Shown: piece after piece, positions 1 to 64,000 of the stretch
Layout of the letters: every line of letters starts with the position of its first letter
Numbering within the stretch: the stretch's first letter is position 1
Assembly: GCA_964515755.1 (NCBI GenBank)
Contig: CAZEVK010000003.1
Span: 13,881-77,880, forward strand
Origin: an uncultured Rickettsia sp.
Lineage (GTDB): Bacteria; Pseudomonadota; Alphaproteobacteria; Rickettsiales; JABSSG01
Reading direction: 5' to 3'
Length of the DNA: 64,000 nt
Translations under genes and position numbers: made by a program
The notes under the pieces: model-generated
What the model was told of the DNA's origin: nothing
What the model saw: only the letters and a program-made list of their open reading frames with translations
Database searches by the model: none

Positions 1-90
1 CAATCATTACTAATATTAAAAAATATTATAAAACATATTAGAATTAGTAAAATCAAACTAGTTTTGAAAGAAATAAATGTTTTATTGCGG

Positions 91-1071
91 TTAAGAAATT
101 CTTTTAATTTGATAATCTAAAGTTTCCCTAAACATATTTCTTACTTTATTATCGGGTAATTTATCAAGAATTTGGTGGCAGTTACTACTAAATTCTGATG
201 CCAGATTTGTCACTATAGTTTCGGTTTTATATTTGCTCATTAACTGTTTGAATAGATTAAAATCTTCTTTTGTTCTTTGTGGTAAGTTGAATATTTTAAT
301 GATTTGCTCTTTTTCTTCATTAGTAGCTTTTTCGTAAGTAACTATTGCAGGTAGCGTAACTTTTCCTTCATAAAAATCATCGCCAATGTTTTTTCCTAAT
401 TTTTCAATATTGGCATTATAATCTAATATATCATCTATAATTTGAAAAGCTATACCTATATTTGTGCCCAGGTCATACATTAATTGCCATGTTTCTTCAG
501 TTTGTTCAGCAATAATTGCTCCTGCTTTACAAGCTGCTGCAAATAATTCAGCAGTTTTAGCACTAATTATTTTTATATATTGTTCTTTTGATAATTCAAT
601 ATTATTAATTACATTAAGTTGCATCACCTCACCCTCAGCTATTATCACGGCAGCTTTAGATAAAACTTCTAATACAGGTAAAGAATTGGTATTAACCATC
701 ATCACAAATGCCTGACTGAATAGAAAATCACCTACCAATATGCTTAATTTGTTTCCCCATTTCTGATGTGTAGTTAAATTTCCTCTTCTTAAATTACTTT
801 CATCTACAACGTCATCATGAAGTAATGTTGCTGAATGAATAAATTCGACAGCGGTAGCAATCTTTATGTGATTATTGCCATTGTAGTCAAATAATTTTGC
901 ACTCATGATAGTAAGTATTGGTCGAAGTCTTTTACCACCAGCTTCAAGAAGATAATCAGATATTAATTTTATAATATTATCTCTAGTAGAGATAGATAGC
1001 TTTATGGTTTGGTCTACTTGTAATAAATCATTACTGAAGTAATCATAAATATATTTTATAGAGCTTTGCAC
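91..1071 (-). CDS. ispB: long-chain (octaprenyl-type) polyprenyl diphosphate synthase
   Basis: 326-aa ORF. GGKRLRP motif and both Asp-rich trans-prenyltransferase motifs are readable (LLHDDVVDES, IIDDILDY). Confidence 0.9.
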   Translation of the reverse strand: MQSSIKYIYDYFSNDLLQVDQTIKLSISTRDNIIKLISDYLLEAGGKRLRPILTIMSAKLFDYNGNNHIKIATAVEFIHSATLLHDDVVDESNLRRGNLTTHQKWGNKLSILVGDFLFSQAFVMMVNTNSLPVLEVLSKAAVIIAEGEVMQLNVINNIELSKEQYIKIISAKTAELFAAACKAGAIIAEQTEETWQLMYDLGTNIGIAFQIIDDILDYNANIEKLGKNIGDDFYEGKVTLPAIVTYEKATNEEKEQIIKIFNLPQRTKEDFNLFKQLMSKYKTETIVTNLASEFSSNCHQILDKLPDNKVRNMFRETLDYQIKRIS

Positions 1072-1077
1072 TTTAAT

Positions 1078-1923
1078 TTATCTTTTGTATAAAAATATAT
1101 CCACTCTTCTACTATGTGGATTGTTAATAATTGTATCTATATTAATCAAATTATCTTTTTCTCCGAATGCTTTTGTTGTAATACGATCATTAGAGATAAC
1201 TCCGCTATTAATTAAAATATTTCTTACAGAATCAATTCTACGTTGAGATAATTTTTTATTTGATTTTCTCTCGCCGACCATATCAGTATAGCCATATAAT
1301 ACAATATTCATATCTGTCTTTACCTTTCTTAATTCAGAAATTAATTTTTGCATAGATGTTATTGAAGAATCTTCAACAGTTGCACTAGCATGCTTAAAAT
1401 ATATTGAATGTATATTATCTGCATATTTTACAAATTCTTTTTCAGCATCAATGCGAAAAATTAAAGTTTTTATACTGTGATAAAAATTTGACTTACAATA
1501 ATTGATATCATTGGTTAACCATTTTTGATTGTTTGCGGTTTGTTCTACCCAGCAATCATAGAAAAATTGAGCTTCGGCAGTGTTTTTAGGGTTTGCCCAA
1601 ATGGTTTCTACTTTTTTTTCAAGTAGACTCATTAATACTAATCTGGCTCTAGCAAGTTCAGGAATTGAACTTTGAGGAAGTATCCATGTAGATAAATTTT
1701 CTGGATCCACATTTTGATCTTTTTTTATCTGAGCTGCTTTATCACTAAAAAGTTTCCAACTTTTCCAATCATATGCCTCTTTTGATTTTTTAGCATAATT
1801 ACTGTAGTTATTAGCTAGATCAATTTGAAATTGATTTGGTTGGGTTGTATTATTATTTTTATAATGTGTACAACCTTGTATTAGGATTAACAAAAAACAA
1901 AAGAAAAATTTTTTTAGGTACAT
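1078..1923 (-). CDS. OmpA-family outer-membrane lipoprotein (peptidoglycan-associated)
   Basis: 281-aa ORF. Signal peptide with lipobox (LILIQGC). C-terminal OmpA-like domain (VLYGYTDMVGERKSNKKLSQRRIDSVRNIL...RRVDIF). Confidence 0.8.
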   Translation of the reverse strand: MYLKKFFFCFLLILIQGCTHYKNNNTTQPNQFQIDLANNYSNYAKKSKEAYDWKSWKLFSDKAAQIKKDQNVDPENLSTWILPQSSIPELARARLVLMSLLEKKVETIWANPKNTAEAQFFYDCWVEQTANNQKWLTNDINYCKSNFYHSIKTLIFRIDAEKEFVKYADNIHSIYFKHASATVEDSSITSMQKLISELRKVKTDMNIVLYGYTDMVGERKSNKKLSQRRIDSVRNILINSGVISNDRITTKAFGEKDNLINIDTIINNPHSRRVDIFLYKR

Positions 1924-1973
1924 TTGGTTCCTTGACTTATGTTATATAAATAAGTTAACTCACATTGTATGAT

Positions 1974-2618
1974 ATGCTGAGAAATTTTATTAATCAACTT
2001 TTAAAAGTCTTAATTATAGTGGCAAATTTTTCTATTGAAGATCAATATAATAATTATGTTTTAGTCGGGCTTGACGAGGTTGGTCGAGGAGCTTGGGCTG
2101 GTCCGATAGTAGTAGGGGCTGTAATAATTAATAGAAATTTTGATTGTACAAAAATACATGACTCTAAGACATTGTCTAAACTAAATTTGCGTAAATTTAG
2201 CGAAGAGATACTTGCTAGACATATTTGTAGTATAGGTGTATCTGATGTAGAAGAAATAAATCAATCTAATATTAATTATGCAACTGCTGCTGCTATGTTA
2301 AGAGCAATAGATGGATTGCCTGTAAAGCCAAACATGGCGTTGGTTGATGGCAATATAAAATTAGGAGGAAATATTAAAACTCTTAATGTTATTAAAGGAG
2401 ATAGTATTAGTGTTTCAATAGCTGCTGCTTCAATTATAGCAAAGGTTTATAGAGATAACTATATGACTCAGCTAGCAATAGAATTCCCTAATTATTTATG
2501 GTCAAAAAATGTTGGATATGGTACTCAAAAACATCTGGAAGGAATAATTAGTAGTGGAGTTTCAAATCATCATCGAGTAAATTATAAACCTATAAAGAAA
2601 ATTCTTTTTCAATCTTAA
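1974..2618 (+). CDS. rnhB: ribonuclease HII
   Basis: GLDEVGRGAWAGPIVVGAV catalytic N-terminal motif, then DSKTLS and SIAAASIIAKV. Start is uncertain (TTG 1965, ATG 1974 or GTG 2019). Confidence 0.87.
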   Translation: MLRNFINQLLKVLIIVANFSIEDQYNNYVLVGLDEVGRGAWAGPIVVGAVIINRNFDCTKIHDSKTLSKLNLRKFSEEILARHICSIGVSDVEEINQSNINYATAAAMLRAIDGLPVKPNMALVDGNIKLGGNIKTLNVIKGDSISVSIAAASIIAKVYRDNYMTQLAIEFPNYLWSKNVGYGTQKHLEGIISSGVSNHHRVNYKPIKKILFQS

Positions 2619-2632
2619 AATTTGGTAAAAAA

Positions 2633-4084
2633 ATGACTGAAAACACAAAAATTACAGTATCTTACGGTGATGGCATTGGTCCTGAAATAATGGAAGCGAC
2701 TTTGAGAATATTAAAAGATGCTGGGGCCAAAATATATATTGAAACTGTTGAGGTTGGTGCTGAGGTTTACAAAAGGGATAATACAACTGGAATATCAACT
2801 TCTGCTTGGGACTCTATTAAAACAACTAAAGTTATGCTTAAAAGTCCAATTACAACTCCTCAAGGAGGAGGTTACAAAAGTTTGAATGTTACTTTTAGAA
2901 AAACTCTAGGATTATATGTTAATCTTCGCCCTTGTATTGCATATGCGCCATATATTTCAACACAACATCCAAATTTGGATATTGTTATTGTTAGGGAGAA
3001 CGAAGAAGATTTATATGCTGGCATTGAATATAGGCAAACGCACAATATGTATAAGTCTTTGAAGCTTGTTACACGAACTGGTTGTGAAAAAATAATACGT
3101 TATGCATTTGAATATGCATTAAAAAATAATCGTAAGAAAGTAACTTGCTTTTCTAAAGATAATATTATGAAATTTACTGATGGAGTATTTCATAAAGTTT
3201 TTGATGAAGTAAGACAAGAATATTCAACTTTAGAAAGCGATCATTATATAGTGGATATTGGTTCAGCAAAGCTTGCTAGTAAGCCAGAGATTTTTGACGT
3301 GATAGTAACATCTAATTTATATGGAGATATTATTTCTGATATTATTGCAGAAACTTCTGGATCTGTTGGTTTAGCTGGATCTGCAAATATTGGAAATGGT
3401 TATGCAATGTTTGAAGCTGTACATGGTTCTGCTCCTGATATTGCTGGTAAGGATATAGCTAATCCATCTGGTATACTAAATGCTTCTATAATGATGTTAT
3501 TACATATTGGTCAACCAAAAATAGCTGCTCTAATACAAAATGCCTGGCTAAAGACCTTAGAAGATGGAGTTCATACAGCTGATATTTATAATGAAAAAAT
3601 TAGTACTAAAAAAGTTGGAACTAAAGAATTTGCTAGTGAAGTTATTAAAAGACTTGGCCAAAAACCAATAAAAATTAAAGAAAATTCTTATGCTGAAGTA
3701 AAGGAAAAAGTAGTCGAGTATCAACCCACCATTAATATGAAAGAGAAGAAGTTTTTGGTTGGCGTTGATGTTTATCTTGATTGGCAAGGTGATGATATTA
3801 ATTCTTTAGCAAAGCAAATTAAAAATATAGCTGATGGTGAGCTTAAATTACAAATGATTTCTTCAAAAGGTTTAAAAATTTGGCCAGTTAATATTACGAA
3901 TAAAATTGATGGTGATTATTTTAGTTTAAGATTTGTACCTGATAATCATGAGAAAATTACCACTCACCAAGAAGTGGTTTACTTGCTAAATAAGATGTTA
4001 GCTATTGATTTAGACTTTGTCCAAATAGAGAATTTATATAGTTTTGATGACAAACTTGGGTTTTCGTTATCTCAAGGTGAATAA
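2633..4084 (+). CDS. icd: isocitrate dehydrogenase, alphaproteobacterial 480-aa type
   Basis: 483 aa. Isocitrate/isopropylmalate dehydrogenase motifs (GDGIGPEI, NLRPC, VIVRENEEDLYAG, SNLYGDIISD, HGSAPDIAGKDIANP) plus a ~135-aa C-terminal extension, as I remember for Rickettsia Icd. Confidence 0.9.
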   Translation: MTENTKITVSYGDGIGPEIMEATLRILKDAGAKIYIETVEVGAEVYKRDNTTGISTSAWDSIKTTKVMLKSPITTPQGGGYKSLNVTFRKTLGLYVNLRPCIAYAPYISTQHPNLDIVIVRENEEDLYAGIEYRQTHNMYKSLKLVTRTGCEKIIRYAFEYALKNNRKKVTCFSKDNIMKFTDGVFHKVFDEVRQEYSTLESDHYIVDIGSAKLASKPEIFDVIVTSNLYGDIISDIIAETSGSVGLAGSANIGNGYAMFEAVHGSAPDIAGKDIANPSGILNASIMMLLHIGQPKIAALIQNAWLKTLEDGVHTADIYNEKISTKKVGTKEFASEVIKRLGQKPIKIKENSYAEVKEKVVEYQPTINMKEKKFLVGVDVYLDWQGDDINSLAKQIKNIADGELKLQMISSKGLKIWPVNITNKIDGDYFSLRFVPDNHEKITTHQEVVYLLNKMLAIDLDFVQIENLYSFDDKLGFSLSQGE

Positions 4085-4097
4085 ATTTATTTATTCA
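4078..4097. terminator. possible bidirectional hairpin formed by the convergent icd and topA 3' ends
   Basis: TGAATAAAT-TT-ATTTATTCA is a 9-bp inverted repeat containing both stop codons. It is almost pure A/T with a very short loop, so it is weak. Confidence 0.25.
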
Positions 4098-6597
4098 AAT
4101 GTTTAGTAACTAGCTCTTGAGCCTGTTCAGGGGTTATTTCCATTGGATCCAGATTCTTAGGAGCGCTAATATTAGTTTTGCCATATTTTATATATGGCCC
4201 ATATCTTCCTTTGTACACAACAATTTCGGTGCCTTTAAAATCGCCTAAAGATTTTAAAGCAGAGCTTCCGGTAGACTTTTTATCTTGGCTAAGTATTAAT
4301 TCAGCGGCAATTGTATCAATTGTGAATACATCTTCTTGATTTACTAAAGAAGCATATTTTCCATCATGATTGACGAATGCACCAAATTTTCCAATTCCTG
4401 CAGTAATTATTTTACTTGTGACTGAATGTTTACCAACATTGCGCGGTAAGGATAATAAGTCTAAAGCTACTTTCAAATCTAAGTTATCTATATTAATGAA
4501 TTTTGGAATAGATGAGCGTTTTGGCTTATTCTTTTTATCGCCATCTTGTCCTAGTTGAATGTAAAAGCCATAAGGCCCTTTTTTTAGCAATATCTCTATG
4601 CCATCAGCATTTTTACCAATCTCTATATTTTCAACATGATTTTCTATATATCTATTGTTTTGATCTTCCTCTGAATTTGCAATATATATTTTATGCGTAT
4701 ATTTACACTCAGGATAATTTGAGCATCCAACGAAAGGACCAAACTTACCAATTTTTAAACCTAGAACACCATTTGCACAAGATGGACATTTTTTTGGGTC
4801 AACGTCGCTATCTGCATTTTTAGGAAAAATATGTTCTGCAACTAATGGTTCTAGCTCATTGATTACATGAGTGATATCATGTTTTTGAACTTCTTCTATG
4901 TTATGATTAAAATTTGACCAGAATTCTTGTAGCAATTTTTTCCATTGTATTTGTCCATCAGAAACTTTATCTAGCTTTTCTTCTAAATCAGCAGTGAAGC
5001 CATATTCAACGTATTTTTTAAAAAATATAATTAAGAATGCTGTAACTAAGCGGCCACGTTCTTCAGGTAAGAAGCGTTTTTTATCTAATATAACATAATT
5101 ACGTTCCTGCAATACAGAAATTATAGAAGCATAAGTAGATGGTCTACCTATACCAAGTTCTTCCAGTTTTTTTACTAAACTAGCTTCACTATATCTTGGC
5201 GGAGGCTCTGTAGCATGCTGGCTTGATAACACTTCATTTAATGAAAGTTTTTCGCCTTCGCTTAATGGTGGTAGAGCAAGATTTTCTTCTTCTTCTGAGT
5301 CATCAAGATTTTCTTTGTATAAGCGATAAAAGCCATCAAAAACCATGGTAGAACCAGTTGCACGTAAAACAGCATAATTATCATTTGTAACGATATTAGC
5401 ACCTACAAGATCAATTAAAGCATTTTCCATTTGGCAAGCTACTGTTCTTTTCCAAATTAACTCATAAAGGCGCTGTTGATCAGATTCTAAATATTGGGCA
5501 GTAACTTTTGGAATTAAATTGATATTGGTTGGTCTAATAGCTTCATGCGCTTCTTGAGCATTTTTTGCCTTAGTCTTATAAATTCTGATACTTTCTGGCA
5601 AATATTGTTTACCAAATTCTTTTTCAATAAATTCCCTGGTACTTGTAACTGAGTCTGCAGATAATTGCGTACCATCTGTACGCATATATGTAATTAAACC
5701 TATACTTTCTCCATCTATAGATACACCTTCGTACAATTTTTGTGCAACCTGCATTGTTTTTTTTGCACTAAAGCCAAGCTTACGTGAAGCTTCTTGTTGT
5801 AAAGACGATGTAATAAAAGGAGGATATGGGTTACGTTTTTGCTGTTTTTTTTCAATATCATTTACAGTATATTGCTTTTCTTTTAGCTGGCTGACTACCT
5901 TATTAACTTCATCTTGATTAGCAAAATGAAATTTTTCTAATTTTTTAGAATGAAGATGAGTAAGTGTTGCCCAAAATTGATTTTTAATTGTATTAGAGAA
6001 ATTGCATTTTACTTTCCAATAATCTTGACTAGTAAATCTATCAATCTCATCTTCTCGTTCGCAGATCAATCTTAAAGCTACTGATTGCACGCGACCAGCA
6101 GACTTACTTCCTGGTAGTTTACGCCACAAAACTGGAGAAAGGTTAAAGCCTACCAGATAATCTAATGCTCTTCTAGCTTGTTGTGCATTGACTAAATCAG
6201 TATCGATATCTCGTGGATGTTCAATTGCTTCTTGTACAGATTTTTTAGTAATTTCGTGGAAAACAATTCTTTTGATTTCCGTATTATTGATTAATGCTTT
6301 TTTTGCTTTTAATACTTCAACTATATGCCAAGCGATTGCTTCTCCTTCTCTATCTGGGTCACTTGCAAGGTAGATTTTTTTTGCGTTTTTAGCAGCACTA
6401 ACTATTTCTTTTACATGTTTAATAGCTTTATCATTTATTTCATAGTCCATAGCAAAATCTTCCTCTGGTCGTACAGAACCATTACGTGAGGGTAAATCTC
6501 TAATATGGCCAAAAGATGAGATAACCTTATAGCCAGATCCTAGGTATTTATTTATTGTTTTTGCTTTAGTTGGTGACTCAACTATGACTAAATTCAT
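4087..6597 (-). CDS. topA: DNA topoisomerase I
   Basis: 836 aa. Toprim N-terminus (MNLVIVESPTKAKTI), active-site region (ITYMRTDG) and C-terminal Cys4 zinc-ribbon repeats (CPSC...C..C). Confidence 0.95.
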   Translation of the reverse strand: MNLVIVESPTKAKTINKYLGSGYKVISSFGHIRDLPSRNGSVRPEEDFAMDYEINDKAIKHVKEIVSAAKNAKKIYLASDPDREGEAIAWHIVEVLKAKKALINNTEIKRIVFHEITKKSVQEAIEHPRDIDTDLVNAQQARRALDYLVGFNLSPVLWRKLPGSKSAGRVQSVALRLICEREDEIDRFTSQDYWKVKCNFSNTIKNQFWATLTHLHSKKLEKFHFANQDEVNKVVSQLKEKQYTVNDIEKKQQKRNPYPPFITSSLQQEASRKLGFSAKKTMQVAQKLYEGVSIDGESIGLITYMRTDGTQLSADSVTSTREFIEKEFGKQYLPESIRIYKTKAKNAQEAHEAIRPTNINLIPKVTAQYLESDQQRLYELIWKRTVACQMENALIDLVGANIVTNDNYAVLRATGSTMVFDGFYRLYKENLDDSEEEENLALPPLSEGEKLSLNEVLSSQHATEPPPRYSEASLVKKLEELGIGRPSTYASIISVLQERNYVILDKKRFLPEERGRLVTAFLIIFFKKYVEYGFTADLEEKLDKVSDGQIQWKKLLQEFWSNFNHNIEEVQKHDITHVINELEPLVAEHIFPKNADSDVDPKKCPSCANGVLGLKIGKFGPFVGCSNYPECKYTHKIYIANSEEDQNNRYIENHVENIEIGKNADGIEILLKKGPYGFYIQLGQDGDKKNKPKRSSIPKFINIDNLDLKVALDLLSLPRNVGKHSVTSKIITAGIGKFGAFVNHDGKYASLVNQEDVFTIDTIAAELILSQDKKSTGSSALKSLGDFKGTEIVVYKGRYGPYIKYGKTNISAPKNLDPMEITPEQAQELVTKHLNK

Positions 6598-6600
6598 TTA

Positions 6601-7728
6601 TTAACTCATTAAAGTTATAGTGTTATGGTTACCTTTAATTATTTTTCCTTTTAATTCAAGCTCTAGTATAGCTATTTGAATAACATCGACAGATAAATTA
6701 TGCCTAATTATCAAATCTTCTATTACAGTAGGTGAAAAGCCTATGCTTGATAAGATTAAATCCTGTATATGATCAATATCTTGTTTGACTTCGCATGATT
6801 CTTTCGGTAAATCTTTATCATGTGTCTCTATATTTAGCAAATCTAATTGCTTAGTTCTATTATATTTTAAATGTTCAAAAATATCTTCTGCTGATTCAAT
6901 TAAAATTGCTCCTTCTTTAAGCAAGTGATTAGTACCACTATAACGATAATCTAGAGGAAATTCGGGAACAGCAAAAACATTTCTTCCTTGTTCTGCAGCA
7001 AACCTAGCGGTAATTAAAGATCCTGATTTAAGGTTTGCTTCCATTATTAAGGTGCCCATACATAATACTGATATAATACGATTGCGCTGGGGAAAGCTTT
7101 TAGCACTTGGCCTTATACCGTAAGGATTTTCTGCGATTAATAGTCCTTTTTCTGCTATTTCTTCAAATAATTTTTTGTTTTCTAAGGGGTAAATATTATC
7201 TATGCCTCCTGCAATAACAGCTATAGTACCGTTTATCACGCTACTTTTATGGGCGGCAGTGTTAATGCCTCTAGCTAAACCAGAAACTATGACTAAACCT
7301 GCTTGAGATAGCTCTTTAGCTATTTTGTGAATAAAGTTTAAACCATTTGTTGATGCATTGCGTGAACCAACTATTGCTATTGTATCTTGCTGAATCAATT
7401 CTTTTTTTTCAAGTATTGCTAAAAGTGGTGGGGGGTTTGATACAAGTTTAAGTAGATAGGGATAATCTTGCTCTTTGTAATGTAAAAATTGTGTGCCAAG
7501 CTTTTCTACTTGCTCTACTTCTCTTTGTATACCATCATTAGAAGCTAGTGTTATATTTTTGGTTTTTAAATTTATTGATGATAGCTCAGAAATTCTTTTA
7601 ATGGCAGTTACTGCAGAGCCATAATATTTAACAAAATTGTAGAAGGTTCTAATACCAATATTATTAGAACGAATTAACCTTAAACTTGGCAGCTTTTCTT
7701 CATTAGTAATTTTACTTTGATTACTCAT
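6601..7728 (-). CDS. dprA: DNA-processing protein DprA (Smf)
   Basis: 375 aa. Rossmann-like DprA core (IAIVGSRNAS, VSGLARGINTAAH, FPQRNRIIS). Confidence 0.9.
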   Translation of the reverse strand: MSNQSKITNEEKLPSLRLIRSNNIGIRTFYNFVKYYGSAVTAIKRISELSSINLKTKNITLASNDGIQREVEQVEKLGTQFLHYKEQDYPYLLKLVSNPPPLLAILEKKELIQQDTIAIVGSRNASTNGLNFIHKIAKELSQAGLVIVSGLARGINTAAHKSSVINGTIAVIAGGIDNIYPLENKKLFEEIAEKGLLIAENPYGIRPSAKSFPQRNRIISVLCMGTLIMEANLKSGSLITARFAAEQGRNVFAVPEFPLDYRYSGTNHLLKEGAILIESAEDIFEHLKYNRTKQLDLLNIETHDKDLPKESCEVKQDIDHIQDLILSSIGFSPTVIEDLIIRHNLSVDVIQIAILELELKGKIIKGNHNTITLMS

Positions 7729-7754
7729 ATATCTATTTCTAGATATAGATTTAA

Positions 7755-8357
7755 TTAAAGCTTTTCTGCATGTGTGTTAAGGTAATCTGCAACGCCCTCA
7801 GCACTTGGCTTCATACCATCTTGACCTTTTTGCCATCCAGCAGGGCATACTTCACCATGCTTTTCGAAGAAAATCAAAGCATCAACCATGCGAAGGGTAT
7901 CATCAATGTTACGTCCTAGAGGTAAATCGTTTACTAGCTGGTGGCGCACTATGCTGTTTCCATCTATTAAAAAGGTTCCTCGTAATGCAATTGCTTCTTC
8001 AACCAACACATCATAACTACGTGCGATACTCTTCGTTAAATCTGAAACTAATGGAAATTTAATTTGTCCAATACCACCTTTATTAATATGAGTATTTTTC
8101 CATGCAATATGACTAAAATGAGAATCTATGCTTATGCCAATTACTTTTGCTCCACGTGAAGCAAACTCTGTCAAGCGATTATTAAATGCGATAATTTCTG
8201 AAGGACAGACAAAAGTGAAGTCTAATGGGTAAAAAAACAATACTCCAATATTTCCATTTAGATATTGATGTAAAGAGAATTTATCCATAACCTCGTTATC
8301 TGGCATTACGGCTTTAGCAGTGAAATCTGGTGCTATTTTTCCAACAAGAACTGTCAT
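7755..8357 (-). CDS. typical 2-Cys peroxiredoxin (AhpC/Tsa family)
   Basis: 200 aa. Peroxidatic Cys motif FYPLDFTFVCPSEI and resolving Cys motif GEVCPAGW. Confidence 0.9.
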   Translation of the reverse strand: MTVLVGKIAPDFTAKAVMPDNEVMDKFSLHQYLNGNIGVLFFYPLDFTFVCPSEIIAFNNRLTEFASRGAKVIGISIDSHFSHIAWKNTHINKGGIGQIKFPLVSDLTKSIARSYDVLVEEAIALRGTFLIDGNSIVRHQLVNDLPLGRNIDDTLRMVDALIFFEKHGEVCPAGWQKGQDGMKPSAEGVADYLNTHAEKL

Positions 8358-8502
8358 ATAAAACTCCTAGTTACATTTGTTAAGTATATTTATCCTTAAA
8401 ATAAGCTTATTTTAAATTAAGCGCAAGTGTTTTAATTTATTCTAATTATTTCAATTTTACATACTATTATTGCTAATTTTGGTCAGCTATTTGTAAAACA
8501 GT

Positions 8503-8532
8503 TTGACATCCAGGTTATCTATAAGCTATAAA
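8503..8532 (+). promoter_or_regulatory. sigma70-type promoter for the tRNA(CAU) gene
   Basis: TTGACA (8503-8508), 18-nt spacer, TATAAA (8527-8532), ending 10 nt upstream of the tRNA 5' end. AT-rich background lowers specificity. Confidence 0.45.
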
Positions 8533-8542
8533 AATGGTAAGT

Positions 8543-8620
8543 GGCGAGGTAGCTCAGCTTGGTTAGAGCAGCGGAATCATAATCCGTTTGTCGGGGGTTC
8601 AAATCCCTCCCTCGCTACCA
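8543..8620 (+). tRNA. tRNA with CAU anticodon (elongator Met, or Ile2 if lysidinylated); encoded CCA
   Basis: Hand-folded cloverleaf: acceptor GGCGAGG/CCTCGCT, D arm GCTC/GAGC, anticodon stem GCGGA/TCCGT with loop AT-CAT-AA, T arm GGGGG-TTCAAAT-CCCTC, then ACCA. It lacks the three G:C pairs of the initiator anticodon stem. Confidence 0.9.
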
Positions 8621-8656
8621 GTGTCTTACGTATTGTAATGTCGAGCTGGTTTATTT

Positions 8657-9436
8657 ATGAAAAAAAAGAAATTGCCTCTGTCAGTATTTATTATCACTAA
8701 AAATGAAGAAGAAAGAATTAGCTATGCTTTAGAAAGTGTAAAGGATATTGCTGAGGAAATTATTGTAATTGATAGTGGCAGTGAAGATAAAACTCTTGAT
8801 ATAGCTAAAAAATTTGGTGCACAAACTTTTTATAAAAAGTGGGAAGGGTATGGATTACAGAAAAAGTATGGTGAGAGTTTATGTAAGAATGACTGGATTT
8901 TGAATTTAGATGCTGACGAGGCTTTAAGTGTTCCTTTAAAGCAAGAAATAATCAGCCTTTTTACGAGCAGAAAAATTAGTAAATATTCAGGTTATATATT
9001 AGACATAAAGCTTATTTTAAAAAAAGAATCCGAGTTATCTTTTTTTTCTATTAATACTTTAGCAATTAGACTATACAATAAGAAATATGCCTCTTTTTCA
9101 GAGAGTACAGTACATGATTCAGTTATTGTAAAAGTTGGTAATGTACGTAGACTTAAAGGGAAAGTTTTTCATCGTTCTTTTAAATCGCTCGATCATGAAT
9201 TAGATAAAATTAGTTTTTACACGTCAATGCAAGCGAAAGATTTATATAAAAAAGGAAAAAGACCAACTGCTTTAAGAATTATATTTGAGCCTTTTTTAGC
9301 TTTTATCAAAGCTTATTTTATAAGAAAGTGGTGCTTTTATGGTTTTGCAGGAGTAGAGCAAGCATATATATACGGATATTCCAAACTAATAAGATTAATA
9401 AAAGCAAGAAATTTATTTGAAGAAAAAAATAAATAG
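8657..9436 (+). CDS. family-2 glycosyltransferase, LPS-core WaaE/KdtX-like
   Basis: 259 aa. GT2 N-terminus (LSVFIITKNEEERI...IIVIDSGSEDKT), a DxD-like LDADE, and a C-terminal half resembling KdtX/WaaE as I recall it. Confidence 0.78.
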   Translation: MKKKKLPLSVFIITKNEEERISYALESVKDIAEEIIVIDSGSEDKTLDIAKKFGAQTFYKKWEGYGLQKKYGESLCKNDWILNLDADEALSVPLKQEIISLFTSRKISKYSGYILDIKLILKKESELSFFSINTLAIRLYNKKYASFSESTVHDSVIVKVGNVRRLKGKVFHRSFKSLDHELDKISFYTSMQAKDLYKKGKRPTALRIIFEPFLAFIKAYFIRKWCFYGFAGVEQAYIYGYSKLIRLIKARNLFEEKNK

Positions 9437-9449
9437 GGATGATTTAATT

Positions 9450-9731
9450 ATGAATGAAGAAAAGGAATCTAATGTCAGACGGTTTTATTCTATCTATATG
9501 ATTTTTATCGGCATTTTTGGTCAACTTGTTTTCTTTGCACAAGCATATAAAATTTTTACTACAAAACATGCTACAGACGTTTCTATAATTGGGTTTACTG
9601 CTGGTTTAGTTTCAGTAACTAGTTGGTTAATATACGGTATTTTACTAAAAGACAAGCCCCTTATTATTGCTAATGGTGTGGCGTGTTTAGGTGCTTTAGC
9701 TGCATTAGTTGGAATAATTATTTATGGCTAG
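9450..9731 (+). CDS. SemiSWEET / PQ-loop family small sugar transporter (3 TM)
   Basis: Three TM helices. Core ...FFAQAYKIFTTKHATDVSI...WLIYGILLKDKPLIIANGV aligns by eye with Bradyrhizobium/Leptospira SemiSWEETs (..APQFIKVLKTRSARDIS...WLIYGLL..D.PLI..N.V). ATG 9450 preferred over the TTG 9417 of the ORF track. Confidence 0.72.
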   Translation: MNEEKESNVRRFYSIYMIFIGIFGQLVFFAQAYKIFTTKHATDVSIIGFTAGLVSVTSWLIYGILLKDKPLIIANGVACLGALAALVGIIIYG

Positions 9732-10404
9732 AAGCTTTATTTTTATTATAAATTAACTTGTGACTTATAAATGCAAAATAATTTACTAAAATAAAAGAAA
9801 ATAACACATCACTTAGAAAATGCTTAGATAGTGTTAGCCTACAATAGCTTATTATCAGACCAACCAAAATACCTATTACAAAAGATAATTTTAGATTTTT
9901 AGTTAAAACGAAGATTATAGGGAAAATCAAAAATCCTGCAGCTGCGTCGCCAGATGGAAAAGAACAATTACTAACGCACGAATTAGCAGTTTTCCAGAGT
10001 CCAATGTATATGTTTTCTCCACCGAAATTATCTATTGTATATGGTCTTGGTCTATTAAATGTATTTTTTATCAACTCGACCATAAGTCCAGCTATAATTG
10101 CGGCATTGAAAAATAAAAATACAAAATTCTGTTTATATTTTTGATAATGAGTAGTTAAAAAGTTTATTTTATCTTTCTTTATGTAAAAGTACCCAATAAA
10201 GGCTAATATGCCGTTTATTATAACAATAGTTGCTGCTAAATATGCAATTAAATTTACTGCTATTCTATTAAAATCTTTGCAGTATGAATTACTATTAAGC
10301 AATAAACTAGTTGATTCTAAGTCGATTTCTTGGAATTTTATAAAAGTAAAAGAGTACAATAGTATTATTATTAAGAATATATAATTTATAGTTCTTATTT
10401 TCAT
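9718..10404 (-). CDS. PAP2-family membrane phosphatase (variant motif 2)
   Basis: 228 aa, polytopic. PAP2 motifs: KNTFNRPRP (Kx6RP), SFPSGDAA (PSGH with H replaced by D), CRLTLSKHFLSD (SRx5Hx3D-like). Confidence 0.72.
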   Translation of the reverse strand: MKIRTINYIFLIIILLYSFTFIKFQEIDLESTSLLLNSNSYCKDFNRIAVNLIAYLAATIVIINGILAFIGYFYIKKDKINFLTTHYQKYKQNFVFLFFNAAIIAGLMVELIKNTFNRPRPYTIDNFGGENIYIGLWKTANSCVSNCSFPSGDAAAGFLIFPIIFVLTKNLKLSFVIGILVGLIISYCRLTLSKHFLSDVLFSFILVNYFAFISHKLIYNKNKASSHK

Positions 10405-10422
10405 GTAAATATTTAGCTAGAT

Positions 10423-11754
10423 TTAGGATACAATGCCTCCAAGGCTATTTGTAAGTAATTCATTAACATCAACATTTACAACTTTTCCTAAATATTGGCT
10501 AACGTTATTAACATGCACTGCTTGCATATATTGACTCCTTCCAGTGGTTTGATTCGCATGTCTACCAGGTTTTTCGAGTAATACTTCCAATTTCTTTCCA
10601 ATAAAGCTTTTATTAAAAGCATTTTGTTGTTCCAAAATCAAGTTTTGTAGAATTTGTAGGCGTGCATTTTTTACATCTTCTGGTAATTGTGTCATCATAG
10701 ATGCAGGAGTTCCTGGTCTAGGACTATATTTAAATGAATAAGCCTGAGCATACCCTACTTCTTTTACTATTTGCAAAGTGTCGGCAAAGTCTTTTTCGGT
10801 TTCTCCCGGATAGCCTACAATAAAGTCTGAAGAGAAAGATATATCTGATCTTGCTAATTTTAGTTTATTAATAATTTCAAGATACTGCTCAACAGTATGT
10901 TTGCGGTTCATGTCTTTAAGCATTATATTTGAACCTGACTGAATTGGTAAATGTAAAAATGGCATTAATTTTGCTTCCGATCCATGTGCATCAATTAAAT
11001 CTTCAGTCATGTCATTAGGGTGTGAAGTAGTATATCTAATTCTTTTAATTGATTCTATGTTAGCAATATATTTAATTAAAGAAGCTAAAGAATGTATCTT
11101 ACCTTGACTATCTAAGCCATGATAAGCATTAACATTTTGTCCAAGTAATGTAATTTCTGCACTACCAAGTGATGATAATTGTAATGCTTCACGATATATT
11201 TTTTCTATTGGTCTTGAAAATTCAGAACCGCGAGTATATGGCACTACACAGAATTTACAGAATTTATCACACCCTTCTTGAATAGATAGGAACGCGGAAA
11301 CACCTTGTTTGTTCATTGACTCTGGTAATAAATCGAATTTCTTTTCTTCTATGAAACTTAGCTCAATGAGGTGTTTTTTCTTACGCATTAACTCTGCCAT
11401 GAGTTCTGGTAAAGTATGATATGATTGGGGGCCAACGACAATATCAACCCAAGGAGACCTTTTAAAGATTTCTTCTCCTTCTGCTTGACCAACACAACCA
11501 GCAACGGCAATAATCATTTCTTGATCTTTATCATTTTTACGTGCAGCCTTGAATTTACGAATTCTGCCAAGCTCAGAATATACCTTTTCCGCCGCTTTTT
11601 CTCGAATGTGACATGTATTTAATACTACCATATCAGCGTTTTCAATAGTTTCAGTAATCTGATACCCAAATGGTTTTAATACATCACCTATACGAATTGA
11701 ATCATAGACGTTCATTTGACAACCATAGGTTTTAATAAATAAGTTTTTCTGCAT
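10423..11754 (-). CDS. miaB: tRNA-i6A37 methylthiotransferase
   Basis: 443 aa. UPF0004 N-domain ([13 protein letters not shown]), radical-SAM [11 protein letters not shown] and a C-terminal TRAM domain. Confidence 0.92.
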
Positions 11755-11908
11755 ACTCTGTGTTTTATTCTTATATTATCTTGAATTATATTTATAATTG
11801 TTTTTCAACAGGTTACACTTAGATATTCAAAATTTATACTCCTATTTGATAGTCTAAAATTAGAATTTGGATGGAACCATTCTTATTAGCATAATTTTAG
11901 ATAATTTG

Positions 11909-12787
11909 CTAGTTTTTTCTTGTGGAAATAAATTCTGCTAATTGAATTAGATCACTTGCTTTATTTAATATGGCAAGAGAATTTATGGCTTCATTTTTAA
12001 GTTTTTCTGCTAGTTTTTTAGCCTCATCTATCCCAAGCAAAGAGATAAAAGTAGATTTACCTTTTGTTTGGTCTTGCTGTAAATCTTTACCTACTAAATA
12101 TGATTCGCCTTCATAGTCTAAAAGATCATCTGTAATTTGAAACAATAGTCCCAATTTTTCAGAGTAATTTTGAAGTGCAGTTATTTGATTATCTTTAGCA
12201 TTACAAATTATTGCAGCTGCTTGACAGCAGAATGATAATAATTTACCGGTTTTTAGCTGTTGAAGTTCGGTTATTTTTTCCAAATTAAAACTATTATTAC
12301 ACGCTTGCATATCGAGCATTTGTCCTTTTATCATTCCTTGGTAACCAATTGCATGAGCAAGCATTGTTAGTAGGTCACATTTAGTTTTCGGACTTAAAAT
12401 TTGGTTTTTACTGATAATTTCGAAAGCGTAAGTAAGTAGTGCATCACCAGCAAGTATTGCAGTTGCTTCATCATATTTTTTATGACAAGTAGGTTGTCCA
12501 CGGCGATAATTTGCGTTATCCATAGCTGGTAAATCATCATGTATTAGCGAATAAGTATGCACAATCTCAATTGTAGCTGCTATATCGATTGATTCTTCAA
12601 TATTACCATCAAGCATGTCTATTGTGGCTAAAAATAAAAATGGTCTGATTCTCTTACCTGACGCTAATAAAGAGTATCGCATTGCTTTCTCAACTAAGGA
12701 TTTACCTTGGATTAAAAGATTGATTTTTTCATTAACAAGAAAGCTATAATCTTTTATTTTTTTTTGTAGCACTAAATATGTAGTCAT
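11909..12787 (-). CDS. ispA: farnesyl/geranyl diphosphate synthase
   Basis: GKRIRP, LIHDDLPAMDNANYRRG and ITDDLLDY motifs. ATG 12787 gives a normal ~292-aa protein. The TTG 12865 extension of the ORF track reads through the structured RNA candidate. Confidence 0.86.
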   Translation of the reverse strand: MTTYLVLQKKIKDYSFLVNEKINLLIQGKSLVEKAMRYSLLASGKRIRPFLFLATIDMLDGNIEESIDIAATIEIVHTYSLIHDDLPAMDNANYRRGQPTCHKKYDEATAILAGDALLTYAFEIISKNQILSPKTKCDLLTMLAHAIGYQGMIKGQMLDMQACNNSFNLEKITELQQLKTGKLLSFCCQAAAIICNAKDNQITALQNYSEKLGLLFQITDDLLDYEGESYLVGKDLQQDQTKGKSTFISLLGIDEAKKLAEKLKNEAINSLAILNKASDLIQLAEFISTRKN

Positions 12788-12805
12788 CACTAATTTTAAA
12801 ATTAA

Positions 12806-12975
12806 AGCAAATGAGTGAACCCACTTTTGCCGTTGATTAACCTCCTTAAAGACCCTTAATTTCAAGGGTGAGTCATTTAACTAGACCATGATCTAGCTAG
12901 GGACAACTCTATAAACATGTTTCTAGATCTAAGGAGTGTACATCTGACGTGCAATGCAGAACTCACTCGGCATTA
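12806..12975 (-). ncRNA. ssrS: candidate 6S RNA
   Basis: The GC-richest spacer in the window, directly downstream of zapA. Minus-strand fold: GAGUGAGUUC (12968-12959) pairs with GGGUUCACUC (12822-12813); CUCCUUA (12936-12930) pairs with UAAGGAG (12848-12842); two internal hairpins. The 3' half resembles the remembered E. coli 6S segment UCACCUUGAACCAAGGGUUCAAGG. Ends are approximate. Confidence 0.6.
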
Positions 12976-12977
12976 GC

Positions 12978-13292
12978 CTAACATTTTTCCAGTTTGCTTG
13001 CAATATTTTCTACATATTCTGTAATCATATCAAGTGCTTTGGCAACAGATTCATCTGTAGTAGTATCAGCTTTAGGGTTAATTAGTTTAGCTTTGCATTC
13101 TTCTAACTCATCGCTGATAATTAATGCTGCCATTAAGTATATAGTGATATCATTTGCTTCTTTTTGAAGTTGAGATAATTGTTGAACTTTATTATTAAAT
13201 TTATCAGCAAGGAATTTTACATGCTCTTCCTGACCATCATCACAGTTAATGTTATGGGTATTGTTAAGTATATTTACTCTTAAAGTTGCCAT
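12978..13292 (-). CDS. zapA: cell division protein ZapA
   Basis: 104 aa. ZapA-like N-terminal beta region (VNILNNTHNINCDDGQEEHVKFLA) followed by a coiled-coil tail. Paired with an upstream coiled-coil gene, as in alphaproteobacteria. Confidence 0.75.
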   Translation of the reverse strand: MATLRVNILNNTHNINCDDGQEEHVKFLADKFNNKVQQLSQLQKEANDITIYLMAALIISDELEECKAKLINPKADTTTDESVAKALDMITEYVENIASKLEKC

Positions 13293-13294
13293 TT

Positions 13295-13546
13295 TTATTT
13301 TTTAATTAATTTTTCTAAAGTAATTAATATCCTATCACATTCTTCTATAGAGTATTTAGTTACTGTTTGTAGAGAAATATAACGATTGTTTATGGTTTTT
13401 AGATGTTTTTCTAGTCTGTGTGTTTCTGCTACGGCAGCTTTTAATTGAATTTTGCTATTTTGCAATTTTTGCTCTATCAATTGCTCTAGCCGGCCGAATG
13501 CTTGAGCTAGGTTTTTTTTACTAATTTCTAGCTTGTTTTGTGTCAT
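13295..13546 (-). CDS. small coiled-coil protein, ZauP-like (ZapA-associated upstream protein)
   Basis: 83 aa, all-helical heptad-like sequence, 2 nt upstream of zapA. Assignment rests mainly on position and composition. Confidence 0.45.
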   Translation of the reverse strand: MTQNKLEISKKNLAQAFGRLEQLIEQKLQNSKIQLKAAVAETHRLEKHLKTINNRYISLQTVTKYSIEECDRILITLEKLIKK

Positions 13547-13619
13547 AGTGTAAAAACGTTTTTATTTATTGTAAAAAAGATAAAATCTTGGTCAATAATT
13601 ATTGCTGTTAATTTTAATA

Positions 13620-14651
13620 TTAGCTTGAGATGAAGCTATATTTAAAACCATTCTCAATGATTACATTCATTTCTTCAAAGTTAACAATTTCATTATCAAG
13701 TAATATAGCTATTTCTTCTTTTATAGTAGTTTGTAATAATTCTGGTCCATCAGTATTTATTGTAAATTTTACTTCATTTTCAAGAAATGTTCTAATAATT
13801 TTATTTAATTCTTTTATATCTTTGACTATACCAAGTTTTAAATTTGAGGTAGGGCATATTTCTAAGCATATATCCAGATCTCTTAGCTTTTTCATTAATT
13901 TTTTATCTAAATGTGCTTTTATACCATGACCTATTCTGTTTAGAGGGAGAGCTTCAATTACTTTTTTCATTTCTTCAACAGATCCTTCTTCTCCAGTATG
14001 GATAGTAGTTTTTAGACCTTTTTTAGTAGCTTCTTGGTATAAATCACAGTAACTTGCATAATCAAAATCTCCAATTCTTGGTCCTGCTATATCAATAGCA
14101 ACAACTCCGCGGTTTTTATATTTAATTGCTTTCTCAAGTATAATAGTATTCTCTTTCTTAGAAAGTCTTCGATCAAGATTTAGAATTAAGCCTACCTTTA
14201 CCTCAGGGAAAGCGATCATGCTTCTATCTAATGCATGAATTGTTGCAATAATGATTTGATCAAGATCATGCTCACCTTTATTATTTCTCCACATAGGACA
14301 AAATCTTAATTCCAAACAGGTAATATTATTTTTTCGGTAGGCACCACTAACAGCATCATAAACTACTTTATTCATTGCATATGGGCTTGATTGAATTTTT
14401 TCTGTAAGATCAAAAAATTTGAGATATTTATTGAGTCTAGTTTTTGCATCTTCGCCTTTAATTTTATCTACTATTACCAGCATTTTTTGAAAGTCCCAGT
14501 AATTTTTTACTGGCATTTTTAAACCACATTCATGTGCAATATCCCAGAGAAGCGCAGGATGAGTAATGCTCCCTATATGTACATGTAAGTCTGATAATTT
14601 AGGATTTAAAGCAAAAAATTCTTGGCTTTCTTTATTCATAATTTTTTTCAC
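13620..14651 (-). CDS. add: adenosine/AMP-deaminase-fold amidohydrolase (add-like)
   Basis: 343 aa. Metal-ligand motifs LHVHIGS, TIHTGEE, RIGHG, CPTSN and NTDGP (canonical NTDDP). Overlaps the guaB 3' end by 20 nt. Confidence 0.8.
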   Translation of the reverse strand: MKKIMNKESQEFFALNPKLSDLHVHIGSITHPALLWDIAHECGLKMPVKNYWDFQKMLVIVDKIKGEDAKTRLNKYLKFFDLTEKIQSSPYAMNKVVYDAVSGAYRKNNITCLELRFCPMWRNNKGEHDLDQIIIATIHALDRSMIAFPEVKVGLILNLDRRLSKKENTIILEKAIKYKNRGVVAIDIAGPRIGDFDYASYCDLYQEATKKGLKTTIHTGEEGSVEEMKKVIEALPLNRIGHGIKAHLDKKLMKKLRDLDICLEICPTSNLKLGIVKDIKELNKIIRTFLENEVKFTINTDGPELLQTTIKEEIAILLDNEIVNFEEMNVIIENGFKYSFISS

Positions 14652-15696
14652 TCTTATAAGAAACTAGACTATGTGGATGACTTTCTCTAAGGCTTGCTGA
14701 TGTAACTTTTATAAATTGAGATTTAGTGTATACTTCACTTATGTTTACGGCACCAATTAATCCCATTGCAGCTTTTAAGCCACTCACGAGTTGATTTATT
14801 TGTGAATTTAATGAACCCCTATAAGAAACTAACCCAGATACGCCCATTGATGTTTTTTCGCTAACATTTTTTTGTCCATATCTATCGGCAGTGATATCTA
14901 AATTTAATACATCACTTGAACCCATACCTCGATATTTTTTAAATTTTTTACCCTCTATTTCGATGATTTCTCCTGGAGATTCATCAAGTCCAGAAAGTAA
15001 ATTTCCTAGCATTACACAATCCGCACCGGCTGCAATAGCTTTAGCAATATCGCCAGAGTTTTTAATTCCACCGTCAGAAATGACAGGTATTTTTTTTGCT
15101 TTAGTTACTTGCACAACTTGCTGTACGGCAGATAGCTGTGGTACACCAACTCCGGTCATCACTCTCATAGTACAAATAGATCCTGGACCAATGCCCACTC
15201 GTAAGCCATCAGCAAAGTCTGAATAAATTTCAGCTGCTTCTTTAGTACCAATACTGCCACAAATTAGATCTGCTGATATCATATTTTTAATTTTTGCGGC
15301 GCTATCAATAATATCTGTTTTCATACCATGTGATACATCAATTAAAATTATGTCTACTCCTTCTCCATCTAACGCTTTGATTCTTTCATAATCAAATGGC
15401 CCTACTGCTGCTCCAACTTTTAGATTTAATGCTTTTACATTCTTGATGGTTTCAACTTGCTGAGCAGCGGTCATGTTGCGATGTATAATTCCAATTCCGC
15501 CTATTTTAGCCAAACTTATAGCCATTTTTAAATCTGTGACTGTGTCCATTGGTGATGAAACAATTGGTAAGTCTATTTCAACATTTTTAGATATTTTAGT
15601 TTTAACATTACCGTCTAATGGACCTAAGGATGATAGTCCTGGTAGTAAAATCACATCATTGAAAGTTAGAAATTCCTCTAATTTATTATTTAGCAT
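14632..15696 (-). CDS. guaB: IMP dehydrogenase lacking the CBS/Bateman subdomain
   Basis: 354 aa. LTFNDVILLP, PIVSSPMDTVT, GGIGIIHRNM, catalytic loop GIGPGSICTMRVMTGVGVPQLSAV, ESHPH tail. The sequence goes from ..VETIKNVK directly to LKVGAAVG, where E. coli GuaB has ~120 aa of CBS pairs. Confidence 0.85.
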   Translation of the reverse strand: MLNNKLEEFLTFNDVILLPGLSSLGPLDGNVKTKISKNVEIDLPIVSSPMDTVTDLKMAISLAKIGGIGIIHRNMTAAQQVETIKNVKALNLKVGAAVGPFDYERIKALDGEGVDIILIDVSHGMKTDIIDSAAKIKNMISADLICGSIGTKEAAEIYSDFADGLRVGIGPGSICTMRVMTGVGVPQLSAVQQVVQVTKAKKIPVISDGGIKNSGDIAKAIAAGADCVMLGNLLSGLDESPGEIIEIEGKKFKKYRGMGSSDVLNLDITADRYGQKNVSEKTSMGVSGLVSYRGSLNSQINQLVSGLKAAMGLIGAVNISEVYTKSQFIKVTSASLRESHPHSLVSYKSEKNYE

Positions 15697-15699
15697 ATA

Positions 15700-17235
15700 T
15701 TATTCCCATCTTATAGTTGCAGGTGGTTTTGTTGTTATATCATATACCACTCTATTCACACCTTTTACCTCGCTTGTTATTCGATTAGACATTTTTGCTA
15801 ATAATTCATACGGTAATTGCGACCAACTGCTTGTCATAAGATCAGAAGGATCAACAGATCTAATAGCTAAAAGCCATTCATAAGCTCTTGCATCTCCTTT
15901 TATTCCAGTAGTTCTAATTCCCGTAAAGTTTGTAAATATTTCTCCAATTTTATCATATAATCCAGCTTTTTTTATCTCATCAATTACTATTGCGTCAGCA
16001 TGACGTGTTATTTCTACATTTTCTTCTGTTATCTCGCCAATTATCTGAATTGCTAAGCCCGGTCCGGGAAAAGGATGACGATTATATATATCTTCATTAA
16101 GCCCTAAAGTTTTAGAAATTTTTCTAACCTCATCTTTAAATAATTCATCTAATGGTTCATAAATTTTAAATGTCATTTTATCAGGTAGTCCACCAACATT
16201 ATGATGGCTTTTAATATTGCTTGAATGTTTAGAAGTTTTGCTGCTTTCTATTTTATCCGAATAAATAGTTCCTTGAATTAGATAGTCAACGTTTTGGATT
16301 TTTTGTGCTTCTTCTTCGAAAATGTTTATATATTCATGCCCAATTATTTTACGTTTTATTTCTGGGTCTACTACATTTTTTAATTTTGCAAAAAATCTTT
16401 CCTTCGCATCAATAATATGAAGACTCAAATTATATGGTAATAAATTTTTTTTTACTTCATCTACTTCATTAAGTCTCATTAAGCCTGTATCAACAAAAAT
16501 GCAATGTAAGTTACTTCCAATCGCTTTAGCACAAAGAACAGCCGCAGTTGTGGAGTCAATGCCACCGGATACAGCGCAAATTGCTTTTTTATCACCAATA
16601 ACTTGTTTGACGTGTAATATTTTTTGACTTAACCAATTATCTAAATTCCAGTTTTTATTAGCGTTGCAAATATTAAAAACAAAATTACTGAGAATTTCTT
16701 GACCATACTCAGAATGTTCTACTTCTGGATGGAATTGTACTCCATATATATTTTTCTTTTGATTTTCAATGGCTGCATATGAACATAACTTTGTAGAAGC
16801 AATGACTTTTGTATATTTGTCACTTAAGGTTTTTATTTCACTGCCGTGATTCATCCAAGAAATCACTTTGTTTGGTATATTAGAAAAGAGCTTACTCTTT
16901 AAAATAGAAACTTCTATTGACCCATACTCTTTGGTTAACATTTCTCCTACCGACCCACCTAGGTAATCGGCTATAAGATACATACCAAAACAAATGCCAA
17001 GAATTGGTAAATTGAGATCAAAGATTTTACGATCTATATCTGGGTAGTTTTGATCAGTAACAGACATAGGACTACCAGAAAGAATTATTCCGATAGGGTT
17101 TTGTTTAATGATTTGTTCTGCTGAAATGTTTGATTCTACGACTTCTGCACAAACACTAAACCCTCTTATTCTTCTTGCTATAAGGTTTGTAGTTTGAGAA
17201 CCTAAATCAATGATTATAATTTTATGTAGTTCCAT
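15700..17235 (-). CDS. guaA: GMP synthase (glutamine-hydrolysing)
   Basis: 511 aa. GATase-1 domain (GICFGMY, VQFHPE), PP-loop SGGIDSTT, and a C-terminal dimerisation domain ending PPATIRWE. Confidence 0.95.
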   Translation of the reverse strand: MELHKIIIIDLGSQTTNLIARRIRGFSVCAEVVESNISAEQIIKQNPIGIILSGSPMSVTDQNYPDIDRKIFDLNLPILGICFGMYLIADYLGGSVGEMLTKEYGSIEVSILKSKLFSNIPNKVISWMNHGSEIKTLSDKYTKVIASTKLCSYAAIENQKKNIYGVQFHPEVEHSEYGQEILSNFVFNICNANKNWNLDNWLSQKILHVKQVIGDKKAICAVSGGIDSTTAAVLCAKAIGSNLHCIFVDTGLMRLNEVDEVKKNLLPYNLSLHIIDAKERFFAKLKNVVDPEIKRKIIGHEYINIFEEEAQKIQNVDYLIQGTIYSDKIESSKTSKHSSNIKSHHNVGGLPDKMTFKIYEPLDELFKDEVRKISKTLGLNEDIYNRHPFPGPGLAIQIIGEITEENVEITRHADAIVIDEIKKAGLYDKIGEIFTNFTGIRTTGIKGDARAYEWLLAIRSVDPSDLMTSSWSQLPYELLAKMSNRITSEVKGVNRVVYDITTKPPATIRWE

Positions 17236-17633
17236 GTTTTATTAATACAGATAGAGTAAATCAAGTCAATCTTTATTTTGAAATTATATTATTGGAGATA
17301 GTTTATTTAAAGTAATTGAGTATCTATCTAATTAGTATAGTAGTATATACAAAGTTTAAGCTGTCTTTTGAGTTAAAGATTTAGAAATTATATAATTCAA
17401 AGATAGATAATAGGCATGATATCACAAGTTCTTGAAAAATTCTAAAGATATTATAAATGTGTTAACTAAAGCTTCTAATTTATCGATAACATATAATTAT
17501 CGCAGAAAATATATTAATATATAAAGAAAACTTTATCTAATTTTCTAGCTAGTTGTTAACTTGAAATATCTAAGTATTGATTGCATTGCTACTTTAGAAT
17601 GACTTATAATTGTGATTTTAAGATCTTTAGATT

Positions 17634-18491
17634 TCATATCTTAATCCTTTTATTTCTTTCTAATACTCTTAAATTAGCATCTTTAATAAAGGTAGATATA
17701 TCATCCAGAGCCTCTTTCCCTTGTGGTAAAATTCCTGAAAAATTTAAAAACCCATGTAACGTTTTCTTGTAACATTTTAATTTTACTTTTACGCCTATTT
17801 CTTGCATTTCTGATGCATATTTTGATATAGTAGGAACTAATATGTCTGCCTCTGCCATTAATAAAAACATTTCTTTAACATATTGTTTTGGTGAAGAGAT
17901 AAGGCTTGCTTGCTCTTTCATTGGCAGATATTGTTTTAAACAATACTCAAGCACTAAATAACTGCATTTCTCCAACCATTGATTTTTAAGCTTAGATTTT
18001 GTCGTAATACATTTAATAACGTCCGTTACAGGATAAATTAGGATTGTATAATTAAATTTAAACTTAATATTTGCTGTAATGTGAGTAACAATATTACCGC
18101 CAGCACTATCTCCCATTAATCCTATCCTTTTTATATCTCCTCCTAGCTTTTTTATGTTATCTATAATCCAAGAACAAGCTTTACATGAATCCTCTATTGC
18201 TGTTGGAAATTTATACTCTGGAGCTTTCTTATATTCTACTGCGATTATTAGACACTTACTAACATAACTCAGATGTCTTAGGATTCTGTCATAAGCTCTT
18301 ATGCTTCCTATTATCCATCCTCCTCCATGATAAAAAATTAACACAGGCAAAGATTGGTCTTTGTTAGGTTTATATATTTTGAGTTTTGTTCCTTCTAAGT
18401 CATGTATTTCTTCTACATGTAAAATTATTTTTTTGGGTCCAATAAAACTACTGGAATAATCAAAAAGCCAGCGAAAAAATTTAATTAACAT
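17634..18491 (-). CDS. alpha/beta hydrolase, HSL/Aes-type carboxylesterase
   Basis: 285 aa. Oxyanion HGGGW and nucleophile elbow GDSAGG motifs. Confidence 0.8.
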   Translation of the reverse strand: MLIKFFRWLFDYSSSFIGPKKIILHVEEIHDLEGTKLKIYKPNKDQSLPVLIFYHGGGWIIGSIRAYDRILRHLSYVSKCLIIAVEYKKAPEYKFPTAIEDSCKACSWIIDNIKKLGGDIKRIGLMGDSAGGNIVTHITANIKFKFNYTILIYPVTDVIKCITTKSKLKNQWLEKCSYLVLEYCLKQYLPMKEQASLISSPKQYVKEMFLLMAEADILVPTISKYASEMQEIGVKVKLKCYKKTLHGFLNFSGILPQGKEALDDISTFIKDANLRVLERNKRIKI

Positions 18492-18748
18492 AATTTTCTA
18501 ATTTTTAGATATCTTTTGAATTAAGCTGTTAATATTTTTTCATAAGAAGTTAAAGAGTAACAAACAGGTAAAGAAATTATTCCTATTATTACGATTATTA
18601 TAAACATGCTTTTATTAAATACAAATGCAGTGAAAAGTATTATAAATGTTGAAATTATATTTCTATAGAACTTTACCTCTACCGTTTTAAAAACTAATAA
18701 GGTTTTACTGTTTGTATTTTTTAGGATATTTGATAGCTTACGGAAATT

Positions 18749-19542
18749 ATGTTAGAAATTGTAGATTTAGTAGGAAAATTTATCTCTAATCCTCCTTTTA
18801 TTATTAGTATCTTAACACTAGGCTATTTTAGGTTGCAGCCGCAATAAATTTGCACATATAATAATAGCGGTATTATTCGCTACTATACTTGCAAGTTTAC
18901 TAAAATCTATTTTTAAATTACCTCTTCCGCCAGGTCATAATGAAGGATGGTCTTTTCCTAGCGGACATACTATTGCTAGTTTAGTACTTTGGTTTTCCAT
19001 TGCTATTGAATATCGCAGTAAAATTTTTTCATTAACTAGGAATAATAGCTTGCACAGCTACTATATTTGCCCTGATATACTATAACTATCATTTTCCGAT
19101 AGATATTGTTGGAGGTATAGTAATTAGCATTATATGGCTAAACATCTTCCAGTTCATTATAAAGAAATGGAGAAATAGGAATGAGTATGAAATTGCTATT
19201 TTATTGGGCGTAATAGGATTTTTTGCTAATTATTATAATTGTAGTCCCTTTAATTGGAAGTATAATTTATGGGCTGCTGATGCAATGTTATTTGGCTTTG
19301 GCTTAGGATGGAGCATTATATCGCCCAATAAAATAAATATAAATAATAATAAAATATTTAAGTCCTTAAGAATAGTAATTGGACTGACAGGATTATTAAT
19401 AATTTATTTCATCTTTGAATATTTAAAAATAAATACTTACGATAATATAGTGGCATTTTTTGAATTTTTCCTGCTTTCATTATGGATAAGCTTTTTCACT
19501 GAGCGAATTTTGAAATCTTTAAACAAAATATTTTGTGTTTAA
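18749..19542 (+). pseudogene. frameshifted PAP2-family phosphatase gene
   Basis: Three consecutive reading-frame pieces. Piece 1: ATG 18749..TAA ~18847 (MLEIVDLVGKF...). Piece 2: a second frame with ..KLPLPPGHNEGWSFPSGHTIASLVLW.. ending at the T-run 19024-19029. Piece 3: a third frame ..GIIACTATIFALIYYNYHFPIDIVGG.., continuous with the 19204-19542 ORF. Confidence 0.7.
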
Positions 19543-19723
19543 TTCTTTAAAAATCGAATATAAGAAAAAGTATGAAAAAACTTTATAGATTTTTTTAAAG
19601 AATTAGGATGAAGAGCTTAATTTACTATAAATTAAAATTTATAATACTTCCTTAATTCAACTAATTGCTTAACTATAATTTTTAAAGTTAGGCTTCATTA
19701 ACTTACAAATTAAAACGGTTACG

Positions 19724-21163
19724 ATGAATTTAATAAATATTTTTAAAAAAACTAATAACAATCACATAATATTTTTATTATTGGTTTTAGGTACTACATT
19801 ATGGTTTACGCCACAACCAGACGGATTGACAATAGAAGCATGGCATTTGTTAATAGTTTTTTTTATAACTATACTTACAATAATGACAAATACGCTTGCC
19901 TTAGGAGTAATAACTCTTCTTAGTACAGCATTTTGCATAACATTTCATCTTATACCCTTAGATCATGCATTAAGTGGATTTGGATCAAATATTGTATGGT
20001 TTGTAGTTTTTGCATTTTTTATTGCAAGAGGGCTTATTAAAACAGGACTAGGAAACAGAGTTGCATATTTTTTTATGTCTAAATTCGGTAAAAGTACTTT
20101 AGGTTTATCTTATGGTCTAGTCTTAACGGAGTTAATTTTAGCACCTGTTATTCCAAGTGCTAGTGCCAGAGGTGGTAGTATTATATTACCCATCATAGAA
20201 TCTTTAACCAACAAATATGCAGAGCAATATGGCAATCATCGTGAAAAGCATAAAAAACAAATTGGTGAATTTTTGACATTACTTTGTTTTCATACAAACG
20301 TTATTACAAGTGCTATGTTTTTAACTGCAATGGCAGCAAATCCCATTACAGCAAAATTAGCACTATTAAAAGGTATAAGTATAAGCTGGAATGATTGGGC
20401 TATTGGAGCATTTGTACCAGGCTTGCTATGCTTAATTATTTTTCCCATAATATTAAATATTATATGCAATCCAGGAATTTCTTATGGAGATACAGCACCC
20501 AAGCTTGCAAAAGAAGCATTGAAATCAATGGGAAAGTTAACTTCAAAAGAAACTATAATGATTTTCACTTTTTTATTTCTACTCGTATTATGGAGTGCTG
20601 AAAAGTATTTACAAATTAATGCTACAACAACGGCAATGATTGGGCTTGTTATATTGTTGATAGCTAAAGTTTTAACATGGAATGACATACTAAGTGAAAA
20701 AAGTGCGTGGGATACATTTATCTGGTTTGCAATTTTAATAATGCTTGCTGACTCATTAAACCTTATAGGTATTACAAGGTGGATGGACGTAAAGATGCAT
20801 GATGCAATTGTTAGAATTGATAGCAAAATTATAATTATTGTATTTTCTTGTATTTGCTTTTTCTACATACACTACGTATTTGCAAGTATAACAGCGCGTG
20901 TAACAGTTACATATACAACATTTTTGGTTACGTTCTTAAATATAGGGTTGCCGCCATTACCATCAGCTTTAGGCCTGGGATATTTATCAGTATTATCGGC
21001 TGGCCTTACTCATTATGGAATTGGGTCTGCTCCTATATTTTTTGGTGCCGGATATAGCACTACATCCAGGTGGTGGAAAAAGTCGTTTATTATAGCTTCT
21101 ACTAATTTATTTGTATGGAGCTTTTTTAGTTTAATATGGTGGAAAATTCTTGGCTGGTATTAA
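19724..21163 (+). CDS. DASS-family anion permease, DiT/SodiT-type 2-oxoglutarate/malate translocator homologue
   Basis: 479 aa, polytopic. GKSTLGLSYGL, PSASARGGSIILPI, EKSAWDT, FFGAGY and WWKILGWY match the plastid DiT1/chlamydial SodiT pattern as I recall it. Confidence 0.8.
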   Translation: MNLINIFKKTNNNHIIFLLLVLGTTLWFTPQPDGLTIEAWHLLIVFFITILTIMTNTLALGVITLLSTAFCITFHLIPLDHALSGFGSNIVWFVVFAFFIARGLIKTGLGNRVAYFFMSKFGKSTLGLSYGLVLTELILAPVIPSASARGGSIILPIIESLTNKYAEQYGNHREKHKKQIGEFLTLLCFHTNVITSAMFLTAMAANPITAKLALLKGISISWNDWAIGAFVPGLLCLIIFPIILNIICNPGISYGDTAPKLAKEALKSMGKLTSKETIMIFTFLFLLVLWSAEKYLQINATTTAMIGLVILLIAKVLTWNDILSEKSAWDTFIWFAILIMLADSLNLIGITRWMDVKMHDAIVRIDSKIIIIVFSCICFFYIHYVFASITARVTVTYTTFLVTFLNIGLPPLPSALGLGYLSVLSAGLTHYGIGSAPIFFGAGYSTTSRWWKKSFIIASTNLFVWSFFSLIWWKILGWY

Positions 21164-21288
21164 TATTAATAACTTTGATATTTTGAATTTTTTACGGAAT
21201 AAATAAACAAATTGTTTATGCGCTTTTATTAATTGCCTGGATACACTGTAGCTATAACTACACGATAATTGAATACTAATTTTTAATA

Positions 21289-23094
21289 TTATTTATCGCC
21301 AACTTTTAGAGCAGCAATAAATGCAGATTGAGGGATTTCAACATTTCCGAAAGAGCGCATTCTTTTTTTACCAGCTTTTTGTTTTTCTAATAATTTACGT
21401 TTACGAGAGATATCACCACCATAACATTTTGCAGTTACGTCTTTGCGTATAGCTTTTACACTTTCTCTAGCGATAATTTTACCGCCAATTGCTGCTTGAA
21501 TAGCGACTTGAAATAAATGCTGAGGAATGAGATCTTTTAGGCGAGTGCATAACTCTCTACCTCGAGCCTCCGAACGTGCTCTATGAACGATTAATGACAG
21601 AGCATCAACTGGTTGAGAGTTTACCAAAATTGTGACCTTAACTAAATCTCCTCTTTCATAACTGTCCATGTGCCAATCAAAACTAGCATACCCACGTGAG
21701 CAAGATTTTAACTTGTCATAGAAATCAAATACTACTTCATTAAGAGGAAGTTTATATGTCAACATTGCACGTGCTCCTACATAAGTAAGATCAACTTGGA
21801 TACCTCTTTTTTCTGTACATAATGACAGTACCACTCCTAAATACTCATCTGGTACCAATATTGTTGCTTTAATCCAAGGTTCTTCAATAAAATCAATTTT
21901 TATTGGGTCAGGCATATCATTTGGATTATGAACTTCTAAAATCTTATCAGAGTTTTTGATATAAATTTTATAAATTACACTAGGCGCGGTAGTTACTAAG
22001 TCTAAATTAAATTCTCGATCAAGGCGTTCTTGAACGATTTCTAAATGTAATAAACCAAGAAATCCACAACGAAAACCAAAACCAAGAGCACTAGAACTTT
22101 CTAGTTCATATTCAAAACTTGAGTCGTTTAGTCTTAGCTTGGATAAAGATTCACGTAATTTTTCAAATTCTGAGGAATCAGCTGGATATAATCCACAGAA
22201 TACTACAGGAAGATTTGGTTGAAATCCTGGTAAGATTTTAGGTTTTAAATTAGTTTGTTCGATGATGGTATCTCCTACTTTACAATCTACGACTTGTTTG
22301 ATTGAAGCAGTAAAGAAACCAACTTCTCCAGCTTTTAATGAATCAACAGATGTTTTTTTAGGAGTAAATATACCAACACTATCAACTGAATAACAGGCAT
22401 CTGTTGCAACCATTTTTATCTGAGATGCTTTCTTTAACTCACCGTCTATAATTCTAACCAGAATTACTACACCGAGATAGCTATCATACCAGCTATCTAC
22501 TAGTAGTGCACATAAAGGCGATGCTACATCTCCTTTTGGAGCAGGGAGTTTTGTCACTATTGCTTCTAAAACAGCCTTGATCCCAAGACCGCTTTTAGCG
22601 GAAATAGGTATAGCATCACTTGCATCAATACCTATTACGTCTTCAATTTGTTTTTTGACTCTATCTGATTCGGCTGCCGGCAAATCAATTTTATTAAGTA
22701 CTGGCACAATTTCATGATTATTATCGATAGCTTTATATACATTAGCTAAAGTTTGGGCTTCAACTCCTTGGCTTGCGTCAACTACGAGTAAAGAGCCTTC
22801 ACATGCAGCAAGAGATCTACTTACTTCATAAGAGAAATCGACATGGCCTGGAGTATCTATAAGATTTAAAATATAGGTTTTTTTATCATCTGCCTTATAT
22901 TTTAATCTTACTGTTTGGGCTTTAATAGTGATGCCGCGTTCTTTCTCAATATCCATTGAATCAAGTACCTGAGAAGTCATTTCTCTAGATTCAAGACCAC
23001 CGCAAAATTCAATTAAACGGTCAGCCAGGGTTGACTTTCCATGATCAATATGTGCTATGATAGCAAAGTTACGAATTAAAGATAAGCTGTACAT
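21289..23094 (-). CDS. lepA: elongation factor 4
   Basis: 601 aa. G1 [10 protein letters not shown]3 [13 protein letters not shown], and a LepA-specific C-terminal domain. Confidence 0.95.
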
Positions 23095-23180
23095 ATATTA
23101 AAAATTATTTTACAAATACTACAAATAAAAATCTATTATACTGAAAACTTTTAATAATAAAACCTGTAATCATCATTAAG

Positions 23181-24276
23181 ATGCGTAATGAAACCGAAAA
23201 TGTTGTAAAAAGAATAGAGCAGTCTCTTGTATTGCTCAGGAGGTCACTTTGACCTTGAAGAATTGTCTCATGAATTATCAAAATTAAAGATTGAAGCAGC
23301 AAATCCTAATATTTGGAGTGACAATAATAAAGCTAGAAGCTTGCTTAAAAGGCAAACTTTTGTTCAAAACTTGCTAGATTCATTTTACAATTTAGAAAAT
23401 AATTTTAAAGATACGATTGAGCTTATTAATTTAGCAGAATCAGATGATGATAGAATTTTGCTTAATGAATCAGAAGCTAATTTAAACAATATAGAACGTG
23501 AGGCAAAGAGCTTTGAAATAGAATGCTTGTTTTCTGGTGAAGCTGATGGTAATAACTGTTTTTTAGAAATTCATGCTGGGGCAGGTGGTACAGAAAGTCA
23601 TGATTGGGCATTAATTTTGCTTAGAATGTATATAAGGTTTTGTGAACGTCATAATTTTAAGTTTGAAATTGTAGATGAGCTTGATGGAGAGGATGCAGGA
23701 ATTAAGTCTTCTACTATTAAAGTAGAAGGCAAAAACGTTTATGGTTGGTTAAAAACTGAAAGTGGTGTTCATAGATTAGTGAGAATCTCACCTTTTAATG
23801 CTGCCGGAAAAAGGCAAACTAGTTTTGCTAGCGTTTGGGTATATCCAATTGTTGATGATTCTATTAAGGTTGAAATTAATGATAAGGATTTGAGAATAGA
23901 TACTTATAGGGCTTCTGGGGCAGGTGGACAACATATTAATAAAACTGATAGTGCAGTGAGAATTACTCATATACCAACTAATATTGTAGTGCAATGTCAA
24001 AGTAGTAGATCACAACATCGTAATCGTGCAGATGCATTTTCTATGTTAAGATCTAAGTTATATGAGTTAGAGTTAAAAAATAGAGAAGACAAAATCAAAG
24101 CTCAAAATGCTAAAAAGACTGATAATTCATGGGGTAATCAGATTAGATCATATGTGTTACAGCCGTATCAGATGGTAAAAGACCATAGATCTAATTATGA
24201 GACTAGTGCTACAAATGATATTTTAGACGGAGAATTAGATGATATGATTTCAAATAGTTTAGCTCATTTATCTTAA
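23181..24276 (+). CDS. prfB: peptide chain release factor 2 (requires programmed +1 frameshift)
   Basis: Frame 0: ATG 23181 ... CTT (23247-23249) TGA (23250-23252). Shifting +1 continues at GAC 23251 in the frame of the 349-aa ORF. SPF tripeptide (RISPFNAAG) and GGQ (SGAGGQHINK) are present. Confidence 0.92.
23241..23253 (+). promoter_or_regulatory. RF2 autoregulatory +1 frameshift site
   Basis: AGGAGG-TCA-CTT-TGA-C: an internal Shine-Dalgarno 3 nt upstream of the slippery CUU UGA C. Same architecture as E. coli AGGGGG-UAU-CUU-UGA-C. Confidence 0.88.
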
Positions 24277-24296
24277 ATATTTTAGTTTGGTAAATT

Positions 24297-25214
24297 ATGA
24301 CATATCAGAAATTACAAAATGGTGACATTGTAGACATAATAGCTCCATCTTCTTCTAGAGATGTAGATTTAAAAGCTGTTGAAAACATAGCTCGAGGTTT
24401 TGATCTTATCCCACGTATACAAGATAATATTATTGCGCGAGGAGCTGATTTTTTTTCTGCAAATACTGATGAGATTAGGTTTGAGCAATTAAAGCAAGCG
24501 ATATATACGAAAGATTCAAAGGTAATTTGGTCTTTTAGAGGTGGTTATGGTGCGACGCGCTTAATACCTAAATTACTTAATTTACCACTACCAATATATC
24601 CTAAAATTCTTATTGGTTACAGTGACATTACAGCTTTACATATTTTATGTACTCAAAGGTATGGTTGGTCAACTCTACATGGTAGAACTCTTAGTGAGTT
24701 TGTTGCACGTGATACTAATAAAGCTGAAATTATTGCAATGAAAGAAGTTTTATTTGGTCAAAGTAAAGTGGTGTTTAATAACTTAAAATCATTAAATAAA
24801 ATTGCTTTAATTGATAAAGAAATAAAATCTGAAGTTATTGGTGGAAATCTTGCGCTTATCCAAACCAGTCTTGGAACTTCATGGCAATTTAATGCTGACC
24901 ATAAAATTATCTTATTAGAAGATGTTGATGAAAGAGGCTATAGTATTGATAGGATGTTAACTCATCTTACTCAGGCAGGTATATTTGATAAAGCATTAGC
25001 AGTGATTATTGGAGATATTATGTGCAACCCTGAGAAAGATGGCACAATGTTGTGTGACCAGGCTATTGCTAGATTTGCAAATTCTTTAAATACTCCAGTT
25101 TTATCATGTCCGCGAATTGGGCATGGTAAGTATAACTGGCCTGTTCCTTTTAATATGGCTGCATTATTGACTTTAGGCAAATTACCAACTTTAACAATAG
25201 ATACGTTTAGATAA
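24297..25214 (+). CDS. ldcA: LD-carboxypeptidase (peptidase S66, muramoyltetrapeptide carboxypeptidase)
   Basis: 305 aa. Nucleophile motif GYSDITALH, LLEDVDE and a C-terminal GHG. Confidence 0.8.
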   Translation: MTYQKLQNGDIVDIIAPSSSRDVDLKAVENIARGFDLIPRIQDNIIARGADFFSANTDEIRFEQLKQAIYTKDSKVIWSFRGGYGATRLIPKLLNLPLPIYPKILIGYSDITALHILCTQRYGWSTLHGRTLSEFVARDTNKAEIIAMKEVLFGQSKVVFNNLKSLNKIALIDKEIKSEVIGGNLALIQTSLGTSWQFNADHKIILLEDVDERGYSIDRMLTHLTQAGIFDKALAVIIGDIMCNPEKDGTMLCDQAIARFANSLNTPVLSCPRIGHGKYNWPVPFNMAALLTLGKLPTLTIDTFR

Positions 25215-26114
25215 ATGCAAATAAAAATTGGTACCAGAGTAAGTAAACTTGCCTTAATTCAAGCAGAAGAAGTAAGACAAGCATTACTTGTTTCACATGT
25301 TAATTTGAATCCTGAAGAACTTGTTTTAGTTCCGATTAAAACCACAGGTGATAAAATATTAAATAAAAATTTATACGATGTTGGTGGTAAAGGTCTATTT
25401 ATTAAAGAAATTGAAGAAGCATTGCTGGATAAATCTATTGATATTGCTGTTCATTCAATGAAAGACATGCCGGCGTTTCTACCTGAGCAGCTTGTTGTAA
25501 ATTGTATATTAGAACGTGAAGATCCTCGGGATGCGTTTTTATCATTTAGTGGCGGTGATATTGCCAGTTTGTCAAAAGGGGCTTCTGTAGGAACTTGCGC
25601 ACCTAGACGTGTAGCGCAGTTTTTACATTTAAGACCAGATGTTCAAATTGTTACTATACGTGGAAATGTTGATACAAGAATAGAAAAACTAGAACAGCAT
25701 TTAGTCGATGCAACTATTTTGGCTGTGGCTGGCTTAAAGCGTTGTCAAATTCCTTCGGAAAAGTACACTATTATTAGTGAGGATGATATGTTGCCAGCAA
25801 TAGCACAAGGAGCAATTGGGGTTGAATGCAGAAAAACTGATGACAAAATATTAAGCTTATTAAGTAAAATTAATCATCAAACTTCATTTGCTGCTATTAC
25901 TGCAGAACGTGGGTTTTTGGAAGGATTAAATGCTAGTTGTAAAACCCCTATTGCTGCTTATGCTACTATTAGTGGCGACCAGTTATATTTAAGGTGCTTA
26001 GTTTCTTCTCTTGACGGTAAGAAAATTACTAAGACAGAGAGATTAGGTAAAATAAAAGATGGTTATGATCTTGGGTTAGATGCTGCCACACAACTTAAAA
26101 ATTTATTATATTAA
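25215..26114 (+). CDS. hemC: hydroxymethylbilane synthase (porphobilinogen deaminase)
   Basis: 299 aa. IGTRVSKLALIQA, HSMKDMP, RGNVDTR, and the cofactor Cys region GLNASCKTPIAAYA. Confidence 0.93.
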   Translation: MQIKIGTRVSKLALIQAEEVRQALLVSHVNLNPEELVLVPIKTTGDKILNKNLYDVGGKGLFIKEIEEALLDKSIDIAVHSMKDMPAFLPEQLVVNCILEREDPRDAFLSFSGGDIASLSKGASVGTCAPRRVAQFLHLRPDVQIVTIRGNVDTRIEKLEQHLVDATILAVAGLKRCQIPSEKYTIISEDDMLPAIAQGAIGVECRKTDDKILSLLSKINHQTSFAAITAERGFLEGLNASCKTPIAAYATISGDQLYLRCLVSSLDGKKITKTERLGKIKDGYDLGLDAATQLKNLLY

Positions 26115-26115
26115 T

Positions 26116-26847
26116 ATGACTGTTTTACTAACTCGTACTGTTAAAGATAGTGAGAATCTTGCTAAACAACTTGAGAGTTTTGGTATCGGTACCTATATTG
26201 AGCCAATGTTTAATGTAGAATATTTAGATTATGATTTAAACTCTGTTGAGTTATTTTCAAGTCAGGCTGTGCTTTTTACTAGTAAGAATGCAATTAATGC
26301 GATTAGAAATAATATTCAAAATTTTATTCATTTAAAATGTTTTGTTATTGGTAATGCAACAGCAAAAGTAGCTAAAAAACTTAAGTTTAATAATATTTAT
26401 GTTGCTAATAATGATGCTAAATCTTTAGCTAATCTAATTTTAAAAGAAATCATTATTAAAGATGGGAAGTTGCTTTATTTTTGTAGTGAATTGATTACTT
26501 TGGATTTTAAGAAAGAGTTAGAAAAGTATGGATATAATGTACACAAATTTTGTGTATACAAAACTGTTCCAGCAAATGACTTTTCTAAGGAGCTTAAGAG
26601 TAAAATAATAAACAATAAAATTAAAATAATTCTGCTATACTCATTTAACACAGCTGCGATATTTTTGGATTTAATAAAAAAAAATAATATGCTAAAATTT
26701 CTTTCTGATATTAATCTTATGGTTATTAGTAAAAAAGTAAAGCTATTAGCTGAAGTGAATAACTGGAAGTCTATATTAATATTTGATATTGACCAACCAA
26801 AGAAAATTGCAAAAAAGATTAGAAATTATTATGAAGCCAGTAAATGA
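26116..26847 (+). CDS. hemD: uroporphyrinogen-III synthase
   Basis: ATG 26116, 1 nt after the hemC stop. HemD-like pattern (VLLTRT...., VLFTSKNAINA, VIGNATAKVA). Low-complexity and divergent. Confidence 0.78.
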   Translation: MTVLLTRTVKDSENLAKQLESFGIGTYIEPMFNVEYLDYDLNSVELFSSQAVLFTSKNAINAIRNNIQNFIHLKCFVIGNATAKVAKKLKFNNIYVANNDAKSLANLILKEIIIKDGKLLYFCSELITLDFKKELEKYGYNVHKFCVYKTVPANDFSKELKSKIINNKIKIILLYSFNTAAIFLDLIKKNNMLKFLSDINLMVISKKVKLLAEVNNWKSILIFDIDQPKKIAKKIRNYYEASK

Positions 26848-27622
26848 AAATATACAAAAAAAAAGCAATATGCGTGCAAAGCTCGTGAAATTTTTTTTTC
26901 TGATAGTAATTATTTCTATCTTATATTTTGCTTTTATAAAAATTTCCGAAAAAAACCAATTAAGTACACCGATAGATCATGTGTCTCAGGATATAGTTAA
27001 AAACTATGAACCAGATAATCCTAAATTAGTTAAAGACAAAACAAATATCAAATTTAAAGAATATGTAGATGCAAACTATGTTGACCTATTGTTATTAATC
27101 AGCAATACAAATTTGAGCTTAAAAAATAATGCGGATATTGCTCAAATGATTGAAAAATTAAATTCTATGAATTTATATGATTCTAAATTGAAAGAATTAG
27201 TTGCTCAACTGAATTCATATAATTTTTTGAAGATAGATAATTATTATACGCTTAATCAACAATTTCAAAGTTTATATGATCAATTGATTATGAGTATTGC
27301 TTTGGACGAGATTTCTAATAACTGGCTTTATAAATACTTTCACAAAATTATATCTATAAGAAAAATTGGTCAACGTGCGATTGAAGGAGGAGGGATTGAT
27401 AGCCTTCTAGCTCAAGCAAAAGCTGCTATGGATAATGATAATTTACAACAGGCACTTTATTTGATCAATTCAATGCCAGAGGTTCAAAAAAATATTGCTA
27501 GCGAGTGGTTAGCTAAGCTGAATAATTTTGTTCAGATTCAAGATATAGTCAATAAAATGTATGATTTAGTTACAACGCCACAATATCGAAGCAAATTTTC
27601 TATGGTCTGTAGCGATGATTAG
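26831..27622 (+). CDS. HemX-position membrane protein with mitofilin-like C-terminus (alphaproteobacterial Mic60 homologue)
   Basis: N-terminal TM (LVKFFFLIVIISILYFAFI), a coiled-coil middle, and C-terminal ISIRKIGQRAIEGGGIDSLLAQAKAAMDNDNLQQALYLINSMPEVQKNIASEWLAKL, which matches the mitofilin-domain pattern. Sits between hemD and hemY. Start is 26831 or 26870. Confidence 0.6.
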   Translation: MKPVNENIQKKSNMRAKLVKFFFLIVIISILYFAFIKISEKNQLSTPIDHVSQDIVKNYEPDNPKLVKDKTNIKFKEYVDANYVDLLLLISNTNLSLKNNADIAQMIEKLNSMNLYDSKLKELVAQLNSYNFLKIDNYYTLNQQFQSLYDQLIMSIALDEISNNWLYKYFHKIISIRKIGQRAIEGGGIDSLLAQAKAAMDNDNLQQALYLINSMPEVQKNIASEWLAKLNNFVQIQDIVNKMYDLVTTPQYRSKFSMVCSDD

Positions 27623-28790
27623 ATCTATATTTTTTTTATTTTTAGTATTTACTCTTTCTTCACTGTTTTATTTCTTTTTTAGCGATGCTGGTGATATTAA
27701 GATATATTTTGCTGATTATTATATTGTTATTTCAGTAGGTATGTTTTGTATAATTTTATTGCTATTGGCGTTTTTGTTTTTTTGGGTTGTTGGTATACTC
27801 TGGTGGTTAAGGAATTTACCTAAAACTTTACTTAAATCACGCGATGAATTTGGTTATCAAAAAGCTGTAACTGAGATATTTGATATAGTTTGCGCATTAG
27901 AATCAGAAAATAATGACTTAGCAATAAAGTTATGCCAGAAAAAAAATATATTATCAATTAAGCATCCTATTATAAATCTAATTTCTTGGCGTGTTGCATG
28001 TATAGATAGTCGCTGTAATGAAAGTGATATCGAGAAAATTTCATTTTTAATGAAGGAAGATACTAAAACTTTGGTACCAGCAATTAAAGAGCTTGTTACT
28101 AATAAGCTAAAAGTTGGTGACTTCGAAGCTGCTAGTCAATATTTATGGTTATTAGAAAAGTTACCTTATAAACCAAATTGGTTTTATAGAGTAAAAATTA
28201 CTGTAAGCATTGGAACTCAAAAGTGGGATGAAGCTGTTATTGCTTTAGAAAAATTATCTAAACAACGCCACATTGATACTCTAGAAACAAAATCTTTAAC
28301 ATCATTAATATATTATTTAAAGGCCAAATTTTATTTGAGTCAGAATTTAAATGATGGAGCAATTTCTATATTAAAAAAGAGTCTAAGTTTAAATAATACT
28401 CATATAGAAACGGTACTGTTAATGGCAGATTTGCTTTGTATGCAATCAAAAACTAAAGATGCAGTTAGCTTTATTAGCAAGTCTTGGGCAGTAAACCCTA
28501 ATTATAAATTATTAAAAAAAGTGGAATCAATTTACCAAAACCTCCCGATAATTAAACGGTTTGAGGAATTGGAAAAACTGACTTCCTTAAATAAAAGTGA
28601 TGAGGCTTATCTAATTTTTGTGAGAGTCGCCTTAAAATTAAATTTATTAGATAAAGCTAATAAATATTTGGCCTTGTGTAAAAAAAATAACAATGATTCT
28701 TATAGAAAGTTATCAGCATTTTATAAATTATTGACTCAAGAAGATAAGGATGTTGCGCTTAATTATTTGAAAAATTTTCTCGAAGAATAA
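27615..28790 (+). CDS. hemY: HemY-like TPR membrane protein (HemY_N domain)
   Basis: 391 aa. Two N-terminal TM helices flanking a short loop, then TPR-like helical repeats. Overlaps the upstream gene by 8 nt. Confidence 0.7.
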   Translation: MIRSIFFLFLVFTLSSLFYFFFSDAGDIKIYFADYYIVISVGMFCIILLLLAFLFFWVVGILWWLRNLPKTLLKSRDEFGYQKAVTEIFDIVCALESENNDLAIKLCQKKNILSIKHPIINLISWRVACIDSRCNESDIEKISFLMKEDTKTLVPAIKELVTNKLKVGDFEAASQYLWLLEKLPYKPNWFYRVKITVSIGTQKWDEAVIALEKLSKQRHIDTLETKSLTSLIYYLKAKFYLSQNLNDGAISILKKSLSLNNTHIETVLLMADLLCMQSKTKDAVSFISKSWAVNPNYKLLKKVESIYQNLPIIKRFEELEKLTSLNKSDEAYLIFVRVALKLNLLDKANKYLALCKKNNNDSYRKLSAFYKLLTQEDKDVALNYLKNFLEE

Positions 28791-28791
28791 T

Positions 28792-29478
28792 ATGACGAAA
28801 ATTAAAATAGCTCCATCAATTTTGTCTTGTGACTTTGCTAATTTAGAAAAAGAAATAAAGGCTGTTAGTCAGGCTGGTGCAGATTGTATTCATATTGATG
28901 TAATGGATGGGCATTTTGTACCTAATATCACTTTGGGACCTGCAATAGTTAAATCTATGAGATCTCATACATTAGTTTCATTTGATGTGCATTTGATGAT
29001 TGAAAATGTTGAGAAATATATTAAACCATTCGCGGACGCAGGCGCTGATATAATTACTTTTCATATTGAGGCGGTGAGTGATAGTTTAAAAGTGATTTCT
29101 TTAATCAAATCATTTGGTAAGAAGGTTGGTGTTTCGCTTAAGCCTAATACTGCTTCAAAAAGTATATTAGAAATTATTAATTTGGTTGATTTAGTTTTAG
29201 TCATGACTGTTGAGCCTGGCTTTGGAGGACAATTTTTTATGGAGTCTCAATTACCAAAAATTAGAACTTTACATTCGATGATTAATAATTCTAAAAATGC
29301 TGATATTGAATTAGCTGTGGATGGTGGAATAAATGACCAAAATGCGAAGCTGGTTGTTGCGGCTGGTGCAAATATGTTGGTTGCTGGATCTTATATATTT
29401 GCTGAGAAAGGACTGTATAGTGAGCGTATTGCAAAACTTAGGGAAAGTAATAATTATAAATACATAATAAAAAAGTAG
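28792..29478 (+). CDS. rpe: ribulose-phosphate 3-epimerase
   Basis: 228 aa. IAPSILSCDF, HIDVMDGHFVPN, VMTVEPGFGGQ, DGGIN. Confidence 0.93.
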   Translation: MTKIKIAPSILSCDFANLEKEIKAVSQAGADCIHIDVMDGHFVPNITLGPAIVKSMRSHTLVSFDVHLMIENVEKYIKPFADAGADIITFHIEAVSDSLKVISLIKSFGKKVGVSLKPNTASKSILEIINLVDLVLVMTVEPGFGGQFFMESQLPKIRTLHSMINNSKNADIELAVDGGINDQNAKLVVAAGANMLVAGSYIFAEKGLYSERIAKLRESNNYKYIIKK

Positions 29479-29623
29479 CTTTTAATTTTCTTGCAAAGCG
29501 AAGCTACTATAAAAAGTTTATATTTGTCATTTGAAAAGATTATATGGTTATAAAGTAAATTAATTAAACTATTTAAGAAATTAGGGTTAACGAAAAAGAA
29601 CGCGTTAAGCTTTATTATTTCTA

Positions 29624-30193
29624 TTAGTCTGAAATAACCAAGTCTAATTTTTGATCATGAGCTTCTGTTGGAAGGATTTGTTCAAATATTTGTTGTTTAT
29701 AACATAACCCTATAACAAACAGTTTTTTGTTAATTTTACGAAAATGGTTTATAGTTATGTCGTAAAAACCTTTACCATAACCAAGTCTATTGCCAAAGTT
29801 ATCGCATGCCAAGAGAGGGGTAATTATTATTTCTGGAATAAAAGTTGGCGCTATTACTAGTGGTTCCGGTATATTATTATTTAGCTCTGTTTTGTCGCCA
29901 GCTTCCCATTTTTTAAATTCTAAAGGTTTATTTGGAATTATTTTTGGCATAACACATTTGTGATTTTTGGTCTCGAGAGCTTTTAGTAATGGTAAAATAT
30001 TTAGTTCATGATCGATTGGGAAATATCCAGCAATGACTATAGGTGTTTTATATTTTTTACTTATAAAGTATAAGAGTTGTTTTTTTATATTTTCAGCTGC
30101 TAAAGCAGCATCTTTTTCAGAAATAAGACTACGAATTTCTCTAAAACGAGCGCGTAAAAATTGTTTATCTAGATTGATAGCGCAACCACTCAT
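29624..30193 (-). CDS. 5-formyltetrahydrofolate cyclo-ligase
   Basis: 189 aa. LRARFREIR N-terminus, GYGKGFYD motif and DQKLDLVISD tail. Confidence 0.85.
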   Translation of the reverse strand: MSGCAINLDKQFLRARFREIRSLISEKDAALAAENIKKQLLYFISKKYKTPIVIAGYFPIDHELNILPLLKALETKNHKCVMPKIIPNKPLEFKKWEAGDKTELNNNIPEPLVIAPTFIPEIIITPLLACDNFGNRLGYGKGFYDITINHFRKINKKLFVIGLCYKQQIFEQILPTEAHDQKLDLVISD

Positions 30194-30214
30194 GGTTTAG
30201 CTCCCAAAGTAAAC

Positions 30215-30832
30215 TTATTTAGAATAAAACTCAATAATTAAGTGTGGTTCCATAATACAAGGGTAAGGAACATCAGCTAGGTTAGGCATTCTAAGGAAAG
30301 TACCTTTCATATCTTTTGGTTCAAAGTTTAAATAACTTGGAATTGTACGTTCCATTTTTTGAGTAGCTTCCATAGCTACAGGCATAGTTTTTGATTTTTC
30401 TTTAAGTTCAATAACATCATTATCTTTTACTGAATAGCTTGGAATATTGACAGTTTTGCCATTAACTAATATATGTTTATGATTTACGATTTGTCTTGCT
30501 GCAAAGATAGTTGGAGCAAGGTTAAGCCTGTATACTACTGTATCTAATCTTTTTTCTAGTAGACCTATTAAGTTTTCAGAAGCATTGCCACGCATTCTGT
30601 GAGCTTGTTGAAAAGTTCTAAAAAATTGCTTTTCTGTAATGTAACCGTAGTAACCTTTAAGCTTTTGTTTAGCATGTAATTGAGTGCCATGGTCAGTTTT
30701 TCTGCGCTGTACTGAAGCACCATGCTGACCTGGAGGGTAGTTTTTTGACAAAAATGGATCTTTAGCCCCACCCCATAAACTTACTCCTAGTCTTCTGCTA
30801 ATTTTATACTTTGATTTCAGAATTTTCGTCAC
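30215..30832 (-). CDS. rpsD: 30S ribosomal protein S4
   Basis: 205 aa, GTG start. MTKILKSKYKISRRLGVSLWG is close to the Rickettsia S4 N-terminus. S4 RNA-binding domain (LDTVVYRLNLAPTIFAARQIVNHKHILVNG). Confidence 0.95.
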   Translation of the reverse strand: MTKILKSKYKISRRLGVSLWGGAKDPFLSKNYPPGQHGASVQRRKTDHGTQLHAKQKLKGYYGYITEKQFFRTFQQAHRMRGNASENLIGLLEKRLDTVVYRLNLAPTIFAARQIVNHKHILVNGKTVNIPSYSVKDNDVIELKEKSKTMPVAMEATQKMERTIPSYLNFEPKDMKGTFLRMPNLADVPYPCIMEPHLIIEFYSK

Positions 30833-30907
30833 GTTACACTCAAAATTAGATTAAATTAGATTATTAAATCTTACAAAAGGAGGAATATACAATAATGACC
30901 ATATTTG

Positions 30908-31654
30908 TCAATCCATATTGTGAGAGTTATTCTCTATTGCTTTAAATATGCCGATTAAAGTGTTTATTTCTTTAGAGGTAATTTTATCAACACGCTTAAA
31001 GATATTCTTAATATTGTGGAGCATAGTAGGCCTCTTCTCATAAACCTGATAAAAATTAGTTTTATCCATTATTTGCTCTAAATGATTGAAAAAATTTAGT
31101 ATTTCTTTTTGGGTAGCTATTTCATTATTTCTGGTCGGAATGCTTATTATGCTATTAGCATTGTTGATTTTACGCAATTCATAGCAAATTATTGCTACAG
31201 CCGCCGCTAGGTTCATTGAGGTAAAGTTTTCATTAACTTCTATAGACACTAACTTATTGGCTAATACTACCTCATCATTTTCCAAGCCACTTCTTTCGGC
31301 GCCAAATACTATACCTATTTTTTGAGATAAGATTTCTGACGTTAATACTTCGTTATATAAATTATTAGCGCTAATAATATTTTTATTAAGATCTCTGCGT
31401 CGGGAAGTAGTCGCAAAAATAAGTTCAAGATCAGCTATAGCTGTTTCAAAGTCATTAAATATCTGTGCATTTTCAACAAGATGGCTAGCTCCTACAGCTG
31501 TATATAAAGCTGCTTCATTAGGCCAGCCATCACGAGGATTAATTATACGCAGAGATGTGAAGCCAAAATTTAGCATCGCTCTTGCTGCTGTACCTATGTT
31601 TTCTCCTAACTGTGGTCTTGCTAGAATGATTACTGGAGAAGAATTATTATCCAT
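30908..31654 (-). CDS. trmJ: SpoU/TrmH-family RNA 2'-O-methyltransferase (TrmJ-like)
   Basis: 248 aa. VIILARPQLGENIGTAARAMLNFG, FGAERSGL and SMNLAAAVAI knot motifs. Confidence 0.8.
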   Translation of the reverse strand: MDNNSSPVIILARPQLGENIGTAARAMLNFGFTSLRIINPRDGWPNEAALYTAVGASHLVENAQIFNDFETAIADLELIFATTSRRRDLNKNIISANNLYNEVLTSEILSQKIGIVFGAERSGLENDEVVLANKLVSIEVNENFTSMNLAAAVAIICYELRKINNANSIISIPTRNNEIATQKEILNFFNHLEQIMDKTNFYQVYEKRPTMLHNIKNIFKRVDKITSKEINTLIGIFKAIENNSHNMD

Positions 31655-33034
31655 TTACTCAACCTTACGCCAGGTAGTTGTTCCGTTCGGTAAGTCTTCT
31701 ATCATAATCCCTTTTGCTTTCAAATTATTTCGGATTTCATCAGCAATAGCCCAATCTTTATTAAGCTTTGCTTTTTTTCTTTTCTCAATCTCTGATATTA
31801 TTACCTGGTTGTCATCTTGGCCAAACCATTCATATGGTTTTTTTTCGAAAAAACCTAATAACTGTCCAGTATTATACAGTGTATTTGCTAATCTAATTTT
31901 TTCATCTTGATTACTAGCTTTATGAAAATTTTTGGCTATGGCGTGCAATATTGCTAGAGCTTCTGGAGAGTTAAGGTCATCACATAGTTTTTGTTGTACT
32001 TTATCAAGATATTGTTGCTCTATTTGATCGCCATTCTTGAATTCAATAATTCTATAAAAATTATCTAATGTTTTTTGAGCATCTGTCTTAGCTTTATTAT
32101 TCCAATTTAGAGGTTTACGATAATGAGTTGCTAACAAAATATAACGAATAGTTTCCCCAGCAATTTTTTTCTCTAACAATTCATTTACTGTGAAAAAATT
32201 TCCTAAAGATTTACTCATTTTTTCACCATCAACAGTCAAGAATCCATTATGTACCCAGAATGTAGCATAATTGCTATGTTCAAAGCAGGAGCAGCTTTGA
32301 GCAACTTCATTAGTATGATGAGGAAAAATTAAATCAATACCGCCTCCATGAATATCAAAATCTTGACCTAAATATTTGGTACTCATAGCAGTGCATTCAA
32401 TATGCCATCCAGGACGACCTTTGCCCCATGGGCTATCAAAAGTAGCGGAAGTATCATTGGTTGCTTCTATTGGCTTCCAAAGTACAAAATCTGCTGGATG
32501 TTTTTTATTTTCACTTACATCAATTCTGCTACCTGCAATTAACTCATTTAAAGACCTGCCTGATAAATTTGTATAGTTTTTATAACTTCTAACATCAAAA
32601 TATACGTGATTATTAGCTACGTAAGCATGATTTTTTTCAATCAATTTTATAATAATCTCGATCATTTCATTGATATGCTCTGTTGCTTTAGGCTCTATGT
32701 TGGGTGATAGACAGTTTAAAGCTTTCATATCACTTTCAAAATAACTGATCATTTCTTTAGTAAGATTATTAATACTTATCTTTCTTTCTTTTGCAGCATC
32801 ACAAATTTTATCATCAACATCCGTAATGTTACGCACATACAAAACTTGTTTTTGTCCGTATATGTGAGTAAGCAATCTATATAGTAAATCGTAAACGACT
32901 GTTGATCTAGCATTACCGATATGAGGGCGGTCGTATACGGTTGGGCCGCAAACATACATGGTAACGGTCTTACTATTTAAAGGTGTGAATTTTTGTTTTG
33001 TTTTAGTTAAAGTATTATAGAGATTAATTGTCAT
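31655..33034 (-). CDS. cysS: cysteine--tRNA ligase
   Basis: 459 aa. HIGN (PHIGNARS), KMSKS (EKMSKSLGN), and zinc-site region GWHIECTAM. Confidence 0.95.
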   Translation of the reverse strand: MTINLYNTLTKTKQKFTPLNSKTVTMYVCGPTVYDRPHIGNARSTVVYDLLYRLLTHIYGQKQVLYVRNITDVDDKICDAAKERKISINNLTKEMISYFESDMKALNCLSPNIEPKATEHINEMIEIIIKLIEKNHAYVANNHVYFDVRSYKNYTNLSGRSLNELIAGSRIDVSENKKHPADFVLWKPIEATNDTSATFDSPWGKGRPGWHIECTAMSTKYLGQDFDIHGGGIDLIFPHHTNEVAQSCSCFEHSNYATFWVHNGFLTVDGEKMSKSLGNFFTVNELLEKKIAGETIRYILLATHYRKPLNWNNKAKTDAQKTLDNFYRIIEFKNGDQIEQQYLDKVQQKLCDDLNSPEALAILHAIAKNFHKASNQDEKIRLANTLYNTGQLLGFFEKKPYEWFGQDDNQVIISEIEKRKKAKLNKDWAIADEIRNNLKAKGIMIEDLPNGTTTWRKVE

Positions 33035-33154
33035 TATACTATTTTCTTAAAGCCATCTTTTATTAGCTTAATGAATAAGGGATTTTTAGTTTCTTGTCGA
33101 GCATAGTCTTTTATGTTATACCAATTATAGTCAGTAATTTAATTAAGGTTTTAC

Positions 33155-35032
33155 GTGATTTTAAAGCGTTCGCAAATTATTTTTTTACACGACCTTTTGT
33201 TAATTAATTTTAGCTTTAATTTTGCACTAGGTATTAGGTTATTAGATGAAATTTCGTTATACAAATTTAGTACTAGCTATTTTGAGTATAGTTCAATATT
33301 TTTTCTAGTATCCTCTGTTTTTCTTTATTTTTCAAAGCTTTATCAAAGAAGTTGGCGCTATTCTTCAGAGCAAGATTATTTATTTGTCATACAAACTTGT
33401 TTGGCTATAACTATGATTTATTCTTTAACGATGTTTTTTATCAATCGTCTCACTGGAGTTCCAAGATCAGTTATTGTTGTTAACTGTTTCTTAATGCCTA
33501 TGTTACTAATAGGAACTAGAATATTATACAAATTATTCAAACTTCAGAACACAAATAAAATTTTAGATCAGGCTGTGCCGGTTTTGATTGTTGGGTTAGA
33601 TAATCGTATAGAATTATTCTTAAGAGAAGTATTTTTATCAGGTAACAGTCCTTATTTGCCAATTGGTATTATTGATAATAACAAAACTAAAATTGGCAGT
33701 AAAATTTATAACGTCGAAGTTTATGGAACTTTAGGAGAATTTGAAAAAGTTTACTCTAAATTAAAAGCTAAAGGTATATTACCTAAAAGACTAATTGTTA
33801 CAGAGCAATATTGTGTAGGAGAATATTTTAAACAGCTAATTAGCATTTCTGATAGTTATGGCATTAAACTTGGAAGATTGCCACAATTGGCTGAATTACA
33901 CTATAAATTAGAGAAAGCTTCATCTTCACAACCAATTATCATTGAAGATCTATTACCTAGAGAGCAGAATTTTCATGATAAAGACCAGCTGTCATTTTTT
34001 TTAAATAAAAAAACTGTATTAGTAACTGGTGCTGGTGGAACTATAGGTGGTGAATTAGTGAGGCAGATAGTTGATTTTAAGCCAAAAAAACTTATTGTTT
34101 TAGATAACGCAGAGTTTAATTTATATAAAATAATAAATGAGCTTAAGTCTGTTCATCCAACTTTGCAATTTAGCTCTTATGTAACTGATATTAGAGATAA
34201 AATTCAATTAGAACGTGTCTTTTTAAAAGAACGTCCAGAGATAGTATTTCATGCTGCAGCATTAAAGCATGTGCCAATTGTTGAAGAAAATATTACAGAG
34301 GGTATAATGACTAATATTTTTGGTACAGTTAACATTGCTACTTTAGCACTAAAATATAAATCTGAGTCTATGATTTTCATTTCCACCGACAAGGCGGTCA
34401 ATCCAACTAATGTTCTTGGGGCAACAAAACGTATTGCTGAAAAATATTTACAAGGAATTGGTCAAAAATATATCAATAAAAAAACCAACTTTGTTTCAGT
34501 AAGGTTTGGTAATGTTTTAGGTTCTTCTGGTTCGGTTATACCAATGTTTGAACAACAAATTAGTGCTGGTGGTCCGGTTACAGTTACAGATCCTAAAATT
34601 GAAAGATATTTCATGACTTTGCGCGAAGCTGTTCAGTTAGTATTACAGGCAGGAAAAAAAGGCTCTATTTCAGATAATATTTCTCATAGTCATGTTTATG
34701 TTCTTGATATGGGTAAGCCTGTTAAAATTAAAGATCTAGCGCAACAAATGATAGAATTATCTGGTTTAAAAGTTGGTGTCGATATAAATATTGAATATAC
34801 TGGTCTTAGACCAGGTGAAAAATTGTACGAAGAGTTATTTTATAAAGATGAACAGCCTGAGCCTACAGAATATAAATCTGTAATGGTAGCAAGGCCAGAA
34901 TTAATAGACTTTGATCAGTTAAATATAATGCTAAAGAAGCTTAACTTTATTGCGACTTCTAAAGATGGCACTAGTAATAAAGAGATCAAGATGTTTTTGA
35001 AAAAGATTATATCTGAGTATAATCAAAGTTAA
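33155..35032 (+). CDS. capD: membrane-anchored nucleotide-sugar 4,6-dehydratase/epimerase (CapD/WbpM/PglF family)
   Basis: 625 aa, GTG start. Four N-terminal TM helices, an SDR Rossmann motif VTGAGGTIGGEL, and STDKAVNPTNVLGATKR. Confidence 0.85.
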   Translation: MILKRSQIIFLHDLLLINFSFNFALGIRLLDEISLYKFSTSYFEYSSIFFLVSSVFLYFSKLYQRSWRYSSEQDYLFVIQTCLAITMIYSLTMFFINRLTGVPRSVIVVNCFLMPMLLIGTRILYKLFKLQNTNKILDQAVPVLIVGLDNRIELFLREVFLSGNSPYLPIGIIDNNKTKIGSKIYNVEVYGTLGEFEKVYSKLKAKGILPKRLIVTEQYCVGEYFKQLISISDSYGIKLGRLPQLAELHYKLEKASSSQPIIIEDLLPREQNFHDKDQLSFFLNKKTVLVTGAGGTIGGELVRQIVDFKPKKLIVLDNAEFNLYKIINELKSVHPTLQFSSYVTDIRDKIQLERVFLKERPEIVFHAAALKHVPIVEENITEGIMTNIFGTVNIATLALKYKSESMIFISTDKAVNPTNVLGATKRIAEKYLQGIGQKYINKKTNFVSVRFGNVLGSSGSVIPMFEQQISAGGPVTVTDPKIERYFMTLREAVQLVLQAGKKGSISDNISHSHVYVLDMGKPVKIKDLAQQMIELSGLKVGVDINIEYTGLRPGEKLYEELFYKDEQPEPTEYKSVMVARPELIDFDQLNIMLKKLNFIATSKDGTSNKEIKMFLKKIISEYNQS

Positions 35033-35057
35033 TTATCAAGATAGTGATTACTAATTC

Positions 35058-36185
35058 ATGTTTATAAAAATTCAAAAAATTCTTGCTAGTTTAAAGCTTA
35101 TGCCTTGGTTTATGATTCTAATTGTCACTTTAATATCATCAATCGGATTTATCTTGCTGTATGATGCTGCTTCTGGTTCGATGGAGCCGTGGGCTATTAA
35201 ACAGATTTCTTTTTTTATCATTTTTTCTATAATTATGCTTACTATTGGATTAATAGATCTTAAAATAATTTATCAGCTTTCATATGTTTTTTATAGCTTA
35301 ACCTTAATTTTACTAGTCTTAGTAGAGATTCTTGGACATAATGCTATGGGTGCAACGCGTTGGGTTAACTTAGGATTTATGAAATTACAACCTGCAGAAC
35401 CAATGAAATTGGCAATAATATTAGCTTTAGCTCGCTATTTTCATACGCTACCTTATCAAAATATAAAAATTAGATCGTTAATTGTTCCAATTATAATATT
35501 GTTGGCGCCTGTGTTATTAATAATTAAACAACCTGATTTAGGGACCGGAATGATTACACTAATGGTTGGTGCAATAATGCTTTTCATCGCTGGTGTCAAA
35601 ATGTGGAAATTTGTTCTTTCATTTGTCGCTGTATTAGCCTCTTTACCAATTATTTGGCATTATTTATATGATTATCAGAAGCAGAGGATTTTGATCTTTT
35701 TTAACCCTGAGAGCGACCCTTTAGGAGATGGTTATAATATTATTCAATCAAAAATAGCTATAGGCTCTGGTGGCTTATTCGGTAAAGGAATGATGTTTGG
35801 AAGTCAGGCACAATTACAGTTTTTACCAGAACATCAGACAGATTTTATATTTCCTATGTTTGCCGAGGAATTTGGTTTTTTTGGTGTATTATGTGTGATT
35901 TTTTTATATTTTATATTAATTATTTATGGTACTAGCATTTCATTAAATTGTAGAAGTCATTTCGGAAGATTAATTGCTTATGGGGTTGTATCGATGTTTT
36001 TTGTTCATATTTTTATTAATATGGGTATGGTAATGGGCTTATTACCAGTAGTTGGTGTACCTTTACCTTTATTATCTTATGGCGGCACAATTATGGCTAC
36101 CATTTTGATCGCATTTGGATTATTAATTAATGTACATCTTAATAGTAGAACAGTTTTATCACAAAGTTCGATTGGGATGATCTAA
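35058..36185 (+). CDS. rodA: SEDS-family peptidoglycan polymerase RodA
   Basis: 375 aa, polytopic. QPAEPMKL, PDLGT, QSKIAIGSGGLFGKG, LPEHQTDFIF, SYGGT. Confidence 0.85.
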   Translation: MFIKIQKILASLKLMPWFMILIVTLISSIGFILLYDAASGSMEPWAIKQISFFIIFSIIMLTIGLIDLKIIYQLSYVFYSLTLILLVLVEILGHNAMGATRWVNLGFMKLQPAEPMKLAIILALARYFHTLPYQNIKIRSLIVPIIILLAPVLLIIKQPDLGTGMITLMVGAIMLFIAGVKMWKFVLSFVAVLASLPIIWHYLYDYQKQRILIFFNPESDPLGDGYNIIQSKIAIGSGGLFGKGMMFGSQAQLQFLPEHQTDFIFPMFAEEFGFFGVLCVIFLYFILIIYGTSISLNCRSHFGRLIAYGVVSMFFVHIFINMGMVMGLLPVVGVPLPLLSYGGTIMATILIAFGLLINVHLNSRTVLSQSSIGMI

Positions 36186-36205
36186 CACAGATATAGGAGT
36201 GAATT

Positions 36206-36553
36206 ATGCAAGTTATAGTATCAGGTCAAGGAGTTAGTACTGGTCAAGCTTTACAAGATTATGTTAAAGAAAAATTGACTGCTTATGTAATTAAATATTT
36301 TGAACATGCTATTGATGCTCATGTAGTGTTTCATAAGCAGTCTGCTTTTTTTAAAGTAGATATAATCATAAATGATGGTACAGGTATGCACCTACCTATT
36401 AAGGGAGAAGATGAATCTGATGATATTTATAGCGCTTTTGATAAGGCTTTAGTTAAAGCAGAGCATCAATTAAGAAAGCATAAAGCAAAGATAAAAGATC
36501 ATCATAAAGCAAAATTTGGCGAGTTTTTAAGAAATGATAATATGGACTCATAA
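36206..36553 (+). CDS. hpf: ribosome hibernation promoting factor (RaiA/HPF family)
   Basis: 115 aa, preceded by AGGAG. MQVIVSGQGVSTGQALQDYVKEKL matches the family N-terminus. Confidence 0.85.
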   Translation: MQVIVSGQGVSTGQALQDYVKEKLTAYVIKYFEHAIDAHVVFHKQSAFFKVDIIINDGTGMHLPIKGEDESDDIYSAFDKALVKAEHQLRKHKAKIKDHHKAKFGEFLRNDNMDS

Positions 36554-36869
36554 GAGCTAAACTGCTTTTAGTGCGTAATGTTTATTCTATAAACTATACT
36601 TGTTTGCATCTTCATGTTTTATGTGTGTTTTTATAAAGCTTTTTACAACAAAAATAAAAATAACCTAAGGTTTTTTTTAAGGTCTGAAGATTTAGCATTT
36701 GCTTGAAAATGTAAAAAACTGTGCCAATGCTATAAAATTCTATTTTACTTGAATTCGCTTATGTTTATATTTTATGATGCTGGTTAGTCTAGTCTCGTAA
36801 TTAAAATTCATTGCAATTATTGGCTCGATAGTATATTCATAAGTACATAGTTCAAGGTTTGATTTAGTT

Positions 36870-37502
36870 ATGGCAGACATTATTCAAGAAGTCACAGAAG
36901 ATATAAAAGCAGAAAAGTTTTTGTATGTCATTAAAAATTTTACTAAGATCTTTGTCGTAATTTCTTTAGTAATTTTGTTGATAACATCTATAATTGTTTA
37001 CAGTAACTTTAAATATGAACAAAAACAGTTAGCTTTTAGTAAAGATTATTTTAGCATAATTAATGCTAATGTAGCTGGTTATTCTGATTTATATACAAAA
37101 ATCACTTCTGGTAATTCAGAATCTTATGCTCCTATGTCAGTAATTTCTTATTCTAAGATATTGATATCACAAAAAAAATACAATGATGCTTTTAATCTAC
37201 TTGTTGATTTATATAATAATAAAGAAAACGAACTTGTCTTTAGAAATATTTCTAGAGTTTTGATTATGTCGACAATTATAAATAATAATTTGCAAGACTT
37301 TCAAGTATACAATAAATTGGGTGATACAAGTATTTCTGAACCTTTTTATGATCTAATAAAATTGTTATATGCTCAGATTTTATTAATTAAGAATCAAGAT
37401 TTGGAAGCGAAAAATATTTTAGTAGAATTTGTGAAAAGTTCAGGAGCGTTCGATAATACAAGCTCTTTAGCTAATATTTTACTTAGTAATATTGATAATT
37501 AA
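36870..37502 (+). CDS. YfgM-like single-pass TPR-like membrane protein
   Basis: 210 aa. One TM after an acidic N-terminus. Sits directly upstream of bamB-der, as yfgM does in E. coli. Assignment is mostly positional. Confidence 0.5.
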   Translation: MADIIQEVTEDIKAEKFLYVIKNFTKIFVVISLVILLITSIIVYSNFKYEQKQLAFSKDYFSIINANVAGYSDLYTKITSGNSESYAPMSVISYSKILISQKKYNDAFNLLVDLYNNKENELVFRNISRVLIMSTIINNNLQDFQVYNKLGDTSISEPFYDLIKLLYAQILLIKNQDLEAKNILVEFVKSSGAFDNTSSLANILLSNIDN

Positions 37503-37520
37503 TTAAAGGAAATTATTATT

Positions 37521-38846
37521 ATGAATAAAGTTTTGAAGATATTACTATTATTTATAGTAACAGCATCTGTTTTTGGTTGTGCAAATAAAGATAAAATTAA
37601 GAAATTGCCAGGAAAATATATTGAGTTAATGCAAGAAATTGAATATGCGCAGCCAGACAAAGCTTTAGCTGCAAAAACTATTACAATTCCAAATTTGCAA
37701 ATAAATGATAAATGGTTGAATAGTAATTTTTCTGTATCTTCTATACCTGAAAATATTAAAATAGAACCAGAGCTCACTTATAAAATTAATAGTTTAAAGC
37801 TAGCGCATTCAAACAATTTTTATGGTGTAAGTACTACTCCTGTAATATTTAATAATATACTTTATAGCTTTAATAATAGTGGATATGTTGCTGCTTATAA
37901 CGTGAGTGATTTGTCCAAATTAGTATGGTCAAAGAAATTACTCTCAAAAGATATAGCAAAAGACAGCATTGGTGGAGGATTAGTTTGTGATAAAGATTTT
38001 TTAGTTATAACCTTTGGTAATACTAGTCTTATTGCTTTAAATAAAGATGATGGTTCGGAGATCTGGAATTATAATCTTAGTAGTATTGCAAGATCTACCC
38101 CTACTATCAAAGATAATAAGGTTTTTGTTCTAACAGTGGATAACAGACTATATTGCATAGATTTGTATACTGGAAAGCTTTTATGGACGCATGAGGGCGC
38201 TATTGAGCAGTTTGGAGTATTTGGATCTGCCTCACCCGTTGTTAGTGGTAATTTAGTTATTGTTCCTCATTCTTCGGGTCAGTTAAATGCTCTAAATATT
38301 AAGAGTGGAGAAGTTGTATGGCAACTAAGTTTGATTAAATCTACAGATAATAGCACTATGTTATACTTAAATGATATTGATATGACTCCTATAATTAATC
38401 AGGATGTTCTTTATGTATCTAATTATGCAGGTACTATGTTTGCAGTAGATGTCAGTACTGGCCAGATAAAGTGGACAAATGATTCTGTTGGTGGCAATAA
38501 ATTTGCTTGGATTGCAGGGAATTATATTTATTCGGTGAATAAATATAATCAACTTACTGCAGTATTAAAACAAACAGGACATGTTAAATGGGTTACTGAT
38601 TTAGTAGAAAAAATTACCACAAAAAGTAAATCAAACAAAGATAAAGTTGTTATAAGTGGTCCTGTCATGGTTAATAGCATGCTTTATCTAACAAATTCTG
38701 ATGGAAAATTGAGTGTTTTCAATCCAATAAGTGGTGCTAAACTTAGTGAATATTCAATTTCTAAAAATGTTTACTCACCACCTATTGCAGTTGGAGATAA
38801 AATATATTTTATCAATAATTCCGGAATACTATCGGTAGTTAGGTAA
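37521..38846 (+). CDS. bamB: outer membrane protein assembly factor BamB
   Basis: 441 aa. Lipobox (SVFGCANK) and repeated PQQ-like beta-propeller blades (..G..lW...). Conserved bamB-der adjacency. Confidence 0.8.
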   Translation: MNKVLKILLLFIVTASVFGCANKDKIKKLPGKYIELMQEIEYAQPDKALAAKTITIPNLQINDKWLNSNFSVSSIPENIKIEPELTYKINSLKLAHSNNFYGVSTTPVIFNNILYSFNNSGYVAAYNVSDLSKLVWSKKLLSKDIAKDSIGGGLVCDKDFLVITFGNTSLIALNKDDGSEIWNYNLSSIARSTPTIKDNKVFVLTVDNRLYCIDLYTGKLLWTHEGAIEQFGVFGSASPVVSGNLVIVPHSSGQLNALNIKSGEVVWQLSLIKSTDNSTMLYLNDIDMTPIINQDVLYVSNYAGTMFAVDVSTGQIKWTNDSVGGNKFAWIAGNYIYSVNKYNQLTAVLKQTGHVKWVTDLVEKITTKSKSNKDKVVISGPVMVNSMLYLTNSDGKLSVFNPISGAKLSEYSISKNVYSPPIAVGDKIYFINNSGILSVVR

Positions 38847-38852
38847 TATATC

Positions 38853-40196
38853 ATGCTTACTGTTGCTATAGTTGGTAGGCCTAATGTAGGCAAATCTACT
38901 CTTTTTAATCGACTATCAGTTTCTGGTAAAGCTATTGTGCATGATCTTCCTGGTGTTACCAGGGACGTAAAAGAAACAATAGCTGTATTAGGGGAGCTTA
39001 CTTTCAAACTTCTAGATACTGCTGGTCTTGATTTTCATACTAAGCAAAGTCAACTATCAATTAAGACTATCTCTCATACTGAGTTAGCTATAAGTAATTC
39101 TAATGTTGTCCTTTTTGTTGTTGATGGTAAGAGCGGTATTACTAATGAAGATAAAATTTTTGCAGATTGGCTGCGCAAAAAGAATTTACCAGTTATTGTA
39201 TTAATAAATAAATGTGATAACAAAATAGCTCTAAATAATATTAGTGAATTTTATAAATTTGGTTTTAAAAAAGTTGCTTCTATTTCTGCTGAACATAATA
39301 AAGGTATGGGCGATTTACATGCTTTATTATCTGAAAATTTAAATTTAGAGTTACAAGAAATTTCTAAAGAATTACCCGAAGATTTAATAAAAATTGCAAT
39401 AGTTGGAAGACCAAATGTTGGTAAATCTACATTCATTAATAAGTTACTTAAACAAGAACGATTATTGACTGGTCCTGAACCAGGCGTAACTAGAGACTCT
39501 ATTTCTTTAAATTGGAAATATAAGAACCGTAATTTACAGCTAATTGATACTGCAGGGATTAGAAAGAAAAATAATATTTATCACTTTTTAGAAAAACTTT
39601 CTGCGGGACAATCTATTCAATCAATTAAAATGGCAGATATTGTTATATTAATGGTTGATGTTACCATGCCTCTTGAAAAGCAAGACCTTACAATAGCAAA
39701 CCTAGCTTATGAAGAAGGAAAGCCAGTTGTTTTGGTAATTAATAAAGCTGATCTTATTAAAAATAAGCAGGTTGAAACTGAAGAAATTATTTTTAAAGCG
39801 CAGAAAATGCTTAACAATTTAGGTTCAACTCGTATTAGTTTTGTATCAGCATTGTATAAAACTCATCTTGATCAAGTGATAGATATTTGTATAGAGCTTT
39901 ATGAGAAATGGCAAATACAGATCCCTACATCGAAATTAAATAAATGGTTAGAAGGAGCTGTTGTAAAACATGCTTTGCCTTTGCTCGAAGCAGGTAGAAA
40001 AGTGCGTATTAAGTTTGCTAATCAAATTAAAAGTAAGCCTCCAACTTTTCAGTTATTTACCAATCGGCCTGATAAAATAACTAAAAGTTATTGTAGATAT
40101 TTACATCATTCAATGTGTGAATATTTTGATTTAGATGGAGTTCCGATTAGATTTAAAATGAAAAAAACATATAATCCATATACTGATACGGATTAA
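38853..40196 (+). CDS. der: ribosome-biogenesis GTPase Der (EngA)
   Basis: 447 aa. Two tandem G domains (both GRPNVGKST; DTAG; NKCD/NKAD) and a KH-like C-terminus. Confidence 0.95.
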   Translation: MLTVAIVGRPNVGKSTLFNRLSVSGKAIVHDLPGVTRDVKETIAVLGELTFKLLDTAGLDFHTKQSQLSIKTISHTELAISNSNVVLFVVDGKSGITNEDKIFADWLRKKNLPVIVLINKCDNKIALNNISEFYKFGFKKVASISAEHNKGMGDLHALLSENLNLELQEISKELPEDLIKIAIVGRPNVGKSTFINKLLKQERLLTGPEPGVTRDSISLNWKYKNRNLQLIDTAGIRKKNNIYHFLEKLSAGQSIQSIKMADIVILMVDVTMPLEKQDLTIANLAYEEGKPVVLVINKADLIKNKQVETEEIIFKAQKMLNNLGSTRISFVSALYKTHLDQVIDICIELYEKWQIQIPTSKLNKWLEGAVVKHALPLLEAGRKVRIKFANQIKSKPPTFQLFTNRPDKITKSYCRYLHHSMCEYFDLDGVPIRFKMKKTYNPYTDTD

Positions 40197-40267
40197 GTTA
40201 GTTTTTTATCCGATAGCTAGACTTTATAATAATTATAGTTTAGTATGTCTTAAGATATAATTAATTA

Positions 40268-40600
40268 GTGTATACTGTTTTGTTTAATGTAATTTTGCTG
40301 TTCTTTGTATTATTTCCGTTGAAGGCAGTTGCTGATGCAGAATATATTGATTTACGAATAGTTGACCATAAATTCTTACCGGATACTATTAACGTTCCCG
40401 CAGATAAAGTCATCAAAATTAGAGTAGAGAATTTTGACCCAACTGTTGAAGAGTTTGAAAGCTTTGATCTAAAGCGTGAAAAAATTGTTCCTGCAAAAGG
40501 TAAGGTTATTATTATAGTTGGTCCACTTTCACCAGGTGAATATAGTTTTTTTGGTGAATTTCATCAAGAGACAGCACAAGGTAAGCTAATAGTTAAGTAA
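40268..40600 (+). CDS. periplasmic cupredoxin-fold protein associated with FTR1 (FtrB/EfeO-Cup-like)
   Basis: 110 aa, GTG start, signal peptide (..PLKAVA/DAEY). Cupredoxin-like C-terminal strand pattern PGEYSFFGEFHQETAQGKLIVK. 1 nt upstream of the permease. Confidence 0.65.
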   Translation: MYTVLFNVILLFFVLFPLKAVADAEYIDLRIVDHKFLPDTINVPADKVIKIRVENFDPTVEEFESFDLKREKIVPAKGKVIIIVGPLSPGEYSFFGEFHQETAQGKLIVK

Positions 40601-40601
40601 T

Positions 40602-41402
40602 ATGCTGCAGATTTTTATTATAGTTTTTAGAGAGATATTAGAAATTGCAATTATTCTTAGTATTGTTTTAGCTGCTACTAAGAATTTAAAAAATCGTACT
40701 ATTTGGATAGTTAATGGTATTAGTTTAGGTGTATTTGGTTCTATATTAATAGCTTTATTTACTTCTGCTATTTCTAATGCATTTGATGGTCAAGGACAGG
40801 AATATTTCAATGCTGCGATTGTTTCTATAACATGTGCTTTACTTGTTTGGACTGTAGTTTGGATGAAGAAGCAAGGTCAATTAATATCAAAAAAAATAAA
40901 AGATGTAAGTAATGAGATACATGCAGGAAGGTCTTCTTTTATTTCTTTAATGCTAATTATAGCATCTACAATTTTTAGAGAAGGTTCTGAAATAGTTTTG
41001 TTTACTTATGGTTCTTATGCCTCTCATAAACTATCTATAGCTTCTATATTTAGTGGTTGTGCTGCTGGTTTTACTTTAGGTGCTATTACTGGATATGCTG
41101 TTTATCATGGGGTTATTCGTTTTGCTGGAAAATATATTTTCCAATTAACTTTTTTATTAGTCAGTTTAATTGCTGCTGGTATGGCGGCTCAAGCAATTAA
41201 TTTTTTAAATGCTAGCGGTTTAATTACAGTATTTTCATATCCTATATGGAATAGTACAGCATTTTTATCAGATGGAAGTTTAGTAGGGCAAGTCCTTAAT
41301 GTTTTAATCGGTTATAATGCTCAACCTACATTATTACAATTTGTAGCTTATGTTGGTACTTTAATATTAATATGGGTATTGACTAAGTTTCAGAAGCCTT
41401 AG
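40602..41402 (+). CDS. FTR1-family high-affinity iron permease
   Basis: 266 aa, 7 TM. Both REXXE motifs present (FREILEI, FREGSEI). Confidence 0.85.
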   Translation: MLQIFIIVFREILEIAIILSIVLAATKNLKNRTIWIVNGISLGVFGSILIALFTSAISNAFDGQGQEYFNAAIVSITCALLVWTVVWMKKQGQLISKKIKDVSNEIHAGRSSFISLMLIIASTIFREGSEIVLFTYGSYASHKLSIASIFSGCAAGFTLGAITGYAVYHGVIRFAGKYIFQLTFLLVSLIAAGMAAQAINFLNASGLITVFSYPIWNSTAFLSDGSLVGQVLNVLIGYNAQPTLLQFVAYVGTLILIWVLTKFQKP

Positions 41403-42525
41403 CAGTTTTCGTTTCTTTTTCTTTCTTTTGATTTAATAATTCAAGAAATTGCTTACCAATTTTGCTGCCATTATTTGCTGCTAGTGTATACCACCTTAGA
41501 GCTTCTTGTTTATTTACTTCTACACCTCTACCATGTTCGTACATAAATCCTATGCTAGCTTGTGCAGAGCTTTCTCCACCATTTGCTGCTAGCGTATACC
41601 ACTTTAGAGCTTCTTTATAATCAGCTTTATTGCTGCTATCATACATAGTTCCTAAATTATACATTCCTGTAGGATTACCAGCTTCTGCAGCGAGCTTGTA
41701 CCATTTTAAAGCTTCTTGTAAATCAACGTTTGTACCTATGCCATTTTCATAAAGAGCAGCAAGATTATTTTGAGCATCAGGATTTCCTTGTTCAGCAGCA
41801 AGCTTAAACCAATATAAAGCTTTTTTCTCATTCATTTCGACAAGATTACCAGTTGCGTATTTTTCTCCTAAGATCATTTGTGCATTGCTATAGCCATTTT
41901 CAGCAGCAAATTTATAGCATTCGAGAGCATATTGTGGGTCTTTTTCAAGACCTATGCCATTTTCAAACATTAATCCTAAGTTATATCCAGCTTCGGTGTT
42001 TCCTTGCTTTGCAGCAGTATAAAAATATTTATATGCTTCTGCTACATCTAGTACTACACCTCTGCCATTAAGATACATATATCCTAAACGAACAAGAGAG
42101 TTGGTGTTACCTTGTTTTGCTGATAATCTATACATTGATATTGCTTCCGTTAGGTTTTGAGGAACAACTAAACCAAGTTCGTATATATAACCTAAATTAT
42201 ATTGTGCAGCAGCTTCTCCAGACTTAGCACTTTGCTTTAAAAATTCTATTCCATTTCCTATATTTTGTTGGATGTGAGTGCCTGTGACTAAGAATGTTCC
42301 TAGTTTAAACTGAGCTTTTGAGTTACCTTTATCAGCAGCCATTTTATAGTTATTTATTGCTTCATTTTCATTTTGCTCTACCCCTAAACCGTTCTCATAC
42401 ATTGTCCCAAGGATATATAACATTTCTTGATTTCCTGCTTTTGCTTCTTGCAAAACATACGGTAATGAGTTAGCTAAGTCTTTGTTTTCGTAATTTTTTT
42501 TAGCTTGTTCGTAAGATATTTCCAT
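41383..42525 (-). CDS. Sel1-repeat (SLR/TPR-like) protein, nine repeats
   Basis: 380 aa. Nine ~36-aa units of the type GNxxAQxxLGxMYxxGxGVxxxxxEAxxWYxxAAxx. No N-terminal signal peptide. Lys/Glu-rich tail. Confidence 0.9.
   Translation of the reverse strand: MEISYEQAKKNYENKDLANSLPYVLQEAKAGNQEMLYILGTMYENGLGVEQNENEAINNYKMAADKGNSKAQFKLGTFLVTGTHIQQNIGNGIEFLKQSAKSGEAAAQYNLGYIYELGLVVPQNLTEAISMYRLSAKQGNTNSLVRLGYMYLNGRGVVLDVAEAYKYFYTAAKQGNTEAGYNLGLMFENGIGLEKDPQYALECYKFAAENGYSNAQMILGEKYATGNLVEMNEKKALYWFKLAAEQGNPDAQNNLAALYENGIGTNVDLQEALKWYKLAAEAGNPTGMYNLGTMYDSSNKADYKEALKWYTLAANGGESSAQASIGFMYEHGRGVEVNKQEALRWYTLAANNGSKIGKQFLELLNQKKEKETKTAKASET
41473..41615. repeat. 108-bp-period intragenic DNA repeat in the Sel1 gene
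   Basis: atttgctgctagtgtataccaccttagagcttctt (41473-41507) recurs at 41581-41615 with 2 mismatches in 35 nt, exactly 108 nt (36 codons) apart. A weaker third copy lies near 41689. Confidence 0.65.
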
Positions 42526-42577
42526 AAAACTACCTAATAGCTGCTTTATAAGTATTGTACCTTTGTTAGTAAACTAA

Positions 42578-42931
42578 TCAATAATTTTTAGAATTATCAA
42601 TAAAATATAAAGTTTTTTGTAAATTTTTAGCAATTGCAGCAAGTTTTAAAAACATTTCTTTATTACCTGTAAATAAAATATGTTTAATTTTTCCTTTAAG
42701 TGCTAAGTGGCATATTGCTGCATTATCTTTGGTGTTTAGTAGAAATCTTTTATAAACATCTTCATAGTTTTTAGATGCAAGCTCAAGCATTTGCTCAATA
42801 TAAAGTAAACCCATGTAATATATTGCATCTTCGGGAGTAGTAATAATGTTTTTATCAGACTCTTTTAAAGCAAATATTAGTTCCTCAAAGTTATTGATAA
42901 TAAAGGCATGTTTAATATCTTGTTGATTCAT
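42578..42931 (-). CDS. hypothetical protein (117 aa), translationally coupled to pgk
   Basis: Its ATG overlaps the pgk TGA (ATGA, 42928-42931). Alternating beta/alpha-like pattern. No family recognised. Confidence 0.6.
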   Translation of the reverse strand: MNQQDIKHAFIINNFEELIFALKESDKNIITTPEDAIYYMGLLYIEQMLELASKNYEDVYKRFLLNTKDNAAICHLALKGKIKHILFTGNKEMFLKLAAIAKNLQKTLYFIDNSKNY

Positions 42932-44130
42932 GCGTTATTATATAATACTTCTACACCTGGTAAAAGTTTACCTTCCATCCATTCAAGAAAAGCTCCTCCT
43001 CCAGTTGATATATAGGTAAAATTATTACCTAACCCAGCATTTGTTACAGCGGATACAACATCGCCACCACCAACTATACTAACTAATTTATTTTCTGTAG
43101 TTAATTCAGAAATAGTTTGAGCAATAGTTACAGTTCCTATATCAAATGGTTTATGCTCAAAAGCCCCTAAAGGTCCATTCCATATAACGGTTTTATTTAG
43201 TTCGAGTTGTCCAATCAAGTGCATTATTGTTTTTGGGCCTATATCAAAAATAAGATCATCATTTTCAATCTGGTTTAACTTAGTTACTTTGTATTTGGGT
43301 TCATCACATAATTTCTTAGTAGTAACCACATCTATAGGTAACATTATATTACAATTTTCTCTCTCGGCTTTTATTAAAATGTTTTTTGCAATTTCAGTAA
43401 AATCTGCTTCAATTTTAGACTTTCCAATATTATGACCTTTAATATGCAAAAAAATATTAGCCATGGCTCCAGCTATAAAAATACTATCAACCTTTGAGAT
43501 AAGAGAATTAAGTAAGTCTATTTTTGTTGATACCTTTGCTCCACCGACAATAGCAAGAACTGGATGTATAGGTTCTTCAAGATATAATTTTAAATTATCT
43601 AACTCTTCTTGTAGTAATAGTCCAGCTCCACTAGGAAGAAGTGTTGCTATAGCATGTATAGAAGCATGCTCTCTATGCGAGCATGAGAAAGTATCATTAA
43701 TATAAATATCACCAAGTTCTGCAATTTTACGAGCAAATTCGATGTCATTATTTTCTTCTTCTGCATGAAACCTTAAATTCTCCAATAGTATTATTTCGCC
43801 ATGATTCATTTTGGAAATAGCTTCTTTTGTAGAGCTAGACATAATATCAACTCCAAATTTTATTTCTTTGCCGCTTAATACAGTACTAATAGTGTCTGTG
43901 AGTGGAGATAAAGACATATCGATAGTGAATTTGCCACTAGGTCTTCCATAGTGAGATAAAAGTATTATCTTTGCTTTTTTTGTAATGAGATATTTAATAG
44001 TCGGTATAACTCTTTCAATGCGACTTATGTCAGTGATTTTGCCATGAACTATAGGAACATTGAGATCAATACGTAGTAAAACAGTTTTGTTTTCTAGATC
44101 AAAATCTGATAATTTACGAAAATTTTTCAT
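42928..44130 (-). CDS. pgk: phosphoglycerate kinase
   Basis: 400 aa. RIDLNVP, LLENLRFH, and GGGDVVSAV...STGGGAFLEWMEGK. Confidence 0.95.
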   Translation of the reverse strand: MKNFRKLSDFDLENKTVLLRIDLNVPIVHGKITDISRIERVIPTIKYLITKKAKIILLSHYGRPSGKFTIDMSLSPLTDTISTVLSGKEIKFGVDIMSSSTKEAISKMNHGEIILLENLRFHAEEENNDIEFARKIAELGDIYINDTFSCSHREHASIHAIATLLPSGAGLLLQEELDNLKLYLEEPIHPVLAIVGGAKVSTKIDLLNSLISKVDSIFIAGAMANIFLHIKGHNIGKSKIEADFTEIAKNILIKAERENCNIMLPIDVVTTKKLCDEPKYKVTKLNQIENDDLIFDIGPKTIMHLIGQLELNKTVIWNGPLGAFEHKPFDIGTVTIAQTISELTTENKLVSIVGGGDVVSAVTNAGLGNNFTYISTGGGAFLEWMEGKLLPGVEVLYNNA

Positions 44131-45135
44131 TTAAAATAAACTCTTAAATAATTTAGCAACATCAAGCATTCGAGCAGCAAAAGCCCACTCATTGTCATAC
44201 CATGAAACTACTCTGACCATTTTATCTGATACTACTTGTGTTTCATATGGATCAAAAATTGAACTATTAGGGTTATGATTAAAATCTATAGATACCATGG
44301 TAGTTTCAGTAACTCCTACTATATTTTTAAATTCTTTATTTGCTGCGTCGATAATAAATTGATTGATCTCTAGTTTGGTTGTTTTGCGTATAGTATTAAA
44401 AGTTAAATCTACTAATGAAACATTAGGCGTAGGTACTCGTATAGCAGAGCCTGCTAATTTTCCGTCTAATTCTGGCAGTACTATCCCTATAGCTTTAGCT
44501 GCGCCAGTAGAAGTTGGTATCATTGATAAAGCACAAGCTCTTGCACGCCTTGGATCTTTGTGTCTATTATCAAGTAAATTTTGATCATTTGTGTAGGAAT
44601 GAATAGTAGTCATATAACCACATTCTATTCCAACATTTTCATTTAATATTTTAACTATAGGAGCAAGAGCATTGGTAGTACATGAACCAATTGATATTAC
44701 ATCACAATTTTTATTTAGCGCGTGGTTATTTACACCGTATACTATTGTAGCATCAGCATCTTTACATGGAGCAGATACGATTACTTTCTTTGCTCCAGCC
44801 TTTATATGCTTTAGTGCATCATTTTTATTTGTAAATTTTCCTGTACATTCTAAGACAATATCAACATTTAATCTATTCCATGGTATTAGTTCTGGATTAG
44901 GTTCTGATAAAATTTGTATTTTGTGCTTACCAATATGTATATAATCTTTTTCGCATGTTATATCTCCTTGATAAATACCATGAACAGAGTCATATTTTAG
45001 CAAGGATACATAGTCTTCAGGTTTTACTGTGCCATTAGCAGCAACAATATGAATATCACTTTTGTTTAATTCTATTGCTGCTCTAATGATGCAGCGACCT
45101 ATTCTACCTAAACCATTAATTGCTACTCTTACCAT
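44131..45135 (-). CDS. gap: glyceraldehyde-3-phosphate dehydrogenase
   Basis: 334 aa. INGLGRIGR, active site SCTTNALAP, and WYDNEWAF. Confidence 0.95.
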   Translation of the reverse strand: MVRVAINGLGRIGRCIIRAAIELNKSDIHIVAANGTVKPEDYVSLLKYDSVHGIYQGDITCEKDYIHIGKHKIQILSEPNPELIPWNRLNVDIVLECTGKFTNKNDALKHIKAGAKKVIVSAPCKDADATIVYGVNNHALNKNCDVISIGSCTTNALAPIVKILNENVGIECGYMTTIHSYTNDQNLLDNRHKDPRRARACALSMIPTSTGAAKAIGIVLPELDGKLAGSAIRVPTPNVSLVDLTFNTIRKTTKLEINQFIIDAANKEFKNIVGVTETTMVSIDFNHNPNSSIFDPYETQVVSDKMVRVVSWYDNEWAFAARMLDVAKLFKSLF

Positions 45136-47149
45136 ATTTATGAAGGCTCCTTGATTTTATTTTTTTCATTACTTGTTGTACCACATTATCTGCATTAATG
45201 CCAAAATAATCAAATAGTTCTGACGCTGGTGCTGAAGTACCAAAGTTTTTCATTCCTATAAATATTCCATGCTGACCTATGTATTTATGCCAGCCAAAAG
45301 ATACTGCTGCCTCAATTGCAACCTTAATACTATCATTGCATAAAATTTCAGTTATATACTCAGAAGGTTGTTTGTCAAATAATTCCATACATGGCATTGA
45401 GATGACTCTTGTGCCAATGTTTTTTTGCTCTAAACTTTTTTGTGCATCAATAGCGATAGAAACCTCTGAACCAGTGGCAAATATTGTAACATCTAAATCT
45501 AAGCTGGATTCTGAGATTATATAAGCGCCTTTGCTTACGAAATTTTCTTCATTATGTAAAGTACGATGAAGAACATGTATATTTTGTCTTGTAAGAGCAA
45601 GTATAGATGGGATATTTATTGATCTAATTGCTACTTCCCAACACTCTATAGTTTCAATACTGTCAGCAGGTCTCATTACTTGTAAGTTAGGAATTGCCCT
45701 AAGCGCTGCTAAATGCTCTATAGGTTGATGTGTTGGTCCATCTTCACCTAATCCTATAGAATCATGGGTAAGTACATAGATTACTCTTAATCCCATTAAT
45801 GCCGATAGTCTTATTGCTGGACGTGCATAGTCGCTAAAGACTAGGAATGTACCACCGTAAGGGATTATGCCTCCATAGATTGCAAGACCGTTCATTATTG
45901 CAGCCATAGCATGTTCACGTATTCCGTAGTAAATATAGCTACCGCTGAAATCGCCTTTAGTTATAGCTGGAGTTGAAGCTGTTTTTGTTAGATTTGATTC
46001 GGTTAGATCTGCTGATCCGCCGATTAATTCAGGAATTTCTTTTGTAAGGAATTCTAATGCAGTGAATGAAGCTTTTCTAGTTGCTTCGTTCATTAGATGA
46101 TTAGAAGTCTTTTTCTTAGCCTGGTTTATGGCGTATGCAAGTAGAGCTGGTATATATTGCTTATTAGTCAAATTTTTAAGGATCATTTTTTTATTTTCTG
46201 ACAAGGTACATGCAGTTTCAATCCATCTGTTATAAGTAGTATTAGATCTTTTGCCAATATCTCGCCACATTTCTAATAATTTATTGGGTATATAAAATGG
46301 TTCAATTTTATCCCATCCATAAGATTCTTTTATTATCTGAATTTCATCCGTACCTAAAGGACTACCGTGAGCTTTTGCAGATCCTGATTTTGTTGGAGCC
46401 CCATAAGCAATAATAGTTTTGCAAGCAATCATTGATGGGATTTTGCTAGCCTTTGCATTTTTCAATGCTTGACTAATTTGCAAATAATTGTGTCCATCAA
46501 TTTCTTGGACATACCATCCAGCTGCTTTAAATCTCATTGTCTGATTTTCTGAGTCTGTAAGATTTTTATCGCCATCAATTGTGATGCTGTTATCATCAAA
46601 TAATACTATTAATTTATTTAGCCTAAAATTCCCTGCAAATGAAATTGCTTCATGAGAAATTCCTTCCATTAAACAACCATCACCAGCAATTACATAAGTA
46701 TGATGATTTATAATTTTATCACCTAATTTACTTTCTTGTATTTTTTCTGCAAGCGCTATACCAACAGCATTTGCTAAGCCTTGTCCTAATGGCCCAGTAG
46801 AAGTTTCAACCCCTTCAGTATGTCTATATTCTGGATGACCAGGTGTTTTGCTATGTAATTGTCTAAATAACTTTATATCATTTAAACCCATTTCTTTATA
46901 CCCAGTTAAATATAATATGGAATAAAGAAGCATTGATCCATGGCCTGCGGAAAGAATTAGGCGATCACGATTTGGCCATTCTGGTTGTATAGGATTAAAG
47001 TTTAAATATTCTGCAAATAATACTGTTGCTACGTCTGCCATGCCCATTGGCATACCAGGATGACCAGACTTTGCATGTTCAACTGCGTCCATTGATAAAA
47101 CTCTAATACAATTAGCTAGATCTCTATAATGTGTAGAAATTTTATTCAT
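45116..47149 (-). CDS. tkt: transketolase
   Basis: SGHPGMPMGMADV, GDGCLMEGISHEA and THDSIGLGEDGPTHQP. ATG 47149 (MNKISTHYRDLANCIR..) preferred over the 35-codon upstream extension. 3' end overlaps gap by 20 nt. Confidence 0.93.
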   Translation of the reverse strand: MNKISTHYRDLANCIRVLSMDAVEHAKSGHPGMPMGMADVATVLFAEYLNFNPIQPEWPNRDRLILSAGHGSMLLYSILYLTGYKEMGLNDIKLFRQLHSKTPGHPEYRHTEGVETSTGPLGQGLANAVGIALAEKIQESKLGDKIINHHTYVIAGDGCLMEGISHEAISFAGNFRLNKLIVLFDDNSITIDGDKNLTDSENQTMRFKAAGWYVQEIDGHNYLQISQALKNAKASKIPSMIACKTIIAYGAPTKSGSAKAHGSPLGTDEIQIIKESYGWDKIEPFYIPNKLLEMWRDIGKRSNTTYNRWIETACTLSENKKMILKNLTNKQYIPALLAYAINQAKKKTSNHLMNEATRKASFTALEFLTKEIPELIGGSADLTESNLTKTASTPAITKGDFSGSYIYYGIREHAMAAIMNGLAIYGGIIPYGGTFLVFSDYARPAIRLSALMGLRVIYVLTHDSIGLGEDGPTHQPIEHLAALRAIPNLQVMRPADSIETIECWEVAIRSINIPSILALTRQNIHVLHRTLHNEENFVSKGAYIISESSLDLDVTIFATGSEVSIAIDAQKSLEQKNIGTRVISMPCMELFDKQPSEYITEILCNDSIKVAIEAAVSFGWHKYIGQHGIFIGMKNFGTSAPASELFDYFGINADNVVQQVMKKIKSRSLHKYGKSSN

Positions 47150-47256
47150 AATTAATTGCGTCAATGTGTTTATTAAAGTACAGTAGCATACAATATCTAT
47201 CCAATAATTACAATTAGTTTGGTCTGGCTTATACCATCTAAGGACAGGGATCAATT

Positions 47257-48036
47257 ATGCAAAAACTAATATCACTTTTAAGAATTATATATTTCTCGTT
47301 TTTTTCTAAAGCTTTTTATAAAGATGTTTACCATAATTTGCATGGTCGGCAAATAGGGTGTTTAATACGTATAGTTGCTCTTGTGTCGATTATTATTTCT
47401 GCTGTTGAAAGTTATAAAATGTGGGCATTTTTGAATAATTTGGCTGTTGATCAAGTTATTAATCATTTACCTTTAATGAGTGTTAAGGATAATAAATTAC
47501 AAGTTATTAGTAAAACAGATGATAAACCAATTTTTATACGTAATGATGATGGTAAAATTTTGATTATCATTGATGATCAAGCAAAAGATAATAAATATCA
47601 GTCTGAAAAGGCAATGATTGTAGTTGTAAATAATGGCGTGTTCCTGAATGATTTTTATAAATTTAAATTTAGTTCACTTTTTCATGACCAAGATATAAAT
47701 CTAACTCATGATTTTATAGAGCAATATTGGAAAAAATTACTTGAGATGATGAAGTTTACTTTAGCCTTTTTTATCTTCGGTCTTATTTTTATTGAATTGA
47801 CAATTCAAGCTGTTCTATATTCTGTATTTTTTAGTATGACGGTTTTGTTATTGCATAAGATTATAAAAAAACAAGAAATAAAATTTGATTCTTTATTTCG
47901 TTTAGGTGTATTTGCTAGCTTGCCTGCAATGGTTTCTTCATTCTTTTTGCCAGCGAATTTGGTTGATTTTATAGCATTTTGTTACTTTATTTTTGCTTAT
48001 TACAATGTGATTTATAAAAGTCCATCAAGAATTTAA
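47257..48036 (+). CDS. DUF1189-like polytopic membrane protein
   Basis: 259 aa. TM helix, a soluble middle, then three C-terminal TM helices. The N-terminal F..FYKDV pattern recalls DUF1189. Tentative. Confidence 0.45.
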   Translation: MQKLISLLRIIYFSFFSKAFYKDVYHNLHGRQIGCLIRIVALVSIIISAVESYKMWAFLNNLAVDQVINHLPLMSVKDNKLQVISKTDDKPIFIRNDDGKILIIIDDQAKDNKYQSEKAMIVVVNNGVFLNDFYKFKFSSLFHDQDINLTHDFIEQYWKKLLEMMKFTLAFFIFGLIFIELTIQAVLYSVFFSMTVLLLHKIIKKQEIKFDSLFRLGVFASLPAMVSSFFLPANLVDFIAFCYFIFAYYNVIYKSPSRI

Positions 48037-49569
48037 TTGCTTTGAATATTCCTTACTAAGTAGTTTTACATCAACAATCCAAATTAATACTACAACAACA
48101 AAAATAGTCATTAATAATGTAGAAATTGTTAGATAGGTGGCTGTTGGTAATATGATAAATAGCATTGATTGTAATAAGGCAGCTCCTGATTTAGCAAATC
48201 TAGCACCTATTACATCCACAGCTGCTTTACCTTTAGATTTTAATTCATTATCTATTGGAATATAAGTCATTTCTTTTGTTGGGTCAAATAATGCATATTT
48301 AGTTGATTTACTTAATACATTTTGTGCTGTACCAAGAAACACTGCTATTAATAATGGGTCGAATATCATGAATGTTCCAAAATATGTAGTTGCAACCTTA
48401 TCAAATACTATGAAAATGAAAAATGCTATGCCAGTAATAAAAAAAGTTACTGGTGTTATTATAGCTGAAGTAAACCAGCTATATTTTTTAAGAATGCTAG
48501 CACCAACAAGTATAAATAGCATAGAAACACCGCCAGTCCATTGATTAACGCCAGCCATAAAATAAATATAGTCATCAGTTGATGGATAAAGCTTTCTTAC
48601 AGTAGCTTTCCATGGTCCTTCTAGCAAATTTACAGAGATTCCATAGCATAAAACTAATATAGCAATATATCCTAAATAACGCGATGACATGATGATCTTT
48701 AGACTTTCTAGTAAAGGCATTTTTTTATCTAGATTTTTGCTTTTGATTTGTTTTAAATATTTGAGATCAGTTATTACATTGCGATTTACATATTCAAATA
48801 ATAAAATTATGCATAGAGTTGATATAATTAAAGTCAACATCATCAATTGTACTAAAAAAATAGTATTTTCACTATATTGTGATTGTAGTATTGTACAAAG
48901 TTTTATTATTCCCCCAGCCGTAAATGTACCAAAGCTTCCAATAAACGCAAACATAGGATAAAATCTTTTTGCTTCTTTTGTTTGGATTACTTGATTAGCA
49001 AATTGCCAGAATAATAAACCATTCATTACGGTCCATAATTCCGCAATCATATAAAAGAAAGCATATAGCCATTTATTATATACTAAGAAAAACCATTTAA
49101 AATGTGATAAATTTATTTTACAAAAGCCCAAATCTAAGTTTTGTTTAATTAAGTCATTTATATATAGAGATTGCGGGTGAATTGCTACTTCATTAGGATA
49201 TAAAACAAATCCAAATAATAGGAAGAATAAAATAAAAAATCCTGCTATATAAAAATATATTTTTCTAAAGTTCCAAATATTAGTCATTTTGGCATAAATT
49301 AACACAAAAATGATTGCTGCTGGTACTACACAAAAAAACTTAATAAAGCTAATTGCTTCTGCTCCTATATTTGGAACAACAAGACTGTCCTTAAAGGAGC
49401 GAAGGGCATTGTAGTTATATAGAGTAAAGAAAAGCATCAGAGACATGGGCAGGAATTTTTTTAGCTCGTTTTTCTCAATTGGCCAAATAAATTCTTTCAG
49501 TGCGCCCATTATTATAAATATCATTATTAATAGGTATGTATGTCTAAAGGAAACTTTATTCTTGGTCAA
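48025..49569 (-). CDS. tlc: nucleotide transporter, Tlc/NTT (ATP:ADP antiporter) family, paralog 1
   Basis: ~500 aa, 12 TM. FIWPIEKNELKKFLPM, RSFKDSLVV, LFWQFANQ, EAKRFYPMF and KGKAAVDVIGARFAKSG match Rickettsia Tlc1 by eye. Start uncertain (TTG 49569, ATG 49524 or ATG 49509). Confidence 0.9.
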   Translation of the reverse strand: MTKNKVSFRHTYLLIMIFIIMGALKEFIWPIEKNELKKFLPMSLMLFFTLYNYNALRSFKDSLVVPNIGAEAISFIKFFCVVPAAIIFVLIYAKMTNIWNFRKIYFYIAGFFILFFLLFGFVLYPNEVAIHPQSLYINDLIKQNLDLGFCKINLSHFKWFFLVYNKWLYAFFYMIAELWTVMNGLLFWQFANQVIQTKEAKRFYPMFAFIGSFGTFTAGGIIKLCTILQSQYSENTIFLVQLMMLTLIISTLCIILLFEYVNRNVITDLKYLKQIKSKNLDKKMPLLESLKIIMSSRYLGYIAILVLCYGISVNLLEGPWKATVRKLYPSTDDYIYFMAGVNQWTGGVSMLFILVGASILKKYSWFTSAIITPVTFFITGIAFFIFIVFDKVATTYFGTFMIFDPLLIAVFLGTAQNVLSKSTKYALFDPTKEMTYIPIDNELKSKGKAAVDVIGARFAKSGAALLQSMLFIILPTATYLTISTLLMTIFVVVVLIWIVDVKLLSKEYSKQLNS

Positions 49570-49601
49570 GAACTAATTTCTCTCAGATTTAAAGAATAAA
49601 T

Positions 49602-51113
49602 TTAGATTGTTTTATTTTTTGAAAATAAAAGCTTTTTATAAGCCTTATTTAGGGCGCTTACATCAAAAAGCCATATAATTACGATTATTGTGAATATTAC
49701 CATTAGATATGGGGATATAGTAGTGAAAGTTGCTGCTGGAAAAATCATAAATATTAGGCTTTGAATAAAAGCACCACCAGATTTTGCAAGTCTTGCACCT
49801 ACTACATCTACAGCTGCTTTACCTTTAGATCTTATTTCTTCATCTGCTGGTATATATGCCATTTCTTTTGTAGAATCGAAGAATGAATATTTAGCTGATT
49901 TACTGAGAATATTTTGAGCAGCTCCAAGCATAACTGCCATTAATAATGGATCAAATATTAAAAATTGATTTATAAAGTTGGCTGTTGAGCTATCAAAAAC
50001 TATAAAAATGAAAAAGCCTAATCCAGTTACCATTATCATAATGGGAGTTATAATAGCTGCTGGAAGCCATCCATAAACTCTAAGTATATTTACACTTATA
50101 ATAGTGAATAATATTGTAAAAGCTCCGTTCAACTGGATAACATGACCCATGAAGTAAGTATAATCTCTGGTATTAGGATATAGTTCACTTATTTTAGCTC
50201 TCCAAGGCCCTTCAACTAAATTTATTGAAATACCATACGCAAAAATTAGTACAACTATAAAACCAAGATATTTTGAGGAAAAGATATACTTCAGTCCTTC
50301 AATAAGAGGTAATTTAGGTCTGATATTTTCAGATTGCTTAGCTTTTCCAGCATAGTAAGATTTAGTAATAACACAGTTATTAATATATTTGAAAGTAAGT
50401 GTAGAGCATACTAAAGCAAAGCTTGCAAGAAGCATGAATACTACTATTAGCCCATTGTTTCCATCTCCAAAAAATTCTGTATGGCCATGGGAATAATATT
50501 TTATCAATCCTCCTGATATAACTGGTCCTATATGGCCAATTAAAGCAAACATAGGATAAAATCTTTTTGATTCTTCTGTGCTCGTAGTTTGGTTAGCAAA
50601 TTGCCAAAATAGTAAAAAGATCATTGCTGATCCCCAAAGTTCTGCAACTATATAAAATAGTGCAAAAGGCCATTTTCCAAAAATTAGCACAAACCATTTA
50701 AAATGTTTCATGTGAATAGTAAATATTCCTAAGTCTACAGAAGAATGAATTAAGTTTGTTATTGTAGCAGGATTGGGATTTACTAAATCTAGGTTTGGAT
50801 ATAAAAAGAAAGCGAAAATTAAAAAAAACGATAGAAAAAAGAATGATATAAAATAAAATATTCTCTGAAAAGATAGTATACTGGTAAGTTTAGCATAGAT
50901 TATAGCGAATAAGATTGCAGAAGGTACAACAAAATATAATTTTATAAAGCTAATAGATTCAGCTCCAATATTAGGAACTACAAGGCTGTCTTTAAATGAT
51001 CTTAAAACATTATAATTAAAAAGAATAAAAAAAAGCATTAATGCCATCGGAATAAATTTTCCTAATTCCTTTTTCTTAATTGGCCAAAAGATTTCCCTTA
51101 ATTTTAATAACAC
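49602..51113 (-). CDS. tlc: nucleotide transporter, Tlc/NTT family, paralog 2
   Basis: 503 aa, GTG start 1 nt after the pntB stop. Same family motifs (IFWPIKKKELGKFIPM, LFWQFANQ, SKRFYPMF, KGKAAVDVVGARLAKSG). Clearly diverged from paralog 1. Confidence 0.9.
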   Translation of the reverse strand: MLLKLREIFWPIKKKELGKFIPMALMLFFILFNYNVLRSFKDSLVVPNIGAESISFIKLYFVVPSAILFAIIYAKLTSILSFQRIFYFISFFFLSFFLIFAFFLYPNLDLVNPNPATITNLIHSSVDLGIFTIHMKHFKWFVLIFGKWPFALFYIVAELWGSAMIFLLFWQFANQTTSTEESKRFYPMFALIGHIGPVISGGLIKYYSHGHTEFFGDGNNGLIVVFMLLASFALVCSTLTFKYINNCVITKSYYAGKAKQSENIRPKLPLIEGLKYIFSSKYLGFIVVLIFAYGISINLVEGPWRAKISELYPNTRDYTYFMGHVIQLNGAFTILFTIISVNILRVYGWLPAAIITPIMIMVTGLGFFIFIVFDSSTANFINQFLIFDPLLMAVMLGAAQNILSKSAKYSFFDSTKEMAYIPADEEIRSKGKAAVDVVGARLAKSGGAFIQSLIFMIFPAATFTTISPYLMVIFTIIVIIWLFDVSALNKAYKKLLFSKNKTI

Positions 51114-51114
51114 T

Positions 51115-52512
51115 TTATAGTTTTTCTAACTCCTTTACTATATTTTCAGTCATTTTTTTAGCATCTCCAAATAACATAAATGTATTATCTCTAAAAAACA
51201 ATGCATTTTCGACACCAGCATAACCTGCGGCCATGCCTCTTTTAACAAATAATACAGTTTTAGCATGTTCAACATCTAAGATTGGCATACCAAAAATTGG
51301 ACTTGATTTATCTGTTTTAGCTGCTGGATTGGTTACGTCGTTTGCACCAATAACGAAGGCTATATCTGTAGTGCCAAATTCTCTATTTATATCTTCTAAT
51401 TCAAATACTTTACTATAATCAATTCCTGCTTCAGCAAGTAATACGTTCATATGACCTGGCATGCGTCCAGCTACAGGGTGAATAGCATAACGAACTTTAA
51501 CGCCGTGATTCTCTAATAATATTTCCATATCTTTAACTGCATGTTGTGCATGCGCTACTGCCATACCATAACCTGGAACTATAATAACAGAGGAAGCGTT
51601 GTTTAAAAGAAATGCAGCATCTTCAGGGTTGCTTTGTTTTGCAATTTTACCATCTGTACTTTCTTGTTCGGCTTTTGCGTCTTCAGTCTTGAAAGTACCA
51701 AAAATTATATTAAAAATTGATCTGTTCATAGCTTTACACATAACGTAACTAAGTATAGCGCCACTTGCACCTACTAAAGCACCAGTTATTATAAGTAGGC
51801 TATTTGTTAGCGTAAAGCCTATGCCAGCTGCAGCCCAACCAGAATAAGAGTTAAGCATGGAAATTACTACAGGCATGTCAGCTCCACCAATAGGTATTAT
51901 TAACAGTACACCTAGCAAGGCGGAAAGAAGTATGATGAGAACAAACGCAAGACATGATTCTGATGTGCAGAATATAATAGCTAATGCAACTATTATTAGT
52001 GTTACAGTTATATTAATTGATTTATGCATTTTTAATTTAATTGGTCTTCCAGACATTAATTCGTGTAATTTAGCAAAAGCTATTATTGAACCAGTAAAAG
52101 TTATGGCGCCTATTGATGCTCCAAGCACCATTTCAATTAGGTTTGATAATTTTAAGTGACCACTTAAACCAAGCCCATAGCTTTGAGGATCAGTTAAAGC
52201 GCTCAGCGCTATAAGAGTTGCAGCTAATCCTACTAATGAGTGAAATCCAGCAACTAGTTGTGGCATTTCAGTCATTTTTACTTTTTTAGCAATAAATCCT
52301 CCAATAATACCGCCGATAGCAATTCCAAAAATAATAATTAATTTGCTGCTAGTCGTTGGATTTATAATGGTTGCTAGAATTGCAAGAGCCATCGCAATAA
52401 TTCCATAAAAATTACCTAATCTTGCTGTTTGTGGTGATGATAAGCCCTTTAAAGACAGTATAAAAAGTACTGCTGAAATTAAATAGATAAAAGAAATAAG
52501 GTTAGCTGTCAT
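51115..52512 (-). CDS. pntB: NAD(P) transhydrogenase subunit beta
   Basis: 465 aa. Polytopic N-half and an NADP(H)-binding dIII C-half ([22 protein letters not shown]). Confidence 0.95.
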
Positions 52513-52513
52513 A

Positions 52514-52909
52514 TTATTTTTTCTTAAACATTTCTAACATTCTATTGGTTACAATAAATCCACCAAAAATATTTATTGAGGCAATAATTACTGCAATTAA
52601 TCCTAGAAACTGACTAAATCCGAAACCTTCAGGCCCCACGGCGATCATTGCGCCAATAATAATAATACCAGATATTGCGTTAGTTACTGACATTAGAGGA
52701 GTATGAAGTGCTGGAGTTACCTTCCATACTACATAATATCCTATAAAACAGGATAGAATGAAAATTGTTAAGGCAAAAATAAAAGGATCTATCTCTGAAT
52801 TTCCAACATTCGATTGAGTTGCTATTAGTTGATTAATTTTTTCTGATAGTTTGTAAGCTTCATCTGAGACGAGTTGTGCTTGTTTAACTATGTTAGTATC
52901 ACTGCTCAT
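52514..52909 (-). CDS. pntAB: NAD(P) transhydrogenase subunit alpha part 2 (membrane)
   Basis: 131 aa, with the C-terminal 3-4 TM segment typical of the split alpha subunit. Sits between pntAA and pntB. Confidence 0.88.
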
Positions 52910-52914
52910 AATGT

Positions 52915-54063
52915 TTATTTTAAAGTAGTCTTATTAACTGTTTTACTACCATATGTAATAATACATGAGTTTATAATTTCGTCATCAAAATTTAAATTTA
53001 TTTTTTTATTTTCTTTATCATAAAGCAAAGTAACGAAGTTTAGTAAGTTACGTGCATAAAGTTTGCTTGCATCTGAAGGAATACGAGATGGATAATTAGT
53101 GTACCCTATAATTTTTACACCATTATGTTCTGTGATATCATTAGGCACCGTAAGTGCACAATTACCACCATTTACAGCTGCTATATCTACTATAATTGAG
53201 CCTGGATTCATGCTTTTTACCATTTCAGCAGTAATAAGTTTTGGCGCTTCTTTACCTGGAATAAGAGCAGTAGTGATTATTATATTTTGTTTTTTAATGG
53301 TTTCTGCGATTAAATCAGCTTGTTTTTTCTTATATTCAGCACTTACTTCTTGGGCATATCCACTTTTATTTTCCAGAGTTTGTTGTGATTCTGTTTTTAC
53401 TTCAATAAATGTTGCCCCTAGGCTTTCTACTTGTTCTTTTGCTGCAGTACGAATGTCAAATGCGGACACTATTGCTCCTAAGCGTTTTGCTGTAGCTATA
53501 GCTTGTAGCCCAGCAACTCCTGCTCCTATTACTAATATTCTAGCAGGCGATGCTGTTCCTGCCGCAGTCATCATCATAGGAAAAACTTTATCATATTCGT
53601 ATGCAGCATCAATTACAGCACGATATCCTGAAAGATTACTTTGCGAAGATAGCACATCCATAGATTGTGCGCGAGTTATTCTTGGCAACAGCTCTAAAGA
53701 AAATGAAGTGATATTTTTTTTGTTATATTCTTCAAAAAGTTCCTTATTATTATAGGGTGATAACATCCCTATAACTAATGCACCTTTTTTTAAAAATGCG
53801 GTTTCATCTTCTTTTGCGCTCTTTGTTTTTGGAGAATACTGAACTTTTAAAACTATATCAGCATCTTTCACTGTATCTACAATATCTTTTGTAATTTTAG
53901 CGCCAGCTTCTTTGTAATGCTGATCATTTATACCAGCTAAGATTCCGGCATTAGTTTCAATAAATACATCAAAACCTAGAGATATCAAAGACTTTACAGT
54001 ATCTATTGATACCGCTACTCTTTTTTCATGATTCATCCTTTCCTTTAAGACGGCAATCTTCAT
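52915..54063 (-). CDS. pntAA: NAD(P) transhydrogenase subunit alpha part 1 (dI, NAD(H)-binding)
   Basis: 382 aa. Alanine dehydrogenase/PNT fold, Rossmann motif [20 protein letters not shown]. Confidence 0.93.
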
Positions 54064-54205
54064 TTCTGATAATTTAACTACATTAGAATTTCAATGATTG
54101 CACGATAATATACTTTGCGTAATCTTTTTTGCAAGCAAATATTTGTATATGCAGAAATCTATTGCCATTTATAAAATTCTTGCTAATAGTAGTAGAGTGA
54201 TCTGA

Positions 54206-54282
<77 letters not shown>

Positions 54283-54283
54283 T

Positions 54284-55060
54284 TTATTTAGTTCCCCATA
54301 ATGTTATAATTTCGAAATTAACAATTATTTTATTATTTTTACCATATTGTTTTTTATATAAGAGTTCTGCGAGCTCAAGAGTTTTATTTGACAATATTGA
54401 TGGGTTAACAAGGCAATTTGATTGTGCCATTCCTCTTAAGTCCAGAAATAACTTTATAAGGTTAGGGTATGAAACTGTTACAGTTGTACTATCCGTAATC
54501 GGGTTTAAGAATTTTGTTCTTTGTAATAGCGAGGAAGCATCTATTGCATCAATCATTGGGGATATATGTGATGATATTCTATGGCCTAGTTTTTCTTCTG
54601 CTTCAATCAATACTTTACGTAACTCTATTAAGCTTTTTCCACCAATAATTGACGCTGTGAAAACAGCTTTTGGCTTAAGAATTCTATTTATTTGTAGCAT
54701 TGTACCAGGCAAATCATTTACCCAATGTAAATTTAAATTACTGATGATCAAATCAAAACTATTATCAGCAAAAGGTAAGAATTCTTCATCTACTTGTACT
54801 CTTTGACCATCAGTTTTTTGCAACATTTTGTATGAAATATCAGTTTGTACTAATTGCTTAATTTTAAGATTTGATTTTATTTTTGAAAACCTACCATCAT
54901 AGCAGCCAAGATCTAAAGCAGTTTCGTAATTTTGACTATGATCATTTATTCTTTCAACTAAATCCTCAAGTGTGTGAGATAGTAAAAAATTATGTTGATT
55001 GAGTTTTTTTGAAGCTCTATCTCGATGTAGTTTATGCGCAAATCTATTAAATATTATCAT
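54284..55060 (-). CDS. class I SAM-dependent methyltransferase (Methyltransf_11, BioC/NDUFAF5-like)
   Basis: SAM motif I (ALDLGCYDG) and motif post-I/II (DLIISNLNLHWVNDL). N-terminus FNRFAHKLHRDRA resembles NDUFAF5-type proteins. ATG 55060 preferred; longest ORF starts at 55093. Confidence 0.75.
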   Translation of the reverse strand: MIIFNRFAHKLHRDRASKKLNQHNFLLSHTLEDLVERINDHSQNYETALDLGCYDGRFSKIKSNLKIKQLVQTDISYKMLQKTDGQRVQVDEEFLPFADNSFDLIISNLNLHWVNDLPGTMLQINRILKPKAVFTASIIGGKSLIELRKVLIEAEEKLGHRISSHISPMIDAIDASSLLQRTKFLNPITDSTTVTVSYPNLIKLFLDLRGMAQSNCLVNPSILSNKTLELAELLYKKQYGKNNKIIVNFEIITLWGTK

Positions 55061-55061
55061 T

Positions 55062-55823
55062 TTATTTTCTGGTAAAAACATATTGGCTTTCATTTGAAAG
55101 TGACTGGTTAAATTTATATTTACTTTCTACAAATGACTTTAATAATTCTGGTTTTGTGATTTTATTTTTAATAATAAAGTTAGCCATCAATCCTCTAGCC
55201 TTTTTTGAAAATAAACCAATAATTTTATAATTATCATTTTTCTCTTCTTTAAATATAATATCAATTTTTTCTAAAGTTAATTTACTATGATTTATTGAAT
55301 CAAAGTACTCAGCTGAAGCAAGATTAATTAAGTACTTGTTATCGTTTGCCAGGCTATTGAGTTCGCTAGTGATTTTATCGCCCCAGAATTGATATAAATT
55401 ATTATAATTTGCTATCTTTAATTTTATACCCATTTCTAAACGATAAGGCTGAATAAGGTCTAAAGGTCTAATTAAACCATACAATCCCGATAAAATACGT
55501 AAATGTTTTTGAGCAAAATCAAAATCATTATTATCATAATGTTCTAAGTTGATACCTTCATATACATCACCTTTAAAACTAAGAATAGCTGGTTTAGAAT
55601 TATCTTTAGTAAATTTAGTTTCGAATTGTTGATAACGATCAAAATTTAGTTTTGCTAAGTTATCACTGATTTTCATTAAAGTTCTTAATTCTTGTATTGA
55701 TATTTTTTTTAATGAGTTAATAAGTTCTATGATTTCGTTATGAAACTTTGATTTACTACATATAAAATTATACTTTGCTAGGCTAAAATCTTGTGTTTTT
55801 GACGGAGATATTACTACAATCAT
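55062..55823 (-). CDS. yaaA: peroxide stress protein YaaA (DUF328/UPF0246)
   Basis: 253 aa. MIVVISPSKTQDF N-terminus, and the GDVYEG and RILSGLYGLIRPLD motifs. Confidence 0.85.
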   Translation of the reverse strand: MIVVISPSKTQDFSLAKYNFICSKSKFHNEIIELINSLKKISIQELRTLMKISDNLAKLNFDRYQQFETKFTKDNSKPAILSFKGDVYEGINLEHYDNNDFDFAQKHLRILSGLYGLIRPLDLIQPYRLEMGIKLKIANYNNLYQFWGDKITSELNSLANDNKYLINLASAEYFDSINHSKLTLEKIDIIFKEEKNDNYKIIGLFSKKARGLMANFIIKNKITKPELLKSFVESKYKFNQSLSNESQYVFTRK

Positions 55824-55958
55824 ACTTTTTTCTTTGGAATGCTTTTTATGAAGTATTAAATCAATAAATAACTACTTATTCAATCTAAATATTATGAGTA
55901 GATTTACATTATTAATATGTATAGCTATTATATCTATAAATTGAAATGTGGTTATATC

Positions 55959-56435
55959 ATGAAAAAATTATATCTGCTCAGACATGCTGCTTCTCAATTT
56001 ATTCATCCTGCAGCTGATTGCAATAAAGAAATTAGTTCTAAAGGAATTGAGGAGCTAGAATGGCTTACTGCAATTTTATCAAAGTATAATTTTTCTGTTA
56101 ATATTGTGCTTTGCTCTACTGCTACGAGGACTAAGCAAACTTGGAAATATATTAGCGAAAAATTATCTTTAGACTCTGAAGAGGAATTTTTAGACGCTTT
56201 GTACAATACATCAACTGAAGTTATGTTAGAATTAATATCCAATCTTAGTGCTCAATATGATTCAGCTATTATCATTTCTCATAATCCGACTATTAGTGAA
56301 TTTGCTAATAATTTACTGCATAATCACCTTGGTATTTTAAATTTTGGAACTGCAAATATTGCATGTATTAATTTTAATGTCAGAAAATGGCAAGAAATCA
56401 CTAATGATCCTGGAAAACTTGAATGGTTTGTATAA
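55959..56435 (+). CDS. sixA: histidine phosphatase superfamily protein, SixA-like
   Basis: MKKLYLLRHAAS (RHx catalytic motif) and IISHNPTIS. ATG 55959 preferred over 55917. Confidence 0.7.
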   Translation: MKKLYLLRHAASQFIHPAADCNKEISSKGIEELEWLTAILSKYNFSVNIVLCSTATRTKQTWKYISEKLSLDSEEEFLDALYNTSTEVMLELISNLSAQYDSAIIISHNPTISEFANNLLHNHLGILNFGTANIACINFNVRKWQEITNDPGKLEWFV

Positions 56436-56442
56436 ATAAATA

Positions 56443-59400
56443 ATGAATAGTTCAGAAATATCTTCTAATCCTTTGTATAATATATGGATTTCTGCATCCG
56501 CAGGTTCAGGAAAGACAAAATTATTAACCGACCGAGTTTTGAGGCTGTTATTATCAGGGGTTACTCCATCAAAAATTCTTTGTTTAACGTATACAAAAGC
56601 TGCAGCTTCTGAAATGATGCAGCGAGTTAGCGATGAGCTTAGTAAGTGGGCTATTATAGATAATTCTAACTTAGAAGAACAAATAAGATTGATTACTGGT
56701 TCTATACCAAGCCAAGCTCAGATAAAATTCGCAAGAACCTTATTAATTAGGGTTATTGATAATACTCAGCCCATGAAGATCCAAACTATTCATTCATTCT
56801 GCCAATCTATAATTGCAAAATTTCCTATTGAATCTGGTATTAATCTTGAAACTAGAATTATTGATAATTACCAAAGACAAGTTTTATTAGAACAAGCCAA
56901 GTTGTCATTGTTAAGAAATTATGATTTACATTCATTTGAGGGTAGCAATCTTGATCCATTGCTTAAAAATATTCATGAATTTAGTTTTCATTCACTTATA
57001 GAAAATGCTAATTTATATAGACATAAGCTTGTTAACGTCTTTCATGAAAGTAGCATTTTCAGTTATGTTTATAATAAGCTATCAATAGATAGTAATCTAT
57101 CAACTGATAAAATTTTTGATAATTTTTTTTGTTCTTATAAGTTAATAATTTCTCGTCATAAAAATTCAATTGATTTGTGTTTGTCAGAAAATCAAGAAAG
57201 CTTTTTATTAAATTTACTTGCAATTGCTGAGTCTGATTCTAGTGAAAAACAATTTCTCTTTTCACAGATTTATAATATTTTCTATACATTAAATAACTCG
57301 CCTCGTAAAAAGTTATTAAATATGGAGGTAACAAAGAATTATAACCTTAGAAACTTTATTTCAGAAGTTCGTGATTTAATAGCTAGTTATTTAGAATTGC
57401 ATAATTCTTACAAAATTGCTGAAAATACTTCTAGTTTTATATATTTAGCCTCTTTAATTAGTTATTATTACGAAAATCTTAAGCAAGCAAATTCTTTTTT
57501 AGATTATGATGATCTTATAAACATTACGCTTAAATTGCTAAATTCAGACGAATTATTACAATGGGTAATGCTGAAATTAGACAATAAGATAGAGCATATT
57601 TTACTGGATGAAAGTCAGGATATTAGCTTAGAGCAATGGGAGATTATCACTACATTAACTGATAACTTTTTTTGTGAATTAGGTTCTGAAGGTAAACCAC
57701 GTACTATATTTTCTGTTGGAGATCACAAACAATCCATTTTTAGTTTTCAAGGTGCTGATCCAAAATTATTTAATAGTATTAAGAATCAATATTATGCATA
57801 TATTAATAATTTTGATGCAAAGTTTTATACAATAACTTTGAATAAATCTTTTCGTTCTGGTACCGCAATTTTGCAGGCGGTGGATTCTACATTTAATAGT
57901 TTGGTACACAAGGATCCTGAAGCATTTATTGAGAATATTAGTCAACATATTGCGCATAAAAAAGAATTATATAGTAGGGTAGAGTTGTGGCCTGCAGTTT
58001 TATACAAGCGTAATGAAATAAATGAAAATTATGATTGGTATATAAATAATGATAGAATCGAGATTTACGATCCCGCAAAAATCCTTGCTAAAGTTTTAGC
58101 TAATGAAATTAAGTCATGGTTAGATAATTCAGCATCTATGCAGCCAGGAGATGTTCTTATTCTCATTCGTAAACGCGATAAATTTACCGAATATTTAATT
58201 CGATCCTTAAAATATAATAATATACCTGTTAGTGGTTTAGATAGAGTTAAACTTAGTGAGAATATAGTTGTAAAAGATTTAATTGCATTTGGAAATTTTA
58301 TTTTACTGCCTTATGACGACTACAATCTTGGAACATTGCTTAAATCTCCAGTAATTAATTTGAATGAAGATCAGTTATTTAAATTATCTCAAAGATCAGG
58401 ATTATCTTTGTGGCAGAGCTTAAAAGAGCTTTCTCTAAATGATGAGAGGTTACTTAATATATATAGTTTTTTAAATGAGTTTCTTTGTCGAAATGACCTG
58501 CAAATTTATAATCTATTCAATAATCTTTTAGATGTAAAGAAAATACGCCAGAATATTGTTGCTAGGTTTGGTACACAAATCAATGAGGTGTTGGAAGAGT
58601 TTTTAAGTATTTGCTTGGAATATGAGCAAACAGAAACTACGTCATTACAACATTTTATCAATTGGTTTTCTTCAAGTGATATTGAGGTGAAGAGAGAGAT
58701 TGATAATAGAGAGAATTTAGTAAGGATCATGACAGTACATGGATCAAAAGGTTTGCAAGCCAAGGTAGTTATTCTCGCCGACACCCTTAGTATTCCTGGA
58801 AGTATAAATCAAGTTATTTGGTCTGATAAATTTAATTTGCCTTTATATAATGGCAATTCGCAAAATAACAATCAACTTTACAATGACACGCGACTTTATT
58901 TAGAGAAAAAGTCATTGCAAGAATATTATAGACTATTGTATGTAGCTATGACTAGAGCTCAAGAAAGATTGATTGTTTGTGGTTGGAGTATGGGTACAAA
59001 TATAAATGATAAATCATGGTACAGTATAATTAAATCCGGACTAGAAAGCATAGGTCGTACTGAAGTTTGTAATTATTTGGGTGGTTATGAAATTATAAAT
59101 GATGATAAAGCAAAGAACTCTAGTTATATTTATTCAAACAGTTCAGAAAAAATAATATTGGGAGATGAATTAGTAAATATTCCTAAAAGAAAATTAGAAG
59201 AAGTAAATAGCATAGGATGTATATTACCTAATTTTATTTTTAAAAAGCCGTCGTGCTTACCAATAAGGAAATTTTTGTCTGTAACAAGTTCTATTTCAAG
59301 TAATTTTATAAATTCTCCTGTCTTAGAAAATTCCTATATTCATTTAGGAATATTGATTCATAAAATCTTAGAGATTGCCACTGGAAGCAATGATAGCTTA

Positions 59401-59823
59401 GTTATTTCTAAATTAGTTAAGGCTTATAGCAAGTATAATAGTTTAACTATTGATGATAAAGTTGCAACAAATTTACAAAATTTGATCAATAAATTACTTT
59501 TTTCATTTAAGTCTGATTATAAAATATTAACTGAGGTAAATCTTGCTACTAAGTATAAAAAGAGCAATCTTCTTGGTACTATAGATTTATTAATAATTGG
59601 TGAGAAAGATTGTATAATTATTGATTATAAGACTTCATTATTTAAGAATTTTGAAGATATATCAACTCAGCACATTACTCAACTTGCAGTTTATAGACAC
59701 ATGGTATTAAAATTATACCCTAATAAGAAAATAAAATGCTTTATTATTTCCTCATTGAATGGTGAGTTTTTTGAAATTGATGAATCGTTACTTGAAGAGA
59801 ATTTTATAAATTATTTAGTATAG
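56443..59823 (+). CDS. addA: double-strand break repair helicase-nuclease AddA
   Basis: 1126 aa. SF1 motifs ASAGSGKTKLL, LLDESQD, GDHKQSIFSFQGA, TVHGSKGLQ and LLYVAMTRAQERL. C-terminal RecB-type nuclease motif GTIDLLII...IIIDYKT. Confidence 0.88.
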   Translation: MNSSEISSNPLYNIWISASAGSGKTKLLTDRVLRLLLSGVTPSKILCLTYTKAAASEMMQRVSDELSKWAIIDNSNLEEQIRLITGSIPSQAQIKFARTLLIRVIDNTQPMKIQTIHSFCQSIIAKFPIESGINLETRIIDNYQRQVLLEQAKLSLLRNYDLHSFEGSNLDPLLKNIHEFSFHSLIENANLYRHKLVNVFHESSIFSYVYNKLSIDSNLSTDKIFDNFFCSYKLIISRHKNSIDLCLSENQESFLLNLLAIAESDSSEKQFLFSQIYNIFYTLNNSPRKKLLNMEVTKNYNLRNFISEVRDLIASYLELHNSYKIAENTSSFIYLASLISYYYENLKQANSFLDYDDLINITLKLLNSDELLQWVMLKLDNKIEHILLDESQDISLEQWEIITTLTDNFFCELGSEGKPRTIFSVGDHKQSIFSFQGADPKLFNSIKNQYYAYINNFDAKFYTITLNKSFRSGTAILQAVDSTFNSLVHKDPEAFIENISQHIAHKKELYSRVELWPAVLYKRNEINENYDWYINNDRIEIYDPAKILAKVLANEIKSWLDNSASMQPGDVLILIRKRDKFTEYLIRSLKYNNIPVSGLDRVKLSENIVVKDLIAFGNFILLPYDDYNLGTLLKSPVINLNEDQLFKLSQRSGLSLWQSLKELSLNDERLLNIYSFLNEFLCRNDLQIYNLFNNLLDVKKIRQNIVARFGTQINEVLEEFLSICLEYEQTETTSLQHFINWFSSSDIEVKREIDNRENLVRIMTVHGSKGLQAKVVILADTLSIPGSINQVIWSDKFNLPLYNGNSQNNNQLYNDTRLYLEKKSLQEYYRLLYVAMTRAQERLIVCGWSMGTNINDKSWYSIIKSGLESIGRTEVCNYLGGYEIINDDKAKNSSYIYSNSSEKIILGDELVNIPKRKLEEVNSIGCILPNFIFKKPSCLPIRKFLSVTSSISSNFINSPVLENSYIHLGILIHKILEIATGSNDSLVISKLVKAYSKYNSLTIDDKVATNLQNLINKLLFSFKSDYKILTEVNLATKYKKSNLLGTIDLLIIGEKDCIIIDYKTSLFKNFEDISTQHITQLAVYRHMVLKLYPNKKIKCFIISSLNGEFFEIDESLLEENFINYLV

Positions 59824-60469
59824 TTTTTACAAAAGGGATAGTAATTTTCTTATTTTGTGAAAGAGAGCATTTATTGAGTATATCTACTGTTTTTTTTATT
59901 GAGTCAAAGTTACGTTCAATTCTACTAGTCAGAAATTTAATTATTTCTTCACCAACAATAATTTGATGATCAGAGAAGCTTTTGACTAACATTTGCTCTA
60001 TAAGTTTATCTGTCGGTGAATCAATTTTATACGTAATAATAGACTGTAGCCTTGATTTTAGGTCTGGAATTTTTAACTTTAATCCGTGTAGTTTTGTTTG
60101 TGCAGTGATAAGTAAAAATTTTTTATTCTCAATAATATAGTTTATAAAATGTAATAAATTATTTTCTTGAGATAGTAATTTTTCTATGTCATCCACTAAA
60201 TAACTTGCTGTTTCATCTCTATATAGAAATTGGTTTAGGTCATTTATTGTGATGTCGCGTGCCGAGGACTTACTTCGCCAAATTTTAGCTAAGTGTGTCT
60301 TACCAGAGCCTTTTATTCCATAAATGCATACAATGTTAGGAAAGATGTTTCCATGCCAATTGGGCCAGCAATCAATCCATTTTTTTGCTAACAAGTTTGA
60401 AGAGTCTTCAATAAAATCTTCTTCCAGATAACTAAAATCAGATCTCAAATTGAGAGCATATTGGTACAA
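59804..60469 (-). CDS. hda: DnaA-related AAA+ protein, Hda/HdaA-like
   Basis: 221 aa. Walker A GIKGSGKTHLAKIW and a Walker B-like YLVDDIE. DnaA domain III-like length and layout. Confidence 0.75.
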   Translation of the reverse strand: MYQYALNLRSDFSYLEEDFIEDSSNLLAKKWIDCWPNWHGNIFPNIVCIYGIKGSGKTHLAKIWRSKSSARDITINDLNQFLYRDETASYLVDDIEKLLSQENNLLHFINYIIENKKFLLITAQTKLHGLKLKIPDLKSRLQSIITYKIDSPTDKLIEQMLVKSFSDHQIIVGEEIIKFLTSRIERNFDSIKKTVDILNKCSLSQNKKITIPFVKTILNNL

Positions 60470-60478
60470 TTTATACTC

Positions 60479-61552
60479 CTAATTCTTAATTTTCTTGTAA
60501 TTTTGATCTAAATAAAATTCGCTTTTATAATATTGTTCTAGCATAAATCTAATTAGTATATTCAAAACAGCTGCGCAAGGGATAGAAGAGAGCATTCCAA
60601 CAAATCCGAAAAGATTTGCGCCTACTAGTAAAGCAAAAATAAGCCACACTGGATGTAATCCAATTTTGTCGCCAATTAACTTAGGAGATAAAGTATTTTC
60701 AATTATGCTTCCAATAGCAAATATTATAACCACCATAAAAACTTTTTTGATAGCAAAGAATTGTAAATATGCTACTAAGGATGCACAAATAAATCCACTT
60801 AATAGTCCAACAAATGGAATGAATGTTAGAATACCGGTAGTTATACCAATAAAAATACTGAAATTTATTCCTATAGTTGTTAAAGTTATGCAGTAATAAA
60901 TTGCTAACACCAAACAAACGTTTAATTGGCCTCTAATAAAACCTGAGAGGGCGATATCAATTTTTGATATCAAGGATTTAAAAGATTCTTTAGAGTTTTG
61001 CGGTATCACTTTTAATACGCTAGATAAAATATTTTTCCAATCTCTGATAATATAAAATGTAATAAATGGAACTAACACAAGCATGGATAATATATTTATT
61101 ATTGCCATGCCGGATTGCCAGATTCGTTGAATGAAATTGGAGGTGTAAACGAATATTATGCTAAATAAATTATTTAGATTTTCCTCTACCCTAACCACAT
61201 AGCTGGGATCTATTAATTCTGCATAGTGTGCAATTACTGGGATTATTTGTGTTTTAACGTATTCTTTATACTTAGGTATTTGTTGAATAAAGTGTTGAAT
61301 TTGTTCAAAGATTAGAGGTATTACTAGAAGCCACAAAGAAACTAAGCAAATTAATATTAATACAATGATTATTACTGCACTAATTGTTCTATTTATAAAA
61401 AATTTTCTTTGCAAGAAATTTGCTAAAGGTACAAAAAAATACGAAAACACAAATGACATTATAAATGGCATCAAAATATTACTTAATGAATAAAAAATCC
61501 AAGCAATTAAGCCTATAAATACGATCCAGAATAAAATTTTAGTGTTTTTCAT
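60479..61552 (-). CDS. AI-2E family transporter (PerM/YhhT, UPF0118)
   Basis: Polytopic; the C-terminal pattern ..GDKIGLHPVWLIFALLVGANLFGFVGMLSSIP is typical of the family. ATG 61552 preferred over TTG 61606. Confidence 0.8.
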   Translation of the reverse strand: MKNTKILFWIVFIGLIAWIFYSLSNILMPFIMSFVFSYFFVPLANFLQRKFFINRTISAVIIIVLILICLVSLWLLVIPLIFEQIQHFIQQIPKYKEYVKTQIIPVIAHYAELIDPSYVVRVEENLNNLFSIIFVYTSNFIQRIWQSGMAIINILSMLVLVPFITFYIIRDWKNILSSVLKVIPQNSKESFKSLISKIDIALSGFIRGQLNVCLVLAIYYCITLTTIGINFSIFIGITTGILTFIPFVGLLSGFICASLVAYLQFFAIKKVFMVVIIFAIGSIIENTLSPKLIGDKIGLHPVWLIFALLVGANLFGFVGMLSSIPCAAVLNILIRFMLEQYYKSEFYLDQNYKKIKN

Positions 61553-61632
61553 AATATCATTATAGTTTATTATAGAATTAATCTCTATAATCTGCGATTG
61601 TAGCAAATATTGCCTATTATTAAAACATAATT

Positions 61633-62697
61633 ATGTATTATAAAAATTTTGTTGATTCTGCAGAGTCTTTGGGGCCATATGAAAATAATCCAGAGATAGT
61701 TGTAGGTGTGTCTGGTGGGATTGACTCTTTAGCCTTAGTTTTTCTTGTAAATGATTGGTTACGTTTAGTTAACGGGAGAGTTATTGCTCTTACAGTTAAT
61801 CATAATTTACGTAAAGAGGCGTTTGATGAAGCGCTATCTGTTCAAAAGTTATTACAGAAAAATAATATTGAGCATCATATTTTGGATTGGCATCACGATA
61901 AAGTCGTGAGTAACATTCAGGAAAAGGCAAGAAGAGCAAGGTTAGAATTGCTTACTGATTGGTGTAATAAACATAATATTTTACATTTAATGCTTGCTCA
62001 ACATAGTCAAGATCAGGCTGAAACTATTCTAATGAAAATATGTCGTGGTTCAGGATTAAATGGTCTAACTGGTATGCCTGCAGTGAATATTGTAAATAAA
62101 GTAAGAGTGATTCGTCCATTTTTATCTTTTTCCAAGAGTCAGTTAAAGAGTATTGTGTCGTCTTATGCAAATTGGTGGATAGAAGATTCTTCAAACGATA
62201 ATCCTAAATTTATGCGCACGGCTGCACGTAGGCTTTTAAGTTCCGTAACTTTATTGAGATTGGTAAATGTTAAAAGCCATAAAAAAGACAATTTGATACA
62301 GAGAATGAATTTGCTTGCAGAAAATTTAACTAGAGTTCGTTCTTACTTAGAACAAGAAGCCGCTCGTCATATGGTAATGATGGTTAAAATATTTTCCAAT
62401 GGTTACTTAGTTATTGATTATAAAAGCTTTTCGAAGATAAATAAAGAGATGGGTTTGACTGTTTTGTCAGCATGCCTTATAACTATCTCAAATGAGCATT
62501 TAGTTAGACCAAGACTAGCCTCCTTAGAAAGGATTTGGAATTCGATATCTCATTTAGAATCAAAATCTTTTACATTATGGAAGTGTAAAATAAAACTATC
62601 TATAAGTAAAAATATTATAGAGATTTTACCAGAATTAAATACTAGTAAGAAATTTATTCCACTAATGCCTCTTGCACAAAAGCAATTTGATTGTTAA
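61633..62697 (+). CDS. tilS: tRNA(Ile)-lysidine synthase
   Basis: 354 aa. PP-loop VGVSGGIDSLAL, and LMLAQHSQDQAETILMKICRGSG. Conserved position upstream of ftsH. Confidence 0.88.
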   Translation: MYYKNFVDSAESLGPYENNPEIVVGVSGGIDSLALVFLVNDWLRLVNGRVIALTVNHNLRKEAFDEALSVQKLLQKNNIEHHILDWHHDKVVSNIQEKARRARLELLTDWCNKHNILHLMLAQHSQDQAETILMKICRGSGLNGLTGMPAVNIVNKVRVIRPFLSFSKSQLKSIVSSYANWWIEDSSNDNPKFMRTAARRLLSSVTLLRLVNVKSHKKDNLIQRMNLLAENLTRVRSYLEQEAARHMVMMVKIFSNGYLVIDYKSFSKINKEMGLTVLSACLITISNEHLVRPRLASLERIWNSISHLESKSFTLWKCKIKLSISKNIIEILPELNTSKKFIPLMPLAQKQFDC

Positions 62698-62799
62698 ATA
62701 ATACCATGTAGTCTTATGATATACTAAAAATGATTTCACTTTATGGTCAATAGCCAGTAGTATGTCACAATTGGTTAACTTTATTTTGGTTAGTGAATT

Positions 62800-64000
62800 A
62801 TGAATTATAAAAAGAATATTTTGATTTGGATTGCAATTACATTAGCAGTAGTACTAGTTTTTGATTATTTTGGTAATTCAAATTATACTAGCAATGCAGG
62901 TTTATCTTTTTCAGAATTTTTACGTAAAGTTGAAGAGAATCAAGTTACTGATGTTGTCATTAGAGGGAATATAATAGATGGTCATTTTTCTGACGCTAGC
63001 AGTTTTTCAACTTACTCTCCAGATTATCCTGGCTTAATTGATAATCTAAAGCAATATGACGTGACTATTAGAGCAGAACCTTTGGAAACTAAAATGAATT
63101 CTTTATTAGGCATCATTCTTTCATGGTTTCCAATGCTTTTGTTAATTGGAGTATGGATTTTTTTCATGAGACAAATGCAAGGTGGTGCTGGAAAAGCGAT
63201 GGGCTTTGGTAAATCTAAAGCTAGATTGATGGGAGAAAAATTAGAAAAAGTTACATTCAAAGATGTTGCTGGTATAGACGAAGCAAAAGGAGAGCTTGAA
63301 GAAATAGTAGAATTTTTAAAAAATCCTGCAAAATTTCAAGCCTTAGGAGGTAGAATTCCTAAAGGATGTTTATTAGTTGGTAGTCCTGGTACTGGTAAAA
63401 CTCTTATTGCACGAGCTGTAGCAGGGGAAGCAAATGTTCCTTTTTTTACTATTTCTGGTTCTGATTTTGTTGAAATGTTTGTTGGTGTTGGTGCTAGCAG
63501 GGTGCGTGATATGTTTGAGCAGGGTAAAAAACATGCTCCTTGTATTATTTTTATTGATGAAATTGATGCAGTCGGTCGTCACCGTGGCATAGGCTTAGGA
63601 GGCGGCAATGACGAAAGAGAGCAAACTTTAAATCAACTGCTTGTTGAAATGGATGGATTTGAGGCTAATGAGAGTGTTATTATTATAGCAGCTACTAATA
63701 GACCTGATGTTCTTGATCCTGCACTACTAAGACCAGGTAGATTTGATCGTCAAATTATGGTTCCACTTCCAGATATTAATGGTCGTGAGCAAATACTTAA
63801 TGTTCATTTAAAAAAAGTTGTTGTTTGTCCAGAAGTGGATGCAAGAGTGATAGCTCGTGGAACTCCAGGTTTTTCTGGCGCTGATTTAGCAAATCTTATT
63901 AATGAAGCTGCCTTGCTTGCAGCTAGAGGCAATAAAAAGATAGTTTCAATGAAAGAGCTCGAAGAAGCTAAAGACAAAGTAATGATGGGTCCTGAACGTA
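62800..64000 (+). CDS. ftsH: ATP-dependent zinc metalloprotease FtsH (3' end beyond window)
   Basis: My own translation from ATG 62800: [19 protein letters not shown]..., Walker [19 protein letters not shown], Walker [34 protein letters not shown]. Open to the window edge, so absent from the ORF track. Confidence 0.95.

Follow-up and report, generated by a model that had tools for sequence, protein, structure and literature searches.

The window, i.e. the whole 64-kb stretch of DNA that was analysed, carries five genes on its minus strand in the order pntAA-pntAB-pntB-NTT-NTT, and their coordinates in the open reading frame list match those given in the initial annotation (Table 1). The identities proposed there for all five genes were borne out by unambiguous Pfam and NCBIfam assignments. 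PntAA scored 445 bits with the NCBIfam model PRK09424 (cutoff 383), and this full-length PntA model was covered by pntAA at positions 1-363 and by pntAB at positions 413-509. PntB matched 455 of the 456 positions of the PNTB profile, which is its full length. The gene order is that of the three-gene proton-translocating NAD(P) transhydrogenase. In the PntAA/PntAB/PntB enzymes of Rhodospirillum rubrum and Rickettsia, the alpha subunit is likewise divided into a soluble dI protein and a small 4-TM protein, with the beta subunit coming next. Unlike these three-polypeptide operons, the operon in the window runs unbroken into a transporter gene. The mechanical gaps along the five genes are 5, 1, 1 and 32 nt, with pntAB beginning 5 nt past pntAA and pntB 1 nt past pntAB.

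Table 1. Features of the pnt-NTT locus, with positions counted within the window.
Feature	Positions	Strand	Description	Basis
tRNA-Val(GAC)	54206..54282	+	Divergent from pntAA	ARAGORN; Rfam tRNA 67.7 bits
P1	54107..54134	-	Promoter-like, TTGCAA-16-TATATT, about 45 nt upstream of pntAA ATG	Consensus scan
pntAA	52915..54063	-	Transhydrogenase alpha-1, NAD(H)-binding domain dI, 382 aa	Pfam AlaDh_PNT_N + AlaDh_PNT_C
pntAB	52514..52909	-	Transhydrogenase alpha-2, 4-TM membrane part, 131 aa	Pfam PNTB_4TM, E 1.6e-38
pntB	51115..52512	-	Beta subunit, membrane dII and NADP(H)-binding dIII, 465 aa	Pfam PNTB, E 3e-193
AAGGAG	51130..51135	-	K-E of ...VKELEKL in last pntB codons, 16 nt before NTT1 GTG	Possible Shine-Dalgarno
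pntB stop/NTT-a start junction	51111..51117	-	TAA-A-GTG	Sequence
NTT1	49602..51113	-	Orthogroup a, pnt-adjacent nucleotide transporter, 503 aa, GTG start	Pfam TLC, E 7e-166
NTT1-NTT2 spacer	49510..49601	-	92 nt; putative internal promoter P2	TTGACC 49564-49569, 17 nt, TAGACA 49541-49546
NTT2	48025..49509	-	Orthogroup b, second nucleotide transporter, 494 aa, corrected ATG	Pfam TLC, E 4e-160
Convergent gene	47257..48036	+	259 aa, downstream boundary of the unit; 3' end overlaps NTT2 stop by 12 nt	Open reading frame list

The tRNA-Val gene forms the upstream boundary of the unit. This position is common to most relatives, and the reverse complement of the tRNA was found upstream of pntAA in the lineages L002, L003, L006, L009, L024 and L028; all lineages compared here are environmental Rickettsiales MAGs. 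The consensus scan that returned P1 was by itself no better than on shuffled sequence (42 sites vs 45.6 expected). In a five-lineage alignment, CTTGC[AC]A and TATATT stood out as invariant blocks with diverged flanks, and we infer that P1 acts as the promoter of the unit. At the other end, the same 12-nt overlap between the convergent gene and the stop of the NTT2 ortholog was present in L002, L003 and L004. Relatives of this gene carry the precomputed Pfam label DUF1189 (PF06691 in the same three lineages), and the protein from the window itself gave no Pfam match at E 1e-3.

Both transporters matched Pfam TLC from profile position 9/10 to 491 of 491 (NTT1 553 and NTT2 534 bits, cutoff 21) and NCBIfam TIGR00769 (473 and 445 bits, cutoff 387), and they are 53% identical to each other. 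Among known structures, they matched Chlamydia Npt1 (PDB 9j3n, 'ADP,ATP carrier protein 1'; E 4e-107 for NTT1 and 7e-107 for NTT2) and the plastid NTT1 (9j3j; 3e-94 and 9e-84) over the full length with about 38-41% identity. They thus belong to the NTT/TLC family (PF03219, TIGR00769, TC 2.A.12) and are predicted to transport nucleotides.

The first claim to be followed up at the junction was that NTT1 has to start at GTG 51113. This start is indeed forced: an in-frame TAG lies 5 codons upstream with AAA AAC TAT AAA in between, and since this stretch holds no start codon, no start other than GTG 51113 is available before the conserved LREIFWPIKKKE segment. We also agree that the 1-nt spacing leaves no space for a promoter or a terminator, and the junction showed neither significant RNA structure (z +0.67) nor a terminator-like site. 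The same TAA-A-GTG arrangement occurs in L006, L002 and L003, while L004 has TAG-C-GTG and L012 has TAG followed by 5 nt and ATG. The stop and start overlap as ATGA in L009 and as GTGA in L024, L028 and L030. Altogether, ten sequenced lineages have junctions between -4 and +5 nt, with 1 nt in five, 5 nt in one and an ATGA/GTGA overlap in four. In an eleventh lineage, for which we used gene calls only, a single NTT-a comes after pnt and the called gap is 17 nt. Four further short contigs appear to carry both genes, since contigs of identical length turned up among the PntB and the NTT homologs. The KE codon pair near the end of pntB reads AAGGAG in seven of the ten sequenced lineages and AAGGAA in two, and among the genes of the window only 2 of 83 KE dicodons are written as AAGGAG. 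This could be a Shine-Dalgarno sequence for NTT1, but its role is uncertain, with a spacing of 8-23 nt and most genes here having no such site. The pair therefore has the anatomy of coupled genes, namely a stop and start that are near or overlapping, conserved in relatives and with no terminator in between, and pntB and NTT-a are very probably translationally coupled.

The start of NTT2 had to be corrected. Every NTT2 ortholog has an ATG start 6-8 codons ahead of the WPI motif, and the in-frame extension upstream of it is unconserved and just 6 codons long in L002. Since the ortholog starts align there, the true start is ATG 49509 (MGALKEF...) and not the mechanical TTG at 49569, and the corrected length agrees with that of the relatives. 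Consequently, the first three gaps reported initially hold and the 32-nt one does not; it becomes 92 nt, which is enough for a promoter to fit between NTT1 and NTT2. In 9 of 12 lineages, a TTGACY motif was found 49-61 nt ahead of the ATG of NTT-b (background 5e-4 per position), in spacers that vary from 59 to about 695 nt and do not align. We found no terminator-like hairpin in the NTT1-NTT2 spacer. Because the spacer carries this conserved -35-like element, NTT2 probably has its own promoter (P2). The co-expression that had been suggested is thus strengthened for pntB and NTT1, whose stop and start lie 1 or 5 nt apart or overlap by 4 nt in the ten sequenced lineages, and has to be relaxed for NTT2.

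Independent assemblies from ENA, JGI, NCBI and Logan show the same arrangement, so it results from neither chance nor misassembly and is real in this clade. The block persists though dS is above 1 or saturated in comparisons with L002-L004. Its surroundings vary among lineages: the upstream side holds AddA/YaaA/methyltransferase, a kinase or ATP synthase genes, the downstream side DUF1189-tkt, Rce1-aspartokinase or plsY-tal. Since the junction persists despite synonymous saturation and differing flanks, we consider pntAA-pntAB-pntB-NTTa as the core unit. The linkage is not obligatory, because in the sublineage of L029 and L010 pnt and the NTT array are parted by 5.7 kb of dap/lys genes. All five genes are under purifying selection, with dN/dS of 0.05-0.11 against relatives (0.05-0.11 for NTT1 and 0.08-0.10 for pntAA). 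The initial annotation knew of no described pnt-NTT operon, and we found none in the searchable literature either; the operon is apparently undescribed.

In a neighbour-joining tree, the NTTs of the clade form three orthogroups, a, b and c, which follow each other in this order along the genome. Bootstrap support was 100% for group b and 68% for group a, and group c was weakly supported. Together they nest within the canonical NTTs as the sister of a Midichloria NTT and Rickettsiaceae proteins, the nearest named outgroup being annotated tlc1 by its depositor. Both the tree and the PDB matches group NTT1 and NTT2 with Chlamydia Npt1 and plastid NTT1 in the canonical subfamily, to which the literature also assigns the Rickettsia Tlc proteins. 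The expansion into a, b and c thus appears to have arisen inside this clade and independently of the one that gave Tlc1-Tlc5. The view that the duplication is old is supported by the tree, where the two copies fall into separate orthogroups common to the whole clade.

Next to this ancestry, we looked at individual residues. We take K155, E245, E385 and K527 of AtNTT1 to be the conserved charged transmembrane residues (numbers from Trentmann et al. 2000). A single offset of 84 places all four numbers on K/E/E/K of the 9j3j chain, and in the alignment both NTT1 and NTT2 have K/E/E/K at these positions (FIK, AELW, LVE/LLE and AKSG), as does Npt1. In the G-A-N motif that follows AKRFY..F, the Asn is invariant among the seven proteins used as references and outgroups (Npt1, AtNTT1, two Midichloria NTTs and three Rickettsiaceae NTTs), and group c keeps it throughout. 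In contrast, the same column holds His, rarely Gln, in group a (His in NTT1) and Ser in group b, including NTT2; three more distant NTTs have Gln. Group b is also altered in the ELWGS motif adjoining a critical Glu, and its Gly is missing in NTT2. The columns that are invariant in the outgroup were kept at 74 of 113 positions in group a, 74 of 113 in group b and 79 of 113 in group c. Since the invariant Asn is replaced in both operon copies and ELWGS is altered in b, these two copies may have non-ancestral specificities.

With moderate confidence, we propose that an uncultured, AT-rich clade of Rickettsiales has conserved these genes as an operon in which the transhydrogenase is co-regulated with host-nucleotide import and no dedicated NAD+ import step is involved. 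The four-gene core would be transcribed from the sigma-70-like promoter just downstream of the divergent tRNA-Val. With just 1 nt between stop and start, or an overlap of the two, ribosomes that finish pntB would be expected to restart on NTT1, which has neither a promoter nor a spacer of its own, so that the PntB beta subunit and the NTT-a transporter would be made together. NTT2 would probably be expressed by read-through as well as from its own promoter. The copies a, b and c, the last one located elsewhere or third in line, would be tandem duplicates, formed within the clade, of a single canonical nucleotide exchanger of the Tlc1/Npt1 type. They would take up adenylates or other NTPs from the host and presumably divide the substrate range among themselves. 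The link with pnt would then co-regulate two functions of the inner membrane that a cell living off its host requires at the same time, the uptake of host nucleotides or energy and the NADPH production driven by the proton gradient. We also noticed that the window holds a deaminase/IMPDH-type/GMP synthase cluster, which could make G nucleotides from imported adenylates.

Alternatively, the two blocks may have no functional link at all. An NTT would have landed directly behind pntB in the ancestor of the clade. With the stop and start abutting or overlapping, a streamlined genome could then hardly part the two genes, and the arrangement would persist as a frozen accident in which the NTT relies on a borrowed constitutive promoter. 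Spacers in the window are indeed short throughout, and many of its genes abut or overlap (tkt/gap, gap/pgk, NTT2/DUF1189). Moreover, one sublineage parted both blocks and lost neither, and the NTTs of Midichloria and other Rickettsiales relatives lie in unrelated genomic contexts. However, the junction was kept in eleven lineages through synonymous saturation and rearrangements on both sides, and the rare AAGGAG dicodon was kept with it. It has also been remodelled, with different spacings and either GTG or ATG as the start, and yet remained tight, which points to maintenance and not to simple inertia. We regard an accident as unlikely, albeit worth considering.

The initial annotation had suggested that one of the paralogs could import NAD+. 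Under this explanation, NTT-a or NTT-b would have turned from an adenylate exchanger into an NAD+ or NADP+ importer, for example an NAD+/ADP exchanger, and co-production with the transhydrogenase would distribute the imported cofactor between the NAD and NADP redox pools. The coupling to the pnt genes is tight and conserved, and the copies changed at reference-invariant positions are a and b, while c, which is uncoupled from pntB, looks ancestral. Rickettsia takes up intact NAD+ by a carrier that was never identified (PMC5615194), and Npt1 of C. trachomatis, a canonical NTT, carries NAD besides ATP/ADP according to Fisher 2013 as cited in PMC5381601. No NAD biosynthesis gene is among the genes annotated in the window, but this is a small part of the genome and the absence means little. 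Against this, genomic association is its sole basis and Pnt requires no imported substrate. The role suggested here is known from the NTT family: NTT4 of Protochlamydia amoebophila (PamNTT4), an NAD+/ADP exchanger, provides an intracellular bacterium with a pyridine nucleotide. Judged indirectly, from the literature, the window proteins are not of the PamNTT4 type: they nest in the canonical NTTs, whereas PamNTT4 is described as lying outside of this subfamily (PMC5381601) and as being little similar to the Tlc proteins of rickettsiae (PMC5615194). The four charged residues of ATP/ADP carriers are retained in both window proteins, a search with Rfam found no NAD+ riboswitch or other RNA element, and no gene fusion speaks for NAD+ import. 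We therefore have no positive evidence for the NAD+ importer, and pyridine-nucleotide supply is an improbable explanation of the operon.

Finally, NTT-a and PntB could be coupled because they are co-inserted and form a membrane complex. Stop/start overlaps are typical for subunits made in a fixed ratio and the true partners pntAB and pntB are joined by the same 1-nt or overlap pattern, but we find this very improbable, since no two-domain fusion occurs among the 120 closest PntB homologs (all single-domain proteins of about 465 aa) or the 120 closest NTT homologs, the L029 lineage uncoupled the pair and, to our knowledge, Pnt and NTTs act alone in every characterised system.

The components of the co-regulated unit that we favour are all ordinary members of well-known families, and the novelty lies in their arrangement. 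The closest parallel is Tlc1-Tlc5 of Rickettsia prowazekii (TC 2.A.12), which share the family (Pfam TLC, TIGR00769) and the bacterial order with the window NTTs. They too are a lineage-specific paralog expansion in which nucleotide substrates were split (PMC5615194, PMC5381601, PMC10847448), as may be the case for a, b and c. The window NTTs differ in being in tandem with the first one joined to pntB, for which we found no report on Rickettsia tlc genes in the searchable literature; the genomic context of Npt1 and plastid NTT1 differs as well. The three defined paralog groups come with group-specific changes near functionally critical residues, and group a is, by its context, a candidate for the NAD+ carrier that Rickettsiales are known to need and that has escaped identification ever since the uptake was measured. 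That NTT-a is a Tlc1-derived NAD(P)+ carrier, and the first identified member of the missing rickettsial NAD+ import system, is a long shot. If true, its fixed co-production with the transhydrogenase would couple cofactor uptake to the NADH/NADPH balance. In at least eleven environmental Rickettsiales lineages, the transhydrogenase operon ends in a host-nucleotide transporter gene that is very probably coupled to it. This would be a case of selection tying a gene for energy and nucleotide parasitism to a redox-balancing enzyme, which bears on the economy of host-dependent cells.

The five minus-strand genes pntAA-pntAB-pntB-NTT1-NTT2 were recovered as open reading frames at exactly the positions of the initial annotation, and profile searches establish their families beyond doubt (Pfam matches in the table below). 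In NCBIfam, pntAA and pntAB match opposite ends of the full-length PntA model, and both transporters exceed the TIGR00769 cutoff. NTT1 and NTT2 share 53% identity along their whole length and match the solved ATP/ADP carriers of Chlamydia (Npt1, PDB 9j3n) and plastids (AtNTT1, PDB 9j3j) with E values of 1e-84 to 1e-107. The pntB/NTT1 junction reads ...CTA TAA A GTG TTA TTA AAA TTA AGG GAA ATC TTT TGG. GTG 51113 had been proposed as a forced start of NTT1 and is indeed the sole start codon before the conserved LREIFWPIKKKE segment, since the frame is closed five codons upstream by a TAG, after which come AAA AAC TAT AAA. A start at the internal ATG (Met23) was ruled out because the lineages conserve the preceding 22 residues at the protein level while their codons change synonymously (e.g. 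AGG to CGA for Arg). The mechanical reading frame of NTT2 starts at TTG 49569. However, all orthologues start with ATG 6-8 codons ahead of a WPI motif (N-termini MGALKEF, MGVLKEF, MSKIKEF, MRRIKEF, MNSLLQF, MKAIAKF and MSSLTQF), the upstream in-frame extension is not conserved and spans just six codons in the related locus L002, and the gene calls in relatives are 494 aa long. The true start is therefore ATG 49509, and the gap between the transporters, initially given as 32 nt, becomes 92 nt.

Coordinates of the five-gene block and of other features in the window and in related loci (L numbers)
Feature	Position	Strand	Evidence or remark
pntAA	52915-54063	minus	ORF; Pfam AlaDh_PNT_N/C
pntAB	52514-52909	minus	ORF; Pfam PNTB_4TM
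pntB	51115-52512	minus	ORF; Pfam PNTB, E 3e-193
NTT1	49602-51113	minus	GTG start; Pfam TLC, E 7e-166
NTT2	48025-49509	minus	ATG start; Pfam TLC, E 4e-160
-10-like TATATT of putative P1	~54100-54135		with inverted repeat
TTGACC of putative P2	49564-49569		includes the mistaken TTG start
tRNA-Val(GAC)	54206-54282		divergent from pntAA
DUF1189-type/NTT2 overlap	48025-48036		12 nt
Same overlap, L002	9839-9850		12 nt
Same overlap, L003	13123-13134		12 nt
Same overlap, L004	13360-13371		12 nt
Cupredoxin-like gene and FTR1-type iron permease	40268-41402 and 41383-42525		then a convergent Sel1-repeat protein
Deaminase-family, IMPDH/GMP-reductase-type and GMP synthase genes	13620-17235	minus	abutting/overlapping
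pntB to NTT array, L029	2250-7780		aminotransferase, dapF, dapB, aspartokinase, lysA
NTT-a/NTT-b spacer, L009	11507-12201		ORF for a ~170-aa hydrophobic protein

The window has a G+C content of about 30% and also carries housekeeping genes, tkt-gap-pgk, rpe, icd and a cluster for purine interconversion. Its nearest genomes are MAGs from lakes and other environments that bear the title 'Rickettsiales bacterium', so the source organism is an uncultured member of this order, presumably intracellular. The lake MAGs behind loci L006/L011 (CAMCSP01) and L004/L008 (CAMDPW01) are titled 'Rickettsia typhi'; this label is evidently wrong, since tkt-gap-pgk is present and their NTTs share only ~47% identity with the NTTs of a Rickettsiaceae MAG. 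The cupredoxin-like/FTR1 pair also adjoins the tkt-gap-pgk block in L002-L004.

Locus contexts were collected by exact-protein look-up and a scan of GTDB species representatives. The order pntAA-pntAB-pntB-NTT occurs in the window, L006 (NTT 93% identical), L002 (81%), L003/L007 (73%), L004/L008 (71%), L024 (58%), L009, L012 and L028 (~54%), L030, and the contig encoding the related protein P0062. The junction between the pntB stop and the start of the pnt-adjacent transporter (orthogroup a, NTT-a) is TAA-A-GTG in the window, L006, L002 and L003 and TAG-C-GTG in L004 (1 nt in each), TAG followed by 5 nt and ATG in L012, an ATGA overlap in L009 and a GTGA overlap in L024, L028 and L030; gene calls place a 17-nt gap in the P0062 contig. 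Four more short contigs (4.7-15 kb) occur with identical lengths among the best 120 matches of both NTT and PntB, so adjacency is implied there too. Misassembly or a chance origin of the junction was ruled out because it is common to at least ten independent assemblies.

Compared with L002-L004, the window has synonymous sites at or close to saturation (dS 1.0 to saturated), with a dN/dS of 0.05-0.11 for all five genes. The flanks vary by lineage, both upstream (AddA-HisPhos-YaaA-methyltransferase-tRNA-Val, a kinase or ATP synthase/rpsD) and downstream (DUF1189-tkt-gap-pgk, Rce1-aspartokinase or plsY-tal). The arrangement is not universal: NTT genes without adjoining pnt occur in a Midichloria genome, L025, L027 and more distant groups, and in the L029/L010 sublineage pnt and the NTT array lie 5.7 kb apart with dap/lys genes between them. 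Saturation with low dN/dS, the differing flanks and this lack of universality together show that the block is maintained. The main rival explanation, a frozen accident of gene order with no functional link, is possible, though we would not expect it. L029 (the P0050 protein's lineage), where the array has three NTT genes, is the sole case of broken coupling among the lineages seen. The genome scan also returned NTT homologues (36-39% identity; L018-L023, L017/L021) in MAGs labelled Puniceicoccales, Oscillospiraceae and Eubacteriales, with no pnt near them, which suggests NTT-bearing, possibly host-associated members of these groups.

Promoter and terminator consensus scanning was uninformative (42 promoter-like sites vs 45.6 in shuffles, so counts no higher), and we therefore relied on cross-lineage conservation alone. 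A putative promoter upstream of pntAA (P1) consists of CTTGC[AC]A and TATATT, 16-17 nt apart, invariant in five lineages with diverged flanks; more distant lineages carry TTGAAA/TATAAA-like boxes at this position. An inverted repeat, TTGCA...TGCAA, flanks the -10-like TATATT; it is most evident in L002 and L006, is imperfect in the window and could be an operator. The tRNA-Val gene just upstream of pntAA has a matching place in L002, L003, L006, L009, L024 and L028, which makes the pnt promoter region a conserved divergent spacer between tRNA and operon. The pntB/NTT-a junction has no spacer and no terminator-like site. Neither this junction (z +0.67) nor the spacer between NTT1 and NTT2 (z -1.67) has significant RNA structure, and an Rfam scan of 47000-55200 (E<=1) gave no riboswitch, its sole matches being the tRNA and a sub-threshold antisense family. 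The last K-E of PntB is spelled AAGGAG in seven of ten sequenced lineages, a spelling that the window uses for 2 of its 83 KE pairs. This sequence could act as a ribosome-binding site, but since its spacing varies from 8 to 23 nt and such a site is missing from most genes here, we treat it as a hint.

A putative internal promoter (P2) precedes the second transporter (orthogroup b, NTT-b): TTGACY lies 49-61 nt upstream of its ATG in 9 of 12 lineages, within non-alignable spacers of 59 to ~695 nt. Its background frequency is 5e-4 per position, and a TA-rich hexamer follows exactly 17 nt after it. The longest spacer, in L009, contains an additional ORF. At the other end, a DUF1189-type gene converges on NTT2 and, in four lineages, overlaps its stop by exactly 12 nt, which leaves no terminator space between the converging genes.

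With moderate confidence, we favour a conserved, translationally coupled unit of transhydrogenase and host-nucleotide importer, with substrates split among NTT-a, NTT-b and a third paralogue group, c. One transcript from P1 would span pntAA-pntAB-pntB-NTTa, NTT-a would be translated through coupling to pntB, and NTT-b would be read from both the P1 transcript and P2. Transhydrogenase and importer would thus be co-produced within a host-dependent energy/redox economy.

The history of the paralogues was followed in a neighbour-joining tree (100 bootstraps) of NTTs from these loci, selected database matches and two PDB sequences; 9j3n, 9j3j, a protein annotated 'tlc1' by its depositor and trees described in the literature served as references in place of Tlc1-5 and PamNTT1-5. 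The best 120 NTT matches are Rickettsiales and Midichloria MAG proteins. Orthogroup a is always the pnt-adjacent copy and includes NTT1 (68% support), b includes NTT2 (100%), and c, weakly supported, is third in line in L009, L024, L028 and L030 and solitary in L025. All three fall in one clade, whose sister is a Midichloria NTT; Rickettsiaceae proteins, among them the depositor-named tlc1, branch next, with Chlamydia Npt1 and plastid NTT1 as outgroups. The duplication is therefore old, as initially proposed, yet specific to this clade, which agrees with published independent NTT expansions in Rickettsiales (PMC5381601, PMC10847448). The group c gene of L025 lies near folB-folK-folP-folC, genes that in L024 and L028 come after the NTT array. 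In the sublineage of the window, pnt-a-b was probably relocated away from c, and a third paralogue may thus exist outside the window.

NAD(P) import by the operon's transporters is a further, unlikely reading. Both keep four charged transmembrane residues that matter in the plastid ATP/ADP carrier (AtNTT1 K155, E245, E385 and K527, numbered as in Trentmann et al. 2000); a single offset places all four on the 9j3j chain, corroborating the numbering. The region 47000-55200 holds no NAD-related riboswitch in Rfam. NTT1 and NTT2 are canonical NTTs. The Protochlamydia amoebophila NAD+/ADP exchanger PamNTT4, by contrast, is not a member of the canonical subfamily (PMC5381601), and its similarity to the Tlc proteins of rickettsiae is low (PMC5615194). 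In favour of import, Rickettsia takes up NAD+ through a carrier still to be named, with NAD kinase and transhydrogenase acting downstream (PMC5615194), and a canonical NTT, C. trachomatis Npt1, transports NAD besides ATP/ADP, as cited in PMC5381601. Group c is nearest to the outgroups (~49% identity; group a reaches 46-47% and group b 44-45%). One position is an invariant Asn in seven outgroup/reference proteins and throughout group c, but His in group a and Ser in group b (Gln in three more distant NTTs), and the ELWGS motif beside the critical Glu is altered in b. NTT-a and NTT-b are on these grounds more derived than c, and their specificity may have shifted toward other NTPs or NAD(P).

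Among the 47 of 58 ORFs annotated by Pfam in these 64 kb of the genome, none was an NAD synthesis or salvage gene, though the stretch is too short for this absence to be informative. The other eleven comprise tkt, gap, pgk, yaaA, a His_Phos-type gene and an AddA-like helicase, named from relatives' Pfam labels, and five short ORFs (83-115 aa). The purine cluster consists of an adenosine/adenine-deaminase-family gene, an IMPDH/GMP-reductase-type gene without the CBS insert and GMP synthase. It could convert imported adenylates to guanylates, which would bear on the nucleotides needing import.

A physical PntB-NTT complex is very improbable, because no fusion proteins occur among the best 120 PntB or the best 120 NTT homologues and the genes are uncoupled in one lineage.

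The searchable literature on transhydrogenase or pntB with tlc, nucleotide transporters or Rickettsiales held general metabolic reconstructions only, and the word 'transhydrogenase' is absent from the comparative study of Rickettsiales tlc genes that bears most closely on the subject. The initial annotation knew of no described pnt-NTT operon, and we found none there; within that literature it appears undescribed, and it is a new gene order built from known parts. Its interest is moderate and lies chiefly in offering a candidate, open to testing, for an old problem, the rickettsial NAD+ carrier.
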